Source of the DNA: a bacterium
GTDB taxonomy: Bacteria > Auribacterota > Auribacteria > Auribacterales > Auribacteraceae
NCBI GenBank assembly: GCA_021161885.1
Contig: JAGGZS010000066.1
Coordinates: 1-33,072 of the forward strand
DNA length: 33,072 nucleotides
Reading direction: 5' to 3'
The notes under the pieces are model-generated. The model did not search any database. It had not been told where the DNA came from and worked only from the letters and a program-made list of their open reading frames with translations. The position numbers and the translations under genes were made by a program. Shown here in pieces: positions 1 to 33,072 of this stretch. Numbering within the stretch: position 1 is the first letter of the stretch; every line of letters starts with the position of its first letter.

Positions 1-3000
1 CGATTTCCGCCGCAATAGCGGTTCCGTTTAAATTTTTAACTGTCACATCAAACGATGTGGTTGATTTGTTCGATACAATGACAACTCCGTCAGTACCGTC
101 GGTTATTGTGCAAACAACTTTCGGTACAGCGGTAAATGTTTCTCCATAAGATATTGTTTTTCCTGAACTCGGGATTGATACATCTCCTCCGTAAACAACT
201 ACTATGTCCGGTGATAAAAACCCGACGATTAAAGAGTATAAGTAAATGTTGTAACTGGAGTTTGAAGTGTTCCATAGAAATTTCAGTTTAACGTACCGTG
301 CCGTATAAACCGTAGACGTGCTTATATCCGCAAAAGATGTCCATGTTGTACCGTCTGATGAATACGATATCTGAATAGTAAAAGTTTGGGAATTTGCGTC
401 AACTTTACCGATTACGGATGACACCTGAAATTCCGTGACAGTTTTTAAATCGAAATCTCTTTGCATCTCAATGCTGCCCGACGTTTCAAAATTATCATCC
501 AGTACAAAGTTACCGTCATTGATTAATGCTTGCCAGGTTTTGCCCAGGTTCTCCAATTCCTGCCATGTTTGTTGAGTAGCCAAGGCAAACACCGGCCGGA
601 CATAATTACGCGAAAAATCAGCCCGATAATGAACATCAATATTGTTTGTTTTAAGATGAAACGGGTACTCAGAGAACAAATCAAATTCTGTAATAAACCG
701 TGACGTATCTTTTAACTCAACATCAATATCATCATAAGATGCCAGAGCCGATTCGTTACCTGATGTATCCACAGCTTTAATCAGGTAGCGAATATTCCCC
801 AATTCAGATACCGGCAACAAGATGGATGTTGTCCTTACATCTTCAACTACAGTTACCGCATCGGTTTCCCAATCAGACCCTTTTTTTATTTTGTAATGGG
901 ACAAATCTATATCAGCTACACCATCCCATGTGAGCTGAAGATTTGTTCCTACCTGCTGAACATCAAAATTCCGAACATTTTCCGGCTCAGCGGATTTCCC
1001 GACGATCGTAATATCTGCATAAGGACTGTTATCAATCGCATTCTGCGCTCCGTCTTTACTTACAGACACAACGGCCACACGATAAGTCTGTAAGTCGGCA
1101 AACTCATCTATAATGGCAAAATTAACTCCATACGTTTCTCCGATTTGCTTCCATGTACTTCCCTCATCATTCGATAAGAATATCCGGGCTTTCTCATATG
1201 TCTTCAGATAATAATCACCTGGGCTGGTCGGTTTCTGAAACCAAGCCGTAACCTTGGTTGATACAGTCCCGTCAAGTTCCTTGAACAATTCTTCAGATAA
1301 AACAAGGTTTTCTATATACGGTATCATACTGTTAAGTGCTGAATAATTTCTGTCCGGTAAGGTTAACCCTGAATCGTCATAAATACGTTCATCATATGTT
1401 CTGGCTGTTATTTTTACTTCGTTCTTATTGTCCCGTTCAATCTTGATTATTCTGGCTGGATAAACAACTTTATTGTTCTCTCCGAACGCGTATATGTCGA
1501 AATCCTGAGGGATTTGCGTGAAACTGTCTGATAAGTTTAACTCGTTATAAGTTCCGGGACTATTTGTTACAGTTCGTTCTTCCGTAGTATCGTCGCTGAA
1601 AGTTACTCTGAGTTTATATGTTTTGCCGGATTCAATAATAACCTCGTCATCAAGTCGGATTCGGTCTTTACCAAGCGAATGAATATACGCAACATTTTCT
1701 GCGGTCAGTTCATAATCATATATTCTTACATCATCTAAATGCCCGGATAATATCTCGCTTGACGCCGTTACATCTATCGCGCCTATTGTTAAACCATACG
1801 ATGTTATTTGAATAGACGATTTAGTTGTATTTTTTGTTTCTTTTAGAACACCATTTACATAGAAATTTACTTTTTGATTAACACTATCAAAGACAACAGC
1901 TATATGGTACCATGTACTGTCAAACGTCAAATAACTGTTATCCGTTCGAATAACATCATAACTTCCGTCGTTTAAAAGTAACCATAATTTACCGTCATTA
2001 TTTACACGGAACCTGTATGCTAAATTAGTTTTAGAAACTATGTTATAATGATTATCAGGTGTGGAATCCGTTAATTTCACCCAAGAGGATATACTCAGAC
2101 TACCTGTAATGTTACCGTTATTTCCACAATCTATATAACTGTTGCCATTAAATGCAAGCGCCGTATTGATTTTACCGGCTACACTATTTTCTGCGGTATA
2201 TGAACTACCTGACTTGTTAGTAAAAACAGCATTGTTGCCGTTCTCTTCAACAACAACAGCGTTATCCGCGTTATCATCCATTTTATAATGAAGTAATGCA
2301 TCGGCAGGTATAGTTCCTAATTTTTTCAGCCTGCCAGAGAAACCGTATTGAGGCACATCATGCGATATGCCTATCACATCGCCGGGTTGCGATATAACCG
2401 CATCAATGCCCGCTTTGAACGATATGGTTTTATCATGATATTTAGCCGCCCGTATAGCGTACCGTCCTTCACGAACCGCCTGCGATAATCTGGTACATGT
2501 AAGGCGTATTACTTTTTTTCGGCGGGGGACTATTTGCTGACCGTTTGAATCGTAAAGTACATCTTTATCTTCTATCTCTACACTATCTTGTTTATAATCG
2601 TTATCTTCATCCATAAACTGAACTTCAACAACATTTATTTTTTCTTTCTTAGATACCCAAGTTTGCTCGAACTCATTTATAATATTACCCATTCCGTATG
2701 TTTTGAAAACCTGATTCGGATCTTCTTGTTTATCTATTTTCAGATGAATCGCGCCGGCTGAATAATAAGCCATACCCCGAAACGAGGCGGATAACTGGGC
2801 TATAACGTCAAGTACTTTAGTTGCGGAATCAAGTACTGCGTCAAGTTTAAACAGTTTCTCGTAACCGCCGTTTCCGTCCGGCGTTTTCGTATCACAATAC
2901 TGTGCCATCTCAAGCAAAAGATCGTTGTTCAGCGCGGATACGTTTATGTAATCGCCTACTCCGTATACATCATTGGTGAGCAGGTCTTTTATTATCCAAA

Positions 3001-4345
3001 CAGGATTAGACGAATATTTGTTAACATAACTTGAACCGTCCCATGTTAACGCCGTATCATCTGAAAACAATTTGTAACATTCACTGTCTGCGTCCCAGTA
3101 ATAATCGTCGTAATCCACTTCAGTTGAGCCGTTCATTACTTTAGGCTGTGATACTTTTCTTTTTGCTATACACGTTACATTCGGTTCGGTATTGTTCAGC
3201 TGTTCCGTAGCAAGAAATCTGAGACCTAACAAAGCTCTTCCGGTATAAGCAAGTGTGATATCTCTTATTTCATCTATTGCCTGAACTCTCATTGCGCCTG
3301 AAGCAAGCTCATTGTCCACTCCGCCGGTTTTTATGATTCGAATATCATATTTATCCGGCTCAAGCCCTTCCTGCCTGTATATTCTCCGAACAGCTGATCT
3401 CTGTTTTGCGCTTATCGTATAAGAACTGTTTCCGTTCATGTAAGACCATGTTGAAGCACTATGCTTTTTGTATTCTATCGTGAATGTCACGGAATGTGTT
3501 GTTATGCCATTGAAATCAGGTTGCTGTACCTGAATATATAATCCGTTCGGACATGTGATATACACTTCGAATGCGTCTATATCGCTTAAACTTGTTGTGT
3601 ATGTAACACCAGGTCCGTTTATTTCAATATCCACTCCGATAGGGTTCACATGGTGTGTCTGATCAAAATAAGGAATGACACTTTGATCAGCTGTACCATA
3701 TCGCTTGAAAATCTCAACGCCGCTGAAATTAGAGACGGGATTATCGTTTATAAGTAAATCGTCTATATATTCAAGTTCCCCTTCACCAAGGCAAATAAGC
3801 ATATTGAGATAATTTTTGTCCCCGTCGGTAGATATGTACTGGTTGATTTTGTTGCCTCCGACACGATGTTTACCGAGCACAATTCCTACAGGTACACCTG
3901 TTGAGGCAATAAGAGTGATTCCGTCCCATCCGTAAGTAGGGCTACCGTCTTCAATACCGCCTGTATGCGATAACCCGTGACTTGCCTGGCGAGGTCCGGA
4001 AGTAACGGCTGAATAAATAGAATACCCGACAGAAGCCATTGCTATCCCGATATATATATACGGAGCTGCCGCTGCCAACGCTGAGGTAATCGGAGCGAGG
4101 ATCGTGCCGGCAGTCAAAAAAGCAAGAAAACCTAATTCTACATCCGGTGTAATTATAATCTCGTCATTATTTTCAAGTGTCCGCGACATGTCCGCGACAA
4201 CTTCACCACCTATAATAATTTTCTGATCTTCAAGATCATAATCCTTCAGATAATCAGATAACTTTTTACTGACATCAAACTCAACTTTTTTAGTTGACCT
4301 GCCTTCATTGCTTAATATATTCGGGATAACCTTAATTGTAATCAT
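1..4345 (-). CDS. Host-specificity/central tail fibre protein, lambda J-like, with an N-terminal lambda I-like segment fused in frame; 3' end lies beyond the window (more than 1448 codons)
   Basis: My translation from ATG at 4345 is open all the way to position 1; it is absent from the ORF track only because it is partial. The N-terminus is MITIKVIPN...IIITPDVELGFLAFLTAG... followed by a hydrophobic stretch, then VPVGIVLGKHRVGGNKINQYIS, which parallels lambda gpI (VLPVLYGEMRVGSRVVSQEIS). Then come J-like blocks: NPVWIIKDLLTNDVYGVG...AQYCDTKTPDGNGGYEKLF parallels lambda J NMAWCLWDMLTHPRYGMG...GQYCDQSVPDGFGGTEPRI. The start overlaps the upstream K-like gene by 14 nt. Confidence 0.9.
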   Translation of the reverse strand, partial: MITIKVIPNILSNEGRSTKKVEFDVSKKLSDYLKDYDLEDQKIIIGGEVVADMSRTLENNDEIIITPDVELGFLAFLTAGTILAPITSALAAAAPYIYIGIAMASVGYSIYSAVTSGPRQASHGLSHTGGIEDGSPTYGWDGITLIASTGVPVGIVLGKHRVGGNKINQYISTDGDKNYLNMLICLGEGELEYIDDLLINDNPVSNFSGVEIFKRYGTADQSVIPYFDQTHHVNPIGVDIEINGPGVTYTTSLSDIDAFEVYITCPNGLYIQVQQPDFNGITTHSVTFTIEYKKHSASTWSYMNGNSSYTISAKQRSAVRRIYRQEGLEPDKYDIRIIKTGGVDNELASGAMRVQAIDEIRDITLAYTGRALLGLRFLATEQLNNTEPNVTCIAKRKVSQPKVMNGSTEVDYDDYYWDADSECYKLFSDDTALTWDGSSYVNKYSSNPVWIIKDLLTNDVYGVGDYINVSALNNDLLLEMAQYCDTKTPDGNGGYEKLFKLDAVLDSATKVLDVIAQLSASFRGMAYYSAGAIHLKIDKQEDPNQVFKTYGMGNIINEFEQTWVSKKEKINVVEVQFMDEDNDYKQDSVEIEDKDVLYDSNGQQIVPRRKKVIRLTCTRLSQAVREGRYAIRAAKYHDKTISFKAGIDAVISQPGDVIGISHDVPQYGFSGRLKKLGTIPADALLHYKMDDNADNAVVVEENGNNAVFTNKSGSSYTAENSVAGKINTALAFNGNSYIDCGNNGNITGSLSISSWVKLTDSTPDNHYNIVSKTNLAYRFRVNNDGKLWLLLNDGSYDVIRTDNSYLTFDSTWYHIAVVFDSVNQKVNFYVNGVLKETKNTTKSSIQITSYGLTIGAIDVTASSEILSGHLDDVRIYDYELTAENVAYIHSLGKDRIRLDDEVIIESGKTYKLRVTFSDDTTEERTVTNSPGTYNELNLSDSFTQIPQDFDIYAFGENNKVVYPARIIKIERDNKNEVKITARTYDERIYDDSGLTLPDRNYSALNSMIPYIENLVLSEELFKELDGTVSTKVTAWFQKPTSPGDYYLKTYEKARIFLSNDEGSTWKQIGETYGVNFAIIDEFADLQTYRVAVVSVSKDGAQNAIDNSPYADITIVGKSAEPENVRNFDVQQVGTNLQLTWDGVADIDLSHYKIKKGSDWETDAVTVVEDVRTTSILLPVSELGNIRYLIKAVDTSGNESALASYDDIDVELKDTSRFITEFDLFSEYPFHLKTNNIDVHYRADFSRNYVRPVFALATQQTWQELENLGKTWQALINDGNFVLDDNFETSGSIEMQRDFDLKTVTEFQVSSVIGKVDANSQTFTIQISYSSDGTTWTSFADISTSTVYTARYVKLKFLWNTSNSSYNIYLYSLIVGFLSPDIVVVYGGDVSIPSSGKTISYGETFTAVPKVVCTITDGTDGVVIVSNKSTTSFDVTVKNLNGTAIAAEI

Positions 4346-4742
4346 TTTTTATCCTGTAAAAACCATGTATCCTGTTTTTAAAATCATTAAACCGGCTAAC
4401 AATAACCCCTGACTTAACAGCACAATGAATAAACCGACCGCGCGACAAAATTAAACCGGCATGATTCGCTATACCTTTACTGTTTTCAAGCAATACAACA
4501 TCGAACCTCTCAGCCCGTGAAACTTGTTTCCATTGCAGATAATAATGTTCTAAAAAATAATTTTCGCCTTCTGATCCCCAATCTTTTTTATAATCTATTC
4601 CGGGATCGTAAATCTGATATCCTAAATCAGCAAAAACCAATTTCAAGAAACCCCAGCAATCAAGCCCGTCTCTTGTTCGTCCTTTGTGTTTGAACGGTAT
4701 TCCTAAATATCTTCTAATCAGTTCATTCTCAGAAAGCGTCAA
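4332..4742 (-). CDS. Tail-associated NlpC/P60 cysteine peptidase (lambda K-like, P60 domain only)
   Basis: Catalytic Cys context GLDCWGFLKLVF and downstream His (NHAGLIL...FIHC). Position between the L-like and I/J-like genes. TTG start overlapping the L-like stop (GCTTGA). Confidence 0.8.
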   Translation of the reverse strand: MTLSENELIRRYLGIPFKHKGRTRDGLDCWGFLKLVFADLGYQIYDPGIDYKKDWGSEGENYFLEHYYLQWKQVSRAERFDVVLLENSKGIANHAGLILSRGRFIHCAVKSGVIVSRFNDFKNRIHGFYRIKNDYN

Positions 4743-5242
4743 GCTATATAAACCCTTTTTGTAGGTATACCGGGGAAATCGTCCCGGCTGTAAATTTTTC
4801 GCGGTATCGTTACATCATTAATATCGAATTTTGAACTTGCTAAGAACACAACCGAATTCTCATTTGAGGTAGGATAATCTATATAAAACAGGTCTTCTAT
4901 TACTGCATCAGGGTTACTTATGGTATCCCTGAATATTTGTTTGATAGACACTTTTTTGTCTCTCAACCCGTCGTATTCGTTAATGTAAAATTCTATTTCT
5001 CGAGATACATTGGAAACTGTTATTCTGACTTGGTCAATCTGTCCTTGAGAGTTTTCTGAAATAGGTTGGTGAGTAATCGGAAACCTTAAATATTCAACAC
5101 CATCGAAATACACATTTTCATCATTATCCGTCAAACAAAGATTTGTGCCGTTATTATCATAATCAAATACGGTATACAGAAAAATCGGCTGATTTTCCCG
5201 CTTATTTTTTTCTATTATATAATCAACGTTAAGCGACCGCAT
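4739..5242 (-). CDS. Minor tail protein L-like
   Basis: Synteny (after M-like, before K-like). Pattern YLRFPITHQPISENSQGQIDQVRITVSNV parallels lambda gpL YQPYPIQGSGFELNGKGTSTRPTLTVSNL. Lacks the Cys-rich C-terminus of lambda gpL. Confidence 0.75.
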   Translation of the reverse strand: MRSLNVDYIIEKNKRENQPIFLYTVFDYDNNGTNLCLTDNDENVYFDGVEYLRFPITHQPISENSQGQIDQVRITVSNVSREIEFYINEYDGLRDKKVSIKQIFRDTISNPDAVIEDLFYIDYPTSNENSVVFLASSKFDINDVTIPRKIYSRDDFPGIPTKRVYIA

Positions 5243-5581
5243 TTATAAAACTTCCTTAAACTCTATTTCTATTGAATAAATATTATAAGCGTTTCGTGTT
5301 ACAGACAATTTGTCTGAATTAAACCTGACTGTATACTCGGTTGAGTCTTCAGGATTTGTCCAGGTAAACGATGAATATTGGCCGTATTTTGATTGAAAAA
5401 ACGCAAGGATCTGATTCTTTTCTGCCTGAGTCCTGTTTTTAAACGTCAAACGCCAGCTTTTATCTTGACGTGTGCGCTTCTTGCGTCTTTGTTCCACCCC
5501 GTTTTCAAAGGTAGAAACCAAAGTTTTGAATTCTTCGACAGCAGTAATTATATTATCCGGATTCCATATAAAATCAGACAC
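5243..5581 (-). CDS. Minor tail protein M-like (distal tail)
   Basis: 112 aa, compared with 109 aa for lambda gpM. FENGVEQRR...ILAFFQSKYGQYSSFTWTNPED parallels lambda gpM FGDGYSQRA...LESFLEEHGGWKSFLWTPPYE. GTG start overlapping the tape-measure stop. Confidence 0.75.
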   Translation of the reverse strand: MSDFIWNPDNIITAVEEFKTLVSTFENGVEQRRKKRTRQDKSWRLTFKNRTQAEKNQILAFFQSKYGQYSSFTWTNPEDSTEYTVRFNSDKLSVTRNAYNIYSIEIEFKEVL

Positions 5582-7421
5582 TTTTAATCGTCTCCCTTAA
5601 CGGACTTCTTGTTTGTATGGAATTTATTAAAAACTGTTCGATTTGAGGCATAATGCGCATAACGCTTTGCCCGTCCATTGCCTGAATAATAAAAAAATTA
5701 TTAATTGCTCCTTGACCTTGATTACCTTTCAGGTCAACAGGTATGCTCCGTCCGTCCGGAAGGGGTACAACAGCTTCGTTTTTATATTTACCTTCGCCGA
5801 TTAACCCAAGTGTAGGACCGTCGGATACACCACCGCCGGCAAACGCCCTGAACGTACCGGGTATAACTCCTCCGTTGGCAAATCCTAACCCGCTTAATCC
5901 TGCAAAACCTTTGAAAACGGCTGCTGTTATTTGTTGCGCCGCAAACTCCGCGGCGATTTGTGCAAAAACATCTAATATTCGGTTCCCGAAATTTATAAAA
6001 ACTTCTTCAACGCTTTTTGTCTGCCGTATAAGGTCTTTAAAAGCTGTCCCCAGAGACTCTTTTATCCCGTAAGCAAGATTATGAGCGGCAAGTTTGCCTT
6101 GTTCTTCTAAATCACTAAACTTATCTATTAGACCATCAATCGACTGCCCTTCTTCCTTGCCTTCGTGACCAAACAACGTTCCTACAAAACCTTCTTTAAA
6201 TTGAGCGTACAAACTTAATTTTTTCTCAACCTCGTTTGTTATATCCGCGGCTATTTTTAATTCTTGTTGAGCTTTCTTATGTTTTTCTTCTAATAATATA
6301 TTTTCTTTGTTAATAAGTTCCGCCCGCTCTTTTATCTTTGCATTGATCAAGTCCATTAAAGGCACTTCGTCTTTTGACCTGATATGGACAGAATAAGTCC
6401 ATCCTTTCTTTTTGTCCGATTGTGCCAACATTTCTTTAATCCGCTGATTGATCGTTTTTCCCTCAAATCCCTTCATCTCTCCCCAGATTGTCAAAGGTCT
6501 CATCAACCAATTCCAAAAACCTTTTTTAATAGATTTTTTGCCGGATTCTAACTTAGACATCAAACGCTCGACAACAATATCCCAGATATCAGGAAGTGAG
6601 GTGAAAAGCGCAACTATTTCATTGTGATGTTCAGTTATCATGTCTGATAATTTATTAAAAAATTCAGTAAGTTTAGGCAGGTATTTTTTGCCGATATCAG
6701 CTGTTAACTCAAATATTTTAGATTTAAAAACGGCAACTGCGGCATCAAAATTATTTTTCATTAAATCCATTGCGTTCGGAAACTGTTTTGTCCATATATC
6801 AAGTAAAGAATTCCTAATTTCTTTATTCAGCTGAATGGTTGTTTTGTTTGCTTTTTCAATTTCCACTACCATTCGTTTAGGACCTTTGCCTGCAGCAATG
6901 ATAATGCTTTTTCCTTGCCGGTCAACCTCAACGCCAAGTTGACGTAACGTTCTTTTATTTAAACCGATAAACGCATTTGATATATCAGCCACTTCTCTTT
7001 TAAATATAACAGCGACATTCCCTAATTTTTTAACTACAGTTTCTGCAGACTCAACCCCAACCGACTCAAGCACTTTAAATGCCTCAATCACATCCTTTGT
7101 CTCAAGAGGTGACTCAGCTGCAAATTTACGCATTTCATGTAATGCAACTGCCGCTTTTTTGGCATCACCGTAAATGGCGGTCAACTGTGCCCGATAATTT
7201 TCAATATCAGCTGCAGGTCGAATAAACATATTAGCGCCTAAAACCGCACTTAATCCGAGTAATCCGGTTTTTAAATTAAAAACCATCTTGGTTAAACCTC
7301 GTAAAGCCGCCTTTGCTTTAGCTGTCATCCAGGAAAACGATCTGCCGATTAGCTTTAAATTCGGAGATATATTATTCTTCATTTTTGCGATAATTTCATA
7401 TGTCTTCTTAGCGTCTGCCAT
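5574..7421 (-). CDS. Tail tape measure protein
   Basis: 615 aa, largely helical/coiled-coil, with hydrophobic Gly-rich segments. C-terminal GGVIPG...GGGVSDGPTLGLIGEGKYKNEAVVPLPDG block typical of tape measure proteins. Located immediately after the G/GT chaperone pair. Confidence 0.85.
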   Translation of the reverse strand: MADAKKTYEIIAKMKNNISPNLKLIGRSFSWMTAKAKAALRGLTKMVFNLKTGLLGLSAVLGANMFIRPAADIENYRAQLTAIYGDAKKAAVALHEMRKFAAESPLETKDVIEAFKVLESVGVESAETVVKKLGNVAVIFKREVADISNAFIGLNKRTLRQLGVEVDRQGKSIIIAAGKGPKRMVVEIEKANKTTIQLNKEIRNSLLDIWTKQFPNAMDLMKNNFDAAVAVFKSKIFELTADIGKKYLPKLTEFFNKLSDMITEHHNEIVALFTSLPDIWDIVVERLMSKLESGKKSIKKGFWNWLMRPLTIWGEMKGFEGKTINQRIKEMLAQSDKKKGWTYSVHIRSKDEVPLMDLINAKIKERAELINKENILLEEKHKKAQQELKIAADITNEVEKKLSLYAQFKEGFVGTLFGHEGKEEGQSIDGLIDKFSDLEEQGKLAAHNLAYGIKESLGTAFKDLIRQTKSVEEVFINFGNRILDVFAQIAAEFAAQQITAAVFKGFAGLSGLGFANGGVIPGTFRAFAGGGVSDGPTLGLIGEGKYKNEAVVPLPDGRSIPVDLKGNQGQGAINNFFIIQAMDGQSVMRIMPQIEQFLINSIQTRSPLRETIKSV

Positions 7422-8171
7422 TTTTCGACATCCTTTTTATTTTCTCATTCTTAATTTTCGCAACTTCGTTGTCTAAAAAAGAACATGCTTCTAAAAATAT
7501 ATTTGCCTGTTCTAAAACTCCGCCTTCTTCAGGTAAAAAACCTTTTTTATAAAAACCGTAAAACTTTATAAACTCTCGTAATGTTTCAACTTTTCGCAAT
7601 GGACATCGGTATATATCTTCTGTTCCCGAACCATGACATATTTCACAGTCTTTATTTTTCCCGCCACACTTAACACACTGTATTGTTAAAACAGGATCGG
7701 ATGCGTCTTTTTCACATCCATACAATTCTTTTTGTGTTGAGCCGCAAGTTCTGCAATCAAAACTCAAATCATCAACAATAAAACCTGCGGCAAATATCAG
7801 TTTTTTGCTTGTTCCTCTGATATTATATTAGTTTCTATAATTGCACTGTTCAGTTCCCTTATTTCACTGAATGTAAGACAATCAAGCAACCTGTCTGCCT
7901 CTTTATACGAATATTCGAATTTATTACCTTCATCGTCATACAGGTTTTTACAAGTTTTTAAAGAGGCTTTACAAATTTCAACAAACGCTTCGTTTATTTT
8001 GTCTAAATTTTCCTGTTCATCCTCTATCACCTTAAAAAGTGAAACAACTTTGGCAAACTTACGCTGTGTTAAAATTTTAATTTTAAACACAGCCCGCTGG
8101 TCTTCAGGTAACTTTTTATGTGACTTTAAAACATAATCATTAACTCTATTTAAACCGACCGGTATAGCCAT
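7408..8171 (-). CDS. Tail assembly chaperone frameshift fusion (lambda GT-like), predicted -1 frameshift at 7806..7800
   Basis: The frame of ORF 7408..7767 is -1 relative to G. It stays open upstream to 7827, so it overlaps the end of G. The heptamer A AAA AAC sits in the correct phase (GCA AAA AAC TGA). The shifted reading continues KKLIFAAGFIVDDLSFDCRTCG... Confidence 0.7.
7797..8171 (-). CDS. Tail assembly chaperone (lambda G-like), zero-frame product
   Basis: Position between the tube and tape-measure genes; acidic C-terminus. I prefer the ATG at 8171, preceded by GGAAGAGGAG, over the TTG at 8177 given in the track. Ends ...EEQAKN-TGA, directly on a slippery heptamer. Confidence 0.8.
   Translation of the reverse strand: MAIPVGLNRVNDYVLKSHKKLPEDQRAVFKIKILTQRKFAKVVSLFKVIEDEQENLDKINEAFVEICKASLKTCKNLYDDEGNKFEYSYKEADRLLDCLTFSEIRELNSAIIETNIISEEQAKN
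7800..7806 (-). promoter_or_regulatory. Programmed -1 ribosomal frameshift slippery heptamer A AAA AAC
   Basis: X XXY YYZ heptamer in zero-frame phase, one codon before the G stop. Its position is equivalent to the conserved G/GT frameshift of long-tailed phages. Confidence 0.65.
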
Positions 8172-8198
8172 AATCAAAAACTCCTCTTCCTGATTAAT

Positions 8199-9569
8199 TT
8201 ATAATTGCAGTAATGTTAATTCGTCGTCGCCAGGCGACATTGAACCGTTGCACGAAAATGTAAGATCAGCAACCCTGATTCCGTCCCGATCACTTTTACT
8301 AAGACCGTTATATTGAGCTCTCGGTACATAGATGCGAAACATGTTGCCGGTTGTGTTTCCTACAGTAAAATCGATAACAACCTCTGTATTGTTTTTAAGC
8401 TGCTGATAAAAATCCTGTTGTGCTTTAAGCACCATTTCAGGATCAATCGACCCTGTCATTTTTCGTTCGGTAATCCTATGCGATAATATTCCATTAGAAT
8501 CATTCACGCTTTCTCGCGGTGAAACCGTATTATTTACATCAATCTCAACATTTGCTAATACCGCCGCAAATTTGTTGACACTTAAACTTGCGTCCAAAAC
8601 AACCGGCGGAACAGTCGTCTCATATGATATGCCTGTTAACTCAGTCACGTCATCAGCGTCAACATATGCGCCTTTGAATTCAAAATCCATCCCTGCCGGA
8701 CGACCAACCGGAAACGTGAATTTCACAGTCCCTCTGCCGCCTTTCAATCGCTCAAGAAATCCATCGTTATACAACCCCATACTCAATGAGGGTACCTCAA
8801 CCTGTGTAGCCGTACTTGAGGTTGTTGCGGATGCGCCGGAATCTGATCCGGTTACAGTTTCTCCGGATGTAAAAACTCCTGATATAATCCTGTATTTTAA
8901 AACAGATGCACCGGTTGCCGTTTCTTCGTAAACATAGCCTTTTGCGCCTGAAGTTCCTCCGGTGATTAATTCTCCTGCACTAAAAGGACCGTTTGATATC
9001 GAGCCGATAGATATCTGTGATAATTCATCGGAAAACGGTTTCCATTCAATTCCCGCAGTCGCTAATGCCGATGGTGTGGCAGTAGCTCCTGAAGTTCCGC
9101 CGGTGATATCGTTGGAATCGTCCCATGTCCCTCCGCCGGTATCCACAAAATAAAGTGTTGTCGTACCATTAGCTGTGTCTATAACGACACGACCGGTCGC
9201 ATTAGTTGTCGATTGGGTAATCGTTTCACCATGCACAAAAGGACCGTCGGAAACAATGCCGATAGTGAGGCTTTTCAGTATATTTTCTTGAAACCCGCAG
9301 GCTTTTAATAATCTCGACCATTGCGGAGCAGTGCCTGCCGAACCCGAACCGCGTAATTCCAAACCGAACGATAAAGACGCTGATTTTTTGCCGGTTAAAC
9401 TCTGCAGATTAGACAAAGTATCTCTGACTATTTCACGTTCGAAAATATCCATATCAGCACTGTAATTCGGATCTTTTACAAGAAATTTCGCGTCAACCGA
9501 CGCCAGACTTTCCAACCCCCCTTCAATATCTTCTACTTTTGCCGCTAACTGCATCTTGCGAACTAACAT
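8199..9569 (-). CDS. Major tail (tube) protein with an internal repeat-containing insertion
   Basis: Position (after the U-like gene, before the chaperones), strong SD (AGGAGG), 456 aa. Residues about 101-256 contain a tandem duplication (LTIGIVSDGPFVHGETIT... / ISIGSISNGPFSAGELIT...). Confidence 0.6.
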   Translation of the reverse strand: MLVRKMQLAAKVEDIEGGLESLASVDAKFLVKDPNYSADMDIFEREIVRDTLSNLQSLTGKKSASLSFGLELRGSGSAGTAPQWSRLLKACGFQENILKSLTIGIVSDGPFVHGETITQSTTNATGRVVIDTANGTTTLYFVDTGGGTWDDSNDITGGTSGATATPSALATAGIEWKPFSDELSQISIGSISNGPFSAGELITGGTSGAKGYVYEETATGASVLKYRIISGVFTSGETVTGSDSGASATTSSTATQVEVPSLSMGLYNDGFLERLKGGRGTVKFTFPVGRPAGMDFEFKGAYVDADDVTELTGISYETTVPPVVLDASLSVNKFAAVLANVEIDVNNTVSPRESVNDSNGILSHRITERKMTGSIDPEMVLKAQQDFYQQLKNNTEVVIDFTVGNTTGNMFRIYVPRAQYNGLSKSDRDGIRVADLTFSCNGSMSPGDDELTLLQL

Positions 9570-9580
9570 GTTTTAACCTC

Positions 9581-10045
9581 CTATATTTGAGTAATGTCAT
9601 AAATTTTGTACCTGTATAAAATATCAATAATTACAGTTAATCCGGTGAATCCCTGCCCGTCCACAATATCAAAAGGCGAATTTCCTGTGATAACCGTATC
9701 AATAGCGTTACCGCCTCTGGTATTGTCGGTCATTAACGCTTTTGTAATATCAGCTAAAAACGTAATCAGGTAAGCGTCTGTTGAGCCGCTGAAATTTGAT
9801 TTATCATGTCTGACAAACAGGTCTATCATTACCGATAAAGTTGCTGTCGTATACGGATTCGGCGAATTCTCCGTATCTTCACCGGCAATATTAAGCTCTA
9901 TCACAGGAACATCGACAAGCGAGTTGCCGGTTTGTTCCCAACGATAAACCGCGTTTATAGTGTTGTTATATCCGTTGCCGGTTGTTATCCCTTCCAGTGT
10001 TGTAACAAGGTTCTGCATTATTTTTTCACGAATAGCGTATGCCAT
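9581..10045 (-). CDS. Tail terminator-like protein (lambda U position)
   Basis: Synteny and size only (154 aa, immediately upstream of the tube gene). Confidence 0.45.
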   Translation of the reverse strand: MAYAIREKIMQNLVTTLEGITTGNGYNNTINAVYRWEQTGNSLVDVPVIELNIAGEDTENSPNPYTTATLSVMIDLFVRHDKSNFSGSTDAYLITFLADITKALMTDNTRGGNAIDTVITGNSPFDIVDGQGFTGLTVIIDILYRYKIYDITQI

Positions 10046-10672
10046 TTATTTCACCCTTGCCCATTTCTTAACTGTTATGTCCAGAGCTTGATTTAATATC
10101 ATCGCCCTAAAAGCTTTTAAACTCACCCATGTTTTTTCAAAATTCAGTTTAGGTTTTACGGTTACCTTTTTCATTAAAGCAAACAAGAATCGTTTTCTTT
10201 TCTTATTCAACTTTACTAAGTACAATTTACCCATCACCTCAACCATAACTAATTTTTTGATTTTAGATTTATCCGCATACTGTTTCTTTACCTGTTTTGT
10301 CGTTTTTTTCGCAGCGTCCCCGATAGGTATAGCTAACATCTTCGCTCTTTTCGGAGTTATCACGCCGCCCCGTTCATGTATTTTCGCTAAACGTGACCGT
10401 GTCCAAATGCGCATCTCAACGTTCTCGGGTTTTTTAGCTTGGATCCGTTTTTCAGGATATACACGACCTTGAAACAACTTCCAGTAACCGGTAGTCCGTT
10501 TAACTTTCATTGTTGATTTCAACGTTTTGAAAAATTTAAGTTTTATATGCGAAAAAGCGTCCTGAAACTCATAAGCAAGAATCTCCGGAGCTTTTATAAA
10601 CATCTTTTTAAATTCTTTTGTATTCTTAAACTCAATTTCTATCGGTGTTGAAAAAATCCGTTCGTTCTTCAT
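10046..10672 (-). CDS. Tail completion/neck protein (lambda Z position)
   Basis: Synteny and size only (208 aa; lambda Z is 192 aa). Very basic protein. Confidence 0.4.
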   Translation of the reverse strand: MKNERIFSTPIEIEFKNTKEFKKMFIKAPEILAYEFQDAFSHIKLKFFKTLKSTMKVKRTTGYWKLFQGRVYPEKRIQAKKPENVEMRIWTRSRLAKIHERGGVITPKRAKMLAIPIGDAAKKTTKQVKKQYADKSKIKKLVMVEVMGKLYLVKLNKKRKRFLFALMKKVTVKPKLNFEKTWVSLKAFRAMILNQALDITVKKWARVK

Positions 10673-11020
10673 CTACATTCCAACCCTTAGCGTCCACGTT
10701 ACAGTGTCCGCTTTTAATATTTCCAGTACTGCCCAATCCTTATTAGAACCGCCTTCATATTCAGGGAATGAGACTTTATCCTGTCCTTCATTTATGCTTG
10801 ATATCCCATTGGAATCCAGTTTTGATATAATGACTTCACACTCTTTCTGAAGCGATCGATACCGGTTCTCTTCTACCGGCTCAATCCGATCTCTGCTAAT
10901 CAATGCCACGATAGTTTTTGCGGTTCCGTTTTTAGGCATATAAACAATTTCTTCCGCAAACTCATTTGTATTCAGAAAAACGTTTTTTAAATCATCTTGC
11001 ACAAGGCTTTTAAATGTCAT
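10673..11020 (-). CDS. Head-tail joining protein (lambda FII position)
   Basis: Synteny and size (115 aa; lambda FII is 117 aa). First gene after the capsid gene. Confidence 0.45.
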   Translation of the reverse strand: MTFKSLVQDDLKNVFLNTNEFAEEIVYMPKNGTAKTIVALISRDRIEPVEENRYRSLQKECEVIISKLDSNGISSINEGQDKVSFPEYEGGSNKDWAVLEILKADTVTWTLRVGM

Positions 11021-11038
11021 TTTCTGTTTACCTGGTAA

Positions 11039-11069
11039 AGCCGGGAGCCATAAAGAACAGTTCCCGGCT
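11039..11069 (-). other. Stem-loop immediately downstream of the major capsid gene (AGCCGGGA-N15-TCCCGGCT)
   Basis: Perfect 8-bp GC-rich inverted repeat in the 66-nt gap between the capsid and FII-like genes. No U-run follows on the minus strand, so it is not a canonical terminator. Confidence 0.4.
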
Positions 11070-11086
11070 GGGAATTTATATTTCGA

Positions 11087-12052
11087 TTAAGCGACTTTCA
11101 TCAAGAACCCGAAATACGGGTCGATTATCTGTTCATCAGTATGCTGGCGAACCCTAAAAATATCGCTTCGAACACCTTCTTCACGATATTGTTCAACAGT
11201 GGCATTCTCAGGACTGTCAGCTGTCCATAAAAACGTTCTTGCCAGTGTGGGTTCTGATAAATCCTGCCCGTTTTTAGAAATTCTCGCTAATGAAACATAA
11301 GTATCACTCCAGATAGACGATCCGACAAAAGCAGATCCTTCTTTAGCAGAGTTCCTGATTGAACCGCCAACAATGACTTGCTCAATTCCAAAAAGATCAG
11401 CCAAAGCGTTCTTGATTTCCTGTTCAGTTAGTCGAGCGGTATACTTAATCGCGTCTTTGATGGCTGTATTTGCCAATAAATAATCAAGGTTAGTGCGGCT
11501 CACGATTAATGTGTTTGCTTCCATCCCGCAATTAGTACGGATTTTTTTACGCCCGAACCTTACTTGTCCAATAGCATCTGATCCGGCGGTTGCCCATGGC
11601 GCGCCTGAATAATCTTTATACAACGCATTGCCGGTAAACGTGCTTGTATTTATCACTAAATCGGCAATACGTTTTTCCTGTGCCTGCAGAAGCCGGCGGG
11701 TAATAATACGTGTTAAATTAAGTTCCGCATCAAAATCAGAGGCGTATAATGCACGATCGCTATCATCAAGAGGCCCTTCCAGACCATGCTCTTTACAGGC
11801 GAACTCTTTGTCTTTCACTTCAAATCCGTCTCGATTATAGTTTCCACGAGATCCGCGTTTAGTATCTGCATCCCGAGTGATACTTTCACGCGTTACTGCC
11901 GGATATTTTCCTTCTTTTTTCAAAGTAGGAAAAATAGGCGCTACCTTGGTTCCGATAAACTGATTTGCCTCATCAGTCATGAACTCCTGCATTGCTACAC
12001 CAAGTTCAATTCTTGGCACAGCTCTTGTTCCCGAATAATCAACTCCTGACAT
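11087..12052 (-). CDS. Major capsid protein, lambda gpE family
   Basis: 321 aa, SD AAGGAGA, position after the decoration gene. The overall pattern resembles gpE-type capsid proteins as I recall them. Confidence 0.8.
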   Translation of the reverse strand: MSGVDYSGTRAVPRIELGVAMQEFMTDEANQFIGTKVAPIFPTLKKEGKYPAVTRESITRDADTKRGSRGNYNRDGFEVKDKEFACKEHGLEGPLDDSDRALYASDFDAELNLTRIITRRLLQAQEKRIADLVINTSTFTGNALYKDYSGAPWATAGSDAIGQVRFGRKKIRTNCGMEANTLIVSRTNLDYLLANTAIKDAIKYTARLTEQEIKNALADLFGIEQVIVGGSIRNSAKEGSAFVGSSIWSDTYVSLARISKNGQDLSEPTLARTFLWTADSPENATVEQYREEGVRSDIFRVRQHTDEQIIDPYFGFLMKVA

Positions 12053-12121
12053 TTCCTTGTCTCCTTATTTAAAATTAAACTTACTTGTTAGAATTGCTTG
12101 TAAAAACTCTTTTTTGAATTA

Positions 12122-12862
12122 TTATATTCTTATCACCATTACGAAAATATCAAACGCGGCTACAGCTGATGCAGCGACTTTTAAAGACGCTCCAGCTGCA
12201 ACTTCATCATATTCTGCAACGATACCGGCGCCATCAACAACAACATCATCAGCTGTACCTTTCGCTGTAGATGTACCAACTACATTGGCACTGCCATTTT
12301 TGACAGTAATATTTGCAGCTGTTGTATCACGAGAAATTAACCACCATTTTATGATTCTACAGTCAAATGGGGCAGAAGTTAAAAAAACAACATCTCCTCC
12401 TTTAGCGTCTGTGATTCCAGCTTTCGAGAAAATAATCGGGATGGATCCATTACCGTTTTCCGCTTCAATAGCTGTGGACGCTCCATCCATTTCCGCAGAA
12501 GCAGTATCTTCCAGGATAGATTCAATCACCTCGCCATCAGCCGTAGCCGCTTCAAGAGCAACACCTATGGGATTTCCTGAAGCAGTATCAGAAACTTTCC
12601 CGTCATCAGCAGCATAAAGAACACATTTTGCTGATTGAATTCCATCAGCAACAACCTTGAAAGTTCTGCCCGGCTGTTTTAGAGCAACGCTCACATAAGT
12701 ATTAATCGCCGCCTTTGCTTCAGTGACACCAATATAGTTATCACTATCAGACTGATCGGCGTAAACAACCTGATTTGCAGCTGTACCCAGTTTCACTCTT
12801 CGATTCGCTTCCAATGCCTCCTCAGCAATAAACGCTTTAGAACCTAAATTATATTGTGTCAT
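12122..12862 (-). CDS. Head decoration/cement protein (DUF2190-like N-terminal domain plus Ala/Thr/Gly-rich C-terminal extension)
   Basis: Lambda D position, between the protease/scaffold and capsid genes. The N-terminal about 115 aa (EANRRVKLGTAANQVVYAD...YIGVTE...GNPIGVALEAATADGEVIESIL) matches the DUF2190 pattern as I remember it. Confidence 0.6.
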   Translation of the reverse strand: MTQYNLGSKAFIAEEALEANRRVKLGTAANQVVYADQSDSDNYIGVTEAKAAINTYVSVALKQPGRTFKVVADGIQSAKCVLYAADDGKVSDTASGNPIGVALEAATADGEVIESILEDTASAEMDGASTAIEAENGNGSIPIIFSKAGITDAKGGDVVFLTSAPFDCRIIKWWLISRDTTAANITVKNGSANVVGTSTAKGTADDVVVDGAGIVAEYDEVAAGASLKVAASAVAAFDIFVMVIRI

Positions 12863-12926
12863 CTTATTTCTCCCTTACTTATTAAAAATTATCTATTCCA
12901 GTTTTTTTGTATTTTTCCCTATTTGT

Positions 12927-14030
12927 TTATTTTTTAAATGCAGTTGCTTTGAGCGCTTCAGTCATAGTACAGTCATTATTTCTGTAGTACTCTTTAGCGC
13001 GGTCAAGATGTGTCTTTTTTGACTCTTCAGGATTAGCATCAGCCCCAACATCATCAGTGCCGGTTTGCCGATATGCATCAAGTTCCTTTTGCTGAAACTT
13101 AATGATCGCCTGATCAATGCTTGAATTGTTCGATACCGCATCGATGACGTCATCACATCCTTCAAAAGACACGGAATTAAACTCTTTTCCGGCTTCCAGA
13201 ATACCTGTTACACGAGTTCTCTCCGCTTCAATTCCTTGCTCAAAACCTTCCTTCCTGATCGACTCAAAAAGTTCCGGATTATCGGTTTTAATTTGATCTT
13301 TCGTTAACGTTTCTGCCATTGTACTTTCCTCCTCAAATTCAGTTTTAATATCTCGGTTCACCCGATATCTATCTAAAAATAATCCAACCTTTTCAACCGC
13401 TTCCGGCTGTTCTAAAAAATTATCTAAAAACGAGGTCATCTCAGCAGACAACATCACGCTATTTGTAAAAAACTGATTCCCGAACATCCCTTTATTCGCC
13501 GCAGGATCGTCAACAACGTCTACCTCAAATAAACTTTTTACCCTGATAAACGGAGGCACTCTGCGACCGTCCTTATCTCTAACCGGTTGACCATCGTCAT
13601 CAAGACGTTCTTCAGCGTCCCAGTGAATGACCATTGATGAGCCGAACGCTTGCGGGTCTGATTCCGCCAAGTCCATTACATACGTCGCAAGATCACCGTC
13701 CGGCGTATCATAAGCGCTTTTGTCCAGATTCAAATCAGCCCGGACAATATCTCCGTCTTTGCGAAAATTTTTAACTCTTCCGAGAAATGTACCGAGTGCA
13801 GTACTGCTCATATTCGGATGTCCGAATCTGGATTTAACTCCAACTTTTGTTTTATTTCCAAGTTTAACGATCTTATCCAGTTCAGCATCGTCAAACTCGC
13901 CTCGCTCATCTTTTGTCATACCTTTAGTGACTACCGCAAAGCCCTTAATAATGCCTTTTTCACGATTAACTTTTACATCATCATCGCTCTTGGTTACGTC
14001 TGCCCTGAATAAATCGTTTTGTTTCGACAT
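12927..14030 (-). CDS. Prohead protease (HK97/S78-like) fused to a scaffold-like C-terminal region
   Basis: Immediately after the portal gene. IIKGFAVVTK...SRFGHPN...FGSSMVIHW...LFEVDVVDDPAANKGMF follows the S78 layout (His and Ser blocks, EVS-VV-PA end). The C-terminal about 130 aa is acidic and helical. Confidence 0.65.
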   Translation of the reverse strand: MSKQNDLFRADVTKSDDDVKVNREKGIIKGFAVVTKGMTKDERGEFDDAELDKIVKLGNKTKVGVKSRFGHPNMSSTALGTFLGRVKNFRKDGDIVRADLNLDKSAYDTPDGDLATYVMDLAESDPQAFGSSMVIHWDAEERLDDDGQPVRDKDGRRVPPFIRVKSLFEVDVVDDPAANKGMFGNQFFTNSVMLSAEMTSFLDNFLEQPEAVEKVGLFLDRYRVNRDIKTEFEEESTMAETLTKDQIKTDNPELFESIRKEGFEQGIEAERTRVTGILEAGKEFNSVSFEGCDDVIDAVSNNSSIDQAIIKFQQKELDAYRQTGTDDVGADANPEESKKTHLDRAKEYYRNNDCTMTEALKATAFKK

Positions 14031-14059
14031 TTTTAATATCTCCCTCGATTATTTTTAAA

Positions 14060-15676
14060 TTAATTCCTACCGGCATTTGCATTTGCTGTTGAGCTTGTAT
14101 TGACAGATTGATCTGTGTTTCCTTGTTTTTGCCTATCTTCATCTTCAACACCATCCAATCCGAGTTCGTTTAATTTATCCTTTTCTCGTTTACGCTGTTC
14201 AAACGCTTCTTCCCAATCTTGTCCGTTATTCGCGTAAATATCCGCATACGTTTTTATCCCTGTCTTCAATCCGACCTCAGCAGCTTTAGCTTCTTTGTAC
14301 GGATCAACCCATTCCCAACCAGGAGCTATCCAAAGTGAATTGCAGTAATAAACTTTATTTAAATAAAATTTTTTGATCCCAGGTAACATTCCCATCAGGT
14401 AAGCTTCTTCAATTACCATTTCAAACACCGGCTGGCAAAGTTGTCGGCTCATCCATTCCTGCCGAATTTTAAAATACCTGCGGGCTTCCAATAACGCCGC
14501 CCGGGCTGATGAATAATTTGTTTTTGAAAAATCTTTACTGACCAATTCGTAAGGCAAGTTTAATCCTGCGCACATATCCCTTAACATTCGCTCTATAAAC
14601 GGCGCAAAGTTATCAGCAGGCCTATTCGGATTAAATGACTCAATAGATGCTCCTGCCGGTAACCGTTTTATCATTCCCGGTGACAGTGACTCTATAATTT
14701 CTCCGTTGCTGTTAGTTCCAAAATCAGACTGCCTGAACTCATCTTCAATATCATCAAGGTTGTTTGTAATAAACACCGAAAAACAAGCGGCTACACGGGC
14801 GGCAGTCATCTCTGTTTCCGTATATTCCTGCATATCATGAAAAAAATTCATCACAGGCGCGAAAAACGGAACGCCTCTGGTCTGACCGGCACGCAGCAAA
14901 TGATATAAATGAATGACATTTTTACGCCCTGATTTATCTTTGGCAGGAATTCTGACATATTTATCTCGTGAATATTTTTTATATTGATAATCACCAGGAT
15001 GATTTTTTCTTATATAATAAGCCACCGGCTCACCATAATCACCTAATTCAACACCGTCCCTGATGTTCTTAGTATCTTTTAAACCTGATGGAGTTTCCAG
15101 CCTATCCGACTCAATAACCTGTAGTTTTACCGCGAATTTATTGTTTTTCTTTTTTATCATTTTTCGCAAAACAATCGCTTCGCCGTTCTCTAAAATTTGA
15201 CGGTCAACTAACTGTTGTATATCAAAAAAATGCATTCTCTCTCCAGCATCAGCTTCAGTCATCCAAACTTTCCATGCACGCTCAATATCCCGTTGCAGTT
15301 TGGAACCGTCTTCATCAGATAAGCAAAGAAACTCTTTATCTACTTTGCTCTGTGCTCTCAACCCTGTACCGATAACATTTGTTGTCATAGTATTTGTTAC
15401 ACCTGAAGCGTGCGGATTATTCCTGTTAAGATCACGACTTTTCGCGCGTAAATTCTTTAATTCCGGCAATAAGTCCTGATCTGCAGACTTACCCTGTGGA
15501 AGCCAATTAGATCGAACCCTGCTGGAGCCTGCACCGGAATAAGATGAAAAATTGTTCAACAAGTTCCCGAGTTTACGGAAACGAATCCTATTTAATTTTC
15601 GTTGAGGTGAAAAAATCCCAACGATACTATCTATCCCTTCAGATATCCTGTCTGAAAATTTTCTGCCTTTTTTCAT
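14060..15676 (-). CDS. Portal protein, lambda gpB family
   Basis: 538 aa (lambda gpB is 533 aa), follows gpW with a 4-nt overlap. N-terminal ...YSGAGSSRVRSNWLPQGKSADQDLLPELKNLRAKSRDLNRNNPHASG is typical of lambda-family portals. Confidence 0.85.
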   Translation of the reverse strand: MKKGRKFSDRISEGIDSIVGIFSPQRKLNRIRFRKLGNLLNNFSSYSGAGSSRVRSNWLPQGKSADQDLLPELKNLRAKSRDLNRNNPHASGVTNTMTTNVIGTGLRAQSKVDKEFLCLSDEDGSKLQRDIERAWKVWMTEADAGERMHFFDIQQLVDRQILENGEAIVLRKMIKKKNNKFAVKLQVIESDRLETPSGLKDTKNIRDGVELGDYGEPVAYYIRKNHPGDYQYKKYSRDKYVRIPAKDKSGRKNVIHLYHLLRAGQTRGVPFFAPVMNFFHDMQEYTETEMTAARVAACFSVFITNNLDDIEDEFRQSDFGTNSNGEIIESLSPGMIKRLPAGASIESFNPNRPADNFAPFIERMLRDMCAGLNLPYELVSKDFSKTNYSSARAALLEARRYFKIRQEWMSRQLCQPVFEMVIEEAYLMGMLPGIKKFYLNKVYYCNSLWIAPGWEWVDPYKEAKAAEVGLKTGIKTYADIYANNGQDWEEAFEQRKREKDKLNELGLDGVEDEDRQKQGNTDQSVNTSSTANANAGRN

Positions 15677-15891
15677 AATTCAACATTCCCGAATTTCACG
15701 TATGTGGTTCTTATCCTTGTCCCTGCGATCTCTTTTTTTAATTTATTTCTAAGGCTCAATAATTCATCTAAAGAAAAACGTTCAAGTTTACGTCCGTCAA
15801 CCAACGTATACGACTTAACAGCGTTGCCGGTCATTGATGCGTTAATCGCAATATTTACGTTATCTAACATTTGTTGAGTAGTAGGTACCAT
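15673..15891 (-). CDS. Head-tail joining protein gpW
   Basis: 72 aa. LDNVNIAINASMTGNAVKSYTLVDGRKLERFSLDELLSLRNKLKKEI parallels lambda gpW [45 protein letters not shown]. Located directly upstream of the portal gene. Confidence 0.8.
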   Translation of the reverse strand: MVPTTQQMLDNVNIAINASMTGNAVKSYTLVDGRKLERFSLDELLSLRNKLKKEIAGTRIRTTYVKFGNVEL

Positions 15892-15917
15892 AACGAAAGA
15901 AACTCCTTTTTTTTACC

Positions 15918-15965
15918 AAAAAAAGCCCGATTCCCCCTTAGCTAAGGAATCGGGCTTTGTATTTT
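15918..15965 (-). terminator. Rho-independent terminator (bidirectional architecture)
   Basis: 10-bp stem GCCCGATTCC/GGAATCGGGC (15924-15933 / 15945-15954). Flanked by an A-run (15918-15923), which gives 6 U after the hairpin on the minus strand, and by TTTGTATTTTT on the plus side. Confidence 0.75.
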
Positions 15966-16068
15966 TAAATTGGGGCGTCCGAGATTGATCAGATCTCAAC
16001 GCGTTTTTAATTTTTCATCAGAACTATATTTTTTAAATCCTCACAAAAATTTCTCTATTATTAAAAAA

Positions 16069-16097
16069 AGTTTAACTTGAATTTGAACTTAAGTCAA
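16069..16097 (-). promoter_or_regulatory. Sigma70-like promoter candidate TTGACT-N17-TAAACT
   Basis: Minus strand reads TTGACT (16097..16092), a 17-nt spacer, then TAAACT (16074..16069). It lies in an ORF-free gap about 105 nt upstream of the 15918-15965 terminator stem. Confidence 0.4.
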
Positions 16098-16137
16098 GGG
16101 GGGCATTACTACAAAATAGTAAAATAAATAAATTCTT

Positions 16138-16173
16138 AAAAAAAACTGCCGGATAAACCCGGCAGCTTTTTTC
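16138..16173 (-). terminator. Rho-independent terminator directly after the PEP-CTERM gene (bidirectional architecture)
   Basis: Stem CTGCCGG/CCGGCAG (16146-16152 / 16159-16165). An A8 run precedes it (U8 after the hairpin on the minus strand) and CTTTTTTC follows on the plus strand. It starts 16 nt after the stop codon at 16189. Confidence 0.8.
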
Positions 16174-16188
16174 TTATATAAACTAAAT

Positions 16189-16854
16189 TTATCCATGCAG
16201 TCTGCGATGAACAAAACTAAATAAAGCCAACCCGACAAGTAATAATGTTGTCGGTTCAGGTACAGCTTGTGCATCATATGTTATAGTAAGTTTCGGACGT
16301 AAAGTATCCGTTGAATAATCAGATGTCCAAAATAAATAAGCCTGTGAATAATTTGTCATACTCACCACTCCAACCCCATAATTAGGCGATATTCCCGAAT
16401 GCCATTCGTTTACAAAATCGGTTATATCCCATTCCGCCCAAGTATATTGAGCAGGAATTCCACCTGAATTCAAAACTCCTGCTGACATGTCAAGAGAAGG
16501 TTTGTTATTCCAAGTAACAGTCATTTCATCCCAAGGCGAAACTATTTTATACGCAGACATAGGATAATGAACGGAATTGACCGCACGTACGTACAACTCA
16601 AGTACTGCATTATATATAATAACATCTTCAGGGAGAACAGATATATCAAATTCTATTAACGGATAAAAACTATTTATATTTCCTGCGTCCATCGATAAAC
16701 CACTGCCGTAATTATTATTCGGACTGCCAGAGTAAACTATAGTATCTTTTCCTTCACTACCCGGCTGAAGTGTTATAACAGACGCATAACCGTCCGAAGA
16801 TAAAAAGAAAAAGGCAATTCCCAAAACAACTAAATTACAATACAGTCTCTTCAT
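16189..16854 (-). CDS. Secreted DNRLRE-like (carbohydrate-binding/disaggregatase-related) protein with C-terminal PEP-CTERM sorting signal
   Basis: Signal peptide MKRLYCNLVVLGIAFFFLSSDGYA. Body has IEFDISVLPEDVIIYNAVLELYV...WDEMTVTWNNKP...DITDFVNEWHSG...NYGVGV...RPKLTITY. C-terminus VPEPTTLLLVGLALFSFVHRRLHG has the VPEP motif, a TM helix and a basic tail. Strong SD GAGGAGG. Confidence 0.8.
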   Translation of the reverse strand: MKRLYCNLVVLGIAFFFLSSDGYASVITLQPGSEGKDTIVYSGSPNNNYGSGLSMDAGNINSFYPLIEFDISVLPEDVIIYNAVLELYVRAVNSVHYPMSAYKIVSPWDEMTVTWNNKPSLDMSAGVLNSGGIPAQYTWAEWDITDFVNEWHSGISPNYGVGVVSMTNYSQAYLFWTSDYSTDTLRPKLTITYDAQAVPEPTTLLLVGLALFSFVHRRLHG

Positions 16855-16882
16855 AATTCCTCCTCATATACAAAATTTCTAT

Positions 16883-16912
16883 AAAAATAACATATAACAA
16901 CAATAATTGTCA
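16883..16912 (-). promoter_or_regulatory. Sigma70-like promoter candidate TTGACA-N18-TATTTT for the PEP-CTERM moron
   Basis: Perfect -35 on the minus strand (16912..16907), an 18-nt spacer and TATTTT (16888..16883). It ends about 28 nt upstream of the ATG at 16854. Confidence 0.45.
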
Positions 16913-16936
16913 AGCATTTTATTCGTAGAAAAAAAA

Positions 16937-17194
16937 CTATTCTTCAACACTTTTGAAATTCTGACCGCAATTCCTGCAGATATGATATCTAACCGGCGGA
17001 TGACTGGAATAACATCTTACATTTTTGCTTTTGCACTGAGGACAACGCACAGGTCTATACGATACGCTATATTCAACTTCATCTTCTTTCATTAAAGGCA
17101 TTTTTACGTTCTTTTTAGACTGCTTTTTTAACCAATTCGGATTCAAATTAATCCAATTACTCAAATCCACGCCCCTTCTCGTTTTCTTATCCAA
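16937..17194 (-). CDS. Small C4 zinc-ribbon protein (Ogr/Delta- or IS1 InsA-like); the real start may be the internal ATG at 17101
   Basis: RCPQCKSKNVRCYSSHPPVRYHICRNCGQNFKS is a CxxC-N17-CxxC arrangement with an RYH-C-N-C-F signature like P2 Ogr (CPLC...RYHQCQNVNCSATF). The annotated start overlaps the terminase 3' end by 34 nt. Confidence 0.55.
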   Translation of the reverse strand: MDKKTRRGVDLSNWINLNPNWLKKQSKKNVKMPLMKEDEVEYSVSYRPVRCPQCKSKNVRCYSSHPPVRYHICRNCGQNFKSVEE

Positions 17195-19014
17195 TTTTCC
17201 CTGCTTGTACCCCTTTGAACCGGTTTATGTACCCGAACTCTATTTTCTTCCCTAATATTCAATATTTTACTTATATCTGCGGCTGCAACGGAATAAACTT
17301 CCGTATCAAAATAATGGTTCGCGCCGGATCCTTTCTTCAATTTCCAAATTTCCCTGACCGGTTTTCCTTTTCTCCTTTCCAATACTTTATGTTCAGCTGT
17401 AAATTGAGTTAAATATTCTCTATGCGGATCCCTGAAAATATGCCATTTTTTTGGGTCTTCAGAATGGACTAACCGGCTGATTTTGTTTTTATAATGGTTC
17501 ACATCAATATGCCACAAAATAAGCCCGTTTTTGATAATAGCTCCGGTCTTTGAATTGATATCTATTTTAGATGATTTATAAAACCGACCGGATGTAATCG
17601 AAACCTGTCCTTTAATTGCTTTAGCCTTATCTTTCCATTTCCTGCAGAACCGATAAACCTCATCCGCGTTATATCCGGTATCAATACAGGTCATGTAAAC
17701 TGGCAGTACCTCATCCGAACCAATCTTTTTATATCTTGTATTAAATAAATCTTCCTCAATATCAAACCAACTCTCAACACGAGCCCTGCGGATAAGCCAT
17801 GACTCTTCACAATATCCCCATCCTCTAATCGAATAATAAAAATGACCTTTCTGCACATCCACTCCAGCGGTTAAAACCAGTACATCATCCGGCACGATTC
17901 CTTCATCATAATCACAGGCAAGTTCTTTTATTACGTCAATAGTCGTCTCTTCAACTTTATCTTCCCATATTTCCGCAAGCCACGAGTTGACGAAATTCAT
18001 TAGAAGTTCAACGTAATCTTTCGAGTCAAGGAACTCTTTTGCGATATCGCTCCATGTTAACCAAGGCGAATAAAGCGAATTGATCCAGAATCCACGATGT
18101 TTATTATGTGATGCGTCTTTTACGTTGCCGGCATTATCTATTTCAGCGCCTTCCGGACACCAAACCCCTTTGATCATTATTTGAAGTTTATGGTTATCAT
18201 TAATTTTTTTTTGGCAATAATGGCATTCATACCAGGCAAGCCGTTTCTCTTGAATTTCTCTTCCGGACGTTTCTTCATCCGGCCATTTAATTTGTGAAAA
18301 ATATAATACTTGGTATTTACCGCAATGCGGGCAGGGTACATAATATTTACTCTGATCACTCTTTTTATATTCCCTGAAAATATAACTATCTTCTGTTGTA
18401 GGTGTAGATACTTTGACTGTTTTCTTGTTCCAGAACGTTTTCTGTCGTTCAGTAGCTAATTTAATCGGATCCGCTTCTTTTCCTGAGAATTTCGGGTATT
18501 TATCTATCTCATCCAAAAAAACATACCTTACCGGTCGGGACGCTAACCCTGCAGGACTGTTCGCACCGGCAAAATACATTATCATCCTGTCCAGCTGGTA
18601 CTCCAGTTTTGTTATGTCATCGGATATCGGCGACACGTGAGAACTCAATGCCGATGAAAGCCGAATCATCGGCTGAACACGGTCATACGAGATGCTTCTT
18701 GCGTCCTCAATCCTTGGTAACACCATTAGCGCAGGTCCGGGATCTTGATCAATAACATAACCTAGCATATTATACATGCATTCCGTCTTACCGACTTGGG
18801 AAGACGCCATTATCGTTATATCTTCAACATTCGGATCAGTGAATGCATCCATAATCTCTTTTAAATACGGAGTTCTTCTCGTTCTCCATTGACCCGGTTC
18901 AGCTGATGTTTTTACATCTAAAACCCTGTTTTTATCCGCCCATTCACTTACTGTAAGTTTTTCCGGCGGCCGCCATGCTTCTTTTTCTCTTTCAGACCAA
19001 GATAACTTTTTCAT
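17161..19014 (-). CDS. Terminase large subunit, lambda GpA family
   Basis: 617 aa. N-terminal EWADKNRVL...GQWRTRRTPYLKEIMDAF...SSQVGKTE (Walker A-like) and overall layout match GpA-type terminases. Preceded by a small terminase candidate. Confidence 0.9.
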   Translation of the reverse strand: MKKLSWSEREKEAWRPPEKLTVSEWADKNRVLDVKTSAEPGQWRTRRTPYLKEIMDAFTDPNVEDITIMASSQVGKTECMYNMLGYVIDQDPGPALMVLPRIEDARSISYDRVQPMIRLSSALSSHVSPISDDITKLEYQLDRMIMYFAGANSPAGLASRPVRYVFLDEIDKYPKFSGKEADPIKLATERQKTFWNKKTVKVSTPTTEDSYIFREYKKSDQSKYYVPCPHCGKYQVLYFSQIKWPDEETSGREIQEKRLAWYECHYCQKKINDNHKLQIMIKGVWCPEGAEIDNAGNVKDASHNKHRGFWINSLYSPWLTWSDIAKEFLDSKDYVELLMNFVNSWLAEIWEDKVEETTIDVIKELACDYDEGIVPDDVLVLTAGVDVQKGHFYYSIRGWGYCEESWLIRRARVESWFDIEEDLFNTRYKKIGSDEVLPVYMTCIDTGYNADEVYRFCRKWKDKAKAIKGQVSITSGRFYKSSKIDINSKTGAIIKNGLILWHIDVNHYKNKISRLVHSEDPKKWHIFRDPHREYLTQFTAEHKVLERRKGKPVREIWKLKKGSGANHYFDTEVYSVAAADISKILNIREENRVRVHKPVQRGTSRENWIRKREGAWI

Positions 19015-19604
19015 TTAACCCCCGCAAACGTGTTACAAACTTCCCGTATCCGTTCGGTTAAATATGCTTCTATTTCTCTTGGCTCATACATGTTCGCAAG
19101 TATTGATGCCAATTGTCTCGGCAACGCGAATAAATTGCGTTTAACAGTAAGAATTCTTTGTACCCGGCTCTCTTCAACCTCTTTTAATGGAATAAGTTCA
19201 CCTTTAAGCTTTTTAAACAACAACTTTTCTTTTTCAAGCTGCTGCTTTTTTAATCTTTTTTCCCAGTATATTTTTGTATCTTTAGTTTCTTTCATTTTGG
19301 CTATTTGGTTTTGATACCGCCATGCCTGAATGGCTAATAAATCATAATATCCTTCAGGCCGCACAGGCATCCCAGCAGCTACCCAATTTGCTACAGTTCT
19401 CGGCTTAACTTTGAATATATCCGATACTTCTCGCTGTGTCCTCACAACAGCTGGCGGAAGCGGACAGTTCTCCAACACTTCCAGTTCCCGAATTTCTCCG
19501 GGCGTTAAAGATTTTTTCTGCAATTTAGTCAACAAATGATGATGCCTTTTCTTTTTGGCCATAAAAACTATATCTACTTTTTTGTTACACATGCTAAATC
19601 CCAT
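19011..19604 (-). CDS. Terminase small subunit candidate (HTH-containing); start uncertain (19604 or 19562)
   Basis: Position immediately upstream of the large terminase, overlapping it by 4 nt. HTH-like VSDIFKVKPRTVANWVAAGMPV followed by a coiled-coil region. Confidence 0.55.
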   Translation of the reverse strand: MGFSMCNKKVDIVFMAKKKRHHHLLTKLQKKSLTPGEIRELEVLENCPLPPAVVRTQREVSDIFKVKPRTVANWVAAGMPVRPEGYYDLLAIQAWRYQNQIAKMKETKDTKIYWEKRLKKQQLEKEKLLFKKLKGELIPLKEVEESRVQRILTVKRNLFALPRQLASILANMYEPREIEAYLTERIREVCNTFAGVK

Positions 19605-19731
19605 ATGCGCATAGTTGAAAACACATAAACAGTATGTTAATATACCTTAAAACCTAAATGTGCGGTCGATTGCCCACATGGGATAAGCATGTGTGCTACC
19701 AGAGATGTTGGTGCATCTCCGGCCGCATTTT

Positions 19732-21033
19732 TTATACTTTTACTAATTCAGCTTTTTCTCCTGTAAATTCTTCCCATCTTTGAACTGCTACATCACAAAA
19801 CACAGGTTCCAGTTCCATTGCAAACACACGACGATTAAGCCGTTCACCAGCGATAATCTGCGAACCAGACCCGGAGAACGGTTCATAACAAATATCACCA
19901 GGTTGAGTATGTACTCGCATCGGTATAGCGAACACTTCGGTAGGTTTGACTGTCGGATGTTCTAATCCGGGATTACGTTTTTTGCCTTCCCAGTCCAGTT
20001 CCCATACATCAGAATAGTAGTCCGGTGACGCAGGGTCGCCTGATTTAAAAAAATCTACACGCCAGACCGTACCGATAGATTTGTCTTTCGGTTTATACGG
20101 CGGTTTACTGCCTTGAACCCACATAAGCAAACAAGGTTCGTGTCGCCATGAATAAAACGAATAAGTAAGTATCGTACACGGTTTCACCCATATAATCTGC
20201 TGGTGTACCAAGATATTCAGTTCGTCGCATACTTGCTGAATTTCATGGCGTCGTTTTGATGCGTGCCACAAATACAAGGCCGTATTCTCTTTAATCACTT
20301 TTAACCCAACGCTATAAAAATCTTTGATAAATTTACTCGCATCAGGGATATCAACTTCATGGTATACACCTGACCAGTCTTTACCGCCGTTCGGTCTGTC
20401 TTTACCGGTATAATCAACACAATACGGCGGATCAGTAGCAAACAGTTTTGCCTTTTTACCATCCATAAGCCGAGCGACGTCATCCTCATTAGTGCTGTCC
20501 CCGCACAATAGACGATGGTTGCCGAGAATCCATAGATCGCCCGGACGGGTAATCGTTTCTTTTGGTGGTTCGGGAATATCGTCCGGTAATGTTTTTCCGC
20601 ATCCTGTATTTTCTTCCTCAAAATCTTTAAATGAATCTCTTAATTCGTTTAATCGAAGGTCTAAATAATCCTCATTCATCTGTTGTCGGAGTTCTTCCAG
20701 TATAGGAATTAAAGCTTCTGTGAAAACTCCCTGTATCTCAATATTATTCAAAGTAACATTAAGTAATCGTTCATGAATACTGTCTACATCAAGTAAAATA
20801 ACCGGTATCTCCTGAACATTCGCTTCTTTTAAAACTTTAAAACGCTGATGACCGCCGATAATGGACATATTTCGTTTATTAACGATAATCAGATCAATGT
20901 AGCCGAATTTTTCAAGGCTCTTTTTTAATCCCGTTAAAGCCGGATCGGATATTTGCCTTGGATTCCATTTTGCAGATTTTATATCCGATATTTTCAACTG
21001 CATAATTTCCGGTTTTATGTCTATTTTTGCCAT
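19732..21033 (-). CDS. ParB-like nuclease domain fused to a DNA methyltransferase (N6-A/N4-C, beta class)
   Basis: N-terminal ParB/Srx-type block (NPRQISD...IIGGHQRFKVLKE). DPPY motif (LFATDPPYCVDY) and a C-terminal SAM-binding block EPFSGSGSQIIAGERL. Confidence 0.85.
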   Translation of the reverse strand: MAKIDIKPEIMQLKISDIKSAKWNPRQISDPALTGLKKSLEKFGYIDLIIVNKRNMSIIGGHQRFKVLKEANVQEIPVILLDVDSIHERLLNVTLNNIEIQGVFTEALIPILEELRQQMNEDYLDLRLNELRDSFKDFEEENTGCGKTLPDDIPEPPKETITRPGDLWILGNHRLLCGDSTNEDDVARLMDGKKAKLFATDPPYCVDYTGKDRPNGGKDWSGVYHEVDIPDASKFIKDFYSVGLKVIKENTALYLWHASKRRHEIQQVCDELNILVHQQIIWVKPCTILTYSFYSWRHEPCLLMWVQGSKPPYKPKDKSIGTVWRVDFFKSGDPASPDYYSDVWELDWEGKKRNPGLEHPTVKPTEVFAIPMRVHTQPGDICYEPFSGSGSQIIAGERLNRRVFAMELEPVFCDVAVQRWEEFTGEKAELVKV

Positions 21034-21179
21034 CTAATCAAGTTCCTTTCTAAAAAATTATATACGAAACCGAAATCCAAATTTTTTTTTATTAAAATCA
21101 CTTTCAACCTGCGCCTTCGCTACCTGCAATAAGGCACTTACAGGAAGGACCCGCTTTTTAATATCCCACCCAAAGGTTG

Positions 21180-21362
21180 TTAAATTGACTTTTTCAGCCC
21201 ATCAAAAGACTGACCACACAGACAGATCAAGACCTCATCGATTAAATTTTTTCCGGCGTCATCCTGACTTTTATAAATAACTTTAAGACGCCGTGATTTA
21301 ATAAGCTTAGAAACCTCATCACCGTTGACGTTATCGATAATCACACTAATAAGATCACCCAT
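21180..21362 (-). CDS. Hypothetical 60-aa protein (shortened from track ORF 21180..21479)
   Basis: The in-frame ATG at 21362 overlaps the upstream stop (ATGGGTGA) and has AAAGGA upstream. The longer version would overlap the upstream gene by 125 nt. Confidence 0.35.
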   Translation of the reverse strand: MGDLISVIIDNVNGDEVSKLIKSRRLKVIYKSQDDAGKNLIDEVLICLCGQSFDGLKKSI

Positions 21363-21981
21363 TGACGGCCATTCCTTTCTCTCTGTAAAAAGCGATTTCT
21401 CTTTGATAACAGATATTGCCTCGTACAATATCTGATTTCCAAATCCATGAACCGCATTCAAATTCAGCAGCCACACCAAACGACTTTATTTTCGATAAAC
21501 AACACGGACATCGAACCGATTCAATAAACGCAACAAACTCTTTTGCTTTTTTGGTATCTTGATCTGAAACTTTATCCACTTTAAAATCCAAAGATGGAAG
21601 AGACGGATCGCTCTCTGGTTTGGTTTCCTCGGTTTTTGTTTCCAGAGAAAGATTTATATCTATTTTCTGGCTCTTCTTCAAAGGAACAATAACTTCATCG
21701 TCGATATCTGAAAGATCAATATTCGGGATAGGTTCATCAGCAGGTTTATTGAAATCATACTTACAATCGGCGCAAAAATTAGCGTTTACAGGCACTAATG
21801 AAAAACAATCAGGGCAGGTTTTGGTTTTGACTTTTATTTTTGGCTTAACCCTCGTTTTCTTTTCTTTTTTCTTTGATTTGACTTTGCCGTAAAAAACATA
21901 ATCACACTCAGTACAAACTTGCCTTCTGCTATGACAAACAGTTCCACATTCAGGACATTCTTTTTCATACTTTTTACTCAT
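21355..21981 (-). CDS. Double zinc-ribbon protein, function unknown
   Basis: CPECGTVCHSRRQVCTECDY and CPDCFSLVPVNANFCADCKY (two CxxC-N-CxxC ribbons). A Lys-rich linker and an acidic middle region follow, plus a further CPCC. The start overlaps the upstream gene by 8 nt. Confidence 0.6.
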   Translation of the reverse strand: MSKKYEKECPECGTVCHSRRQVCTECDYVFYGKVKSKKKEKKTRVKPKIKVKTKTCPDCFSLVPVNANFCADCKYDFNKPADEPIPNIDLSDIDDEVIVPLKKSQKIDINLSLETKTEETKPESDPSLPSLDFKVDKVSDQDTKKAKEFVAFIESVRCPCCLSKIKSFGVAAEFECGSWIWKSDIVRGNICYQREIAFYREKGMAVNG

Positions 21982-22231
21982 GATCTTTCTCCCTTGTGAG
22001 ATTTTTTTTAATATACTTCAAACATTGCTCCGCAAGTTTTCTCTCTTGATGTAACTCTTTATATTTAAGTTTTTTAATTAACTTTTCTAAGCGATTCTTT
22101 ATGCTCCTTGAATACTTGTTTTTAATTTTTTTTTCTGAGCGACAAGCCCAACCAGCTAAGAAACCAATCAAAAAAACGCTAATGACCAACAACAAAACCG
22201 TAACAAACAATGCATCAGATAACTCAACCAT
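21974..22231 (-). CDS. Small single-pass membrane protein, function unknown
   Basis: N-terminal hydrophobic helix LFVTVLLLVISVFLIGFLAGWA followed by a Lys-rich helical tail. Translationally coupled (8-nt overlaps) to the genes on both sides. Confidence 0.5.
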   Translation of the reverse strand: MVELSDALFVTVLLLVISVFLIGFLAGWACRSEKKIKNKYSRSIKNRLEKLIKKLKYKELHQERKLAEQCLKYIKKNLTREKDHE

Positions 22232-23060
22232 CTTGCTCTTCCTTATCTCTGTAATTAAAAATTTGATTCATCTCTTTTTTACCTTGCTCGTATGCTTTCG
22301 TAGATATTGGCCAGTCGGGATTGGCGAGCAGTTTACACAGATACCCCGGAGGATTCTTTTTCTTTCGGGATTGAACGATATACGCCCAAAGGAACGGTTC
22401 TTCAGCGATATTGTATTGCATGAGTATTTTTACCAATTTCCAGCTCTGGCTTTCATCGGTGATATATCGCTCGCGCTTGTTTATTATTTTTGAAATTATT
22501 TCAATAGCCGTGTTTTTTTCCGTTACCGTTTCGGAAAAGTCTTCGGAATTTTTAGGATTTTCAAAAAGTAACTTTTGCCCTTCAGGAACAATACGGTTTT
22601 CTTTAAAGTTTTCTTTACGTACGGTTTTATTTAATATAATGTGTGCACTGACATTTTTGTCCGTAGCTACTACGGACATTTTTGTCATGTTGCTACGGAC
22701 ATTTTTGTCCATAGCACTACGGACATTTTTGTCCGTACCCATTGAGTTATCCACAGCCCATTTTTTATAATTTTTATTAAACGAATACATGTTTTTTCCT
22801 GACCGATGTTGATGAACATTTAAGACTCTTTTTTCTTTTAAAGATTTCACCGATCGAGTCACTGTGCGCATTATTATGCCTGTATACATTTCTATTTCAG
22901 TTAATGGTATACAAGTTTGTTTTTTCCTATATCCAAATGTCATTCGAAGCACTAATAAAGCAATTCTCAATTCAGAGCCGCTCAAATTAGCTTTAATAAG
23001 AGCTTCCAAAATCTCATTGGCAATTCTTGTGTATCCGTCTTCTAACTGCGGCCCTGGCAT
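22224..23060 (-). CDS. Replication initiator, lambda O family
   Basis: LEDGYTRIANEILEALIKANLSGSELRIALLVLRMTFGYRKKQTCIPLTEIEMYTG parallels lambda O LDDGYARLSNMLLEAYSGADLTKRQFKVLLAILRKTYGWNKPMDRITDSQLSEITK. Iterons lie inside the gene, as in lambda. Confidence 0.85.
   Translation of the reverse strand: MPGPQLEDGYTRIANEILEALIKANLSGSELRIALLVLRMTFGYRKKQTCIPLTEIEMYTGIIMRTVTRSVKSLKEKRVLNVHQHRSGKNMYSFNKNYKKWAVDNSMGTDKNVRSAMDKNVRSNMTKMSVVATDKNVSAHIILNKTVRKENFKENRIVPEGQKLLFENPKNSEDFSETVTEKNTAIEIISKIINKRERYITDESQSWKLVKILMQYNIAEEPFLWAYIVQSRKKKNPPGYLCKLLANPDWPISTKAYEQGKKEMNQIFNYRDKEEQDG
22647..22736. repeat. Four 18-bp iterons (ACGGACATTTTTGTCCGT consensus, itself an inverted repeat): candidate origin of replication
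   Basis: Copies start at 22647 (ACTGACATTTTTGTCCGT), 22672 (ACGGACATTTTTGTCAT), 22695 (ACGGACATTTTTGTCCAT) and 22719 (ACGGACATTTTTGTCCGT). Spacing is 25/23/24 bp. An AT-rich stretch (about 22600-22645) is adjacent. They sit in the linker region of the O-like gene, giving the protein repeat DKNVRS. Confidence 0.75.
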
Positions 23061-23195
23061 ATTTTTTTTATTTACCTTTCTTTTTCTCAGCTTGCCCCCG
23101 GCTGAGATACCCCCACACGAGACTTACAGATCGCCTTACATCTTGGCTGTAATTGTTTTACTCGCTTCTCTTATCCCTTGGCAGTTTGGTTTTTA

Positions 23196-24026
23196 TTACT
23201 TTATTTTTTCAACCTTCACTTCCGTATATTCAGAGTGATGCACATGTTTTGTTTTAAAACCGTTATATACAATTTCTTTTCTGTGGTTTTCATCGTGTGG
23301 GAATAATTCGTTTGCTTTGTTTTGGTAGATTTTAAGAACCCTGTTCAATGTTTCGACTCGACTCTTTGTAATAGATATTTTCCGAGCAATAATATCCAAT
23401 TCAGATAACTCCGGCATATCTTCAAATCCCAAGTCTTTTTCAGCCTCATCAAACATCTTGTCAATGATCTTCAATTCATCCAGGATATCCTCGTCATATT
23501 CCTCATTAAAAGACATCTGATCGCCCTCACCATCACCGCCATCGCCTTCAGGATCCACAGAATCACCCTCTGGCTCCCTCTCTTCCATATTGAACGGTAT
23601 TGCCTCACAGTTTTTCTCATTACCGTCCACCATTTCCAGTTCTTCATCCAGAGGCGCACCTGCAGCAGTTTTCGCATGAATTACAAGAACATCATCAAAC
23701 CAGTTTAAATATCGCTGATAAACTTTATCCAAGGAAACGCGTGCCTTGACTATATCAGTACCAATATCAACACGTTTCAGTAAAAAATGATTAAAGAACC
23801 AGCATTCCTCATTCGTTTTTGTAAAGTCCTGGATTTCAATCTCAATTTGTTCCAATACGATATCATCTAAACCTACAGGATTATAATTAAGCCAAATTTC
23901 AAGAGCCTCATTGTCTTCAACACCAACAGTATCCACTTTCCGTAACTCCAAATATTCAAAAGTGGGATCCAGCTTAACCATCAATTCAACTACTTTTTTA
24001 AACTCATCTTTTTTTAATGTTTTCAT
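23196..24026 (-). CDS. Highly acidic hypothetical protein
   Basis: 276-aa ORF with a long Asp/Glu/Gly tract (EEREPEGDSVDPEGDGGDGEGDQMSFNEEYDEDILDE...). No motif I can assign. Confidence 0.5.
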   Translation of the reverse strand: MKTLKKDEFKKVVELMVKLDPTFEYLELRKVDTVGVEDNEALEIWLNYNPVGLDDIVLEQIEIEIQDFTKTNEECWFFNHFLLKRVDIGTDIVKARVSLDKVYQRYLNWFDDVLVIHAKTAAGAPLDEELEMVDGNEKNCEAIPFNMEEREPEGDSVDPEGDGGDGEGDQMSFNEEYDEDILDELKIIDKMFDEAEKDLGFEDMPELSELDIIARKISITKSRVETLNRVLKIYQNKANELFPHDENHRKEIVYNGFKTKHVHHSEYTEVKVEKIK

Positions 24027-24055
24027 ACAACATAATCCTTTTTTGTATTTTTGTT

Positions 24056-24328
24056 TTAAACTAAATCAATAACTTCACAATTTTTTCCGACCGCCTTTTT
24101 CACTCTTCCGTAAAGACTTTTTTTCACAATACAAATCATCCCTACTTTTTCTTTTTTACCCATATCCTTATCCGGCTCCTGATCCCACAGTAAAGGGATC
24201 AACCGGTTACGGTTTATATCCCGGATACCTTCACCAAATAAGAACGTGTTATATCGAACTGTTTTAAGAAAATCAGGCAACTCTTTTATTGACCTGTTAT
24301 CCCTCACAACAAAAAACTGGCTCTTCAC
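24056..24328 (-). CDS. Hypothetical protein (GTG start)
   Basis: 90-aa ORF with GGAGAG 5 nt upstream of the GTG, co-oriented in the early operon. Confidence 0.45.
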   Translation of the reverse strand: MKSQFFVVRDNRSIKELPDFLKTVRYNTFLFGEGIRDINRNRLIPLLWDQEPDKDMGKKEKVGMICIVKKSLYGRVKKAVGKNCEVIDLV

Positions 24329-24360
24329 GTTTGCTCTCCGTTTAAATGTTGTTTATGTTT

Positions 24361-25143
24361 TTAATTAAATTGAAAACTTTTCTGCGTAGGCTTTTCTGGT
24401 TTTCTCATACATTCCCTGACTGTCTCAACATGCTTGTTTGCGCCAATACAATATTCACATGTCGGATGCGATGCCGGAGGCCGTTCCATATTTATTATCT
24501 CCCTGGCTCTTTTAAGGACAGATAAAGCAAACGATCCATCAAGACCTTTATACTCCTGGATATGAGTTATAAACTTCATATGCATAACGCCTGATGCTTC
24601 TGTAGCGGCCGCATTAACGCATTCCGGCCAGTAATAAACCAGGTAAGCGTTTTCTGTGATTTCATATCCGTTATATTTAAACAGCAAGTTATATGAATCT
24701 AACTGCAGTCGGTAATAATCAGGGGATCCTGCCTTAAGAGGATATCCTCTTGTTTTAAAATCGATCGGAGAGAATTGCTTTTTATCATTTAGCAGAACAT
24801 CATCAATAGCGCCTTTAAACACCATGTTCAGCTTTGGTATATATAACTGTAATCCCTTAAAATTATTTTGCCATACAGCAAGCTGTGCAATGTGTCCATA
24901 TAGTTTTCCTTGTAGTTTTCCTTTAATCTCAGGAACTATATGTTCCCGATACCTTCCGTAATACGCTTTTAACTGCTTATCTATACCGCTTGGCAACGAG
25001 GGAAATATTCCGCTCGGTCTTTTCACCTCGTGTTTATGTGTTAACCAGAAACACCTTTCGCAAGGATCTAAATCAGGATTAATTAATGACAGTTTACTCG
25101 GTGACATCTTAATTGCATCAGCTGGTATTGTTGGTGCTCTCAT
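24361..25143 (-). CDS. PD-(D/E)XK nuclease, Cas4/RecB-like, with Cys cluster
   Basis: GAIDDVLL...PIDFKTRGY (D...D-x-K), YYRLQLDSYNLL (QxxxY), an N-terminal CERC and a C-terminal CEYC plus a further Cys. Confidence 0.7.
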   Translation of the reverse strand: MRAPTIPADAIKMSPSKLSLINPDLDPCERCFWLTHKHEVKRPSGIFPSLPSGIDKQLKAYYGRYREHIVPEIKGKLQGKLYGHIAQLAVWQNNFKGLQLYIPKLNMVFKGAIDDVLLNDKKQFSPIDFKTRGYPLKAGSPDYYRLQLDSYNLLFKYNGYEITENAYLVYYWPECVNAAATEASGVMHMKFITHIQEYKGLDGSFALSVLKRAREIINMERPPASHPTCEYCIGANKHVETVRECMRKPEKPTQKSFQFN

Positions 25144-25154
25144 ATTTTTTACTC

Positions 25155-25646
25155 CTATATGGCCAACGGTTGACCTTTTTCGATTTCTGTTAAATTTTTA
25201 GTCTGGACAACGATTCCTTCAACCTTTCCAAACCGCTTAAAGATATGAGCATTCACAATCTGCCCATCATCGACATACAACACACCGGTCAATGCATCGT
25301 AGACAGTTCTTTGAAGTTTATCGATATCGCTTTTTTTAATTGGATAAAACATGGTTGGATCAAAACTTTTAGGACGGATAAAATAAAATGTGATAGATAC
25401 CTCAACAGCGCCTTTCCATAACTCTTGACGAATAAATCTTCTGTAAAATGCGTTGGTAATTAACGATTCCGCCTGTTTGGTTTGAGGATTATCGTTTGTC
25501 ACATATGCCCTTAAGTTTCTTCCGTATTTACATGCCCTGCAGACACCGGGTTTGGCAACATAAGCGCGATATGACCCTTTAGTAACCGGTCTGCCGATCA
25601 GCTGAAAATTTAACGTGTTTTCTTCTTCCCATGATCTTTTTTTCAT
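25155..25646 (-). CDS. rusA: Holliday junction resolvase RusA
   Basis: DIDKLQRTVYDALTGVLYVDDGQIV matches E. coli RusA [26 protein letters not shown]. Recombination-module context. Confidence 0.8.
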   Translation of the reverse strand: MKKRSWEEENTLNFQLIGRPVTKGSYRAYVAKPGVCRACKYGRNLRAYVTNDNPQTKQAESLITNAFYRRFIRQELWKGAVEVSITFYFIRPKSFDPTMFYPIKKSDIDKLQRTVYDALTGVLYVDDGQIVNAHIFKRFGKVEGIVVQTKNLTEIEKGQPLAI

Positions 25647-25660
25647 AATTAAACTCTTAA

Positions 25661-26959
25661 TTAAGCGGTTCGAACGGCTATTGCTTTTTCATTAAAGAAA
25701 TGGATTCCGTCGATATGACAGGTATCCTTGTGGGCTTTCGCGAATTGAGCCAGCGCCTTTTCATTGATACACAGGAGATGTCTTAGCTGATCATCCTTAA
25801 AACACGCCTCAATAGCGACAATAGAATCACTAACACTGGCTTTCCAATTATCCCTGAGAACAACCCCTTTCTGCTTATGCTGATTAATAGGGACAATAGG
25901 ACCGATCGACTGCAGGTCTTCCCGGCGATTATCTATTAATTCAGCCATTTCAACATTGCCTTCTTTTTTCGCTTGTTCAGCTTCCCTCGCAAGAATGTCA
26001 TCGAGTGTTTTTTGTTTTTGACGTTCTTTCTCGAGTTGTTTCTCCACTTCTTCCTGCTTCTTGCGGTTATAAACCAATGTTTTGGTTTTTAATATTTTCT
26101 CAGCCTTTACCAGAGTTTCTTTAATCGGATTAAAAAACTCCTGAATAGCGTTTTTGGCATCATTAATCGGCTTAACGTATTTCTGTCTTTCGGACTCCAG
26201 AGATTTTTTTGCCGTAGCTATATTTTTTAAGAACAGCGACAGCATTTTGTATTGTTTATCATCAAGAACCTTAAACTCTTCAGCCTGCCTTAACATTGTG
26301 TCGGCTTGTTTTTGTAATACCCCTTTGTCTTTCTCCGGAACTTTTGGAAGGTTTGTCATATCTTTTTCCTTTCTGTTAAAATTTTGAACGTATGATAAAA
26401 AAGTGCGTCTCGCGAATGCATTTTTGCATTTGTAAACTTTATATAAACCGTTTGAGAATAGTTGAACGGTGTATTTAAGAACTATTTCGTTGGTAGGTAT
26501 AAAATTAGATTCTTTACATAAATGCTCATAACCGGCTATTTGAAAATCACATTTAACCTGGTTAATTACAGATGCTGTTTTCCAGTCAATAATTGCGTAT
26601 CGATTTTTAATCATGCATAACAGATCAAGCGTGCCGGCAAACAGATATTCAGCCGATACGAGCCTTTTCTCTGATGCCAATATCACGACACCATATTGTT
26701 CTTTAAAACGACGTGCGGCGCATATATACGGAGCCAGGTGCAAATCTAAACTGTCCCAGTCAAGAATATCTCTGTTATCAAGATCAATCCCTTTATGCAC
26801 ATGGCTTCCAAGCTGTGCGGCTCGCTCCAATACTCGAGGCTTCATCTTTTTGAGATACTCATAATCAGATCCGAGCTCCGCATCCAGAATCTGTGTTACG
26901 GATGGAACCCGACGACCGTTAAAAAAATATGTGTGTGTTTCAGATTCAAATCTAAGCAT
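25661..26959 (-). CDS. PD-(D/E)XK exonuclease domain fused to a coiled-coil C-terminal domain of unknown function
   Basis: N-terminal THTYFFNGRRVPSVTQILD, GTLDLLCMIKNRYAIIDWKT (D...D-x-K) and FQIAGYEHL (QxxxY). Residues about 200-432 are Lys/Glu-rich coiled coil followed by a globular end. Confidence 0.6.
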   Translation of the reverse strand: MLRFESETHTYFFNGRRVPSVTQILDAELGSDYEYLKKMKPRVLERAAQLGSHVHKGIDLDNRDILDWDSLDLHLAPYICAARRFKEQYGVVILASEKRLVSAEYLFAGTLDLLCMIKNRYAIIDWKTASVINQVKCDFQIAGYEHLCKESNFIPTNEIVLKYTVQLFSNGLYKVYKCKNAFARRTFLSYVQNFNRKEKDMTNLPKVPEKDKGVLQKQADTMLRQAEEFKVLDDKQYKMLSLFLKNIATAKKSLESERQKYVKPINDAKNAIQEFFNPIKETLVKAEKILKTKTLVYNRKKQEEVEKQLEKERQKQKTLDDILAREAEQAKKEGNVEMAELIDNRREDLQSIGPIVPINQHKQKGVVLRDNWKASVSDSIVAIEACFKDDQLRHLLCINEKALAQFAKAHKDTCHIDGIHFFNEKAIAVRTA

Positions 26960-26968
26960 TATTAGTTT

Positions 26969-27994
26969 TTAGAAAAGGTTGTCTTTTTTGATTGATGCAT
27001 AATTAAAAACTTTTGCATAATGCTCTAAATTCATCTCTTCAAGGTCGGTAATCCCGAATTCTGAGCCGACATAATTGATTAAATCGCCATGGGTATAACC
27101 GTTTTTATCGGCGACTTTAAACAATCTGTCCCACTTATCTTGAGATATGCCTTGTTTCTGTTCTTCAGGTTTGGGTTGTGAGGGTTTTCTTTTTTGATTC
27201 GGTTTTGGTTTTGATCGGGTCTCTTTTTCCTGCGGTTCTACTGTATCCGGCTTCATGGATTGAGTTGCACCCATCTCTTGCCGGCGAAATTCTTCCTTTT
27301 GCTCTTCAGGTAACTCTTTAATATCCTGAGTAAAAATATCCGAGCAACCGGTCAACGATAAAACCATCGCCGTTTTAGCACGCTTGCAAGCCATTTTTAG
27401 AATCGTATTATCAAGGTCTGCCGGTTCAGTCCTGACCTGACAAATTTTAACTAATAATTTTTTCCCTTGTTTCGTTACTTTATCTTTTTTAGAGAAATAC
27501 TCAAAAGTTTCCTTCATATCATCAGGAGCATCGTTCCAAGCTTTTATATCCTGACTATTCCAGCAAGTTGTCCAAGCGTATTTAATCCTGCGACGAAACG
27601 GTTCCGTCTCATCATACTCTTGCTGACAAACGGCTTTGCGCCATTTATATTTTTCTTCATTACTACTACAGGACGCTTCACCTTCGTCAACTTCTGCTCC
27701 GGATATTTGAGATATACCAACACATTTCACGTTGTATTTAACCAAATCGTCTTTGGATAAATCTTGAACGATATACTTCGACCGGATCATAAACGTTGTT
27801 GCCAAAACTTCTGATCCGGCTTTGGACAACATGTTTTTCTTTGCACCGGCATAAGGTTCAACATAATGAACCCCTTTCTCCATAACCAAATCAACTATTT
27901 TTCTAATCGCCGTTTGTCGTTTCATAAGATCTTTAATTGACAAAGCTAAATTCGCCTGCTGCCTGTCAACTACCATTACCTCATTATTGCTCAT
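26969..27994 (-). CDS. Putative single-strand annealing protein (recombinase) with charged linker and small C-terminal domain
   Basis: Sits upstream of the exonuclease and RusA genes. MLSKAGSEVLATTF...GEASCSSNEEKYKW...ILKMACKRAKTAMVLSLTGCSDIFTQD resembles Rad52/Sak-type phage recombinases as I recall them; not verifiable here. Confidence 0.45.
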   Translation of the reverse strand: MSNNEVMVVDRQQANLALSIKDLMKRQTAIRKIVDLVMEKGVHYVEPYAGAKKNMLSKAGSEVLATTFMIRSKYIVQDLSKDDLVKYNVKCVGISQISGAEVDEGEASCSSNEEKYKWRKAVCQQEYDETEPFRRRIKYAWTTCWNSQDIKAWNDAPDDMKETFEYFSKKDKVTKQGKKLLVKICQVRTEPADLDNTILKMACKRAKTAMVLSLTGCSDIFTQDIKELPEEQKEEFRRQEMGATQSMKPDTVEPQEKETRSKPKPNQKRKPSQPKPEEQKQGISQDKWDRLFKVADKNGYTHGDLINYVGSEFGITDLEEMNLEHYAKVFNYASIKKDNLF

Positions 27995-28169
27995 TGTTCA
28001 TCCTTTCGTTTATATGATTAAAAAAATCTGTCCAGAATTCATCAGCAAGATCAGGATTATGAATCAAAGAAGATACAGCCTTGATATCTCTATTCTGCAT
28101 CGCCGTCCAAATCTCTTTATTTTTAAGTTCAACCAGCATCTCTAATAAACTCATTCTTAAGCACCTCAT
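27984..28169 (-). CDS. Hypothetical small protein (start probably an internal ATG near 28139-28154)
   Basis: ORF only. The annotated start overlaps the upstream gene by 41 nt. Confidence 0.3.
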   Translation of the reverse strand: MRCLRMSLLEMLVELKNKEIWTAMQNRDIKAVSSLIHNPDLADEFWTDFFNHINERMNNEQ

Positions 28170-28587
28170 ATTCGCTGTTTGCTATTCTTTTGATCCTCAC
28201 ATCCTTGATCAGCTGTAACACTTTGTTCATTGTAGTTCCGTCTTCAGTATCAATAAGAGCCGACAGGTTAACTGTCAGCTCAATCCACGCATGGTAATAT
28301 TCTGTTTGGTTGATATGCTTAACTCCAGTCGCCGCACGAAATATAAGCCAAACTTCCATTATTTCATGGCATATTGGCGGCAGTACTGATATGTCCGAGA
28401 AATTTTTTAAGGTAAAAATGTTCCGCCTGATTGATTCTGCGATCATTGATTGTGCGTCATTCAGGTATTCAAGCGCTTTGCCCTGGTCAATAAAGATCGA
28501 TAGTTCGTTACAGGCATTCATGTAGATTTCTTCAACTGTTTTTGGTTCTAATTCCGTGGTCTGCTCTTTTGTTAAAGTCGTGTTCAT
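28129..28587 (-). CDS. Hypothetical protein
   Basis: 152-aa ORF, 4-nt overlap with the upstream gene, no recognisable motif. Confidence 0.45.
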   Translation of the reverse strand: MNTTLTKEQTTELEPKTVEEIYMNACNELSIFIDQGKALEYLNDAQSMIAESIRRNIFTLKNFSDISVLPPICHEIMEVWLIFRAATGVKHINQTEYYHAWIELTVNLSALIDTEDGTTMNKVLQLIKDVRIKRIANSEYEVLKNEFIRDAG

Positions 28588-28826
28588 GTTATGCTCCTTT
28601 TTTTTGATGACCTCGTCCTTCTTAAGTTCCCCTTTTTAAAAGCAAGATAAGCTGTGATATACTTTTTTGCTTCTTCTTCCGGAAACTTATAAGGTCTCAT
28701 GGTCGTAAATTGAATATCACCCAAGGCAATGATTGTATGATTATGTCGATCAACAGTTGCCCTTGGAACCCCCAGCTCCTCCGCTATGTCGTCTAATGTA
28801 AAAAGTCTTCCTGTTAATATTCCCAT
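28584..28826 (-). CDS. Small HTH DNA-binding protein
   Basis: LDDIAEELGVPRATVDRH helix-turn-helix. TAATG overlap with the upstream gene. Confidence 0.55.
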   Translation of the reverse strand: MGILTGRLFTLDDIAEELGVPRATVDRHNHTIIALGDIQFTTMRPYKFPEEEAKKYITAYLAFKKGNLRRTRSSKKRSIT

Positions 28827-29056
28827 TAAGCCACCCTCAATAAATACTTTTTGAGCCTCTGTAAATCGCTCGGTGAAATAAATAAATTTTTGCCTCTTGA
28901 TTCAGGATTAAGCCTCAACCTCCGAACCTTAATGATTCCCGCCTTCTGCCACCTCGGCCACCACTTGATAAATGTTGAATACTTAATCCCCACGTACTCC
29001 GCACCCTCTTTCATTGAATAAAATCTGGCTTGAGTTACCTTGATCACGTAAATCAC
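28826..29056 (-). CDS. Small HTH protein (excisionase/MerR-like HTH_17 type), GTG start
   Basis: FYSMKEGAEYVGIKYSTFIKWW...ISPSDLQRL follows the excisionase-family DNA-binding pattern. GTGA overlap with the cro-like stop. Confidence 0.5.
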   Translation of the reverse strand: MIYVIKVTQARFYSMKEGAEYVGIKYSTFIKWWPRWQKAGIIKVRRLRLNPESRGKNLFISPSDLQRLKKYLLRVA

Positions 29057-29328
29057 CCCCTTTCCATAATTTCGTATTGATACATATCATCCGCTTTTAT
29101 TCCTGTAGCCAAAAAAAGCCTTTTCTGCATCTCCAGAGTAGGCTCTTGTTTTTTGTTCAATAATCTTGAGACAGTAGCGTCGCTAACCCCGATTTCAATC
29201 GCAAACCCGTTCTGTCTTAAATTTTTCATATCAAGATATTTTTTGACGGTTTGTTTATTAACGAAAATGCGTACATTATCTACACGCACCCCTCTGATTT
29301 TTCCTGCTTTCCTTCGGTATCTCCTCAT
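29053..29328 (-). CDS. Cro-like XRE-family HTH repressor (first gene of the early operon)
   Basis: LRQNGFAIEIGVSDATVSRLLNKKQEPTLEMQKRL HTH. Strong SD AAGGAGAG. Divergent from the CI-like gene. Confidence 0.75.
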   Translation of the reverse strand: MRRYRRKAGKIRGVRVDNVRIFVNKQTVKKYLDMKNLRQNGFAIEIGVSDATVSRLLNKKQEPTLEMQKRLFLATGIKADDMYQYEIMERG

Positions 29329-29566
29329 ATACTCTCCTTTTGTTATAAATAATAACTTTTACTTACGTATTAAATGTAAATTTTAGATCAAAAAAATATC
29401 ATTAGATATGCTGGCATATTTTTACCTATACTTAGATATTTTTAGCTATTATGGAAATAAACTTACATCACATAATAAAATAAAGTCAATAAAAATTTTC
29501 ACTGCAATGTAAAATTTTCTTTTATTAAGTATGAAATTTAATTATATTTTACATATGGAACGTAAA
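29329..29566. promoter_or_regulatory. Immunity switch region between the cro-like and CI-like genes, containing several inverted repeats (candidate operators)
   Basis: 202-nt AT-rich divergent intergenic region. Contains TTAC-N9-GTAA at 29363-29379 and TTTAC-N9-GTAAA at 29548-29566. Contains overlapping palindromes ATATC-ATTA-GATAT (29396-29409) and ATATGC-TG-GCATAT (29406-29419). TTAGAT recurs at 29383, 29402 and 29432. Confidence 0.5.
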
Positions 29567-30253
29567 TTTTATCTTCGATTATCAAACTTAATAGAGCTTT
29601 CCAGTCAGACGAAACGATATTTTTCTAAGGCTATCGGAATGCACGAAACACACTTTTCAAGCATGTTGAAAGGACGCTTAGTCCCCCCGCCTTACGATCA
29701 GTGTGTAAAGTTGCTTGATGAACTTTCTAAATACGTTAATATTTCACCTGAAGAAAGAGAAGAATTTCTCCGCCTTGCCGGAGAAGAGAGGATCCCTGAC
29801 AAAGAAAAACCTTTTATCCCTCACGTAATAAAGTCAAAACCAATAAGAATAGAAGATGTAGGTATCCCAGTGAATAAAGTTCCTTTCATTCCTATGGAAA
29901 AGGTGTATAATATATACACAACAAACAACTTAGACGAATGCGCGACCGAGTATATGATCTCTCATCTTGGGTATAACGATCTGTTTACGACAAAAGTAAC
30001 CTGCGATTCTATGTTATACGAGTTTCGCCCTGGTGAGATTGTGTTTATCCGCACAAAACTGCTTTATAAAAACGACGACTATGTCATAGCTATTGATCTT
30101 GAGAGTAAAGAATCTTTCCTGCGGCAGTACAAAGATTACGGAGAAACCAAAGTTTTAAGACCCCTCAATCCCGCGTTCAAAGAAATATTTTTTGATAATA
30201 AAAGGTATAAAATAGTAGGTCCTGTCATCGGTAAATTTACATCGATGGGGTAA
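29531..30253 (+). CDS. CI-like repressor: N-terminal HTH plus C-terminal S24 (LexA-like) autopeptidase domain; alternative start at 29555
   Basis: HTH LIELSSQTKRYFSKAIGMHETHFSSMLKG. C-terminal VTCDSMLYEFRPGEIVFIRT (Ser block) and ...FLRQYK... (Lys block). Divergent from the cro-like gene. Confidence 0.8.
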   Translation: MKFNYILHMERKFYLRLSNLIELSSQTKRYFSKAIGMHETHFSSMLKGRLVPPPYDQCVKLLDELSKYVNISPEEREEFLRLAGEERIPDKEKPFIPHVIKSKPIRIEDVGIPVNKVPFIPMEKVYNIYTTNNLDECATEYMISHLGYNDLFTTKVTCDSMLYEFRPGEIVFIRTKLLYKNDDYVIAIDLESKESFLRQYKDYGETKVLRPLNPAFKEIFFDNKRYKIVGPVIGKFTSMG

Positions 30254-30298
30254 CGACCTGACCAAAGATGAAAAAACATTAAATGCTGAGGTGTTCTC

Positions 30299-30700
30299 AT
30301 GAAAAAACTGCTATTGCTAATCTTATTCGGATATATTGCTGTCAATATATCTTCCTGTTCTGTAATTATGGCGGTACAAAAACCAGAAAAAAAAGATGTT
30401 ACTATTTTTCAAGAAGGAATGCCCCGTAATATGATACTTGCTGAATTCGGTCCACCCGTATCATCAGATATAAATAAAAATGGAAACAAAGAAGAAATGT
30501 GGACGTTTGATAAAGGTGAATCTAAGTGGTGGAAAGGTTTAAGAGCGGTTTTTCATACAGCTGCAGATGTCTTTACACTTTTTCTTTGGGAAGTTGTTGC
30601 CATACCAACGGAGTTAGCATTAGAAAAGAATTCATCCACGTATGTGGTTGAGTTCGATAACGATAATAAAGCTACAAAAATTCAATGTTTGAGAAAATAG
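30299..30700 (+). CDS. Lipoprotein (BamE/SmpA-like turn motif; second hydrophobic helix near the C-terminus)
   Basis: Signal peptide with lipobox MKKLLLLILFGYIAVNISS-C. EGMPRNMILAEFGPPVSS. Hydrophobic AVFHTAADVFTLFLWEVVAIP. SD GAGGTG. 45 nt after the CI-like stop. Confidence 0.7.
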   Translation: MKKLLLLILFGYIAVNISSCSVIMAVQKPEKKDVTIFQEGMPRNMILAEFGPPVSSDINKNGNKEEMWTFDKGESKWWKGLRAVFHTAADVFTLFLWEVVAIPTELALEKNSSTYVVEFDNDNKATKIQCLRK

Positions 30701-30728
30701 AGATATAATACTTCATCAGAGGTCAGCC

Positions 30729-31745
30729 ATGAAAAAAACATTAGCCATACTGTCACTATTTTTTCTTGTATTCACTTGCCCTGTGTTTCCTGATCAAACT
30801 GTTGATGAATACGTATCGAAAAAAATACAAGAATCCTATAAAAATATTAAAAAAAACGGTAATTTTGCTTTATTATGTTTACCTGGTACTCTTGAATTTG
30901 GTATTGCTGGTAATTATAATACATGGCAAGAAAAACGATTTGATAATAAAAGAATACTACAAGAAATAGACACCTTAAAAAATGAGACAAACAATAATAT
31001 TTACATTGTTATACAAGTCTCTTTTATAGGCGATGCAACTGGTGACGAAATAAAATCATTAAAAATTCCTAAGGATATTCAAGATTATATCTTTTTAGAA
31101 AATAACAACGGTCTGTTTATTCGATGCAGTAAAGCAGAAATCTCTGGATACAATTATACAGTTAATCAATTTACAGATCACATTCAAATAGCACTAAAAT
31201 TCCCAACAATCCACCCAGAAACAAACGAGTCTATCTTCAATGATACAGAAACAATAAAAGTGATTGTCGGCGGTTTAGGGTTTGAAGATCACACATTCGA
31301 ATATAAACTACCTCTCTCTGATTACTACTTAGACGCCCCGGACGTACTAAAAAAACTCTACTATGAATCAGGTATATGGGAACGCGAAAACGAGTCTCAG
31401 GTTATCGTGGATTCTAATCCAGATCCACAGCCTGCAGAAAAGAAAACAGAACGCGATTACCAGGAACAATGGGCGAGGGAACACGGTGCTAAGATTGAAG
31501 TACAATTGCGTGACGGTACCAGGGTAGATTGTTTAACCGATACGCACGCCATAGAAGTTGACTTTGCTCGTAAATGGACTGAGGCGATCGGTCAATCAAT
31601 GCATTATTCCAGGATGACCGGCAAACGTGCCGGCATTGTTCTGATAATAACAGACCCAGACGACATGAAATACTGGGATCGGCTGAAAAAACTAATAGAG
31701 CACAGCGGTCTGCCGATCGACACGTGGAAGCTCGAGGATTATTGA
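30729..31745 (+). CDS. Exported or membrane-anchored protein with a C-terminal PD-(D/E)XK-like (restriction-endonuclease-fold) domain candidate
   Basis: N-terminal MKKTLAILSLFFLVFTCPVFPDQ. C-terminal about 100 aa: KIEVQLRDGTRVDCLTDTHAIEVDFARKWTEAIGQSMHYSRMTGKRAGIVLIITD. The 3' third of the gene is markedly GC-richer than the 5' part. Confidence 0.6.
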   Translation: MKKTLAILSLFFLVFTCPVFPDQTVDEYVSKKIQESYKNIKKNGNFALLCLPGTLEFGIAGNYNTWQEKRFDNKRILQEIDTLKNETNNNIYIVIQVSFIGDATGDEIKSLKIPKDIQDYIFLENNNGLFIRCSKAEISGYNYTVNQFTDHIQIALKFPTIHPETNESIFNDTETIKVIVGGLGFEDHTFEYKLPLSDYYLDAPDVLKKLYYESGIWERENESQVIVDSNPDPQPAEKKTERDYQEQWAREHGAKIEVQLRDGTRVDCLTDTHAIEVDFARKWTEAIGQSMHYSRMTGKRAGIVLIITDPDDMKYWDRLKKLIEHSGLPIDTWKLEDY

Positions 31746-31764
31746 TTTAAAGAGAGAATATATA

Positions 31765-32211
31765 ATGAGCTATTTGGATCCATTTGAGCATTCTTTTATG
31801 AAACACACTTTATCCATTATTGAAAAGTACAAGGGTGAATATGGTGCCACTATACTAATCAATTGTCTTCTTGGCCTACTTGTTCTGCCAAAAGAAGAAT
31901 TCATAACACTCATTCCTGAATGTAAAATAGCGGACAATATAGATCAATGGGGTATAACATTCACAAGTATAGAATCAACAAGTACTTCAAGAAAAGCGAA
32001 TCTTCATCCTAATACAATACGAGGTTTTGTCATTGATCTACGGCATGCTATTGCCCATTTTAATATCGAACATGTCACTATTGACAACCAACTTGAAAGT
32101 GAGGTAGTTGCTTTTGAATTCACTAATGACCATGGTTTTAAAGCGAACCTTAAATTAGAAGAGTTACGTGCGTTTGTTACGAAATTAGCGCAACATCTTG
32201 ATAGAAGCTAA
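31765..32211 (+). CDS. HEPN-domain protein candidate (Rx4H motif)
   Basis: 148 aa, helical, IRGFVIDLRHAIAHFNIEH contains R-x4-H. 19 nt after the preceding gene. Confidence 0.55.
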   Translation: MSYLDPFEHSFMKHTLSIIEKYKGEYGATILINCLLGLLVLPKEEFITLIPECKIADNIDQWGITFTSIESTSTSRKANLHPNTIRGFVIDLRHAIAHFNIEHVTIDNQLESEVVAFEFTNDHGFKANLKLEELRAFVTKLAQHLDRS

Positions 32212-32329
32212 AAATTTAAAATTACCTGATTACCGAGCATCTACAGTAACGTCTATCCCCTCGCAGTAGGCATGGTCATTATATGAAGGTTAATTTTTGA
32301 ATCTAAAATAGGCTAAAAAGGAGGCAATT

Positions 32330-32542
32330 ATGGTCAGTAATAAAAAATTTCAAAAACACTGCAGGTTTAAAGGAAGAAAGGTTACTTTATCTCAAAAAGC
32401 TAATACAGAAAAAGGAAGTGACAGGATAATAGACTACACTCCTCCAATATGTGAGGATAAAACGTATGATTGTTATAATAAATTTGATTGTGAGTATGCT
32501 TCAGGTGGAATAGGCGGAAGAGGTAGTAAAAATCCATTTTAA
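32330..32542 (+). CDS. Hypothetical small basic protein with four Cys
   Basis: 70-aa ORF with a strong SD (AAAGGAGG, 6-nt spacer). No recognisable motif. Confidence 0.45.
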   Translation: MVSNKKFQKHCRFKGRKVTLSQKANTEKGSDRIIDYTPPICEDKTYDCYNKFDCEYASGGIGGRGSKNPF

Positions 32543-32644
32543 ATTAAACATAAAAGAATTATATAGTTTGTGTGATATTAAATTTTTTGATAAAATAGAG
32601 GCAACGACTATACAAAAATTTGATTCATGAAAAGGTATTTGAAT

Positions 32645-33072
32645 ATGAATAAACAAATTGTTGCCATTGATTTATTCTGTGGAATAGGCGGATTGTCGCA
32701 TGGATTACAAAAATCAGGTATTGAAGTTATTGCCGGATTTGATTCAGATCCTTCTTGCAAATATGCCTACGAGGCAAACAATAATTCAAAATTTATTGAA
32801 AGAGATGTTGCCGAAATAACCGCTAAGGAACTCAAGGCATTATATCCTCCCGGGTCAATAAAAATTCTTGTGGGATGTGCTCCTTGTCAAACTTTTTCAA
32901 AACATACGTTAAAAAATAAAAATCGCGAAAAAGACAAAAGATGGGGACTATTATATCATTTTTTAAGATTAATTACTGAGGTCAAACCCCATTATGTTTC
33001 TATGGAAAATGTTCCGCAATTAAAAAAATACGATATTTTTACAGATTTTATTCAAGGATTAAAAAATGAACA
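32645..33072 (+). CDS. DNA (cytosine-5) methyltransferase, 5' part (continues beyond the window)
   Basis: My translation from ATG at 32645 is MNKQIVAIDLFCGIGGLSHG (motif I), ILVGCAPCQTFS (motif IV catalytic Cys, PCQ) and VSMENVPQL (motif VI ENV). Not in the ORF track because it is partial. Confidence 0.85.
   Translation, partial: MNKQIVAIDLFCGIGGLSHGLQKSGIEVIAGFDSDPSCKYAYEANNNSKFIERDVAEITAKELKALYPPGSIKILVGCAPCQTFSKHTLKNKNREKDKRWGLLYHFLRLITEVKPHYVSMENVPQLKKYDIFTDFIQGLKNE

Follow-up and report, generated by a model that had tools for sequence, protein, structure and literature searches.

A phage-borne PEP-CTERM protein gene in a cargo slot of a lambda-like siphovirus, probably of Candidatus Omnitrophota

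An inserted cassette encoding a PEP-CTERM protein was found between the terminase and head genes of a phage contained in the window (the whole stretch of DNA analysed, 33,072 nucleotides). With moderate confidence, the phage is read as a temperate lambda-like siphovirus infecting Candidatus Omnitrophota and the cassette as a moron whose exosortase-sorted, lectin-like product would alter the surface of the lysogen. The feature described in the initial annotation was confirmed, and its interpretation was supported wherever it could be checked. The presence of an extra, self-contained phage gene with a PEP-CTERM address label makes it probable that the virus adds a new protein to the surface of its host cell. 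Morons and lysogenic conversion are known; phage-borne PEP-CTERM cargo is previously undescribed. To our knowledge, PEP-CTERM/exosortase sorting has so far been described from chromosomes alone, where it is linked to exopolysaccharide and floc formation, and the Omnitrophota are a phylum with almost no virology.

The locus is composed of the following features (positions in the window).
15673-15891, minus strand: gpW-like head-tail joining gene, the first gene downstream (phrog_118, phrog_5774 and phrog_75; NF047331 weak)
15892-16125, minus strand: conserved non-coding cassette, the downstream border (alignment, covariation)
16126-16936, minus strand: inserted cassette, the candidate moron, about 811 bp (alignment against the empty slots of relatives)
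16937-17194, minus strand: conserved 85-aa zinc-ribbon ORF, CxxC...CxxC, the upstream border, overlapping the end of TerL
17161-19014, minus strand: large terminase (TerL) of the lambda gpA type (PF05876, 261.8 bits; PF20454, 220.1 bits)

Related phages were compared at 114 loci, 104 of them informative (TerL 55-68% identical). The A-W junction survey proposed in the initial annotation was thereby carried out: the slot was empty in 87 of the 104 informative relatives, held other DNA in 17 and contained the cassette gene in none. The empty slot measures only about 175-200 nt. Eight other inserts were found at the same point in close relatives, among which the cargo includes an OMP beta-barrel (locus L010), GmrSD with HNH, and DUF4238; the slot of another prophage (L088) holds a second PEP-CTERM protein, with a signal peptide and an FGE-sulfatase domain (TIGR02595, 18.3 bits against a cutoff of 16). 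The slot between terminase and head genes is a cargo hot spot. Inserts on the forward strand also end in hairpin terminators, strong in L010 (z = -3.2) and weak in L088 (z = -1.9). A tRNA scan returned none.

The cassette is inserted exactly between the 85-aa ORF and the non-coding cassette, from just past the stop of the former to where the latter begins. It had been described as an insert between adjacent A and W genes; the insertion stands and the adjacency does not, the 85-aa ORF and a non-coding cassette of about 180 nt always lying between TerL and the gpW-like gene in phages of this group. The 85-aa ORF, whose zinc-ribbon Pfam matches are weak only, was matched by tblastn (32-67% identity) at 104 of the 114 loci, always directly after TerL; the ten loci without a match are all truncated and match neither gpW nor portal.

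The phage and its cassette gene were recovered in four assemblies (99.6-100% identity), and an identical protein was found on three further contigs from independent assemblies, each in the TerL and zinc-ribbon ORF context. It is highly improbable that the gene lacks a function, whether as a passenger that is neutral or in decay or as an artefact of assembly. It occurs in one phage lineage only, and the contigs of two independent assemblies break near the junction, at about 16109/16110, some 16 nt inside the conserved non-coding cassette; however, the ORF is intact and all three of its modules score, four independent assemblies give one identical sequence, and phage genes flank it on both sides on one 33-kb contig. 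The GC content of the gene (0.374) lies within the spread of the phage genes (0.383 ± 0.028); its low GC3 (0.266, z = -2.1) is equalled by two equally low phage genes. By this weak test, base composition gives no foreign mark for the gene; the inserts of relatives are clearly AT-richer than their own phages.

The signals within the cassette are as follows.
16138-16173, unstranded: bidirectional intrinsic terminator (A6, 9-bp GC-rich stem, 6-nt loop, T8)
16189-16854, minus strand: CDS of a 221-aa pre-protein, stop included, ATG start (ORF call)
16859-16865, minus strand: Shine-Dalgarno sequence GAGGAGG, 4 nt 5' of the ATG (read from the sequence)
16884-16913, minus strand: sigma-70-type promoter-like site (TTGACA, 18-nt spacer, TGtTATTTT; consensus match only)

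The promoter-like site (TTGACA at 16913-16908, TATTTT at 16889-16884) lies in the 82-nt gap upstream of the CDS and matches 10 of 12 consensus positions plus the TG of an extended -10 element. A promoter candidate had been annotated here; the site is present, its coordinates were 1 nt off, and matches of this type occur at chance density (26 in 9.5 kb against 26.9 expected). The Shine-Dalgarno sequence (16865-16859) was found as annotated. The terminator, AAAAAAGCUGCCGG-loop-CCGGCAGUUUUUUUU, forms 15 pairs when flanking A:U pairs are counted, and its folding energy (dG -22.1 kcal/mol, z = -6.3; 0 of 200 shuffles as stable) bears out the earlier description of it as strong and bidirectional.

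The candidate promoter makes expression in the lysogen possible. The gene is also co-oriented with the structural genes, and lytic read-through from the terminase transcript is therefore likely. An unlikely alternative is that the same protein, made along with the late genes or constitutively, serves the lytic cycle or competition between phages, coating the cell surface or exopolysaccharide (EPS) and masking the phage's own receptor, with superinfection exclusion and no loss of progeny on debris as the result. Such receptor masking, which stops progeny loss on debris, is exemplified by Llp of phage T5. Consistent with a lytic role, the gene has the orientation of the packaging and head genes and follows directly downstream of them, the slot in relatives also holds defence-type cargo (the GmrSD with HNH and DUF4238 inserts), and a glycan receptor is suggested by the lectin-type Laminin_G_3 domain in the tail tip protein of the phage. 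The cassette, however, has a promoter-like site and a terminator of its own, the closest homologues of its product are encoded by ordinary chromosomal genes with no phage link, and nothing links the domain to a receptor.

The pre-protein comprises three modules.
16783-16854, minus strand: signal peptide, aa 1-24 (MKR, hydrophobic core, GYA; predicted cleavage before S25)
16279-16749, minus strand: DNRLRE/CBM96 beta-sandwich, aa 36-192 (HMM, AF2, Foldseek)
16192-16266, minus strand: PEP-CTERM sorting signal, aa 197-221 (VPEP, TTLLLVGLALFSFV, HRRLHG)

The predicted signal peptide, judged by hydropathy, rule and alignment, consists of MKR, 15 hydrophobic residues and GYA|S, with a helix at residues 2-19 in the AF2 model; in homologues an xxA motif is aligned just ahead of (L/V)QPGSEGKD, the conserved stretch with which the domain opens. 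The intact ORF with this signal peptide agrees with the earlier description of a 221-aa secreted protein. The C-terminal tail, VPEPTTLLLVGLALFSFVHRRLHG, passed the curated cutoff of each of the two PEP-CTERM models, PF07589 (24.6 bits against 20.7, aa 197-218) and TIGR02595 (19.2 bits against 16, aa 198-218), by a few bits only, and the PEP-CTERM C-terminus proposed in the initial annotation was thus recovered by the HMM search suggested there. The order is that required of such a tail, a Pro-Glu-Pro motif, a hydrophobic helix (hydropathy peak at 197-215; helix at 201-220 in the AF2 model) and basic residues. At the same position, homologues bear lineage-specific tails of different kinds (PEP-CTERM, T9SS CTD and others), which marks the tail as a swappable sorting module.

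Candidatus Omnitrophota is a supported name for the likely host lineage, the relatives being prophages in Omnitrophota genomes: 25 of the 34 genome matches to TerL bear the name Omnitrophota, Omnitrophica or Velamenicoccus in their titles, and two of these 25 lie in the complete chromosome of Ca. Velamenicoccus archaeovorus. Members of this phylum are ultra-small and depend on hosts, as epibionts or predators. An S24 CI-like repressor and the integration of relatives in chromosomes point to a temperate lifestyle of the phage. No exosortase-like ORF was found in the window or in about 0.6 Mb of Omnitrophota and chromosomal loci, as judged by a screen on ORF length (220-650 aa) and TM segments (at least 6) alone; the sole candidates that this screen returned from the loci were a Polysacc_synt flippase and an unrelated 7-TM ORF. 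In published source data, one Omnitrophota MAG only (Genome 58) lists PF09721 (exosortase) together with PF07589.

It is quite unlikely that the tail is a plain C-terminal membrane anchor which, with no matching exosortase in the host, leaves the domain tethered to the inner membrane and facing the periplasm. The near-threshold PEP-CTERM scores, the lack of a demonstrated host exosortase and an HRRLHG end less basic than typical RRRK tails would fit such an anchor. A sorting signal is favoured over it by the conserved position of VPEP throughout the subfamily of ~220-aa homologues, by the exchange of sorting tails in other homologues, by the PEP-CTERM proteins encoded in genes adjoining the cellular homologues and by the PF09721 entry of the one MAG.

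The central domain was assigned by two models well over their cutoffs, NF033679 (112.1 bits against 34) and PF24517 (67.3 bits against 26), in keeping with the DNRLRE-like body noted initially, for which this HMM check had been proposed; PF06848 (Disaggr_repeat) reached 32.6 bits, slightly under its cutoff of 33.9. The AF2 model (pLDDT 87.3) is a two-sheet beta-sandwich like the solved members of the family. Its best Foldseek matches were 8wab (TM 0.75, E 1e-8) and 7vbo (TM 0.68, E 5e-7), and a profile compared with PDB sequences gave E values of 2e-14 and 4e-13. The founder of CBM96 is TM6-N4 of the alginate lyase Dp0100 (PDB 7vbo; PMC9971899), and 8wab is a chondroitin-sulfate-binding CBM. 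The phage domain shares their HMM family and beta-sandwich fold and differs from both in standing alone rather than attached to an enzyme. In the alignment, where the 7vbo stretch SKQLKFKGTSKGSDDR faces GSGLSMDAG..NINSFYP of the phage protein, five of the founder's alginate-binding residues (Lys10, Lys22, Lys25, Lys27, Lys31, Arg36 and Tyr159) could be placed, and these five, Lys22, Lys25, Lys27, Lys31 and Arg36, are not conserved. The mature domain is acidic (6 K+R against 18 D+E, pI 4.1). On both grounds the ligand is not transferable; the fold alone suggests that the domain may bind carbohydrate.

Phage tail and depolymerase proteins often contain modules of the CBM96 type, the fold and domain occur within large structural proteins of phages such as gp367 of Bacillus phage G, the SP-15 pectate lyase and phrog_37549, and the gene sits among morphogenesis genes; the protein might on these grounds be a virion component, such as a head decoration or an accessory carbohydrate-binding protein. 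This is nonetheless very unlikely indeed, since a protein with a cleavable signal peptide and a C-terminal membrane anchor does not fit the assembly of virions in the cytoplasm. The gene is moreover missing from all of the 104 relatives, which have the same virion genes, and the small DNRLRE architecture with a PEP tail was seen in 0 of 44 viral DNRLRE matches.

The closest homologues of the phage protein are cellular PEP-CTERM DNRLRE proteins. They include stand-alone proteins of ~220 aa (among them P0027, P0030, P0002, P0003 and P0066; 42-48% identity), and VPEP is kept at the same position across this whole subfamily. They share with the phage protein the three-module architecture, the length and near-identical signal peptides (MKKLYC...), and differ in their cellular context, the copy in the window lying inside a phage. 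The cellular genes are often in tandem or beside other PEP-CTERM genes. The best homologue (P0027, 48%) is encoded by one of two tandem PEP-CTERM DNRLRE genes on a contig of GC 0.36; this contig comes from a metagenome that also contains the phage, the sample being that of the phage contig L175. Another (P0002) is a chromosomal 221-aa protein, 43% identical and with its own PEP-CTERM tail, from assembly GCA_018435605.1, which also carries two related prophages. The cassette gene was most likely captured from a chromosome of the Omnitrophota type.

In the favoured reading, that of a moron acting on the lysogen surface, the gene would be transcribed from its own sigma-70-type promoter and would thus be expressible in the lysogen, the terminator insulating it from the next unit. 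The pre-protein would be exported by Sec and cleaved after Ala24, and the C-terminal helix would hold it in the inner membrane until a host exosortase recognised VPEP and cut off the anchor. A lectin-like domain of ~19 kDa would then be handed to the cell surface or the exopolysaccharide layer, where it may bind some glycan and so alter adhesion, matrix or phage-receptor masking in the lysogen. We infer this mechanism as a whole, with exosortase processing, expression in lysogens and the ligand included.

The nearest precedents are the lambda-type morons lom and bor, extra late-region genes for envelope proteins (the Hendrix/Juhala concept). Like them, the cassette gene is added to the late or structural region of a temperate siphovirus, is absent from relatives and has a promoter-like site and a terminator; its product would likewise be an envelope protein riding a host sorting pathway, and the OMP beta-barrel of L010 occupies the same slot. 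Unlike them, it carries a PEP-CTERM (exosortase) label instead of a lipobox or BAM signal, in a presumptive Omnitrophota host; its composition is not deviant, and its prophage expression is a prediction. SasX, of Staphylococcus aureus, is an LPXTG sortase-anchored surface protein of a phiSPbeta-like prophage. There too a prophage supplies a substrate for a C-terminal sorting transpeptidase of the host and alters the cell surface; that system is Gram-positive, works through sortase and LPXTG and has a known phenotype, whereas exosortase and PEP-CTERM would be used here. PepA of Zoogloea resiniphila is a chromosomal PEP-CTERM protein needed with EPS for floc formation (PMC9012009). Both are small, Sec-exported proteins, in the phage case by prediction, with a PEP motif, TM helix and basic residues matched by TIGR02595/PF07589. 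The cassette protein differs in being phage-borne and in having an unrelated body, the floc_PepA model NF033554 reaching it in the tail region only (24 bits against a cutoff of 80).

The initial annotation knew of no characterised phage-borne PEP-CTERM protein. In the literature searched on PEP-CTERM/exosortase with Omnitrophota, prophage or bacteriophage, none was indeed found; the one relevant mention was in a 2026 preprint, which notes that a virus-like element of Dehalococcoides has a PEP-CTERM domain. Uncharacterised examples were found here, however, so that the cassette is not unique in carrying PEP-CTERM cargo: other lambda-like viral contigs hold tandem PEP-CTERM genes between portal and protease. 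The GenBank phage collection yielded no PEP-tailed homologue; its matches are all distant, confined to the domain and located within large proteins of Gram-positive phages. A broader proposal, which is unlikely, is that phage-borne exosortase substrates form a widespread and unrecognised kind of cargo for surface conversion, carried by lambda-like phages of PVC-type bacteria and placed in fixed packaging or head slots with varied bodies (CBM96 lectin, FGE-sulfatase fold), sometimes in arrays of at least five, and that the phage lectin alters the attachment of Omnitrophota and tunes their range of partners or prey. Phage-borne substrates would add the exosortase pathway to the routes by which phages remodel the envelope, PEP-CTERM cargo could serve as a host-range marker for uncultured phages, and phage PEP-CTERM proteins could be used as small, portable test substrates.

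The comparison also affords a first look at a coherent temperate phage family of Omnitrophota, with a defined cargo hot spot and an adjoining conserved, regulatory RNA-like element. Two other readings of the ~180-nt gap, a small ORF and a cos site, were rejected: the gap has no conserved ORF and covaries as RNA hairpins. Rfam gave no match in the window at gathering thresholds, and an E-value scan of 15600-17300 returned sub-threshold matches to terminator-like sRNAs only. In order, the element contains an inverted repeat, a promoter-like site (TTGACT-17-TAAACT, 16097-16069), covarying hairpin 1, a terminator hairpin (15958-15922) and the Shine-Dalgarno sequence of the gpW-like gene. Its covariance model matches the window at 16008-15911 (60.9 bits) and finds a single copy of the element in each close relative, located after the cargo in every case.

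The window is a lambda-like siphovirus. Its main features are as follows.

Features of the phage genome around the insert
2-4348 (-), gpJ-like tail tip protein, cut by the window end, with a Laminin_G_3/concanavalin-like lectin domain (89.5 bits)
4332-5581, gpM/L/K-like genes
5574-7421, tape measure
11087-12052, major head protein
14060-15676, lambda-family portal
15673-15891 (-), gpW-like gene (family match)
16126-16936 (-), insert (alignment with relatives)
16937-17194 (-), 85-aa zinc-ribbon ORF (CPQC...CRNC), overlapping the TerL end
17161-19014 (-), gpA-type TerL (family match)
19011-19604, candidate TerS (by position; no family match)
19732-21033 (-), ParB_N and N6/N4 DNA methylase fusion, before TerS
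29531-30253 (+), S24 CI-type repressor, on the strand opposite to the structural genes
31765-32211 (+), HEPN (pEK499_p136) protein
32870-33072 (+), C5-methyltransferase-like motif GCAPCQTFS in the last ~200 nt (by eye)

Replication protein O, RusA and a PD-(D/E)XK nuclease are among the early genes. Since a CI-type repressor is present, the phage is probably temperate; the lectin domain of the tail tip hints at a glycan receptor.

A search with TerL gave relatives (54-72% identity) at 80 loci in IMG/VR and at 34 in species-representative genomes. Their gene order is TerS, TerL, zinc-ribbon ORF, ~175-200 nt of non-coding DNA, gpW and portal. The zinc-ribbon ORF was matched by tblastn in 104 of the 114 loci (32-67% identity), the other 10 all being truncated, and its Pfam matches were weak (e.g. 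Ogr_Delta, E 0.3). The initial annotation had described an independent cassette inserted between the A and W genes, and the survey of this junction bears it out: among the 104 loci with a readable junction the slot was empty in 87, held extra DNA in 17 and contained a homologue of the window gene in none. Window positions 16125-15892 align with the conserved non-coding stretch, and the insert is therefore 16936-16126; its borders are exact, with the stop of the zinc-ribbon ORF on one side and the inverted repeat opening the conserved stretch on the other. Three further assemblies, built from other data sets, contain the same phage with an identical gene (99.6-100% identity). In two of these three (ENA ERZ23499350 and JGI 3300016457) the contig breaks off at ~16109/16110 of the window, ~16 nt inside the conserved stretch; because assemblers break where co-occurring variants share sequence, these ends suggest co-occurring phage variants with a common cassette. 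The cargo identified in the slot of other loci was as follows.

Slot cargo in related loci
L010 and L011 (L010:10301-11065), 254-aa OMP beta-barrel (Chlam_OMP/OMP_b-brl)
L040 and L091 (L040:10022-11071, reverse strand), DUF4238
L076:5318-6130, 270-aa membrane protein
L087:7282-8523 (reverse strand), GmrSD_N and HNH
L088:12055-13029, 324-aa protein with signal peptide, FGE-sulfatase domain (95.9 bits) and PEP-CTERM
L089:7929-9434, 501-aa secreted repeat protein

In L076, L088 and L089 the inserted DNA runs up to the inverted repeat that opens the conserved stretch, so that these inserts share the insertion point of the window. L088 is a prophage in GCA_018435605.1 (JAHDNF010000026.1), and the tail of its protein, IIPEPLSMGLLLLSIGGLVLRRTKRV, scored 18.3 bits with TIGR02595 (cutoff 16). 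The slot is a cargo hot spot for surface and defence genes, and PEP-CTERM proteins have entered it on at least two occasions, their bodies being unrelated. In a more distantly related group of Omnitrophota prophages (L107, L109, L111-L113 and L117; TerL 55-58%) the zinc-ribbon ORF and the portal are 2.5-5.2 kb apart; the conserved ~180-nt cassette is absent from them, and no PEP tail was found there when ORFs of 80 aa or more were screened by pattern.

The 221-aa ORF proposed for the insert was found at 16189-16854 on the minus strand, and the coordinates first assigned to its signals were right to within 1 nt. GAGGAGG is present 4 nt upstream of the ATG. The strong terminator assigned to 16138-16173, downstream of the gene, was confirmed by folding as an A6/GC-stem/T8 hairpin (-22.1 kcal/mol, z = -6.3), well above chance. 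The candidate promoter lies in the 82-nt gap back to the preceding ORF (TTGACA at 16913-16908, an 18-nt spacer with terminal TG, TATTTT at 16889-16884); such sites occur at chance density (26 vs 26.9 expected in the 9.5 kb scanned). A less likely, rival reading gives the product a role in the lytic cycle, in receptor masking or exclusion. Composition is no guide to foreign origin (GC 0.374 vs 0.383 +/- 0.028 for phage genes; GC3 z = -2.1). That the gene is a neutral passenger is very improbable.

Both the DNRLRE-type body and the PEP-CTERM signal attributed to the protein held when HMM searches were run. Over residues 36-192 the scores were 112.1 bits with NCBIfam DNRLRE_dom and 67.3 bits with Pfam CBM96, against cutoffs of 34 and 26; over residues 197-218 they were 24.6 bits with Pfam PEP-CTERM and 19.2 bits with TIGR02595, against cutoffs of 20.7 and 16. 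By rule, the N-terminus (MKR, 15 hydrophobic residues and GYA|S) qualifies as a type-I signal peptide, which aligned with the equivalent feature in all homologues. In an AlphaFold model (16 homologues as input; pLDDT 87.3) a beta-sandwich (25-194) is flanked by one helix at the N-terminus and another at the C-terminus (201-220). The nearest solved structures were 8wab, a chondroitin-sulfate-binding CBM (TM 0.75), and 7vbo, the alginate-binding founder of CBM96 (TM 0.68), followed by TGF-beta-type prodomains; the predicted fold points to a glycan-binding module. Alginate binding in 7vbo is by basic residues (PMC9971899), and these are not conserved in the window protein, the mature domain of which is acidic (pI 4.1).

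The best reading of the cassette, and one that we hold with somewhat better than even confidence, is a lysogenic-conversion moron. Its sequence modules speak for a product that is exported by Sec, loses its signal peptide and is anchored for a time by the C-terminal helix; by analogy with PEP-CTERM systems, an exosortase would then cut at VPEP and deliver the ~19-kDa lectin-like domain to the cell surface or the EPS, where, speculatively, it might affect adhesion, the matrix or receptor masking. That the protein belongs to the virion is very improbable, being contradicted by the signal peptide and anchor and by the absence of the gene from relatives with the same virion genes. The initial observation holds, and its interpretation is borne out to the extent that sequence evidence allows; what is new is a moron with a predicted exosortase-pathway product, carried by a phage of a phylum for which hardly any virology is known.

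When 1.84 billion representatives were scanned in full with HMMER, 13,625 relatives of the domain came up, most within large proteins; a subfamily of stand-alone proteins of ~220 aa combines a signal peptide and a DNRLRE domain with a PEP-CTERM tail. The best homologue (P0027, 48%) belongs to a tandem pair of stand-alone DNRLRE/PEP-CTERM genes on a contig of GC 0.36, from a sample shared with the phage contig L175; another (P0030, 47%) adjoins a further PEP-CTERM gene and glutamine synthetase genes. The chromosomal homologue P0002 (221 aa, 43% identity) has its own PEP-CTERM tail (TIGR02595, 16.4 bits) and is encoded on a 647-kb contig of R3-B46 (GCA_018435605.1), where its neighbours are a polysaccharide flippase and giant surface proteins. 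At the PEP-CTERM position some homologues carry a T9SS C-terminal domain and others a conserved ...PTSFGKVKALFK end; the tail thus acts like an exchangeable sorting module matched to the lineage, and that of the phage copy is of the kind used by its presumed hosts. Its use as a plain membrane anchor, with no exosortase involved, seems unlikely. In small metagenomic DNRLRE proteins (P0004-P0007, P0009, P0011 and P0012) a conserved ...(A/T)PTSFGKVKA(L/V)F(K/E) tail replaces PEP-CTERM/T9SS; no NCBIfam model matched it in the two proteins tested (P0004 and P0009), and it is possibly a C-terminal sorting signal that has yet to be described.

PEP-CTERM cargo was also sought in IMG/VR with the L088 protein as query, which gave further lambda-like contigs (GC 0.52-0.64) with portal (L165-L168, L172) and TerL (L165, L167) ~25-28% identical to those of the window. 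In these contigs, genes for proteins that each combine a signal peptide, an FGE-sulfatase domain and a PEP-CTERM tail adjoin the portal, those of L169 and L172 included. L165:4519-7379 has three PEP-CTERM genes in tandem between the portal and an S49 head protease, L166:1497-6173 at least five after the portal, and L168:1809-4190 two plus one other secreted protein. All 10 proteins tested passed TIGR02595 (19.8-26.7 bits). The DNRLRE domain occurred in 44 IMG/VR loci, mostly within 400-1600-aa proteins and in none with a PEP tail; in BFVD the same fold lies within tail or depolymerase proteins. Among the phage matches, therefore, the architecture of the window protein is unique, but phage PEP-CTERM cargo in itself is recurrent. 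The sole literature mention found was a 2026 preprint on a PEP-CTERM domain in a Dehalococcoides virus-like element.

The titles of 25 of the 34 genome loci name Candidatus Omnitrophota, Omnitrophica or Ca. Velamenicoccus archaeovorus, the last being placed in Omnitrophota (PVC group); the others are five 'uncultured Planctomycetales' MAGs, one 'uncultured bacterium' MAG, one 'Nitrospirae' MAG and two 'Bacterium R3-B46'. The complete chromosome of Ca. Velamenicoccus archaeovorus LiM (NZ_CP019384.1) carries, at 1.87-1.94 Mb, two family prophages ~49 kb apart (L092 and L120), both with an empty slot. The R3-B46 assembly holds P0002 and two prophages, one of them L088 with its PEP-CTERM moron. 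The literature found on Omnitrophota mentions neither prophages of the phylum nor a link to exosortase or PEP-CTERM. PF09721 was taken to be Pfam Exosortase_EpsH. For Genome 58, an Omnitrophota MAG (order B26-G9, 93.9% complete), Seymour et al. (2023) give one PF07589 and one PF09721 match in their source data; for the genomes listed, this entry shows that an exosortase/PEP-CTERM system exists in Omnitrophota and says nothing on its frequency.

The conserved non-coding cassette before gpW (15892-16125, minus strand; RNA part 15911-16008) is present in all close relatives and comprises, in order:

Elements of the ~180-nt cassette
1, inverted repeat TTACTA-N4-TAGTAA
2, -35/-10-like pair, 17-nt spacing
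3, hairpin with covarying stem and palindromic loop (CTGATCA or TGGCC)
4, CCCAAT
5, covarying GC-rich terminator and T-run
6, ATTGGG, pairing back with CCCAAT as a clamp round the terminator
7, SD of gpW

Across 19 sequences, pairing held in 94.9% of cells vs 40-66% with partners slid, and 10 pairs were changed on both sides vs 2-4 in the slid controls. No Rfam match was found. A covariance model located a single copy in each close relative, both V. archaeovorus prophages included, always directly before gpW and downstream of any cargo. The cassette looks like a promoter followed ~100 nt on by a terminator, as in lambda PR'/tR', and may be a late promoter with an antitermination target, or a small RNA. 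A separate transcription unit under antitermination control may therefore begin with the head genes, which would put the moron at an operon boundary, not inside an operon. Speculatively, the zinc-ribbon protein may regulate the adjacent cassette.

Follow-up and report, generated by a model that had tools for sequence, protein, structure and literature searches.

A repressor-linked block of envelope and HEPN genes in a temperate phage, with a predicted exported restriction-endonuclease-like domain from a widespread, unnamed phage family

Results

Gene organisation downstream of the repressor

The window, by which we mean the whole 33,072-nt stretch of DNA that was analysed, carries its terminase, portal and tape-measure genes on the minus strand and, towards its end, a plus-strand block that starts with a repressor gene. 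The features of this region are listed below.

29053..29328, minus strand: Cro-like HTH regulator, 91 aa (phrog_1373 at 4.9e-07, phrog_4, phrog_8)
29329..29530, no strand: divergent AT-rich intergenic region, the presumed genetic switch with promoters and operators (sequence; function inferred)
29531..30253, plus strand: cI/LexA-like repressor of 240 aa with a C-terminal S24 autopeptidase domain (ORF call, Pfam, PHROG)
30299..30700, plus strand: 133-aa lipoprotein with the lipobox I-S-S-C, Cys20 (ORF call, hydropathy, N-terminus, family alignment)
30729..31745, plus strand: predicted exported protein of 338 aa, here p338 (ORF call)
30729..30779, plus strand: p338 export signal MKKTLAILSLFFLVFTC, a signal peptide or atypical lipobox (hydrophobic residues 1-23)
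30786..31307, plus strand: rare beta-rich N-terminal domain of p338, residues ~20-193 (two relatives, AF2)
31308..31448, plus strand: p338 linker, residues ~194-240, probably disordered (AF2 pLDDT <50 at residues 194-235)
31449..31745, plus strand: restriction-endonuclease-like C-domain of p338, residues 241-338 (AF2, conservation, IMG/VR relatives)
31765..32211, plus strand: 148-aa HEPN protein, PF18736, the pEK499_p136 family (ORF call, Pfam profile match)
32330..32542, plus strand: Cys-rich 70-aa ORF with a strong SD, AAAGGAGG (ORF call, sequence)
32645..33072, plus strand: C5 cytosine DNA methyltransferase, N-terminal 142 aa, cut by the window end (profile matches)

The ORFs reproduce the four-gene plus-strand block of the preliminary description with gaps of 45, 28 and 19 nt, and each cargo gene has its own SD upstream of the ATG (GAGGTG, AGAGG and AAGAGAG). 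The family matches of the repressor, the lipoprotein, p338 and the HEPN protein indicate that these genes are real and not chance ORFs. The gaps were also said to lack terminators, which agrees with a terminator scan of 29000-33072, where the three terminator-like sites found (2.2 expected by chance) are all intragenic. Shuffled sequence folds at least as well as the 118-nt spacer downstream of the HEPN gene, and Rfam, tRNA and terminator searches over the block gave nothing meaningful. The cargo genes are probably carried on one transcript with the repressor. The block had been thought to end at 32211; it actually runs on with the 70-aa ORF and the C5 DNA methyltransferase gene.

The repressor matches Peptidase_S24 in Pfam (5.1e-11, residues 147-233), and in PHROG it matches the transcriptional repressor family phrog_4 (4e-18) as well as the CI-like repressor family phrog_6201. 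The gene of the Cro-like regulator is divergent from it, and the switch region between the two contains several imperfect inverted repeats, while promoter-like matches in this region do not exceed the shuffled expectation. In our reading, the window probably represents a temperate tailed phage and the block the end of its lysogeny module. No close relative of the phage was found by blastn of 29300-33072 against phages, by searches of p338 and cI in IMG/VR and of the exonuclease in JGI metagenomes, by exact matching of a methyltransferase 35-mer in metagenomes, or by exact-protein look-ups with p338 and the 70-aa ORF; what surfaced was limited to short contigs belonging to the same element.

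The methyltransferase, which starts 433 nt downstream of the HEPN gene, is matched by PF00145 (3.9e-32), PADLOC MTase_II (4.2e-36) and phrog_116 (1.2e-36). The window stops at 33072, before any restriction gene, integrase or att site comes into view. The 70-aa ORF has no family match in PADLOC, NCBIfam, Pfam or PHROGs. In one sister contig (L001) an IS630-like element follows codon 36 of this ORF, suggesting that the stretch is plastic.

Two products with predicted export signals

Two envelope-targeted products had been proposed, and both the lipoprotein and p338 indeed carry export signals, as predicted from hydropathy and N-terminal sequence. In the lipoprotein, the signal sequence ends in the lipobox, MKKLLLLILFGYIAVNISS-C20, the hydrophobic segment covers residues 3-26, and Cys20 is invariant in a 48-sequence family alignment. 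The second part of the earlier claim for this protein, an extra C-terminal hydrophobic helix, did not hold, as the segment AADVFTLFLWEVVAIPTEL stays below a transmembrane-like hydropathy score; this C-terminal segment is instead the most conserved part of the family. The lipoprotein belongs to a large, unnamed, broadly bacterial family, with 1054 cluster representatives at E<=1e-3 in an exhaustive profile search, a conserved FHxxADVFTLxLWE segment and a closest relative (P0072) that is 48% identical. There is no Pfam family for it. The N-terminal half is weakly BamE-like, with weak BamE matches in 6 of the 48 members; at E 0.12 for the protein itself, a BamE assignment was too weak to be used.

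We found 29 relatives of p338. Its N-terminal domain, modelled by AF2 with a pLDDT of 50-84, has only two (P0002 and P0003), which are 39-42% identical to it, lack the C-domain and carry classical signal peptides (SFA|Q and SLA|D); searches of PADLOC, NCBIfam, Pfam and PHROGs returned no family match for this domain. Because a cleavable signal or lipobox precedes the C-domain, p338 is predicted to be periplasmic. A Foldseek search of the PDB with the full-length model returned only noise (diphtheria toxin, FNR), a consequence of the low confidence of the multi-domain model, and the C-domain was searched alone instead. A possible paralogy of p338 with the tail proteins of the phage itself, as in SNIPE-like mimicry, was also considered and dropped, since no similarity was found.

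The C-domain has a modelled restriction-endonuclease-like fold

The C-domain is modelled by AF2 with high confidence (pLDDT 96.9, pTM 0.88) as a fold of about 95-98 residues with the topology α-βββ-α-β-α-β. In the model of residues 236-338, the elements are H6-17, E20-24, E30-34, E38-44, H45-62, E65-72, H75-91 and E95-101. Ten positions are conserved over 72 sequences (E241, Y244, Q245, E257, D267, E276, D278, K282, Q289 and Y293), and the family set further includes T270 and W283, all of which are present in the window protein together with the ten. D267 and E276 are present in 72/72 sequences, K282 in 69/72 and D278 in 68/72, while Q289 and Y293 are near-invariant. A Cys249/Cys268 pair, also near-invariant in the family, fits an oxidising compartment; the window copy has Ala at Cys249.

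The preliminary description had likened this domain to a PD-(D/E)XK/RecB-type core with a QxxxY helix. The comparison is borne out by the modelled α-βββ-α-β core and the conserved D...ExD...K...QxxxY series, but not by any significant match in Pfam, PADLOC or the PDB. In the model, the order of the core elements is that of the PD-(D/E)XK superfamily, including its RecB/Cas4-like QxxxY members and the minimal domains of ERCC4/VRR-NUC size. Shared with it, too, are the invariant Asp in strand 2, the Glu-x-Asp of strand 3 and the Lys, Gln and Tyr of the helix that comes next. The domain differs from the superfamily in that D278 occupies the position of the canonical (D/E)xK Lys, with K282 four residues later, which makes it a variant motif. 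It also differs in its predicted export, which is unusual for the superfamily, and in having no significant match to any member.

Pfam and a PDB profile search gave nothing for the C-domain even at E<=10, and there was no usable match in PHROG or PADLOC; phrog_5928, at E 0.007, was too weak to use. The Foldseek search against the PDB likewise returned nothing significant (best E 0.085). Its weak neighbours were of the ERCC4 type (FAAP24, TM 0.52; ERCC1, 0.44) and YaeQ (0.46). Phage 'endonuclease-like', endonuclease I and Vsr models were further weak structural neighbours, and in BFVD a homologue of the domain was found at TM 0.94. The strongest non-homologous structural matches were giant-virus proteins labelled KilA-N. 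KilA-N is a DNA-binding domain and not a catalytic one. We did not adopt this identity, as the labels come from automatic annotation and the C-domain has no KilA-N signal at the sequence level. The nuclease assignment is one of modelled fold, and the conserved acidic residues are putative catalytic residues.

The C-domain recurs near repressors and integrases in other phages

The C-domain defines a widespread, unnamed family of phage proteins that are predicted to be secreted. At least 287 relatives are found in IMG/VR viral contigs, most of them only ~115-135 aa long and with AxA or lipobox signal peptides, so that p338 has an additional N-terminal region of 220 residues compared with the family. 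A recurring viral layout runs from cI through one or more small envelope genes to the C-domain gene and then an integrase. Based on crude longest-ORF calls in the fetched loci, the C-domain gene follows a same-strand S24 repressor gene by 1-3 genes in 11 of 71 distinct loci, and in 7 of them a tyrosine integrase comes 1-2 genes after the C-domain gene. Five of the six top PHROG families among the 135 upstream neighbours are repressor or regulator families (phrog_4, 10; phrog_8, 9; phrog_6201, 7; phrog_2328, 7; phrog_3, 5), and the sixth, phrog_8436, is unannotated. The cI-linked layout accounts for only about 15-30% of viral C-domain loci, the rest lying in unrelated contexts. Cultured temperate phages also carry ~120-aa family members, with the gene (NrS3_34) near the repressor in Nitratiruptor phage NrS-3 and the gene (RHXG_00034) adjoining the integrase in Rhizobium phage RR1-A; Nitratiruptor belongs to the Campylobacterota. 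The earlier suggestion that the block occupies a rexAB-like position is strengthened by this recurrence, in which a cI-like repressor on the same strand precedes the C-domain by 1-3 genes and an integrase often comes directly after it. Between cI and the C-domain gene, other phages have genes without homology to the partners in the window.

A HEPN protein of the pEK499_p136 family

The 148-aa protein had been described as HEPN-type from its Rx4H motif, and this was confirmed by a match to PF18736 at 3.9e-21 and 75.8 bits (cut-off 26.6) covering profile positions 3-144 of 152. The motif, R93-x4-H98, is RHAIAH at 32041-32058, and neither R93 nor H98 varies among 22 homologues. The view that the three products map to no named system stands in that no PADLOC system matches them, the HEPN protein included, but not for the HEPN protein as a family member, since PF18736 was described in 2013 (PMC3710099). 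The protein resembles pEK499_p136 in its match to the whole profile, its invariant Rx4H and its stand-alone form of ~145 aa, and it differs in being phage-encoded and placed directly behind a repressor and exported proteins.

Searches of IMG/VR, 50,697 phage records and plasmids found no relative of the HEPN family, which is represented at 90 genome loci. At 76 genome loci the neighbours include no family shared among close homologues; those homologues have unrelated neighbours, e.g. HNH_5, PLD and unknowns. Type I R-M neighbours occur at about 5 of the 76 loci, and distant members lie between hsdS and hsdR, the position of prrC in such operons. The HNH_5 and PLD genes raised the idea of a two-gene 'nuclease + HEPN' system, which we rejected because the neighbours form no shared family and p338 is predicted to be exported.

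The cargo families do not travel together

HMMs of the lipoprotein, the N-domain, the C-domain and the HEPN protein were run over 80 viral C-domain loci and 86 HEPN loci, together with the loci of the lipoprotein and the N-domain. Outside the window, the families co-occurred only in L001-L004, four short contigs that belong to the same element, so the claim that the three genes form one system fails at the level of families, which are not conserved as neighbours. This does not prove that a functional interaction is absent in the phage studied here.

Discussion

Many exclusion and defence functions are found among genes co-transcribed with a prophage repressor, and the block described here is a further example of this known kind. 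We interpret it as the accessory 'moron' end of a temperate-phage lysogeny module, made up of separately acquired cargo and not of one co-evolved machine, and assign this reading a probability of roughly 0.6. Under it, a lipoprotein of a broad bacterial family would be placed in the envelope, and p338 may act as a metal-dependent nuclease or DNA-binding factor in the lysogen's periplasm, with its N-terminal domain serving as a targeting or anchoring module in this phage. The target would be DNA entering the cell, either that of a superinfecting phage or transforming DNA. The HEPN protein, encoded upstream of the C5 methyltransferase, could act in the cytoplasm as a latent RNase that aborts infection.

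The arrangement is reminiscent of lambda rexA-rexB and of sieB-type genes, in that the cargo lies directly downstream of the repressor, in the same orientation and without a terminator, and is presumed to be expressed in the lysogen. RexAB consists of a cytoplasmic sensor and an inner-membrane ion channel, and rexAB is co-transcribed with cI. In contrast, two predicted exported proteins and a HEPN protein are found here, conserved neither as a pair nor as a triplet, and none of the three has a PHROG, Pfam or PADLOC match of the RexA/RexB kind.

In concept, p338 would resemble SNIPE (PD-lambda-1), a GIY-YIG nuclease of the membrane that cleaves phage DNA as it is injected and whose DUF4041 and GIY-YIG domains both face the cytoplasm (PMC13190303). 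In both, a nuclease-like domain would be held at the envelope behind a variable N-terminal targeting region and would meet only incoming DNA. p338 differs in its restriction-endonuclease-like fold, and there is neither homology nor a Pfam or PADLOC match between the two. A second parallel is offered by periplasmic or secreted DNases that are borne on mobile genetic elements and destroy incoming DNA, namely Dns of CJIE1, CJE0566 and CJE1441 in C. jejuni and IdeA and SxnA in V. cholerae (PMC12378983). These are likewise exported nuclease or nuclease-like genes of prophages or ICEs that are expressed from the resident element, as is presumed for p338; they differ from it in being DNA/RNA non-specific or EndA-type, whereas the C-domain has another fold and its activity is putative.

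The same DNases bear on an explanation that we consider unlikely, in which the C-domain protein plays no part in phage exclusion and is either a periplasmic nuclease directed against transforming or extracellular DNA or a non-catalytic envelope factor of lysogenic conversion. The export signals, the conserved Cys pair and acidic residues and the lysogeny-module placement would all suit it, as would the precedent that these DNases block natural transformation (PMC12378983) and the presence of the family in phages of Nitratiruptor, a member of the Campylobacterota. The C-domain, however, has no homology to EndA/NucM-type DNases, and its genomic position fits superinfection exclusion equally well. 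The benefits proposed for a prophage nuclease of this sort are protection from curing by recombination, a supply of nucleotides and remodelling of biofilms.

It is also unlikely that the HEPN gene, the 70-aa ORF and the methyltransferase gene form a separate small R-M or defence islet, present as inserted cargo or as host flank beyond the prophage and unrelated in function to the envelope genes. In such an islet the HEPN protein would guard the neighbouring modification or restriction genes in the manner of PrrC. PrrC, from the EcoprrI Type Ic R-M locus, is an anticodon nuclease and a large ABC-ATPase-HEPN fusion. Distant pEK499_p136 genes occupy the same slot between hsdS and hsdR, suggesting a latent RNase that guards the R-M system, but the HEPN protein here is a bare domain beside a C5 methyltransferase and not part of a Type I system. 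The nearby methyltransferase gene, which starts 433 nt beyond the HEPN gene, agrees with the report that the pEK499_p136 family is found 'in operon with R-M genes' (Anantharaman et al. 2013, PMC3710099). An islet would also be consistent with the integrase that directly follows the C-domain gene in other phages, with the plasticity marked by the IS in the sister contig and with the absence of the HEPN family from the viral collections searched. Against it, the HEPN gene starts only 19 nt past the p338 gene with no terminator between them, R-M neighbours are rare at the genome loci of the family, and neither a restriction gene nor an integrase or att site can be seen before the window ends at 33072.

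A single new multi-component exclusion or defence system, with an envelope sensor/effector pair that signals to or is backed by the HEPN RNase, is highly doubtful: the short gaps, separate SDs and terminator-free spacing suggest an operon with cI, PADLOC matches none of the products and all three are plausible as defence parts, but the families co-occur nowhere else, their distributions are wide and different (1054 lipoprotein representatives, 287 viral C-domain relatives and 90 HEPN genome loci, with none found in the viral sets), other phages separate cI from the C-domain gene by non-homologous genes, and the neighbours of close HEPN homologues (HNH_5, PLD, unknowns) are unrelated.

The HEPN family is already catalogued, and the new point is the narrower one of the unannotated C-domain family, with its hundreds of viral copies, its export signals and its recurrent slot between cI and integrase. 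More tentatively, the C-domain might represent a new widespread class of prophage periplasmic enzymes of the restriction-endonuclease fold that are co-expressed with cI, and the block a layered defence operon that includes the HEPN protein. If so, these enzymes would destroy or hold DNA crossing the periplasm, as an envelope barrier to superinfecting phages or transforming DNA that distinguishes self from non-self by location and not by sequence; in the phage described here, the domain would have acquired a second domain for targeting and a lipoprotein as neighbour, and would be backed by a HEPN abortive-infection RNase, all on the cI transcript. With ~95 residues, a confident model and obvious candidate catalytic residues, the family is easy to test. 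SNIPE, reportedly a recent description, is said to act at the cytoplasmic face, and HXS is said to be periplasmic. Should the C-domain function in the periplasm as a nuclease or DNA trap, incoming DNA would meet a further, location-based barrier on the periplasmic side, complementary to SNIPE and HXS, and many 'hypothetical' phage genes would gain an annotation.

The repressor-linked gene block

The genes of interest follow a 240-aa repressor, which has a match to phrog_4 and a Peptidase_S24 domain (5e-11), and they lie on the plus strand; the remainder of the window, on the minus strand, is the genome of a tailed phage. The first five features below are from the ORF call.

29531-30253, plus strand, repressor, 240 aa
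30299-30700, plus strand, lipoprotein, 133 aa
30729-31745, plus strand, exported protein, 338 aa
31765-32211, plus strand, HEPN protein, 148 aa
32330-32542, plus strand, 70-aa ORF with a strong SD
beginning past the 70-aa ORF, plus strand, C5 DNA methyltransferase (PF00145, 4e-32), first 142 residues, running off the window
minus strand, terminase (phrog_15, 7e-193)
minus strand, portal (phrog_21)
minus strand, tape measure
minus strand, exonuclease
minus strand, divergent from the repressor, Cro-like HTH gene

The ORF coordinates, the shared strand and the intergenic gaps from the repressor to the HEPN gene (45, 28 and 19 nt) are exactly as the preliminary description placed them, and the SDs ahead of the lipoprotein, 338-aa and HEPN starts (GAGGTG, AGAGG and AAGAGAG) were confirmed in the sequence. 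No stem-loop plus T-run had been seen in the gaps, and this agrees with a consensus scan of 29000-33072, in which all three terminator-like sites are intragenic and are not in excess of shuffled sequence (expectation 2.2). In the 118-nt spacer 3' of the HEPN gene, predicted folding does not exceed that of shuffled sequence. The block had been ended at 32211; in fact, the plus-strand genes go on with the 70-aa ORF and the C5 methyltransferase.

In L001, a contig of the same element from a different sample, an IS630-like element (DDE_3 transposase and HTH_29/32; L001:1454-2591, equivalent to window ~32437) splits the 70-aa ORF after codon 36 and takes the place of the methyltransferase side; therefore, this stretch is plastic. 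The phage has a second methyltransferase, a ParB N-terminal domain-DNA methyltransferase fusion (19732-21033, minus strand; phrog_498, 1.5e-105). One uninterrupted frame (2-4348, minus strand), 1449 codons or more in length, runs off the window start and probably encodes a tail fibre or a protein of host specificity.

The three families are independent

We built profile HMMs of the lipoprotein family, the beta-rich N-terminal region of the 338-aa protein (N-domain), its last ~95-98 residues (C-domain) and the HEPN family, and ran them on six-frame ORFs of every locus fetched: 80 viral loci for the C-domain, 86 for HEPN, those for the lipoprotein and the N-domain, and two phage records. Outside the window, the four occur together only in L001-L004, which are short contigs of the window's own element with 100% identity. 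No close relatives of the window's phage were found, and the co-occurrence result is thus at the family level, not among true relatives. The three families are independent of each other. The earlier interpretation, in which the three genes formed one candidate exclusion or defence module at the rexAB position, has partial support, which extends to the position, the HEPN assignment, the export and the nuclease-like fold. The three-gene system is not supported: the lack of conserved neighbourhood seen here is an outcome that the preliminary description itself had named as refuting it.

The N-terminus of the 133-aa protein, MKKLLLLILFGYIAVNISS-C, is compatible with a lipobox, whose Cys is invariant, along with G51, P53, D90, E98 and E105, in an alignment of 48 family sequences. 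The consensus of these sequences includes GCSVxMA...GTPRxxVIAExGxP...FHGxADVFTLGLWExVGTPxE. The extra hydrophobic helix proposed for it was not upheld, because the segment is the most conserved motif of the family and its hydropathy is below a transmembrane-like score. A word-indexed search gave a single relative, P0072 (48% identity), whose gene adjoins IS110 and unrelated small ORFs; an exhaustive profile search gave 1054 cluster representatives at E<=1e-3, of which 510 also reached E<=1e-10. Pfam gave only weak BamE-like matches to the family, in 6 of the 48 members, and some long members bear caspase or trypsin domains.

The exported protein has a predicted restriction-endonuclease-like C-domain

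The 338-aa protein consists of four parts.

N-terminal, export signal, MKKTLAILSLFFLVFTC
residues ~20-193, beta-rich region
residues 194-235, low-confidence linker
from residue 241, C-terminal domain

The N-domain has only two relatives, P0002 and P0003, both with classical signal peptides and without the C-domain; in every other relative, the similarity is confined to the last ~95 residues. The C-domain modelled alone with 27 homologues (pLDDT 96.9, pTM 0.88) shows the order helix, three strands, helix, strand, helix, strand, which in the model is that of a restriction-endonuclease-like core, as the nuclease-like reading had anticipated. Among 72 non-identical sequences, E241, Y244, Q245, W248, C249, G254, E257, R265, D267, C268, T270, A274, E276, D278, F279, K282, W283, E285, G288, Q289 and Y293 are invariant or nearly so. 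The proposed D / E-x-D / K / QxxxY residues hold as a conservation pattern in these sequences but not as the canonical motif, being a variant with an Asp at the Lys position.

The C-domain has no match in Pfam even at E<=10, no useful match in PHROGs and none among PDB sequences in a profile search; a Foldseek search of the PDB with the model gave a best E of only 0.085, with the top TM-scores for FAAP24, ERCC1 and YaeQ. In BFVD, one true homologue was found, a protein of Salicola phage SCTP-2 (40% identity, TM 0.94). Next among the BFVD matches to the model (window 31449-31742) come proteins of giant viruses that bear the label 'KilA-N domain-containing' (TM 0.74-0.83, E 1e-6 to 1e-7, 19-29% identity), and no KilA-N signal is seen in the C-domain at the sequence level. 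These are followed by weak matches to 'endonuclease-like', endonuclease I, ERCC4 and Vsr models. The C-domain is thus claimed by no established family, and 'nuclease' applies to it only at the level of fold.

The C-domain gene recurs near phage repressors

A pattern scan of IMG/VR gave 287 C-domain relatives. In the 80 loci fetched, the product is usually 115-135 aa, a signal peptide or lipobox followed by the domain alone, with either an AxA site (e.g. ...LLWA|GHLHPE) or a lipobox (LLASC, MGVAC). Cys249 is present in 68 and Cys268 in 70 of the 72 sequences, a pair compatible with a disulfide bond formed in an oxidising compartment. In the window copy, Cys268 is kept but residue 249 (31473-31475) is Ala, so this copy lacks the disulfide presumed for the family.

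Among the two nearest upstream genes at 71 distinct C-domain loci, the most-populated PHROG families (phrog_4, 10; phrog_8, 9; phrog_6201, 7; phrog_2328, 7; phrog_3, 5) are mostly repressors or regulators, with UmuD-like at 4. Custom HMMs placed a same-strand S24 repressor upstream, at a distance of 1-3 genes, at 11/71 loci and a tyrosine integrase 1-2 genes downstream at 7/71. The recurrent layout is a leftward cro-like gene, then, rightward, a cI-like gene, 0-2 small membrane, secreted or lipoprotein genes, the C-domain gene and the integrase (e.g. L014, L018, L019, L022, L029, L041, L078 and L088). The intervening genes show no homology to each other or to the window lipoprotein. In two cultured temperate phages the C-domain gene is annotated as hypothetical: in Nitratiruptor phage NrS-3 about 1 kb separates it from the annotated repressor, and in Rhizobium phage RR1-A it adjoins the integrase. 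The rexAB-position argument consequently holds for the C-domain gene, which recurs there in other phages, but not for the three-gene unit.

In three viral loci, the C-domain gene has beside it a gene for a small secreted protein in which a GCCSHHGGVCGC motif is found (L015:6294-6560, L019:5666-5926 and gene -1 in L056). Two metagenomic C-domain proteins contain a GRTDxxGGH/YHYH motif, and a C-terminal tail rich in Cys (C[RK]YY...C..CGG) is present in 12 of 29. These features, drawn from P0008, P0019, P0010 and other proteins, suggest a recurring metal- or Cys-rich partner module.

The HEPN protein belongs to PF18736

By profile, the 148-aa protein is a straightforward member of PF18736 ('HEPN pEK499 p136'; score 75.8 bits, gathering cut-off 26.6, nearly the full profile covered). 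R93 and H98 of its RHAIAH motif are invariant in 22 homologues, in agreement with the Rx4H HEPN assignment made before. Anantharaman et al. (2013) defined the family and noted that the operons of some members also contain R-M genes, ART/Macro genes, a NamA-like nuclease or Pgl components (PMC3710099). PADLOC does not include the family, and it has no solved structure.

Homologues of 45-55% identity are from Planctomycetota and Burkholderiales MAGs, and the neighbours of the close homologues vary by locus. Within the set L005-L007 and L008-L010, the Planctomycetota homologues are flanked by a gene for an unknown 236-aa protein, and by a 107-aa gene with a two-domain PLD nuclease, and in another lineage they come after an HNH_5 protein; these neighbourhoods may be small local defence islets. 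Clustering of the four nearest genes at 76 genome loci revealed no common partner of the close homologues. The sole recurrent neighbour theme at these loci, among more distant members, is Type I R-M (Pfam counts: HsdR 5, HsdM 4, HsdS 3). In L147 the order is HsdS-HEPN-HsdR (L147:3646-8372), and distant HEPN genes lie between hsdS and hsdR also in L144, L145, L164 and L165. In EcoprrI, the same slot is occupied by prrC, an anticodon nuclease. No HEPN relatives were found in IMG/VR (pattern scan), in 50,697 phage records or in PLSDB plasmids; therefore, within the limits of these searches, a HEPN protein of this family in a phage is unusual.

Proposed mechanism and meaning

The block would be transcribed with cI in the lysogen, and the lipoprotein and the 338-aa protein would act in the envelope. 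The C-domain may be a metal-dependent nuclease or a DNA-binding module that meets DNA in transit through the periplasm, with the rare N-domain as a targeting or anchoring module. For the HEPN protein, the proposed role is that of an abortive-infection RNase that stays latent in the cytoplasm and may be tied to the methyltransferase encoded downstream. Precedents for such functions, none of them homologous to the window block, are the exported MGE-borne DNases Dns, CJE0566, CJE1441, IdeA and SxnA, which block transformation (PMC12378983), the membrane-anchored GIY-YIG nuclease SNIPE, which cuts phage DNA in the course of injection (PMC13190303), and the periplasmic system HXS (PMC13128918).

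The block is repressor-linked prophage cargo, which is an already known kind, and its most interesting part is an unnamed family of secreted proteins with a predicted restriction-endonuclease fold.

Follow-up and report, generated by a model that had tools for sequence, protein, structure and literature searches.

What does a temperate phage gain from a protein in which, within one open reading frame, an AT-rich exported part is joined to a GC-richer part resembling a nuclease, and how did such a protein arise? We addressed these questions for a contig of 33,072 nucleotides (hereafter, the window), which is the genome of a lambda-like temperate siphophage and fell into the metagenomic bin of a diderm bacterium from a hydrothermal vent. 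The leftward genes serve replication, recombination, packaging, head and tail, and the PHROG matches on the minus strand include tail fibre J, tape measure, major head, portal, terminase, an O-like replication protein, RusA and an exonuclease. As the contig has no host flanks, its integration and host assignment rest on binning. The host bin encodes Omp85 and three secretins, and ComEC was not found in this 91%-complete bin. Searches of 78 other genomes of the phylum for the two domains of the protein gave one weak match to the N domain and none to the C domain. The features discussed below are collected in Table 1.

Table 1. Features of the repressor region and of the fusion protein (window coordinates)
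Feature	Position	Strand	Basis
Cro-like HTH regulator; opens the leftward (lytic) arm	29053..29328	-	Pfam HTH_3, E 1.7e-6
AT-rich intergenic region from which the cro-like and cI-like genes diverge, presumed operator/promoter	29329..29530	.	GC 0.175-0.25 in 120-nt windows
cI-like repressor carrying an autopeptidase domain of the S24 (LexA) type; opens the rightward lysogeny unit	29531..30253	+	Pfam Peptidase_S24, E 5.1e-11
Predicted lipoprotein, 133 aa, leader ending ISSC	30299..30700	+	phrog_3135 (unknown function), E 3.5e-6
Fusion protein ORF, 338 aa (stop codon included in the coordinates)	30729..31745	+	Sole long frame there
Export leader, aa 1-21: MKK, 12-residue hydrophobic core, TCPVFP	30729..30791	+	Sequence; comparison with leaders of N-domain relatives
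N domain, aa 22-220: helical hairpin and Ig-like beta-sandwich, rare exported family	30792..31388	+	
Linker, aa 221-240, acidic, Pro-rich, contains in-frame GTG 31407	31389..31448	+	pLDDT <50 at model residues 203-208; alignments
C domain, aa 241-338, 98 aa: PD-(D/E)XK fold	31449..31742	+	GC 0.48, GC3 0.51
HEPN (pEK499_p136 family) gene	31765..32211	+	Pfam PF18736, E 3.9e-21
Cytosine-5 DNA methyltransferase gene, 5' part, runs off the contig end	32627..33070	+	TIGR00675 dcm, E 6.4e-22; PADLOC MTase_II, E 4.8e-36

The fusion ORF lies in the immunity region of the phage. In the rightward direction, the genes for the repressor, the lipoprotein, the fusion protein and the HEPN protein follow one another with spacers of 45, 28 and 19 nt. 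The repressor matched phrog_4 (transcriptional repressor, E 4e-18) and phrog_6201 (CI-like repressor). Promoter and terminator scans performed no better than with shuffled sequences; they gave no terminator-like site between the plus-strand genes of the unit, and the role of the divergent intergenic region as operator and promoter is presumed from its position, since the promoter-like matches in it did not rise above those in shuffles. The HEPN gene probably belongs to the same transcription unit as the fusion ORF. As the third gene of the repressor unit, the fusion ORF is, judging from this position, most likely expressed in lysogeny, as is lambda rexAB. PADLOC recognized only the Dcm fragment and had no family for the fusion protein, the lipoprotein or the HEPN protein, and the lipoprotein gave only a sub-threshold match to Pfam BamE.

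The base composition of the ORF had drawn attention in a preliminary description, and the hand counts of GC content given there were reproduced exactly: 0.233 at 30841-30900, 0.283 at 31081-31140, 0.394 at 31201-31380, 0.470 at 31381-31680 and 0.333 at 31801-31860. The shift occurs mainly at synonymous sites, with GC3 values of 0.244 for residues 25-225 and 0.505 for residues 246-338, and along the ORF GC3 rises from 0.18 to 0.45-0.62. In a sliding-window check, it exceeded the normal variance of both the window and the genome. Jumps of at least 0.197 in 300-nt GC occur at 0.47% of the window positions, the only others among them lying near 28700-29600, where coding passes into intergenic sequence. 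When non-overlapping 93-codon windows of each ORF were compared, the largest GC3 difference ranked second among the 1170 genome ORFs of at least 250 amino acids, and second also among the 733 ORFs of 250-450 amino acids, while the total-GC shift ranked 11th of the 1170; the change-point likelihood was reached by none of 2000 codon shuffles.

The gradient is nevertheless a ramp and not, as it had been called, sharp. The best single change point falls at codon 157 (GC3 from 0.18 to 0.45) and that for total GC at codon 179 (position 31266), the likelihood profile being nearly flat over codons 150-240. A model with three GC3 zones (0.18, 0.39 and 0.62, with breaks at codons 157 and 293) gains only 3.7 log units. 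Nor does the GC-rich part coincide with the nuclease-like domain: the rise begins about 60-80 codons before the domain border (residues 218-240), GC3 within the N domain changing at codon 157 from about 0.18 to about 0.39. With its start within the N domain, the ramp is not accounted for by a simple junction between the two domains. Part of the contrast is explained by the N-domain genes themselves, which are AT-richer than their own locus at 9 of 10 loci.

The modular nature of the protein, as originally proposed, was borne out, since each half occurs on its own elsewhere. Among 30 matches to the whole protein, 2 covered the N part and 27 the C part, and only the window's own protein covered both. 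The C-domain motif was present in none of the 46 representatives matching the N domain, and none of 28 candidates proved to be a longer fusion. The combination of the two domains was thus found only in the window's own protein, which is encoded by a single-copy ORF in its genome. An alignment merging both domains was discarded, as the N-domain relatives were misaligned in it, with identities down to 12-21%.

A composition foreign to the surroundings had likewise been suggested, and comparison with the family of the C domain agrees with it. At 142 family loci, the GC content of the C domain tracks that of the flanks (r 0.87), with a difference of 0.002 +/- 0.045 and a maximum of +0.097; in the fusion ORF it exceeds the flanks by +0.103, more than at any of these loci, which fits a recent acquisition. 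No nucleotide donor was identified among the 170-odd loci compared by blastn, the best matches being 70-79% identical over 80-162 nt of the conserved core. We envisage that recombination swapped the C domain's own signal peptide for the beta-sandwich protein and the linker, and that the 3' part would still show that its source was richer in GC (about 48-50%). The retained composition would point to a fairly recent event or to recombination at a site within the N domain. Phage mosaicism has left its footprint in the GC gradient, and the fusion itself is a single case.

If the contig were a chimera of two organisms, both the gradient and the fusion would be assembly artefacts. The fragmentation of the source metagenome bin into 345 contigs and the single occurrence of the fusion could be read in this way, as could the break of the Logan contigs at 30897-31113, inside the AT-rich part. 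Against this, Logan contigs from two runs of a single study, which may have sequenced the source sample, match 30992-31850 and 31113-31850 without a single difference, so that a second assembler reproduces the junction; the longer stretch spans the GC rise in full, together with the linker, the C domain and the first part of the HEPN gene, while no contig of the two runs lies over 30897-30992. Moreover, the frame is uninterrupted, neither domain is truncated, and the only part of a free-standing C-domain protein that is missing is its signal peptide. Low-GC phage sequence returns on the 3' side, and two in-frame chimeric joints would be required. We consider an artefact of this kind exceedingly improbable.

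The sequence of the N-terminal region predicts that the fusion protein is exported by a Sec-type leader. The cleavage region is atypical, with VFP where the relatives have VFA (Pro in place of Ala at -1), and Cys17, which follows V-F-T, is part of a non-canonical, weak lipobox. The N domain resembles MPT63, DUF4785 and DUF4426, exported beta-sandwich proteins of unknown function, at the level of the generic fold only and without any relation in sequence. Searches with a 9-row alignment of the N domain yielded no viral loci and 9 metagenome loci, the neighbours of which were uninformative. The linker stands in the place of the signal peptide that is found in free-standing C-domain proteins. The preliminary description had also considered that the hydrophobic N-terminus is an uncleaved anchor leaving the C domain in the cytoplasm, which is unlikely in view of the Lys-Lys at the N-terminal end of the leader, the occurrence of both families behind leaders and the periplasmic companion domains of the relatives. 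As for internal starts, the ATG at 31469 does lie out of frame, as had been stated, but GTG and ATG codons in the frame of the ORF do exist, the former at 31407 (Val227) and the latter deeper in the C domain. Internal initiation producing a cytoplasmic C domain was rejected, because the family members carry leaders and nothing marks GTG 31407 as a start.

The structural model of the C domain (pLDDT 97.1) upholds the proposed PD-(D/E)XK fold, having a predicted alpha-beta-beta-beta-alpha-beta core with conserved acidic residues. Sequence databases were nearly silent on the fusion protein: neither it nor any of 28 family members matched a Pfam model at E<=1, NCBIfam at 0.1 likewise had no family for it, and the Endonuclease I and non-specific endonuclease domains were not matched in either collection at these thresholds. 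The only PHROG match was phrog_5928 (E 0.007 and 0.00056), phmmer and family-profile searches of the PDB returned chance-level rows only, and the nearest named ESM Atlas cluster was XisH, at 0.82.

The conserved residues of the C domain are E241, E257, D267, E276, D278, K282, Q289, Y293 and K299. Among 126 family sequences, D267, E276, Q289 and Y293 are invariant, E257 and D278 are present in 125, K282 in 119 and K299 in 116. D267 and E276 lie on model strands E30-34 and E38-44, as the acid on strand 2 and the acid that opens the strand-3 motif, and E241, E257, D267, E276 and D278 together occupy PD-(D/E)XK metal-binding positions, each conserved in 124-126 of the 126 sequences from very distant hosts. 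The Lys of the (D/E)xK motif is absent: its position is Asp in 125 of the 126 (D278 in the fusion protein) and Glu in the remaining one. Some restriction enzymes are active with all-acidic variants of the motif, as in a BamHI-like site. Catalysis by the C domain would require either such an all-acidic site or a Lys supplied from elsewhere, and the nearby K282 or K299 might replace the missing one.

The arrangement of these residues resembles that of NucS and RecB. According to the published account (PMC7343888), the NucS/RecB motif consists of E127, D160, E174, K176, Q187 and Y191; the C-domain motif is collinear with it, including an identical 11-residue gap before the Gln. A QxxxY on the helix after strand 3 (Q289 and Y293) has the spacing from the strand-3 motif of K176-Q187-Y191 in NucS. 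The C-terminal nuclease domain of NucS/EndoMS (RecB-like PD-(D/E)XK; PDB 2vld) is among the closest known domains, although the C domain has no sequence relation to it, the PDB profile search having been empty. Lys176 of NucS is replaced by Asp in the C domain, and the fusion protein has neither the N-terminal DNA-binding domain nor the PCNA motif of NucS. Furthermore, NucS is a cytoplasmic repair enzyme, whereas the C-domain protein is exported and phage-borne.

Modelled as a homodimer, the C domain scored 0.51, against 0.00 for the best control, with 100% agreement of the contacts across runs and a partner pLDDT of at least 91. Among proteins of solved structure, 20 of 30 same-chain pairs attain this mark, and so does 1 of 23 single chains. 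K282, E285, G288 and Q289 lie in the modelled interface, so that part of the conservation may be structural and not catalytic.

These features raise the possibility that the C domain, while keeping its restriction-endonuclease fold, has a binding or scaffold role without catalysis, the whole being a structural or adhesive envelope protein or a surface factor of lysogenic conversion. The loss of the canonical Lys in 125 of 126 members and the position of several conserved helix residues in the predicted dimer interface are in keeping with it, and so are the pI of 5.5-5.8 (family median 5.9), a mild acidity unusual for a non-specific DNA binder, and the resemblance of the N domain to generic exported beta-sandwich proteins. 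In addition, BFVD look-alikes with E values of 5e-7 to 2e-4 include giant-virus proteins bearing the DNA-binding label 'KilA-N domain-containing', but the KilA-N model of Pfam (PF04383) matched neither the fusion protein nor anything else in the genome. Inactive derivatives of the PD-(D/E)XK fold usually lose the acidic residues of the metal site. Here, the five acidic residues at metal-binding positions are invariant or nearly so, and all-acidic variants can be active; a non-catalytic C domain seems to us rather unlikely.

Free-standing homologues of the C domain, which the preliminary description had proposed to seek, exist in large number and commonly lie beside phage repressors or integrases. 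The C domain is usually a free-standing protein of about 125 residues with its own signal peptide. One search yielded 985 protein clusters (at 90% identity), all 985 of these short candidates matching the C domain at E<=1e-3 and the best 120 being 53-64% identical; the family was further found at 360 species-genome loci, on 219 viral contigs and in 7 distinct cultured phages (8 GenBank records). It is covered by no model in Pfam, NCBIfam, PHROG or PADLOC, and the database names seen were all 'hypothetical protein'. A hydrophobic leader precedes the domain in 121 of 130 motif-bearing relatives. Cys14 and Cys33 of the family occur together in 109 of 126 sequences, are both absent from 14 and occur singly in 3, a covariation such as a disulfide would produce; the copy in the fusion protein lacks Cys14. 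The companion domains found in relatives are TonB_C, SH3_3 and Lcl_C, the first two of which are periplasmic. The leaders and the Cys pair indicate that the C domain is natively exported, and its export is therefore not a product of the fusion, contrary to what had been supposed.

The genomic habits of the family point to lysogeny. At 13 of 73 viral loci, a gene directly adjoining encodes an integrase, repressor, anti-repressor or excisionase, these being the most frequent recognizable neighbours. A repressor gene lies upstream on the same strand at seven viral loci (L086, L088, L089, L091, L100, L105 and L121) and at one genome locus (L058). The homologue in Nitratiruptor phage NrS-4 adjoins a LexA-like repressor, and that in Rhizobium phage RR1-A a recombinase. 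Lysis genes were neighbours at 3 of the 73 viral loci, 10 of the 73 lay within structural modules, and a gene with an Excalibur domain adjoins a family member at one genome locus.

From the fold, the motif and the position of the gene, we predict that the fusion protein is a DNase expressed in lysogeny and exported to the envelope, a reading to which we assign a probability of about 0.5. The C domain would be a metal-dependent phosphodiesterase, probably dimeric, cutting DNA in an extracytoplasmic location (periplasm or cell surface), and the beta-sandwich part, possibly together with a lipid anchor, would hold it in the envelope. The lysogen would thereby possess a barrier against DNA that reaches the envelope, be it misdirected DNA of a superinfecting phage or free DNA. 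As a conduit normally carries phage DNA across the periplasm, the access of a periplasmic nuclease to it is doubtful. With no ComEC in the 91%-complete bin, an anti-transformation role is without support in this host.

An exported DNase might also serve ends other than defence, such as nutrition from extracellular DNA, remodelling of biofilms or the freeing of virions from lysis DNA. The fold, the motif and the evidence of export are common to this reading and the defensive one, and nothing in the computation separates the two. The three secretins of the host bin could pass the protein outward, some relatives have the lysis, structural-module and Excalibur settings described above, and streptococcal prophages offer an example of the kind in secreted DNases, Spd1 being named as a secreted, prophage-borne DNase (PMC7538557). 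On the other hand, lysogeny genes are the commonest recognizable neighbours of the family, and the place of the present gene in the repressor unit fits a function in the lysogen. We regard a role outside defence as improbable.

The HEPN gene, a small gene 19 nt downstream of a candidate toxic domain at a C-terminal tip, could also suggest a polymorphic-toxin-like effector, in which the N domain would serve delivery, the C domain would be the nuclease toxin and the HEPN protein would confer immunity. DNase toxins of the PD-(D/E)XK superfamily are known, the PoNe toxins among them (PMC6688995). The PD-(D/E)XK toxins CdiA-CT, TseT and PoNe are, however, the tips of large delivery proteins and always come with an immunity gene, whereas the fusion protein is small, has a Sec-type leader and has no conserved neighbour. 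Beside free-standing members, no conserved downstream gene was seen at 23 genome loci (54 neighbour proteins) and 73 viral loci, where the neighbours differ; elsewhere, the HEPN gene was not found beside C-domain relatives, nor were relatives of the lipoprotein gene found beside C-domain or N-domain genes. Nor were long multi-domain forms found, and a Sec-exported domain of about 100 residues has no receptor-binding or translocation parts. A toxin of this type is thus very improbable.

An envelope DNase encoded by a mobile element, as in our preferred reading, has precedents, although it had been called an unusual way for a prophage to intercept DNA. Periplasmic DNases are described on mobile elements, namely IdeA of ICE VchInd5, SxnA of SXT and Dns of prophage CJIE1, and their destruction of incoming DNA is proposed or shown (PMC12378983). 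The fusion protein would resemble them in all these respects, but it is a member of other protein families, and their activity is known from experiment while its activity is inferred; the effect shown for them concerns natural transformation, and the present host bin lacks ComEC. The endonuclease domain of Dns is moreover described there as typical of secreted or periplasmic endonucleases, and the fusion protein has no such Pfam family. In position, the fusion gene can be compared with other phage genes. Lambda rexAB and P22 sieA/sieB follow cI immediately within the lysogenic transcription unit and presumably benefit the lysogen against other phages. The fusion gene shares this position and presumed benefit with them, but they encode unrelated cytoplasmic or inner-membrane proteins, and to our knowledge none of them is an exported nuclease-fold protein. 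In the open-access full texts searched, we found no exported PD-(D/E)XK family reported from the immunity regions of prophages.

More tentatively, and with some doubt, the interpretation may be extended to the family as a whole. The signal-peptide-bearing PD-(D/E)XK proteins of about 125 residues may constitute a widespread, hitherto unrecognized nuclease barrier of the envelope, encoded by prophages, made together with the repressor and equipped with an all-acidic ExD site, which would destroy foreign DNA, of superinfecting phages or free, before it enters the cytoplasm. The fusion protein would be a tethered variant of it.

The C-terminal module matters more than the fusion, which is a single case, since it represents a large family for which none of the four model collections named above has a model. 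A minimal restriction-endonuclease fold, a Sec leader accompanied by a covarying Cys pair, and adjacency to repressors or integrases are rarely found in one family, as they are here. If its members are inactive, a restriction-endonuclease fold has been reused outside the cytoplasm. If they are active exported nucleases, they would form a new enzyme family among the few mobile-element DNases placed in the cell envelope, and would be a candidate for research on phage defence and gene transfer in cultivable systems such as the Nitratiruptor NrS phages and Rhizobium phage RR1-A.

When the whole protein was used as the query, 30 proteins were retrieved, and only the window's own protein covered both halves; two of the matches covered the N part, with 39–42% identity, and the remaining 27 covered the C part only (22–35% of the query). 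Searched alone, the C part found free-standing homologues: all 985 short candidates (30–184 aa) matched at E ≤ 1e-3, the best 120 of them being 53–64% identical and mostly 107–160 aa long. As a weaker indication, none of 28 candidates of 593–2000 aa was a C-domain relative. When 1.84 billion representatives were scanned exhaustively by HMMER with the N part, 46 matched at E ≤ 1e-3, mostly of 200–235 aa and a few longer, extended by TonB_C, SH3_3 or other parts; the C-domain motif was absent from all of them. In 78 other genomes of the phylum the C domain did not occur, and the N domain was matched once, weakly (E 3e-6). The preliminary description, which had proposed that a foreign nuclease-like module was recombined onto a signal-peptide protein, was therefore right in outline: the modules occur separately elsewhere, and their pairing is unique within the searches made.

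The 46 representatives define an unannotated periplasmic domain family. The relatives examined (P0168, P0182 and P0152) included fusions to TonB_C (E 4e-13 and 6e-20) and to a coiled coil together with an SH3_3 match that scored 20.4 bits (E 5.7e-4), below the cut-off of 27. None of 151 pattern matches placed the family on a viral contig, and it was present on nine metagenome contigs with varied neighbours. We take the N domain to be a putative envelope spacer or binding module.

The five GC values counted by hand in the preliminary description were all reproduced (0.233, 0.283, 0.394, 0.470 and 0.333). Third codon positions carried most of the contrast, GC3 being 0.244 for residues 25–225 and 0.505 for residues 246–338; GC1 (0.43 vs 0.55) and GC2 (0.27 vs 0.39) also moved, because of amino acid content. 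With two 93-codon windows compared, the ORF's maximum GC3 difference, 0.387, ranked second among 1170 non-overlapping genome ORFs of at least 250 aa (median, 0.172) and likewise second among the 733 of similar length. It exceeded the 99th percentile (0.326) and thus lies outside the normal variance of this genome; none of 2000 codon shuffles attained the observed change-point likelihood. The only larger intragenic GC3 shift in the genome bin, 0.452, was in a 297-aa ORF on another contig (C34, 423–1313, + strand), whose total GC shifted by 0.337.

Although real and statistically unusual, the shift proved to be a ramp and not a step, less sharp than had been described. In 20-codon blocks, GC3 was 0.05–0.30 up to codon 160, 0.35–0.40 over codons 161–240 and 0.40–0.67 over the remaining codons, from 241 onwards. 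A single change point fitted best at codon 157, with a likelihood profile nearly flat over codons 150–240, whereas the N domain ends at about residues 217–220 and the C domain starts at residue 241; the rise does not, then, match the extent of the nuclease-like domain. A joint placed at the domain border would leave the early onset, at codons 157–180, unaccounted for. Either a recombination joint lies within the N domain, which would mean that the fusion pre-existed in a GC-richer relative, or its position is beyond the resolution of 338 codons. As for internal starts, the ATG at 31469 had been correctly placed out of frame, but an in-frame GTG exists at 31407. That the fusion and its gradient arose in assembly is barely credible: a second assembler, applied to two hydrothermal-vent metagenome runs that belong to one study and may come from the source sample, gave contigs spanning 30992–31850 and 31113–31850 with zero differences, so the junction did not arise from how the bin was assembled.

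Across 142 loci, the GC content of the C domain tracked that of its surroundings (r = 0.87; difference, 0.002 ± 0.045; maximum, +0.097), and in 37 low-GC loci it was 0.39, with a GC3 of 0.35. High GC is thus not a family property of the C domain. The copy in the fusion ORF exceeded its surroundings by +0.103, above every other locus, and looks like a recent arrival from a background of about 48–50% GC. N-domain genes were AT-richer than their own locus in nine of ten loci, by up to 0.12, so the contrast is partly a trait of that family; no internal GC ramp was seen in these genes at the ten loci. The adjoining lysogeny genes are AT-rich at third positions (GC3 0.27, 0.255 and 0.22, against a genome mean of 0.35). 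The search for a nucleotide-level donor of the ORF found none, the best match being 70–79% over 80–162 nt.

The C-domain motif was located in 130 of 150 collected proteins; the other 20, two of which are N-domain proteins, had no match. The stretch preceding the domain was strongly hydrophobic in 118 of the 130, weaker in 3 and not hydrophobic in 2, the upstream part being too short to judge in 7. The notion that export was an odd product of the fusion was thus mistaken, since a leader precedes the C domain in 121 of the 130: the nuclease-fold module is natively an exported protein, and export is not the odd part. In the fusion protein, the N domain and a 20-residue acidic, proline-rich linker occupy the exact place of the free-standing proteins' signal peptide. 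Leaders are also present in both translated homologues from cultured phages. Cys14 and Cys33 of the C domain occur together in 109 of 126 sequences, are both missing in 14 and occur singly in 3, one of them the window's copy, which has Cys33 alone; a disulfide would behave this way, though the relatives are not independent. Some relatives carry extra modules typical of exported proteins, namely an N-terminal GGHxxxxGxYHYH stretch, Lcl_C, or a C-terminal Cys-rich tail (W-I-S-S-T-G-K-x-H ... C-x-x-C-G-G); the stretch and the tail, in the free-standing relatives P0008, P0019, P0107 and P0010, P0015, P0017, P0030, had no Pfam match. Genes for Omp85 and three secretins in the host bin show that it has an outer membrane. 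That the fusion protein is released as a secreted DNase degrading eDNA seems improbable to us.

Within the C domain, D267, E276, Q289 and Y293 are kept in all 126 sequences, E257 and D278 in 125, E241 in 124, K282 in 119 and K299 in 116. These residues are collinear with the NucS/RecB motif (E127, D160, E174, K176, Q187, Y191) as given in PMC7343888. Unlike NucS/RecB, which has K176, the C domain has Asp at the Lys position. BamHI and BglII likewise lack that Lys, yet are active. A homodimer model of the C domain scored 0.51 (best control, 0.00). Among proteins of solved structure, 20 of the 30 same-chain pairs and 1 of the 23 single chains attained that mark; contact agreement between runs was 100%, with partner pLDDT of at least 91. 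The modelled interface consists of helices 2 and 3 and includes K282, E285, G288 and Q289, so part of the conservation may serve pairing and not catalysis. A non-catalytic role for the module is a doubtful but serious alternative to nuclease activity. The domain is mildly acidic (pI 5.5–5.8; family median, 5.9). Fold look-alikes of its model (m84f360340a04) in BFVD included giant-virus proteins from mimivirus, moumouvirus, megavirus, Heterosigma akashiwo virus and Tetraselmis virus (E 5e-7 to 2e-4; TM 0.67–0.83; 19–29% identity). Several bear the name 'KilA-N domain-containing'; the window protein was not matched by the Pfam model of KilA-N.

Relatives of the C domain occur at no fewer than 360 loci (≥360) in one-genome-per-species contigs, in hosts including Desulfobacterota, Gammaproteobacteria (Endozoicomonas, Thiotrichaceae), Verrucomicrobiota, Nitrospinota, Zetaproteobacteria and Gastranaerophilales, and on 219 IMG/VR contigs. 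No Pfam family matched any of 28 members, and PHROGs gave chance-level matches only. Across 23 genome loci (54 neighbour proteins) no conserved neighbour was found; several neighbours were phage-like, one locus (L058) having an S24 repressor directly upstream. At a Mariprofundaceae locus (L065, 4742–6706), a free-standing C-domain gene is flanked by DNA polymerase I on one side and, on the other, by a gene in which a cytosine methylase is fused to an HpaII restriction enzyme. The target gene could be called in 73 of the 80 viral loci retained, which gave 142 immediate neighbours. In 13 of the 73 it adjoined a lysogeny gene (integrase, repressor, anti-repressor or excisionase), in 10 a gene for head, connector or tail, in 3 one for lysis and in 1 a DNA polymerase; most of the rest had no recognisable neighbour. 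A same-strand upstream repressor was present in seven loci (L086, L088, L089, L091, L100, L105, L121), some of them near-duplicates. Eight GenBank phage records contain the family, always labelled hypothetical: Nitratiruptor NrS-2 to NrS-5, Rhizobium RR1-A (two records), Salicola SCTP-2 and Dulem virus 31. The NrS-4 homologue adjoins a LexA-like repressor, and that of RR1-A a recombinase.

The window is the entire contig C32 (33,072 bases) of a bin of 345 contigs (2.56 Mb, 37.0% GC, 91% complete). By PHROG matches, its − strand is the late and early region of a siphophage, with central tail fibre J, tape measure, major head protein, portal, large and small terminase, a ParB-methyltransferase, an O-like replication initiator, RusA and an exonuclease. 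Host flanks are absent from the contig, so 'prophage' is inferred from the repressor, and the host assignment rests on binning.

Features of the lysogeny region and methyltransferase genes of the window
Feature	Position	Strand	Remarks
ParB-like domain fused to DNA methyltransferase	19732-21033	-	phrog_498, E 1.5e-105; phrog_620 (ParB-like), E 4.9e-25
Cro-like HTH gene	29053-29328	-	regulator divergent from the cI-like gene
AT-rich gap between Cro-like and cI-like genes			GC 0.18-0.25
cI-like repressor, S24 peptidase domain	29531-30253	+	followed by four + strand genes
Predicted 133-aa lipoprotein	30299-30700	+	directly after repressor gene; leader ending ISSC, hydrophobic C-terminal stretch; phrog_3135 (function unknown in PHROG), E 3.5e-6
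Fusion ORF	30729-31745	+	second gene after repressor gene
HEPN protein, pEK499_p136 family	31765-32211	+	PF18736, E 3.9e-21; 19 nt past fusion ORF
Gap between HEPN and Dcm-type genes	32212-32626		415 nt
Sole ORF in this gap	32330-32542		70 aa, no Pfam match
GC drop	32500-32680		GC 0.23-0.26
Dcm-type methyltransferase		+	fourth gene after repressor; runs off contig end; second methyltransferase

The spacing of the repressor-led series is 45, 28 and 19 nt, and a terminator scan saw no terminator-like site between these genes. Their layout suggests one repressor-headed unit, in which the fusion ORF would be co-expressed with the repressor; the operon rests on layout, since promoter and terminator scans of the region were no better than shuffles. 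The lipoprotein, whose relatives were not found next to C- or N-domain genes in other loci, is possibly of the exclusion type. Neither PADLOC nor PHROG matched the HEPN protein, whose gene may independently serve defence, as an RNase-type function expressed during lysogeny; that the protein confers immunity to a toxin encoded by the fusion ORF is most unlikely.

The analysis establishes the two-module architecture, the existence of each module apart from the other, the fold, the cluster of conserved acidic residues, the leaders, the setting in a phage lysogeny module and the foreign composition; export of this copy, its co-expression with the repressor, nuclease activity and the target are inferred. 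Our best reading, with a probability of about one half, is that the fusion protein would be a DNase, probably dimeric, that the lysogen makes and places in the envelope. PMC12378983 describes mobile-element periplasmic DNases that degrade incoming DNA (IdeA, SxnA, Dns), so this kind of function is already known; neither the family of the protein nor its tethered two-domain architecture is. Incoming DNA would be the putative target here too. An anti-natural-transformation role is unsupported in this host, because ComEC was not found in its 91%-complete bin. As a single case, the fusion is a curiosity born of phage mosaicism; of greater interest is the family of exported PD-(D/E)XK proteins, still unannotated, to which its C domain belongs.
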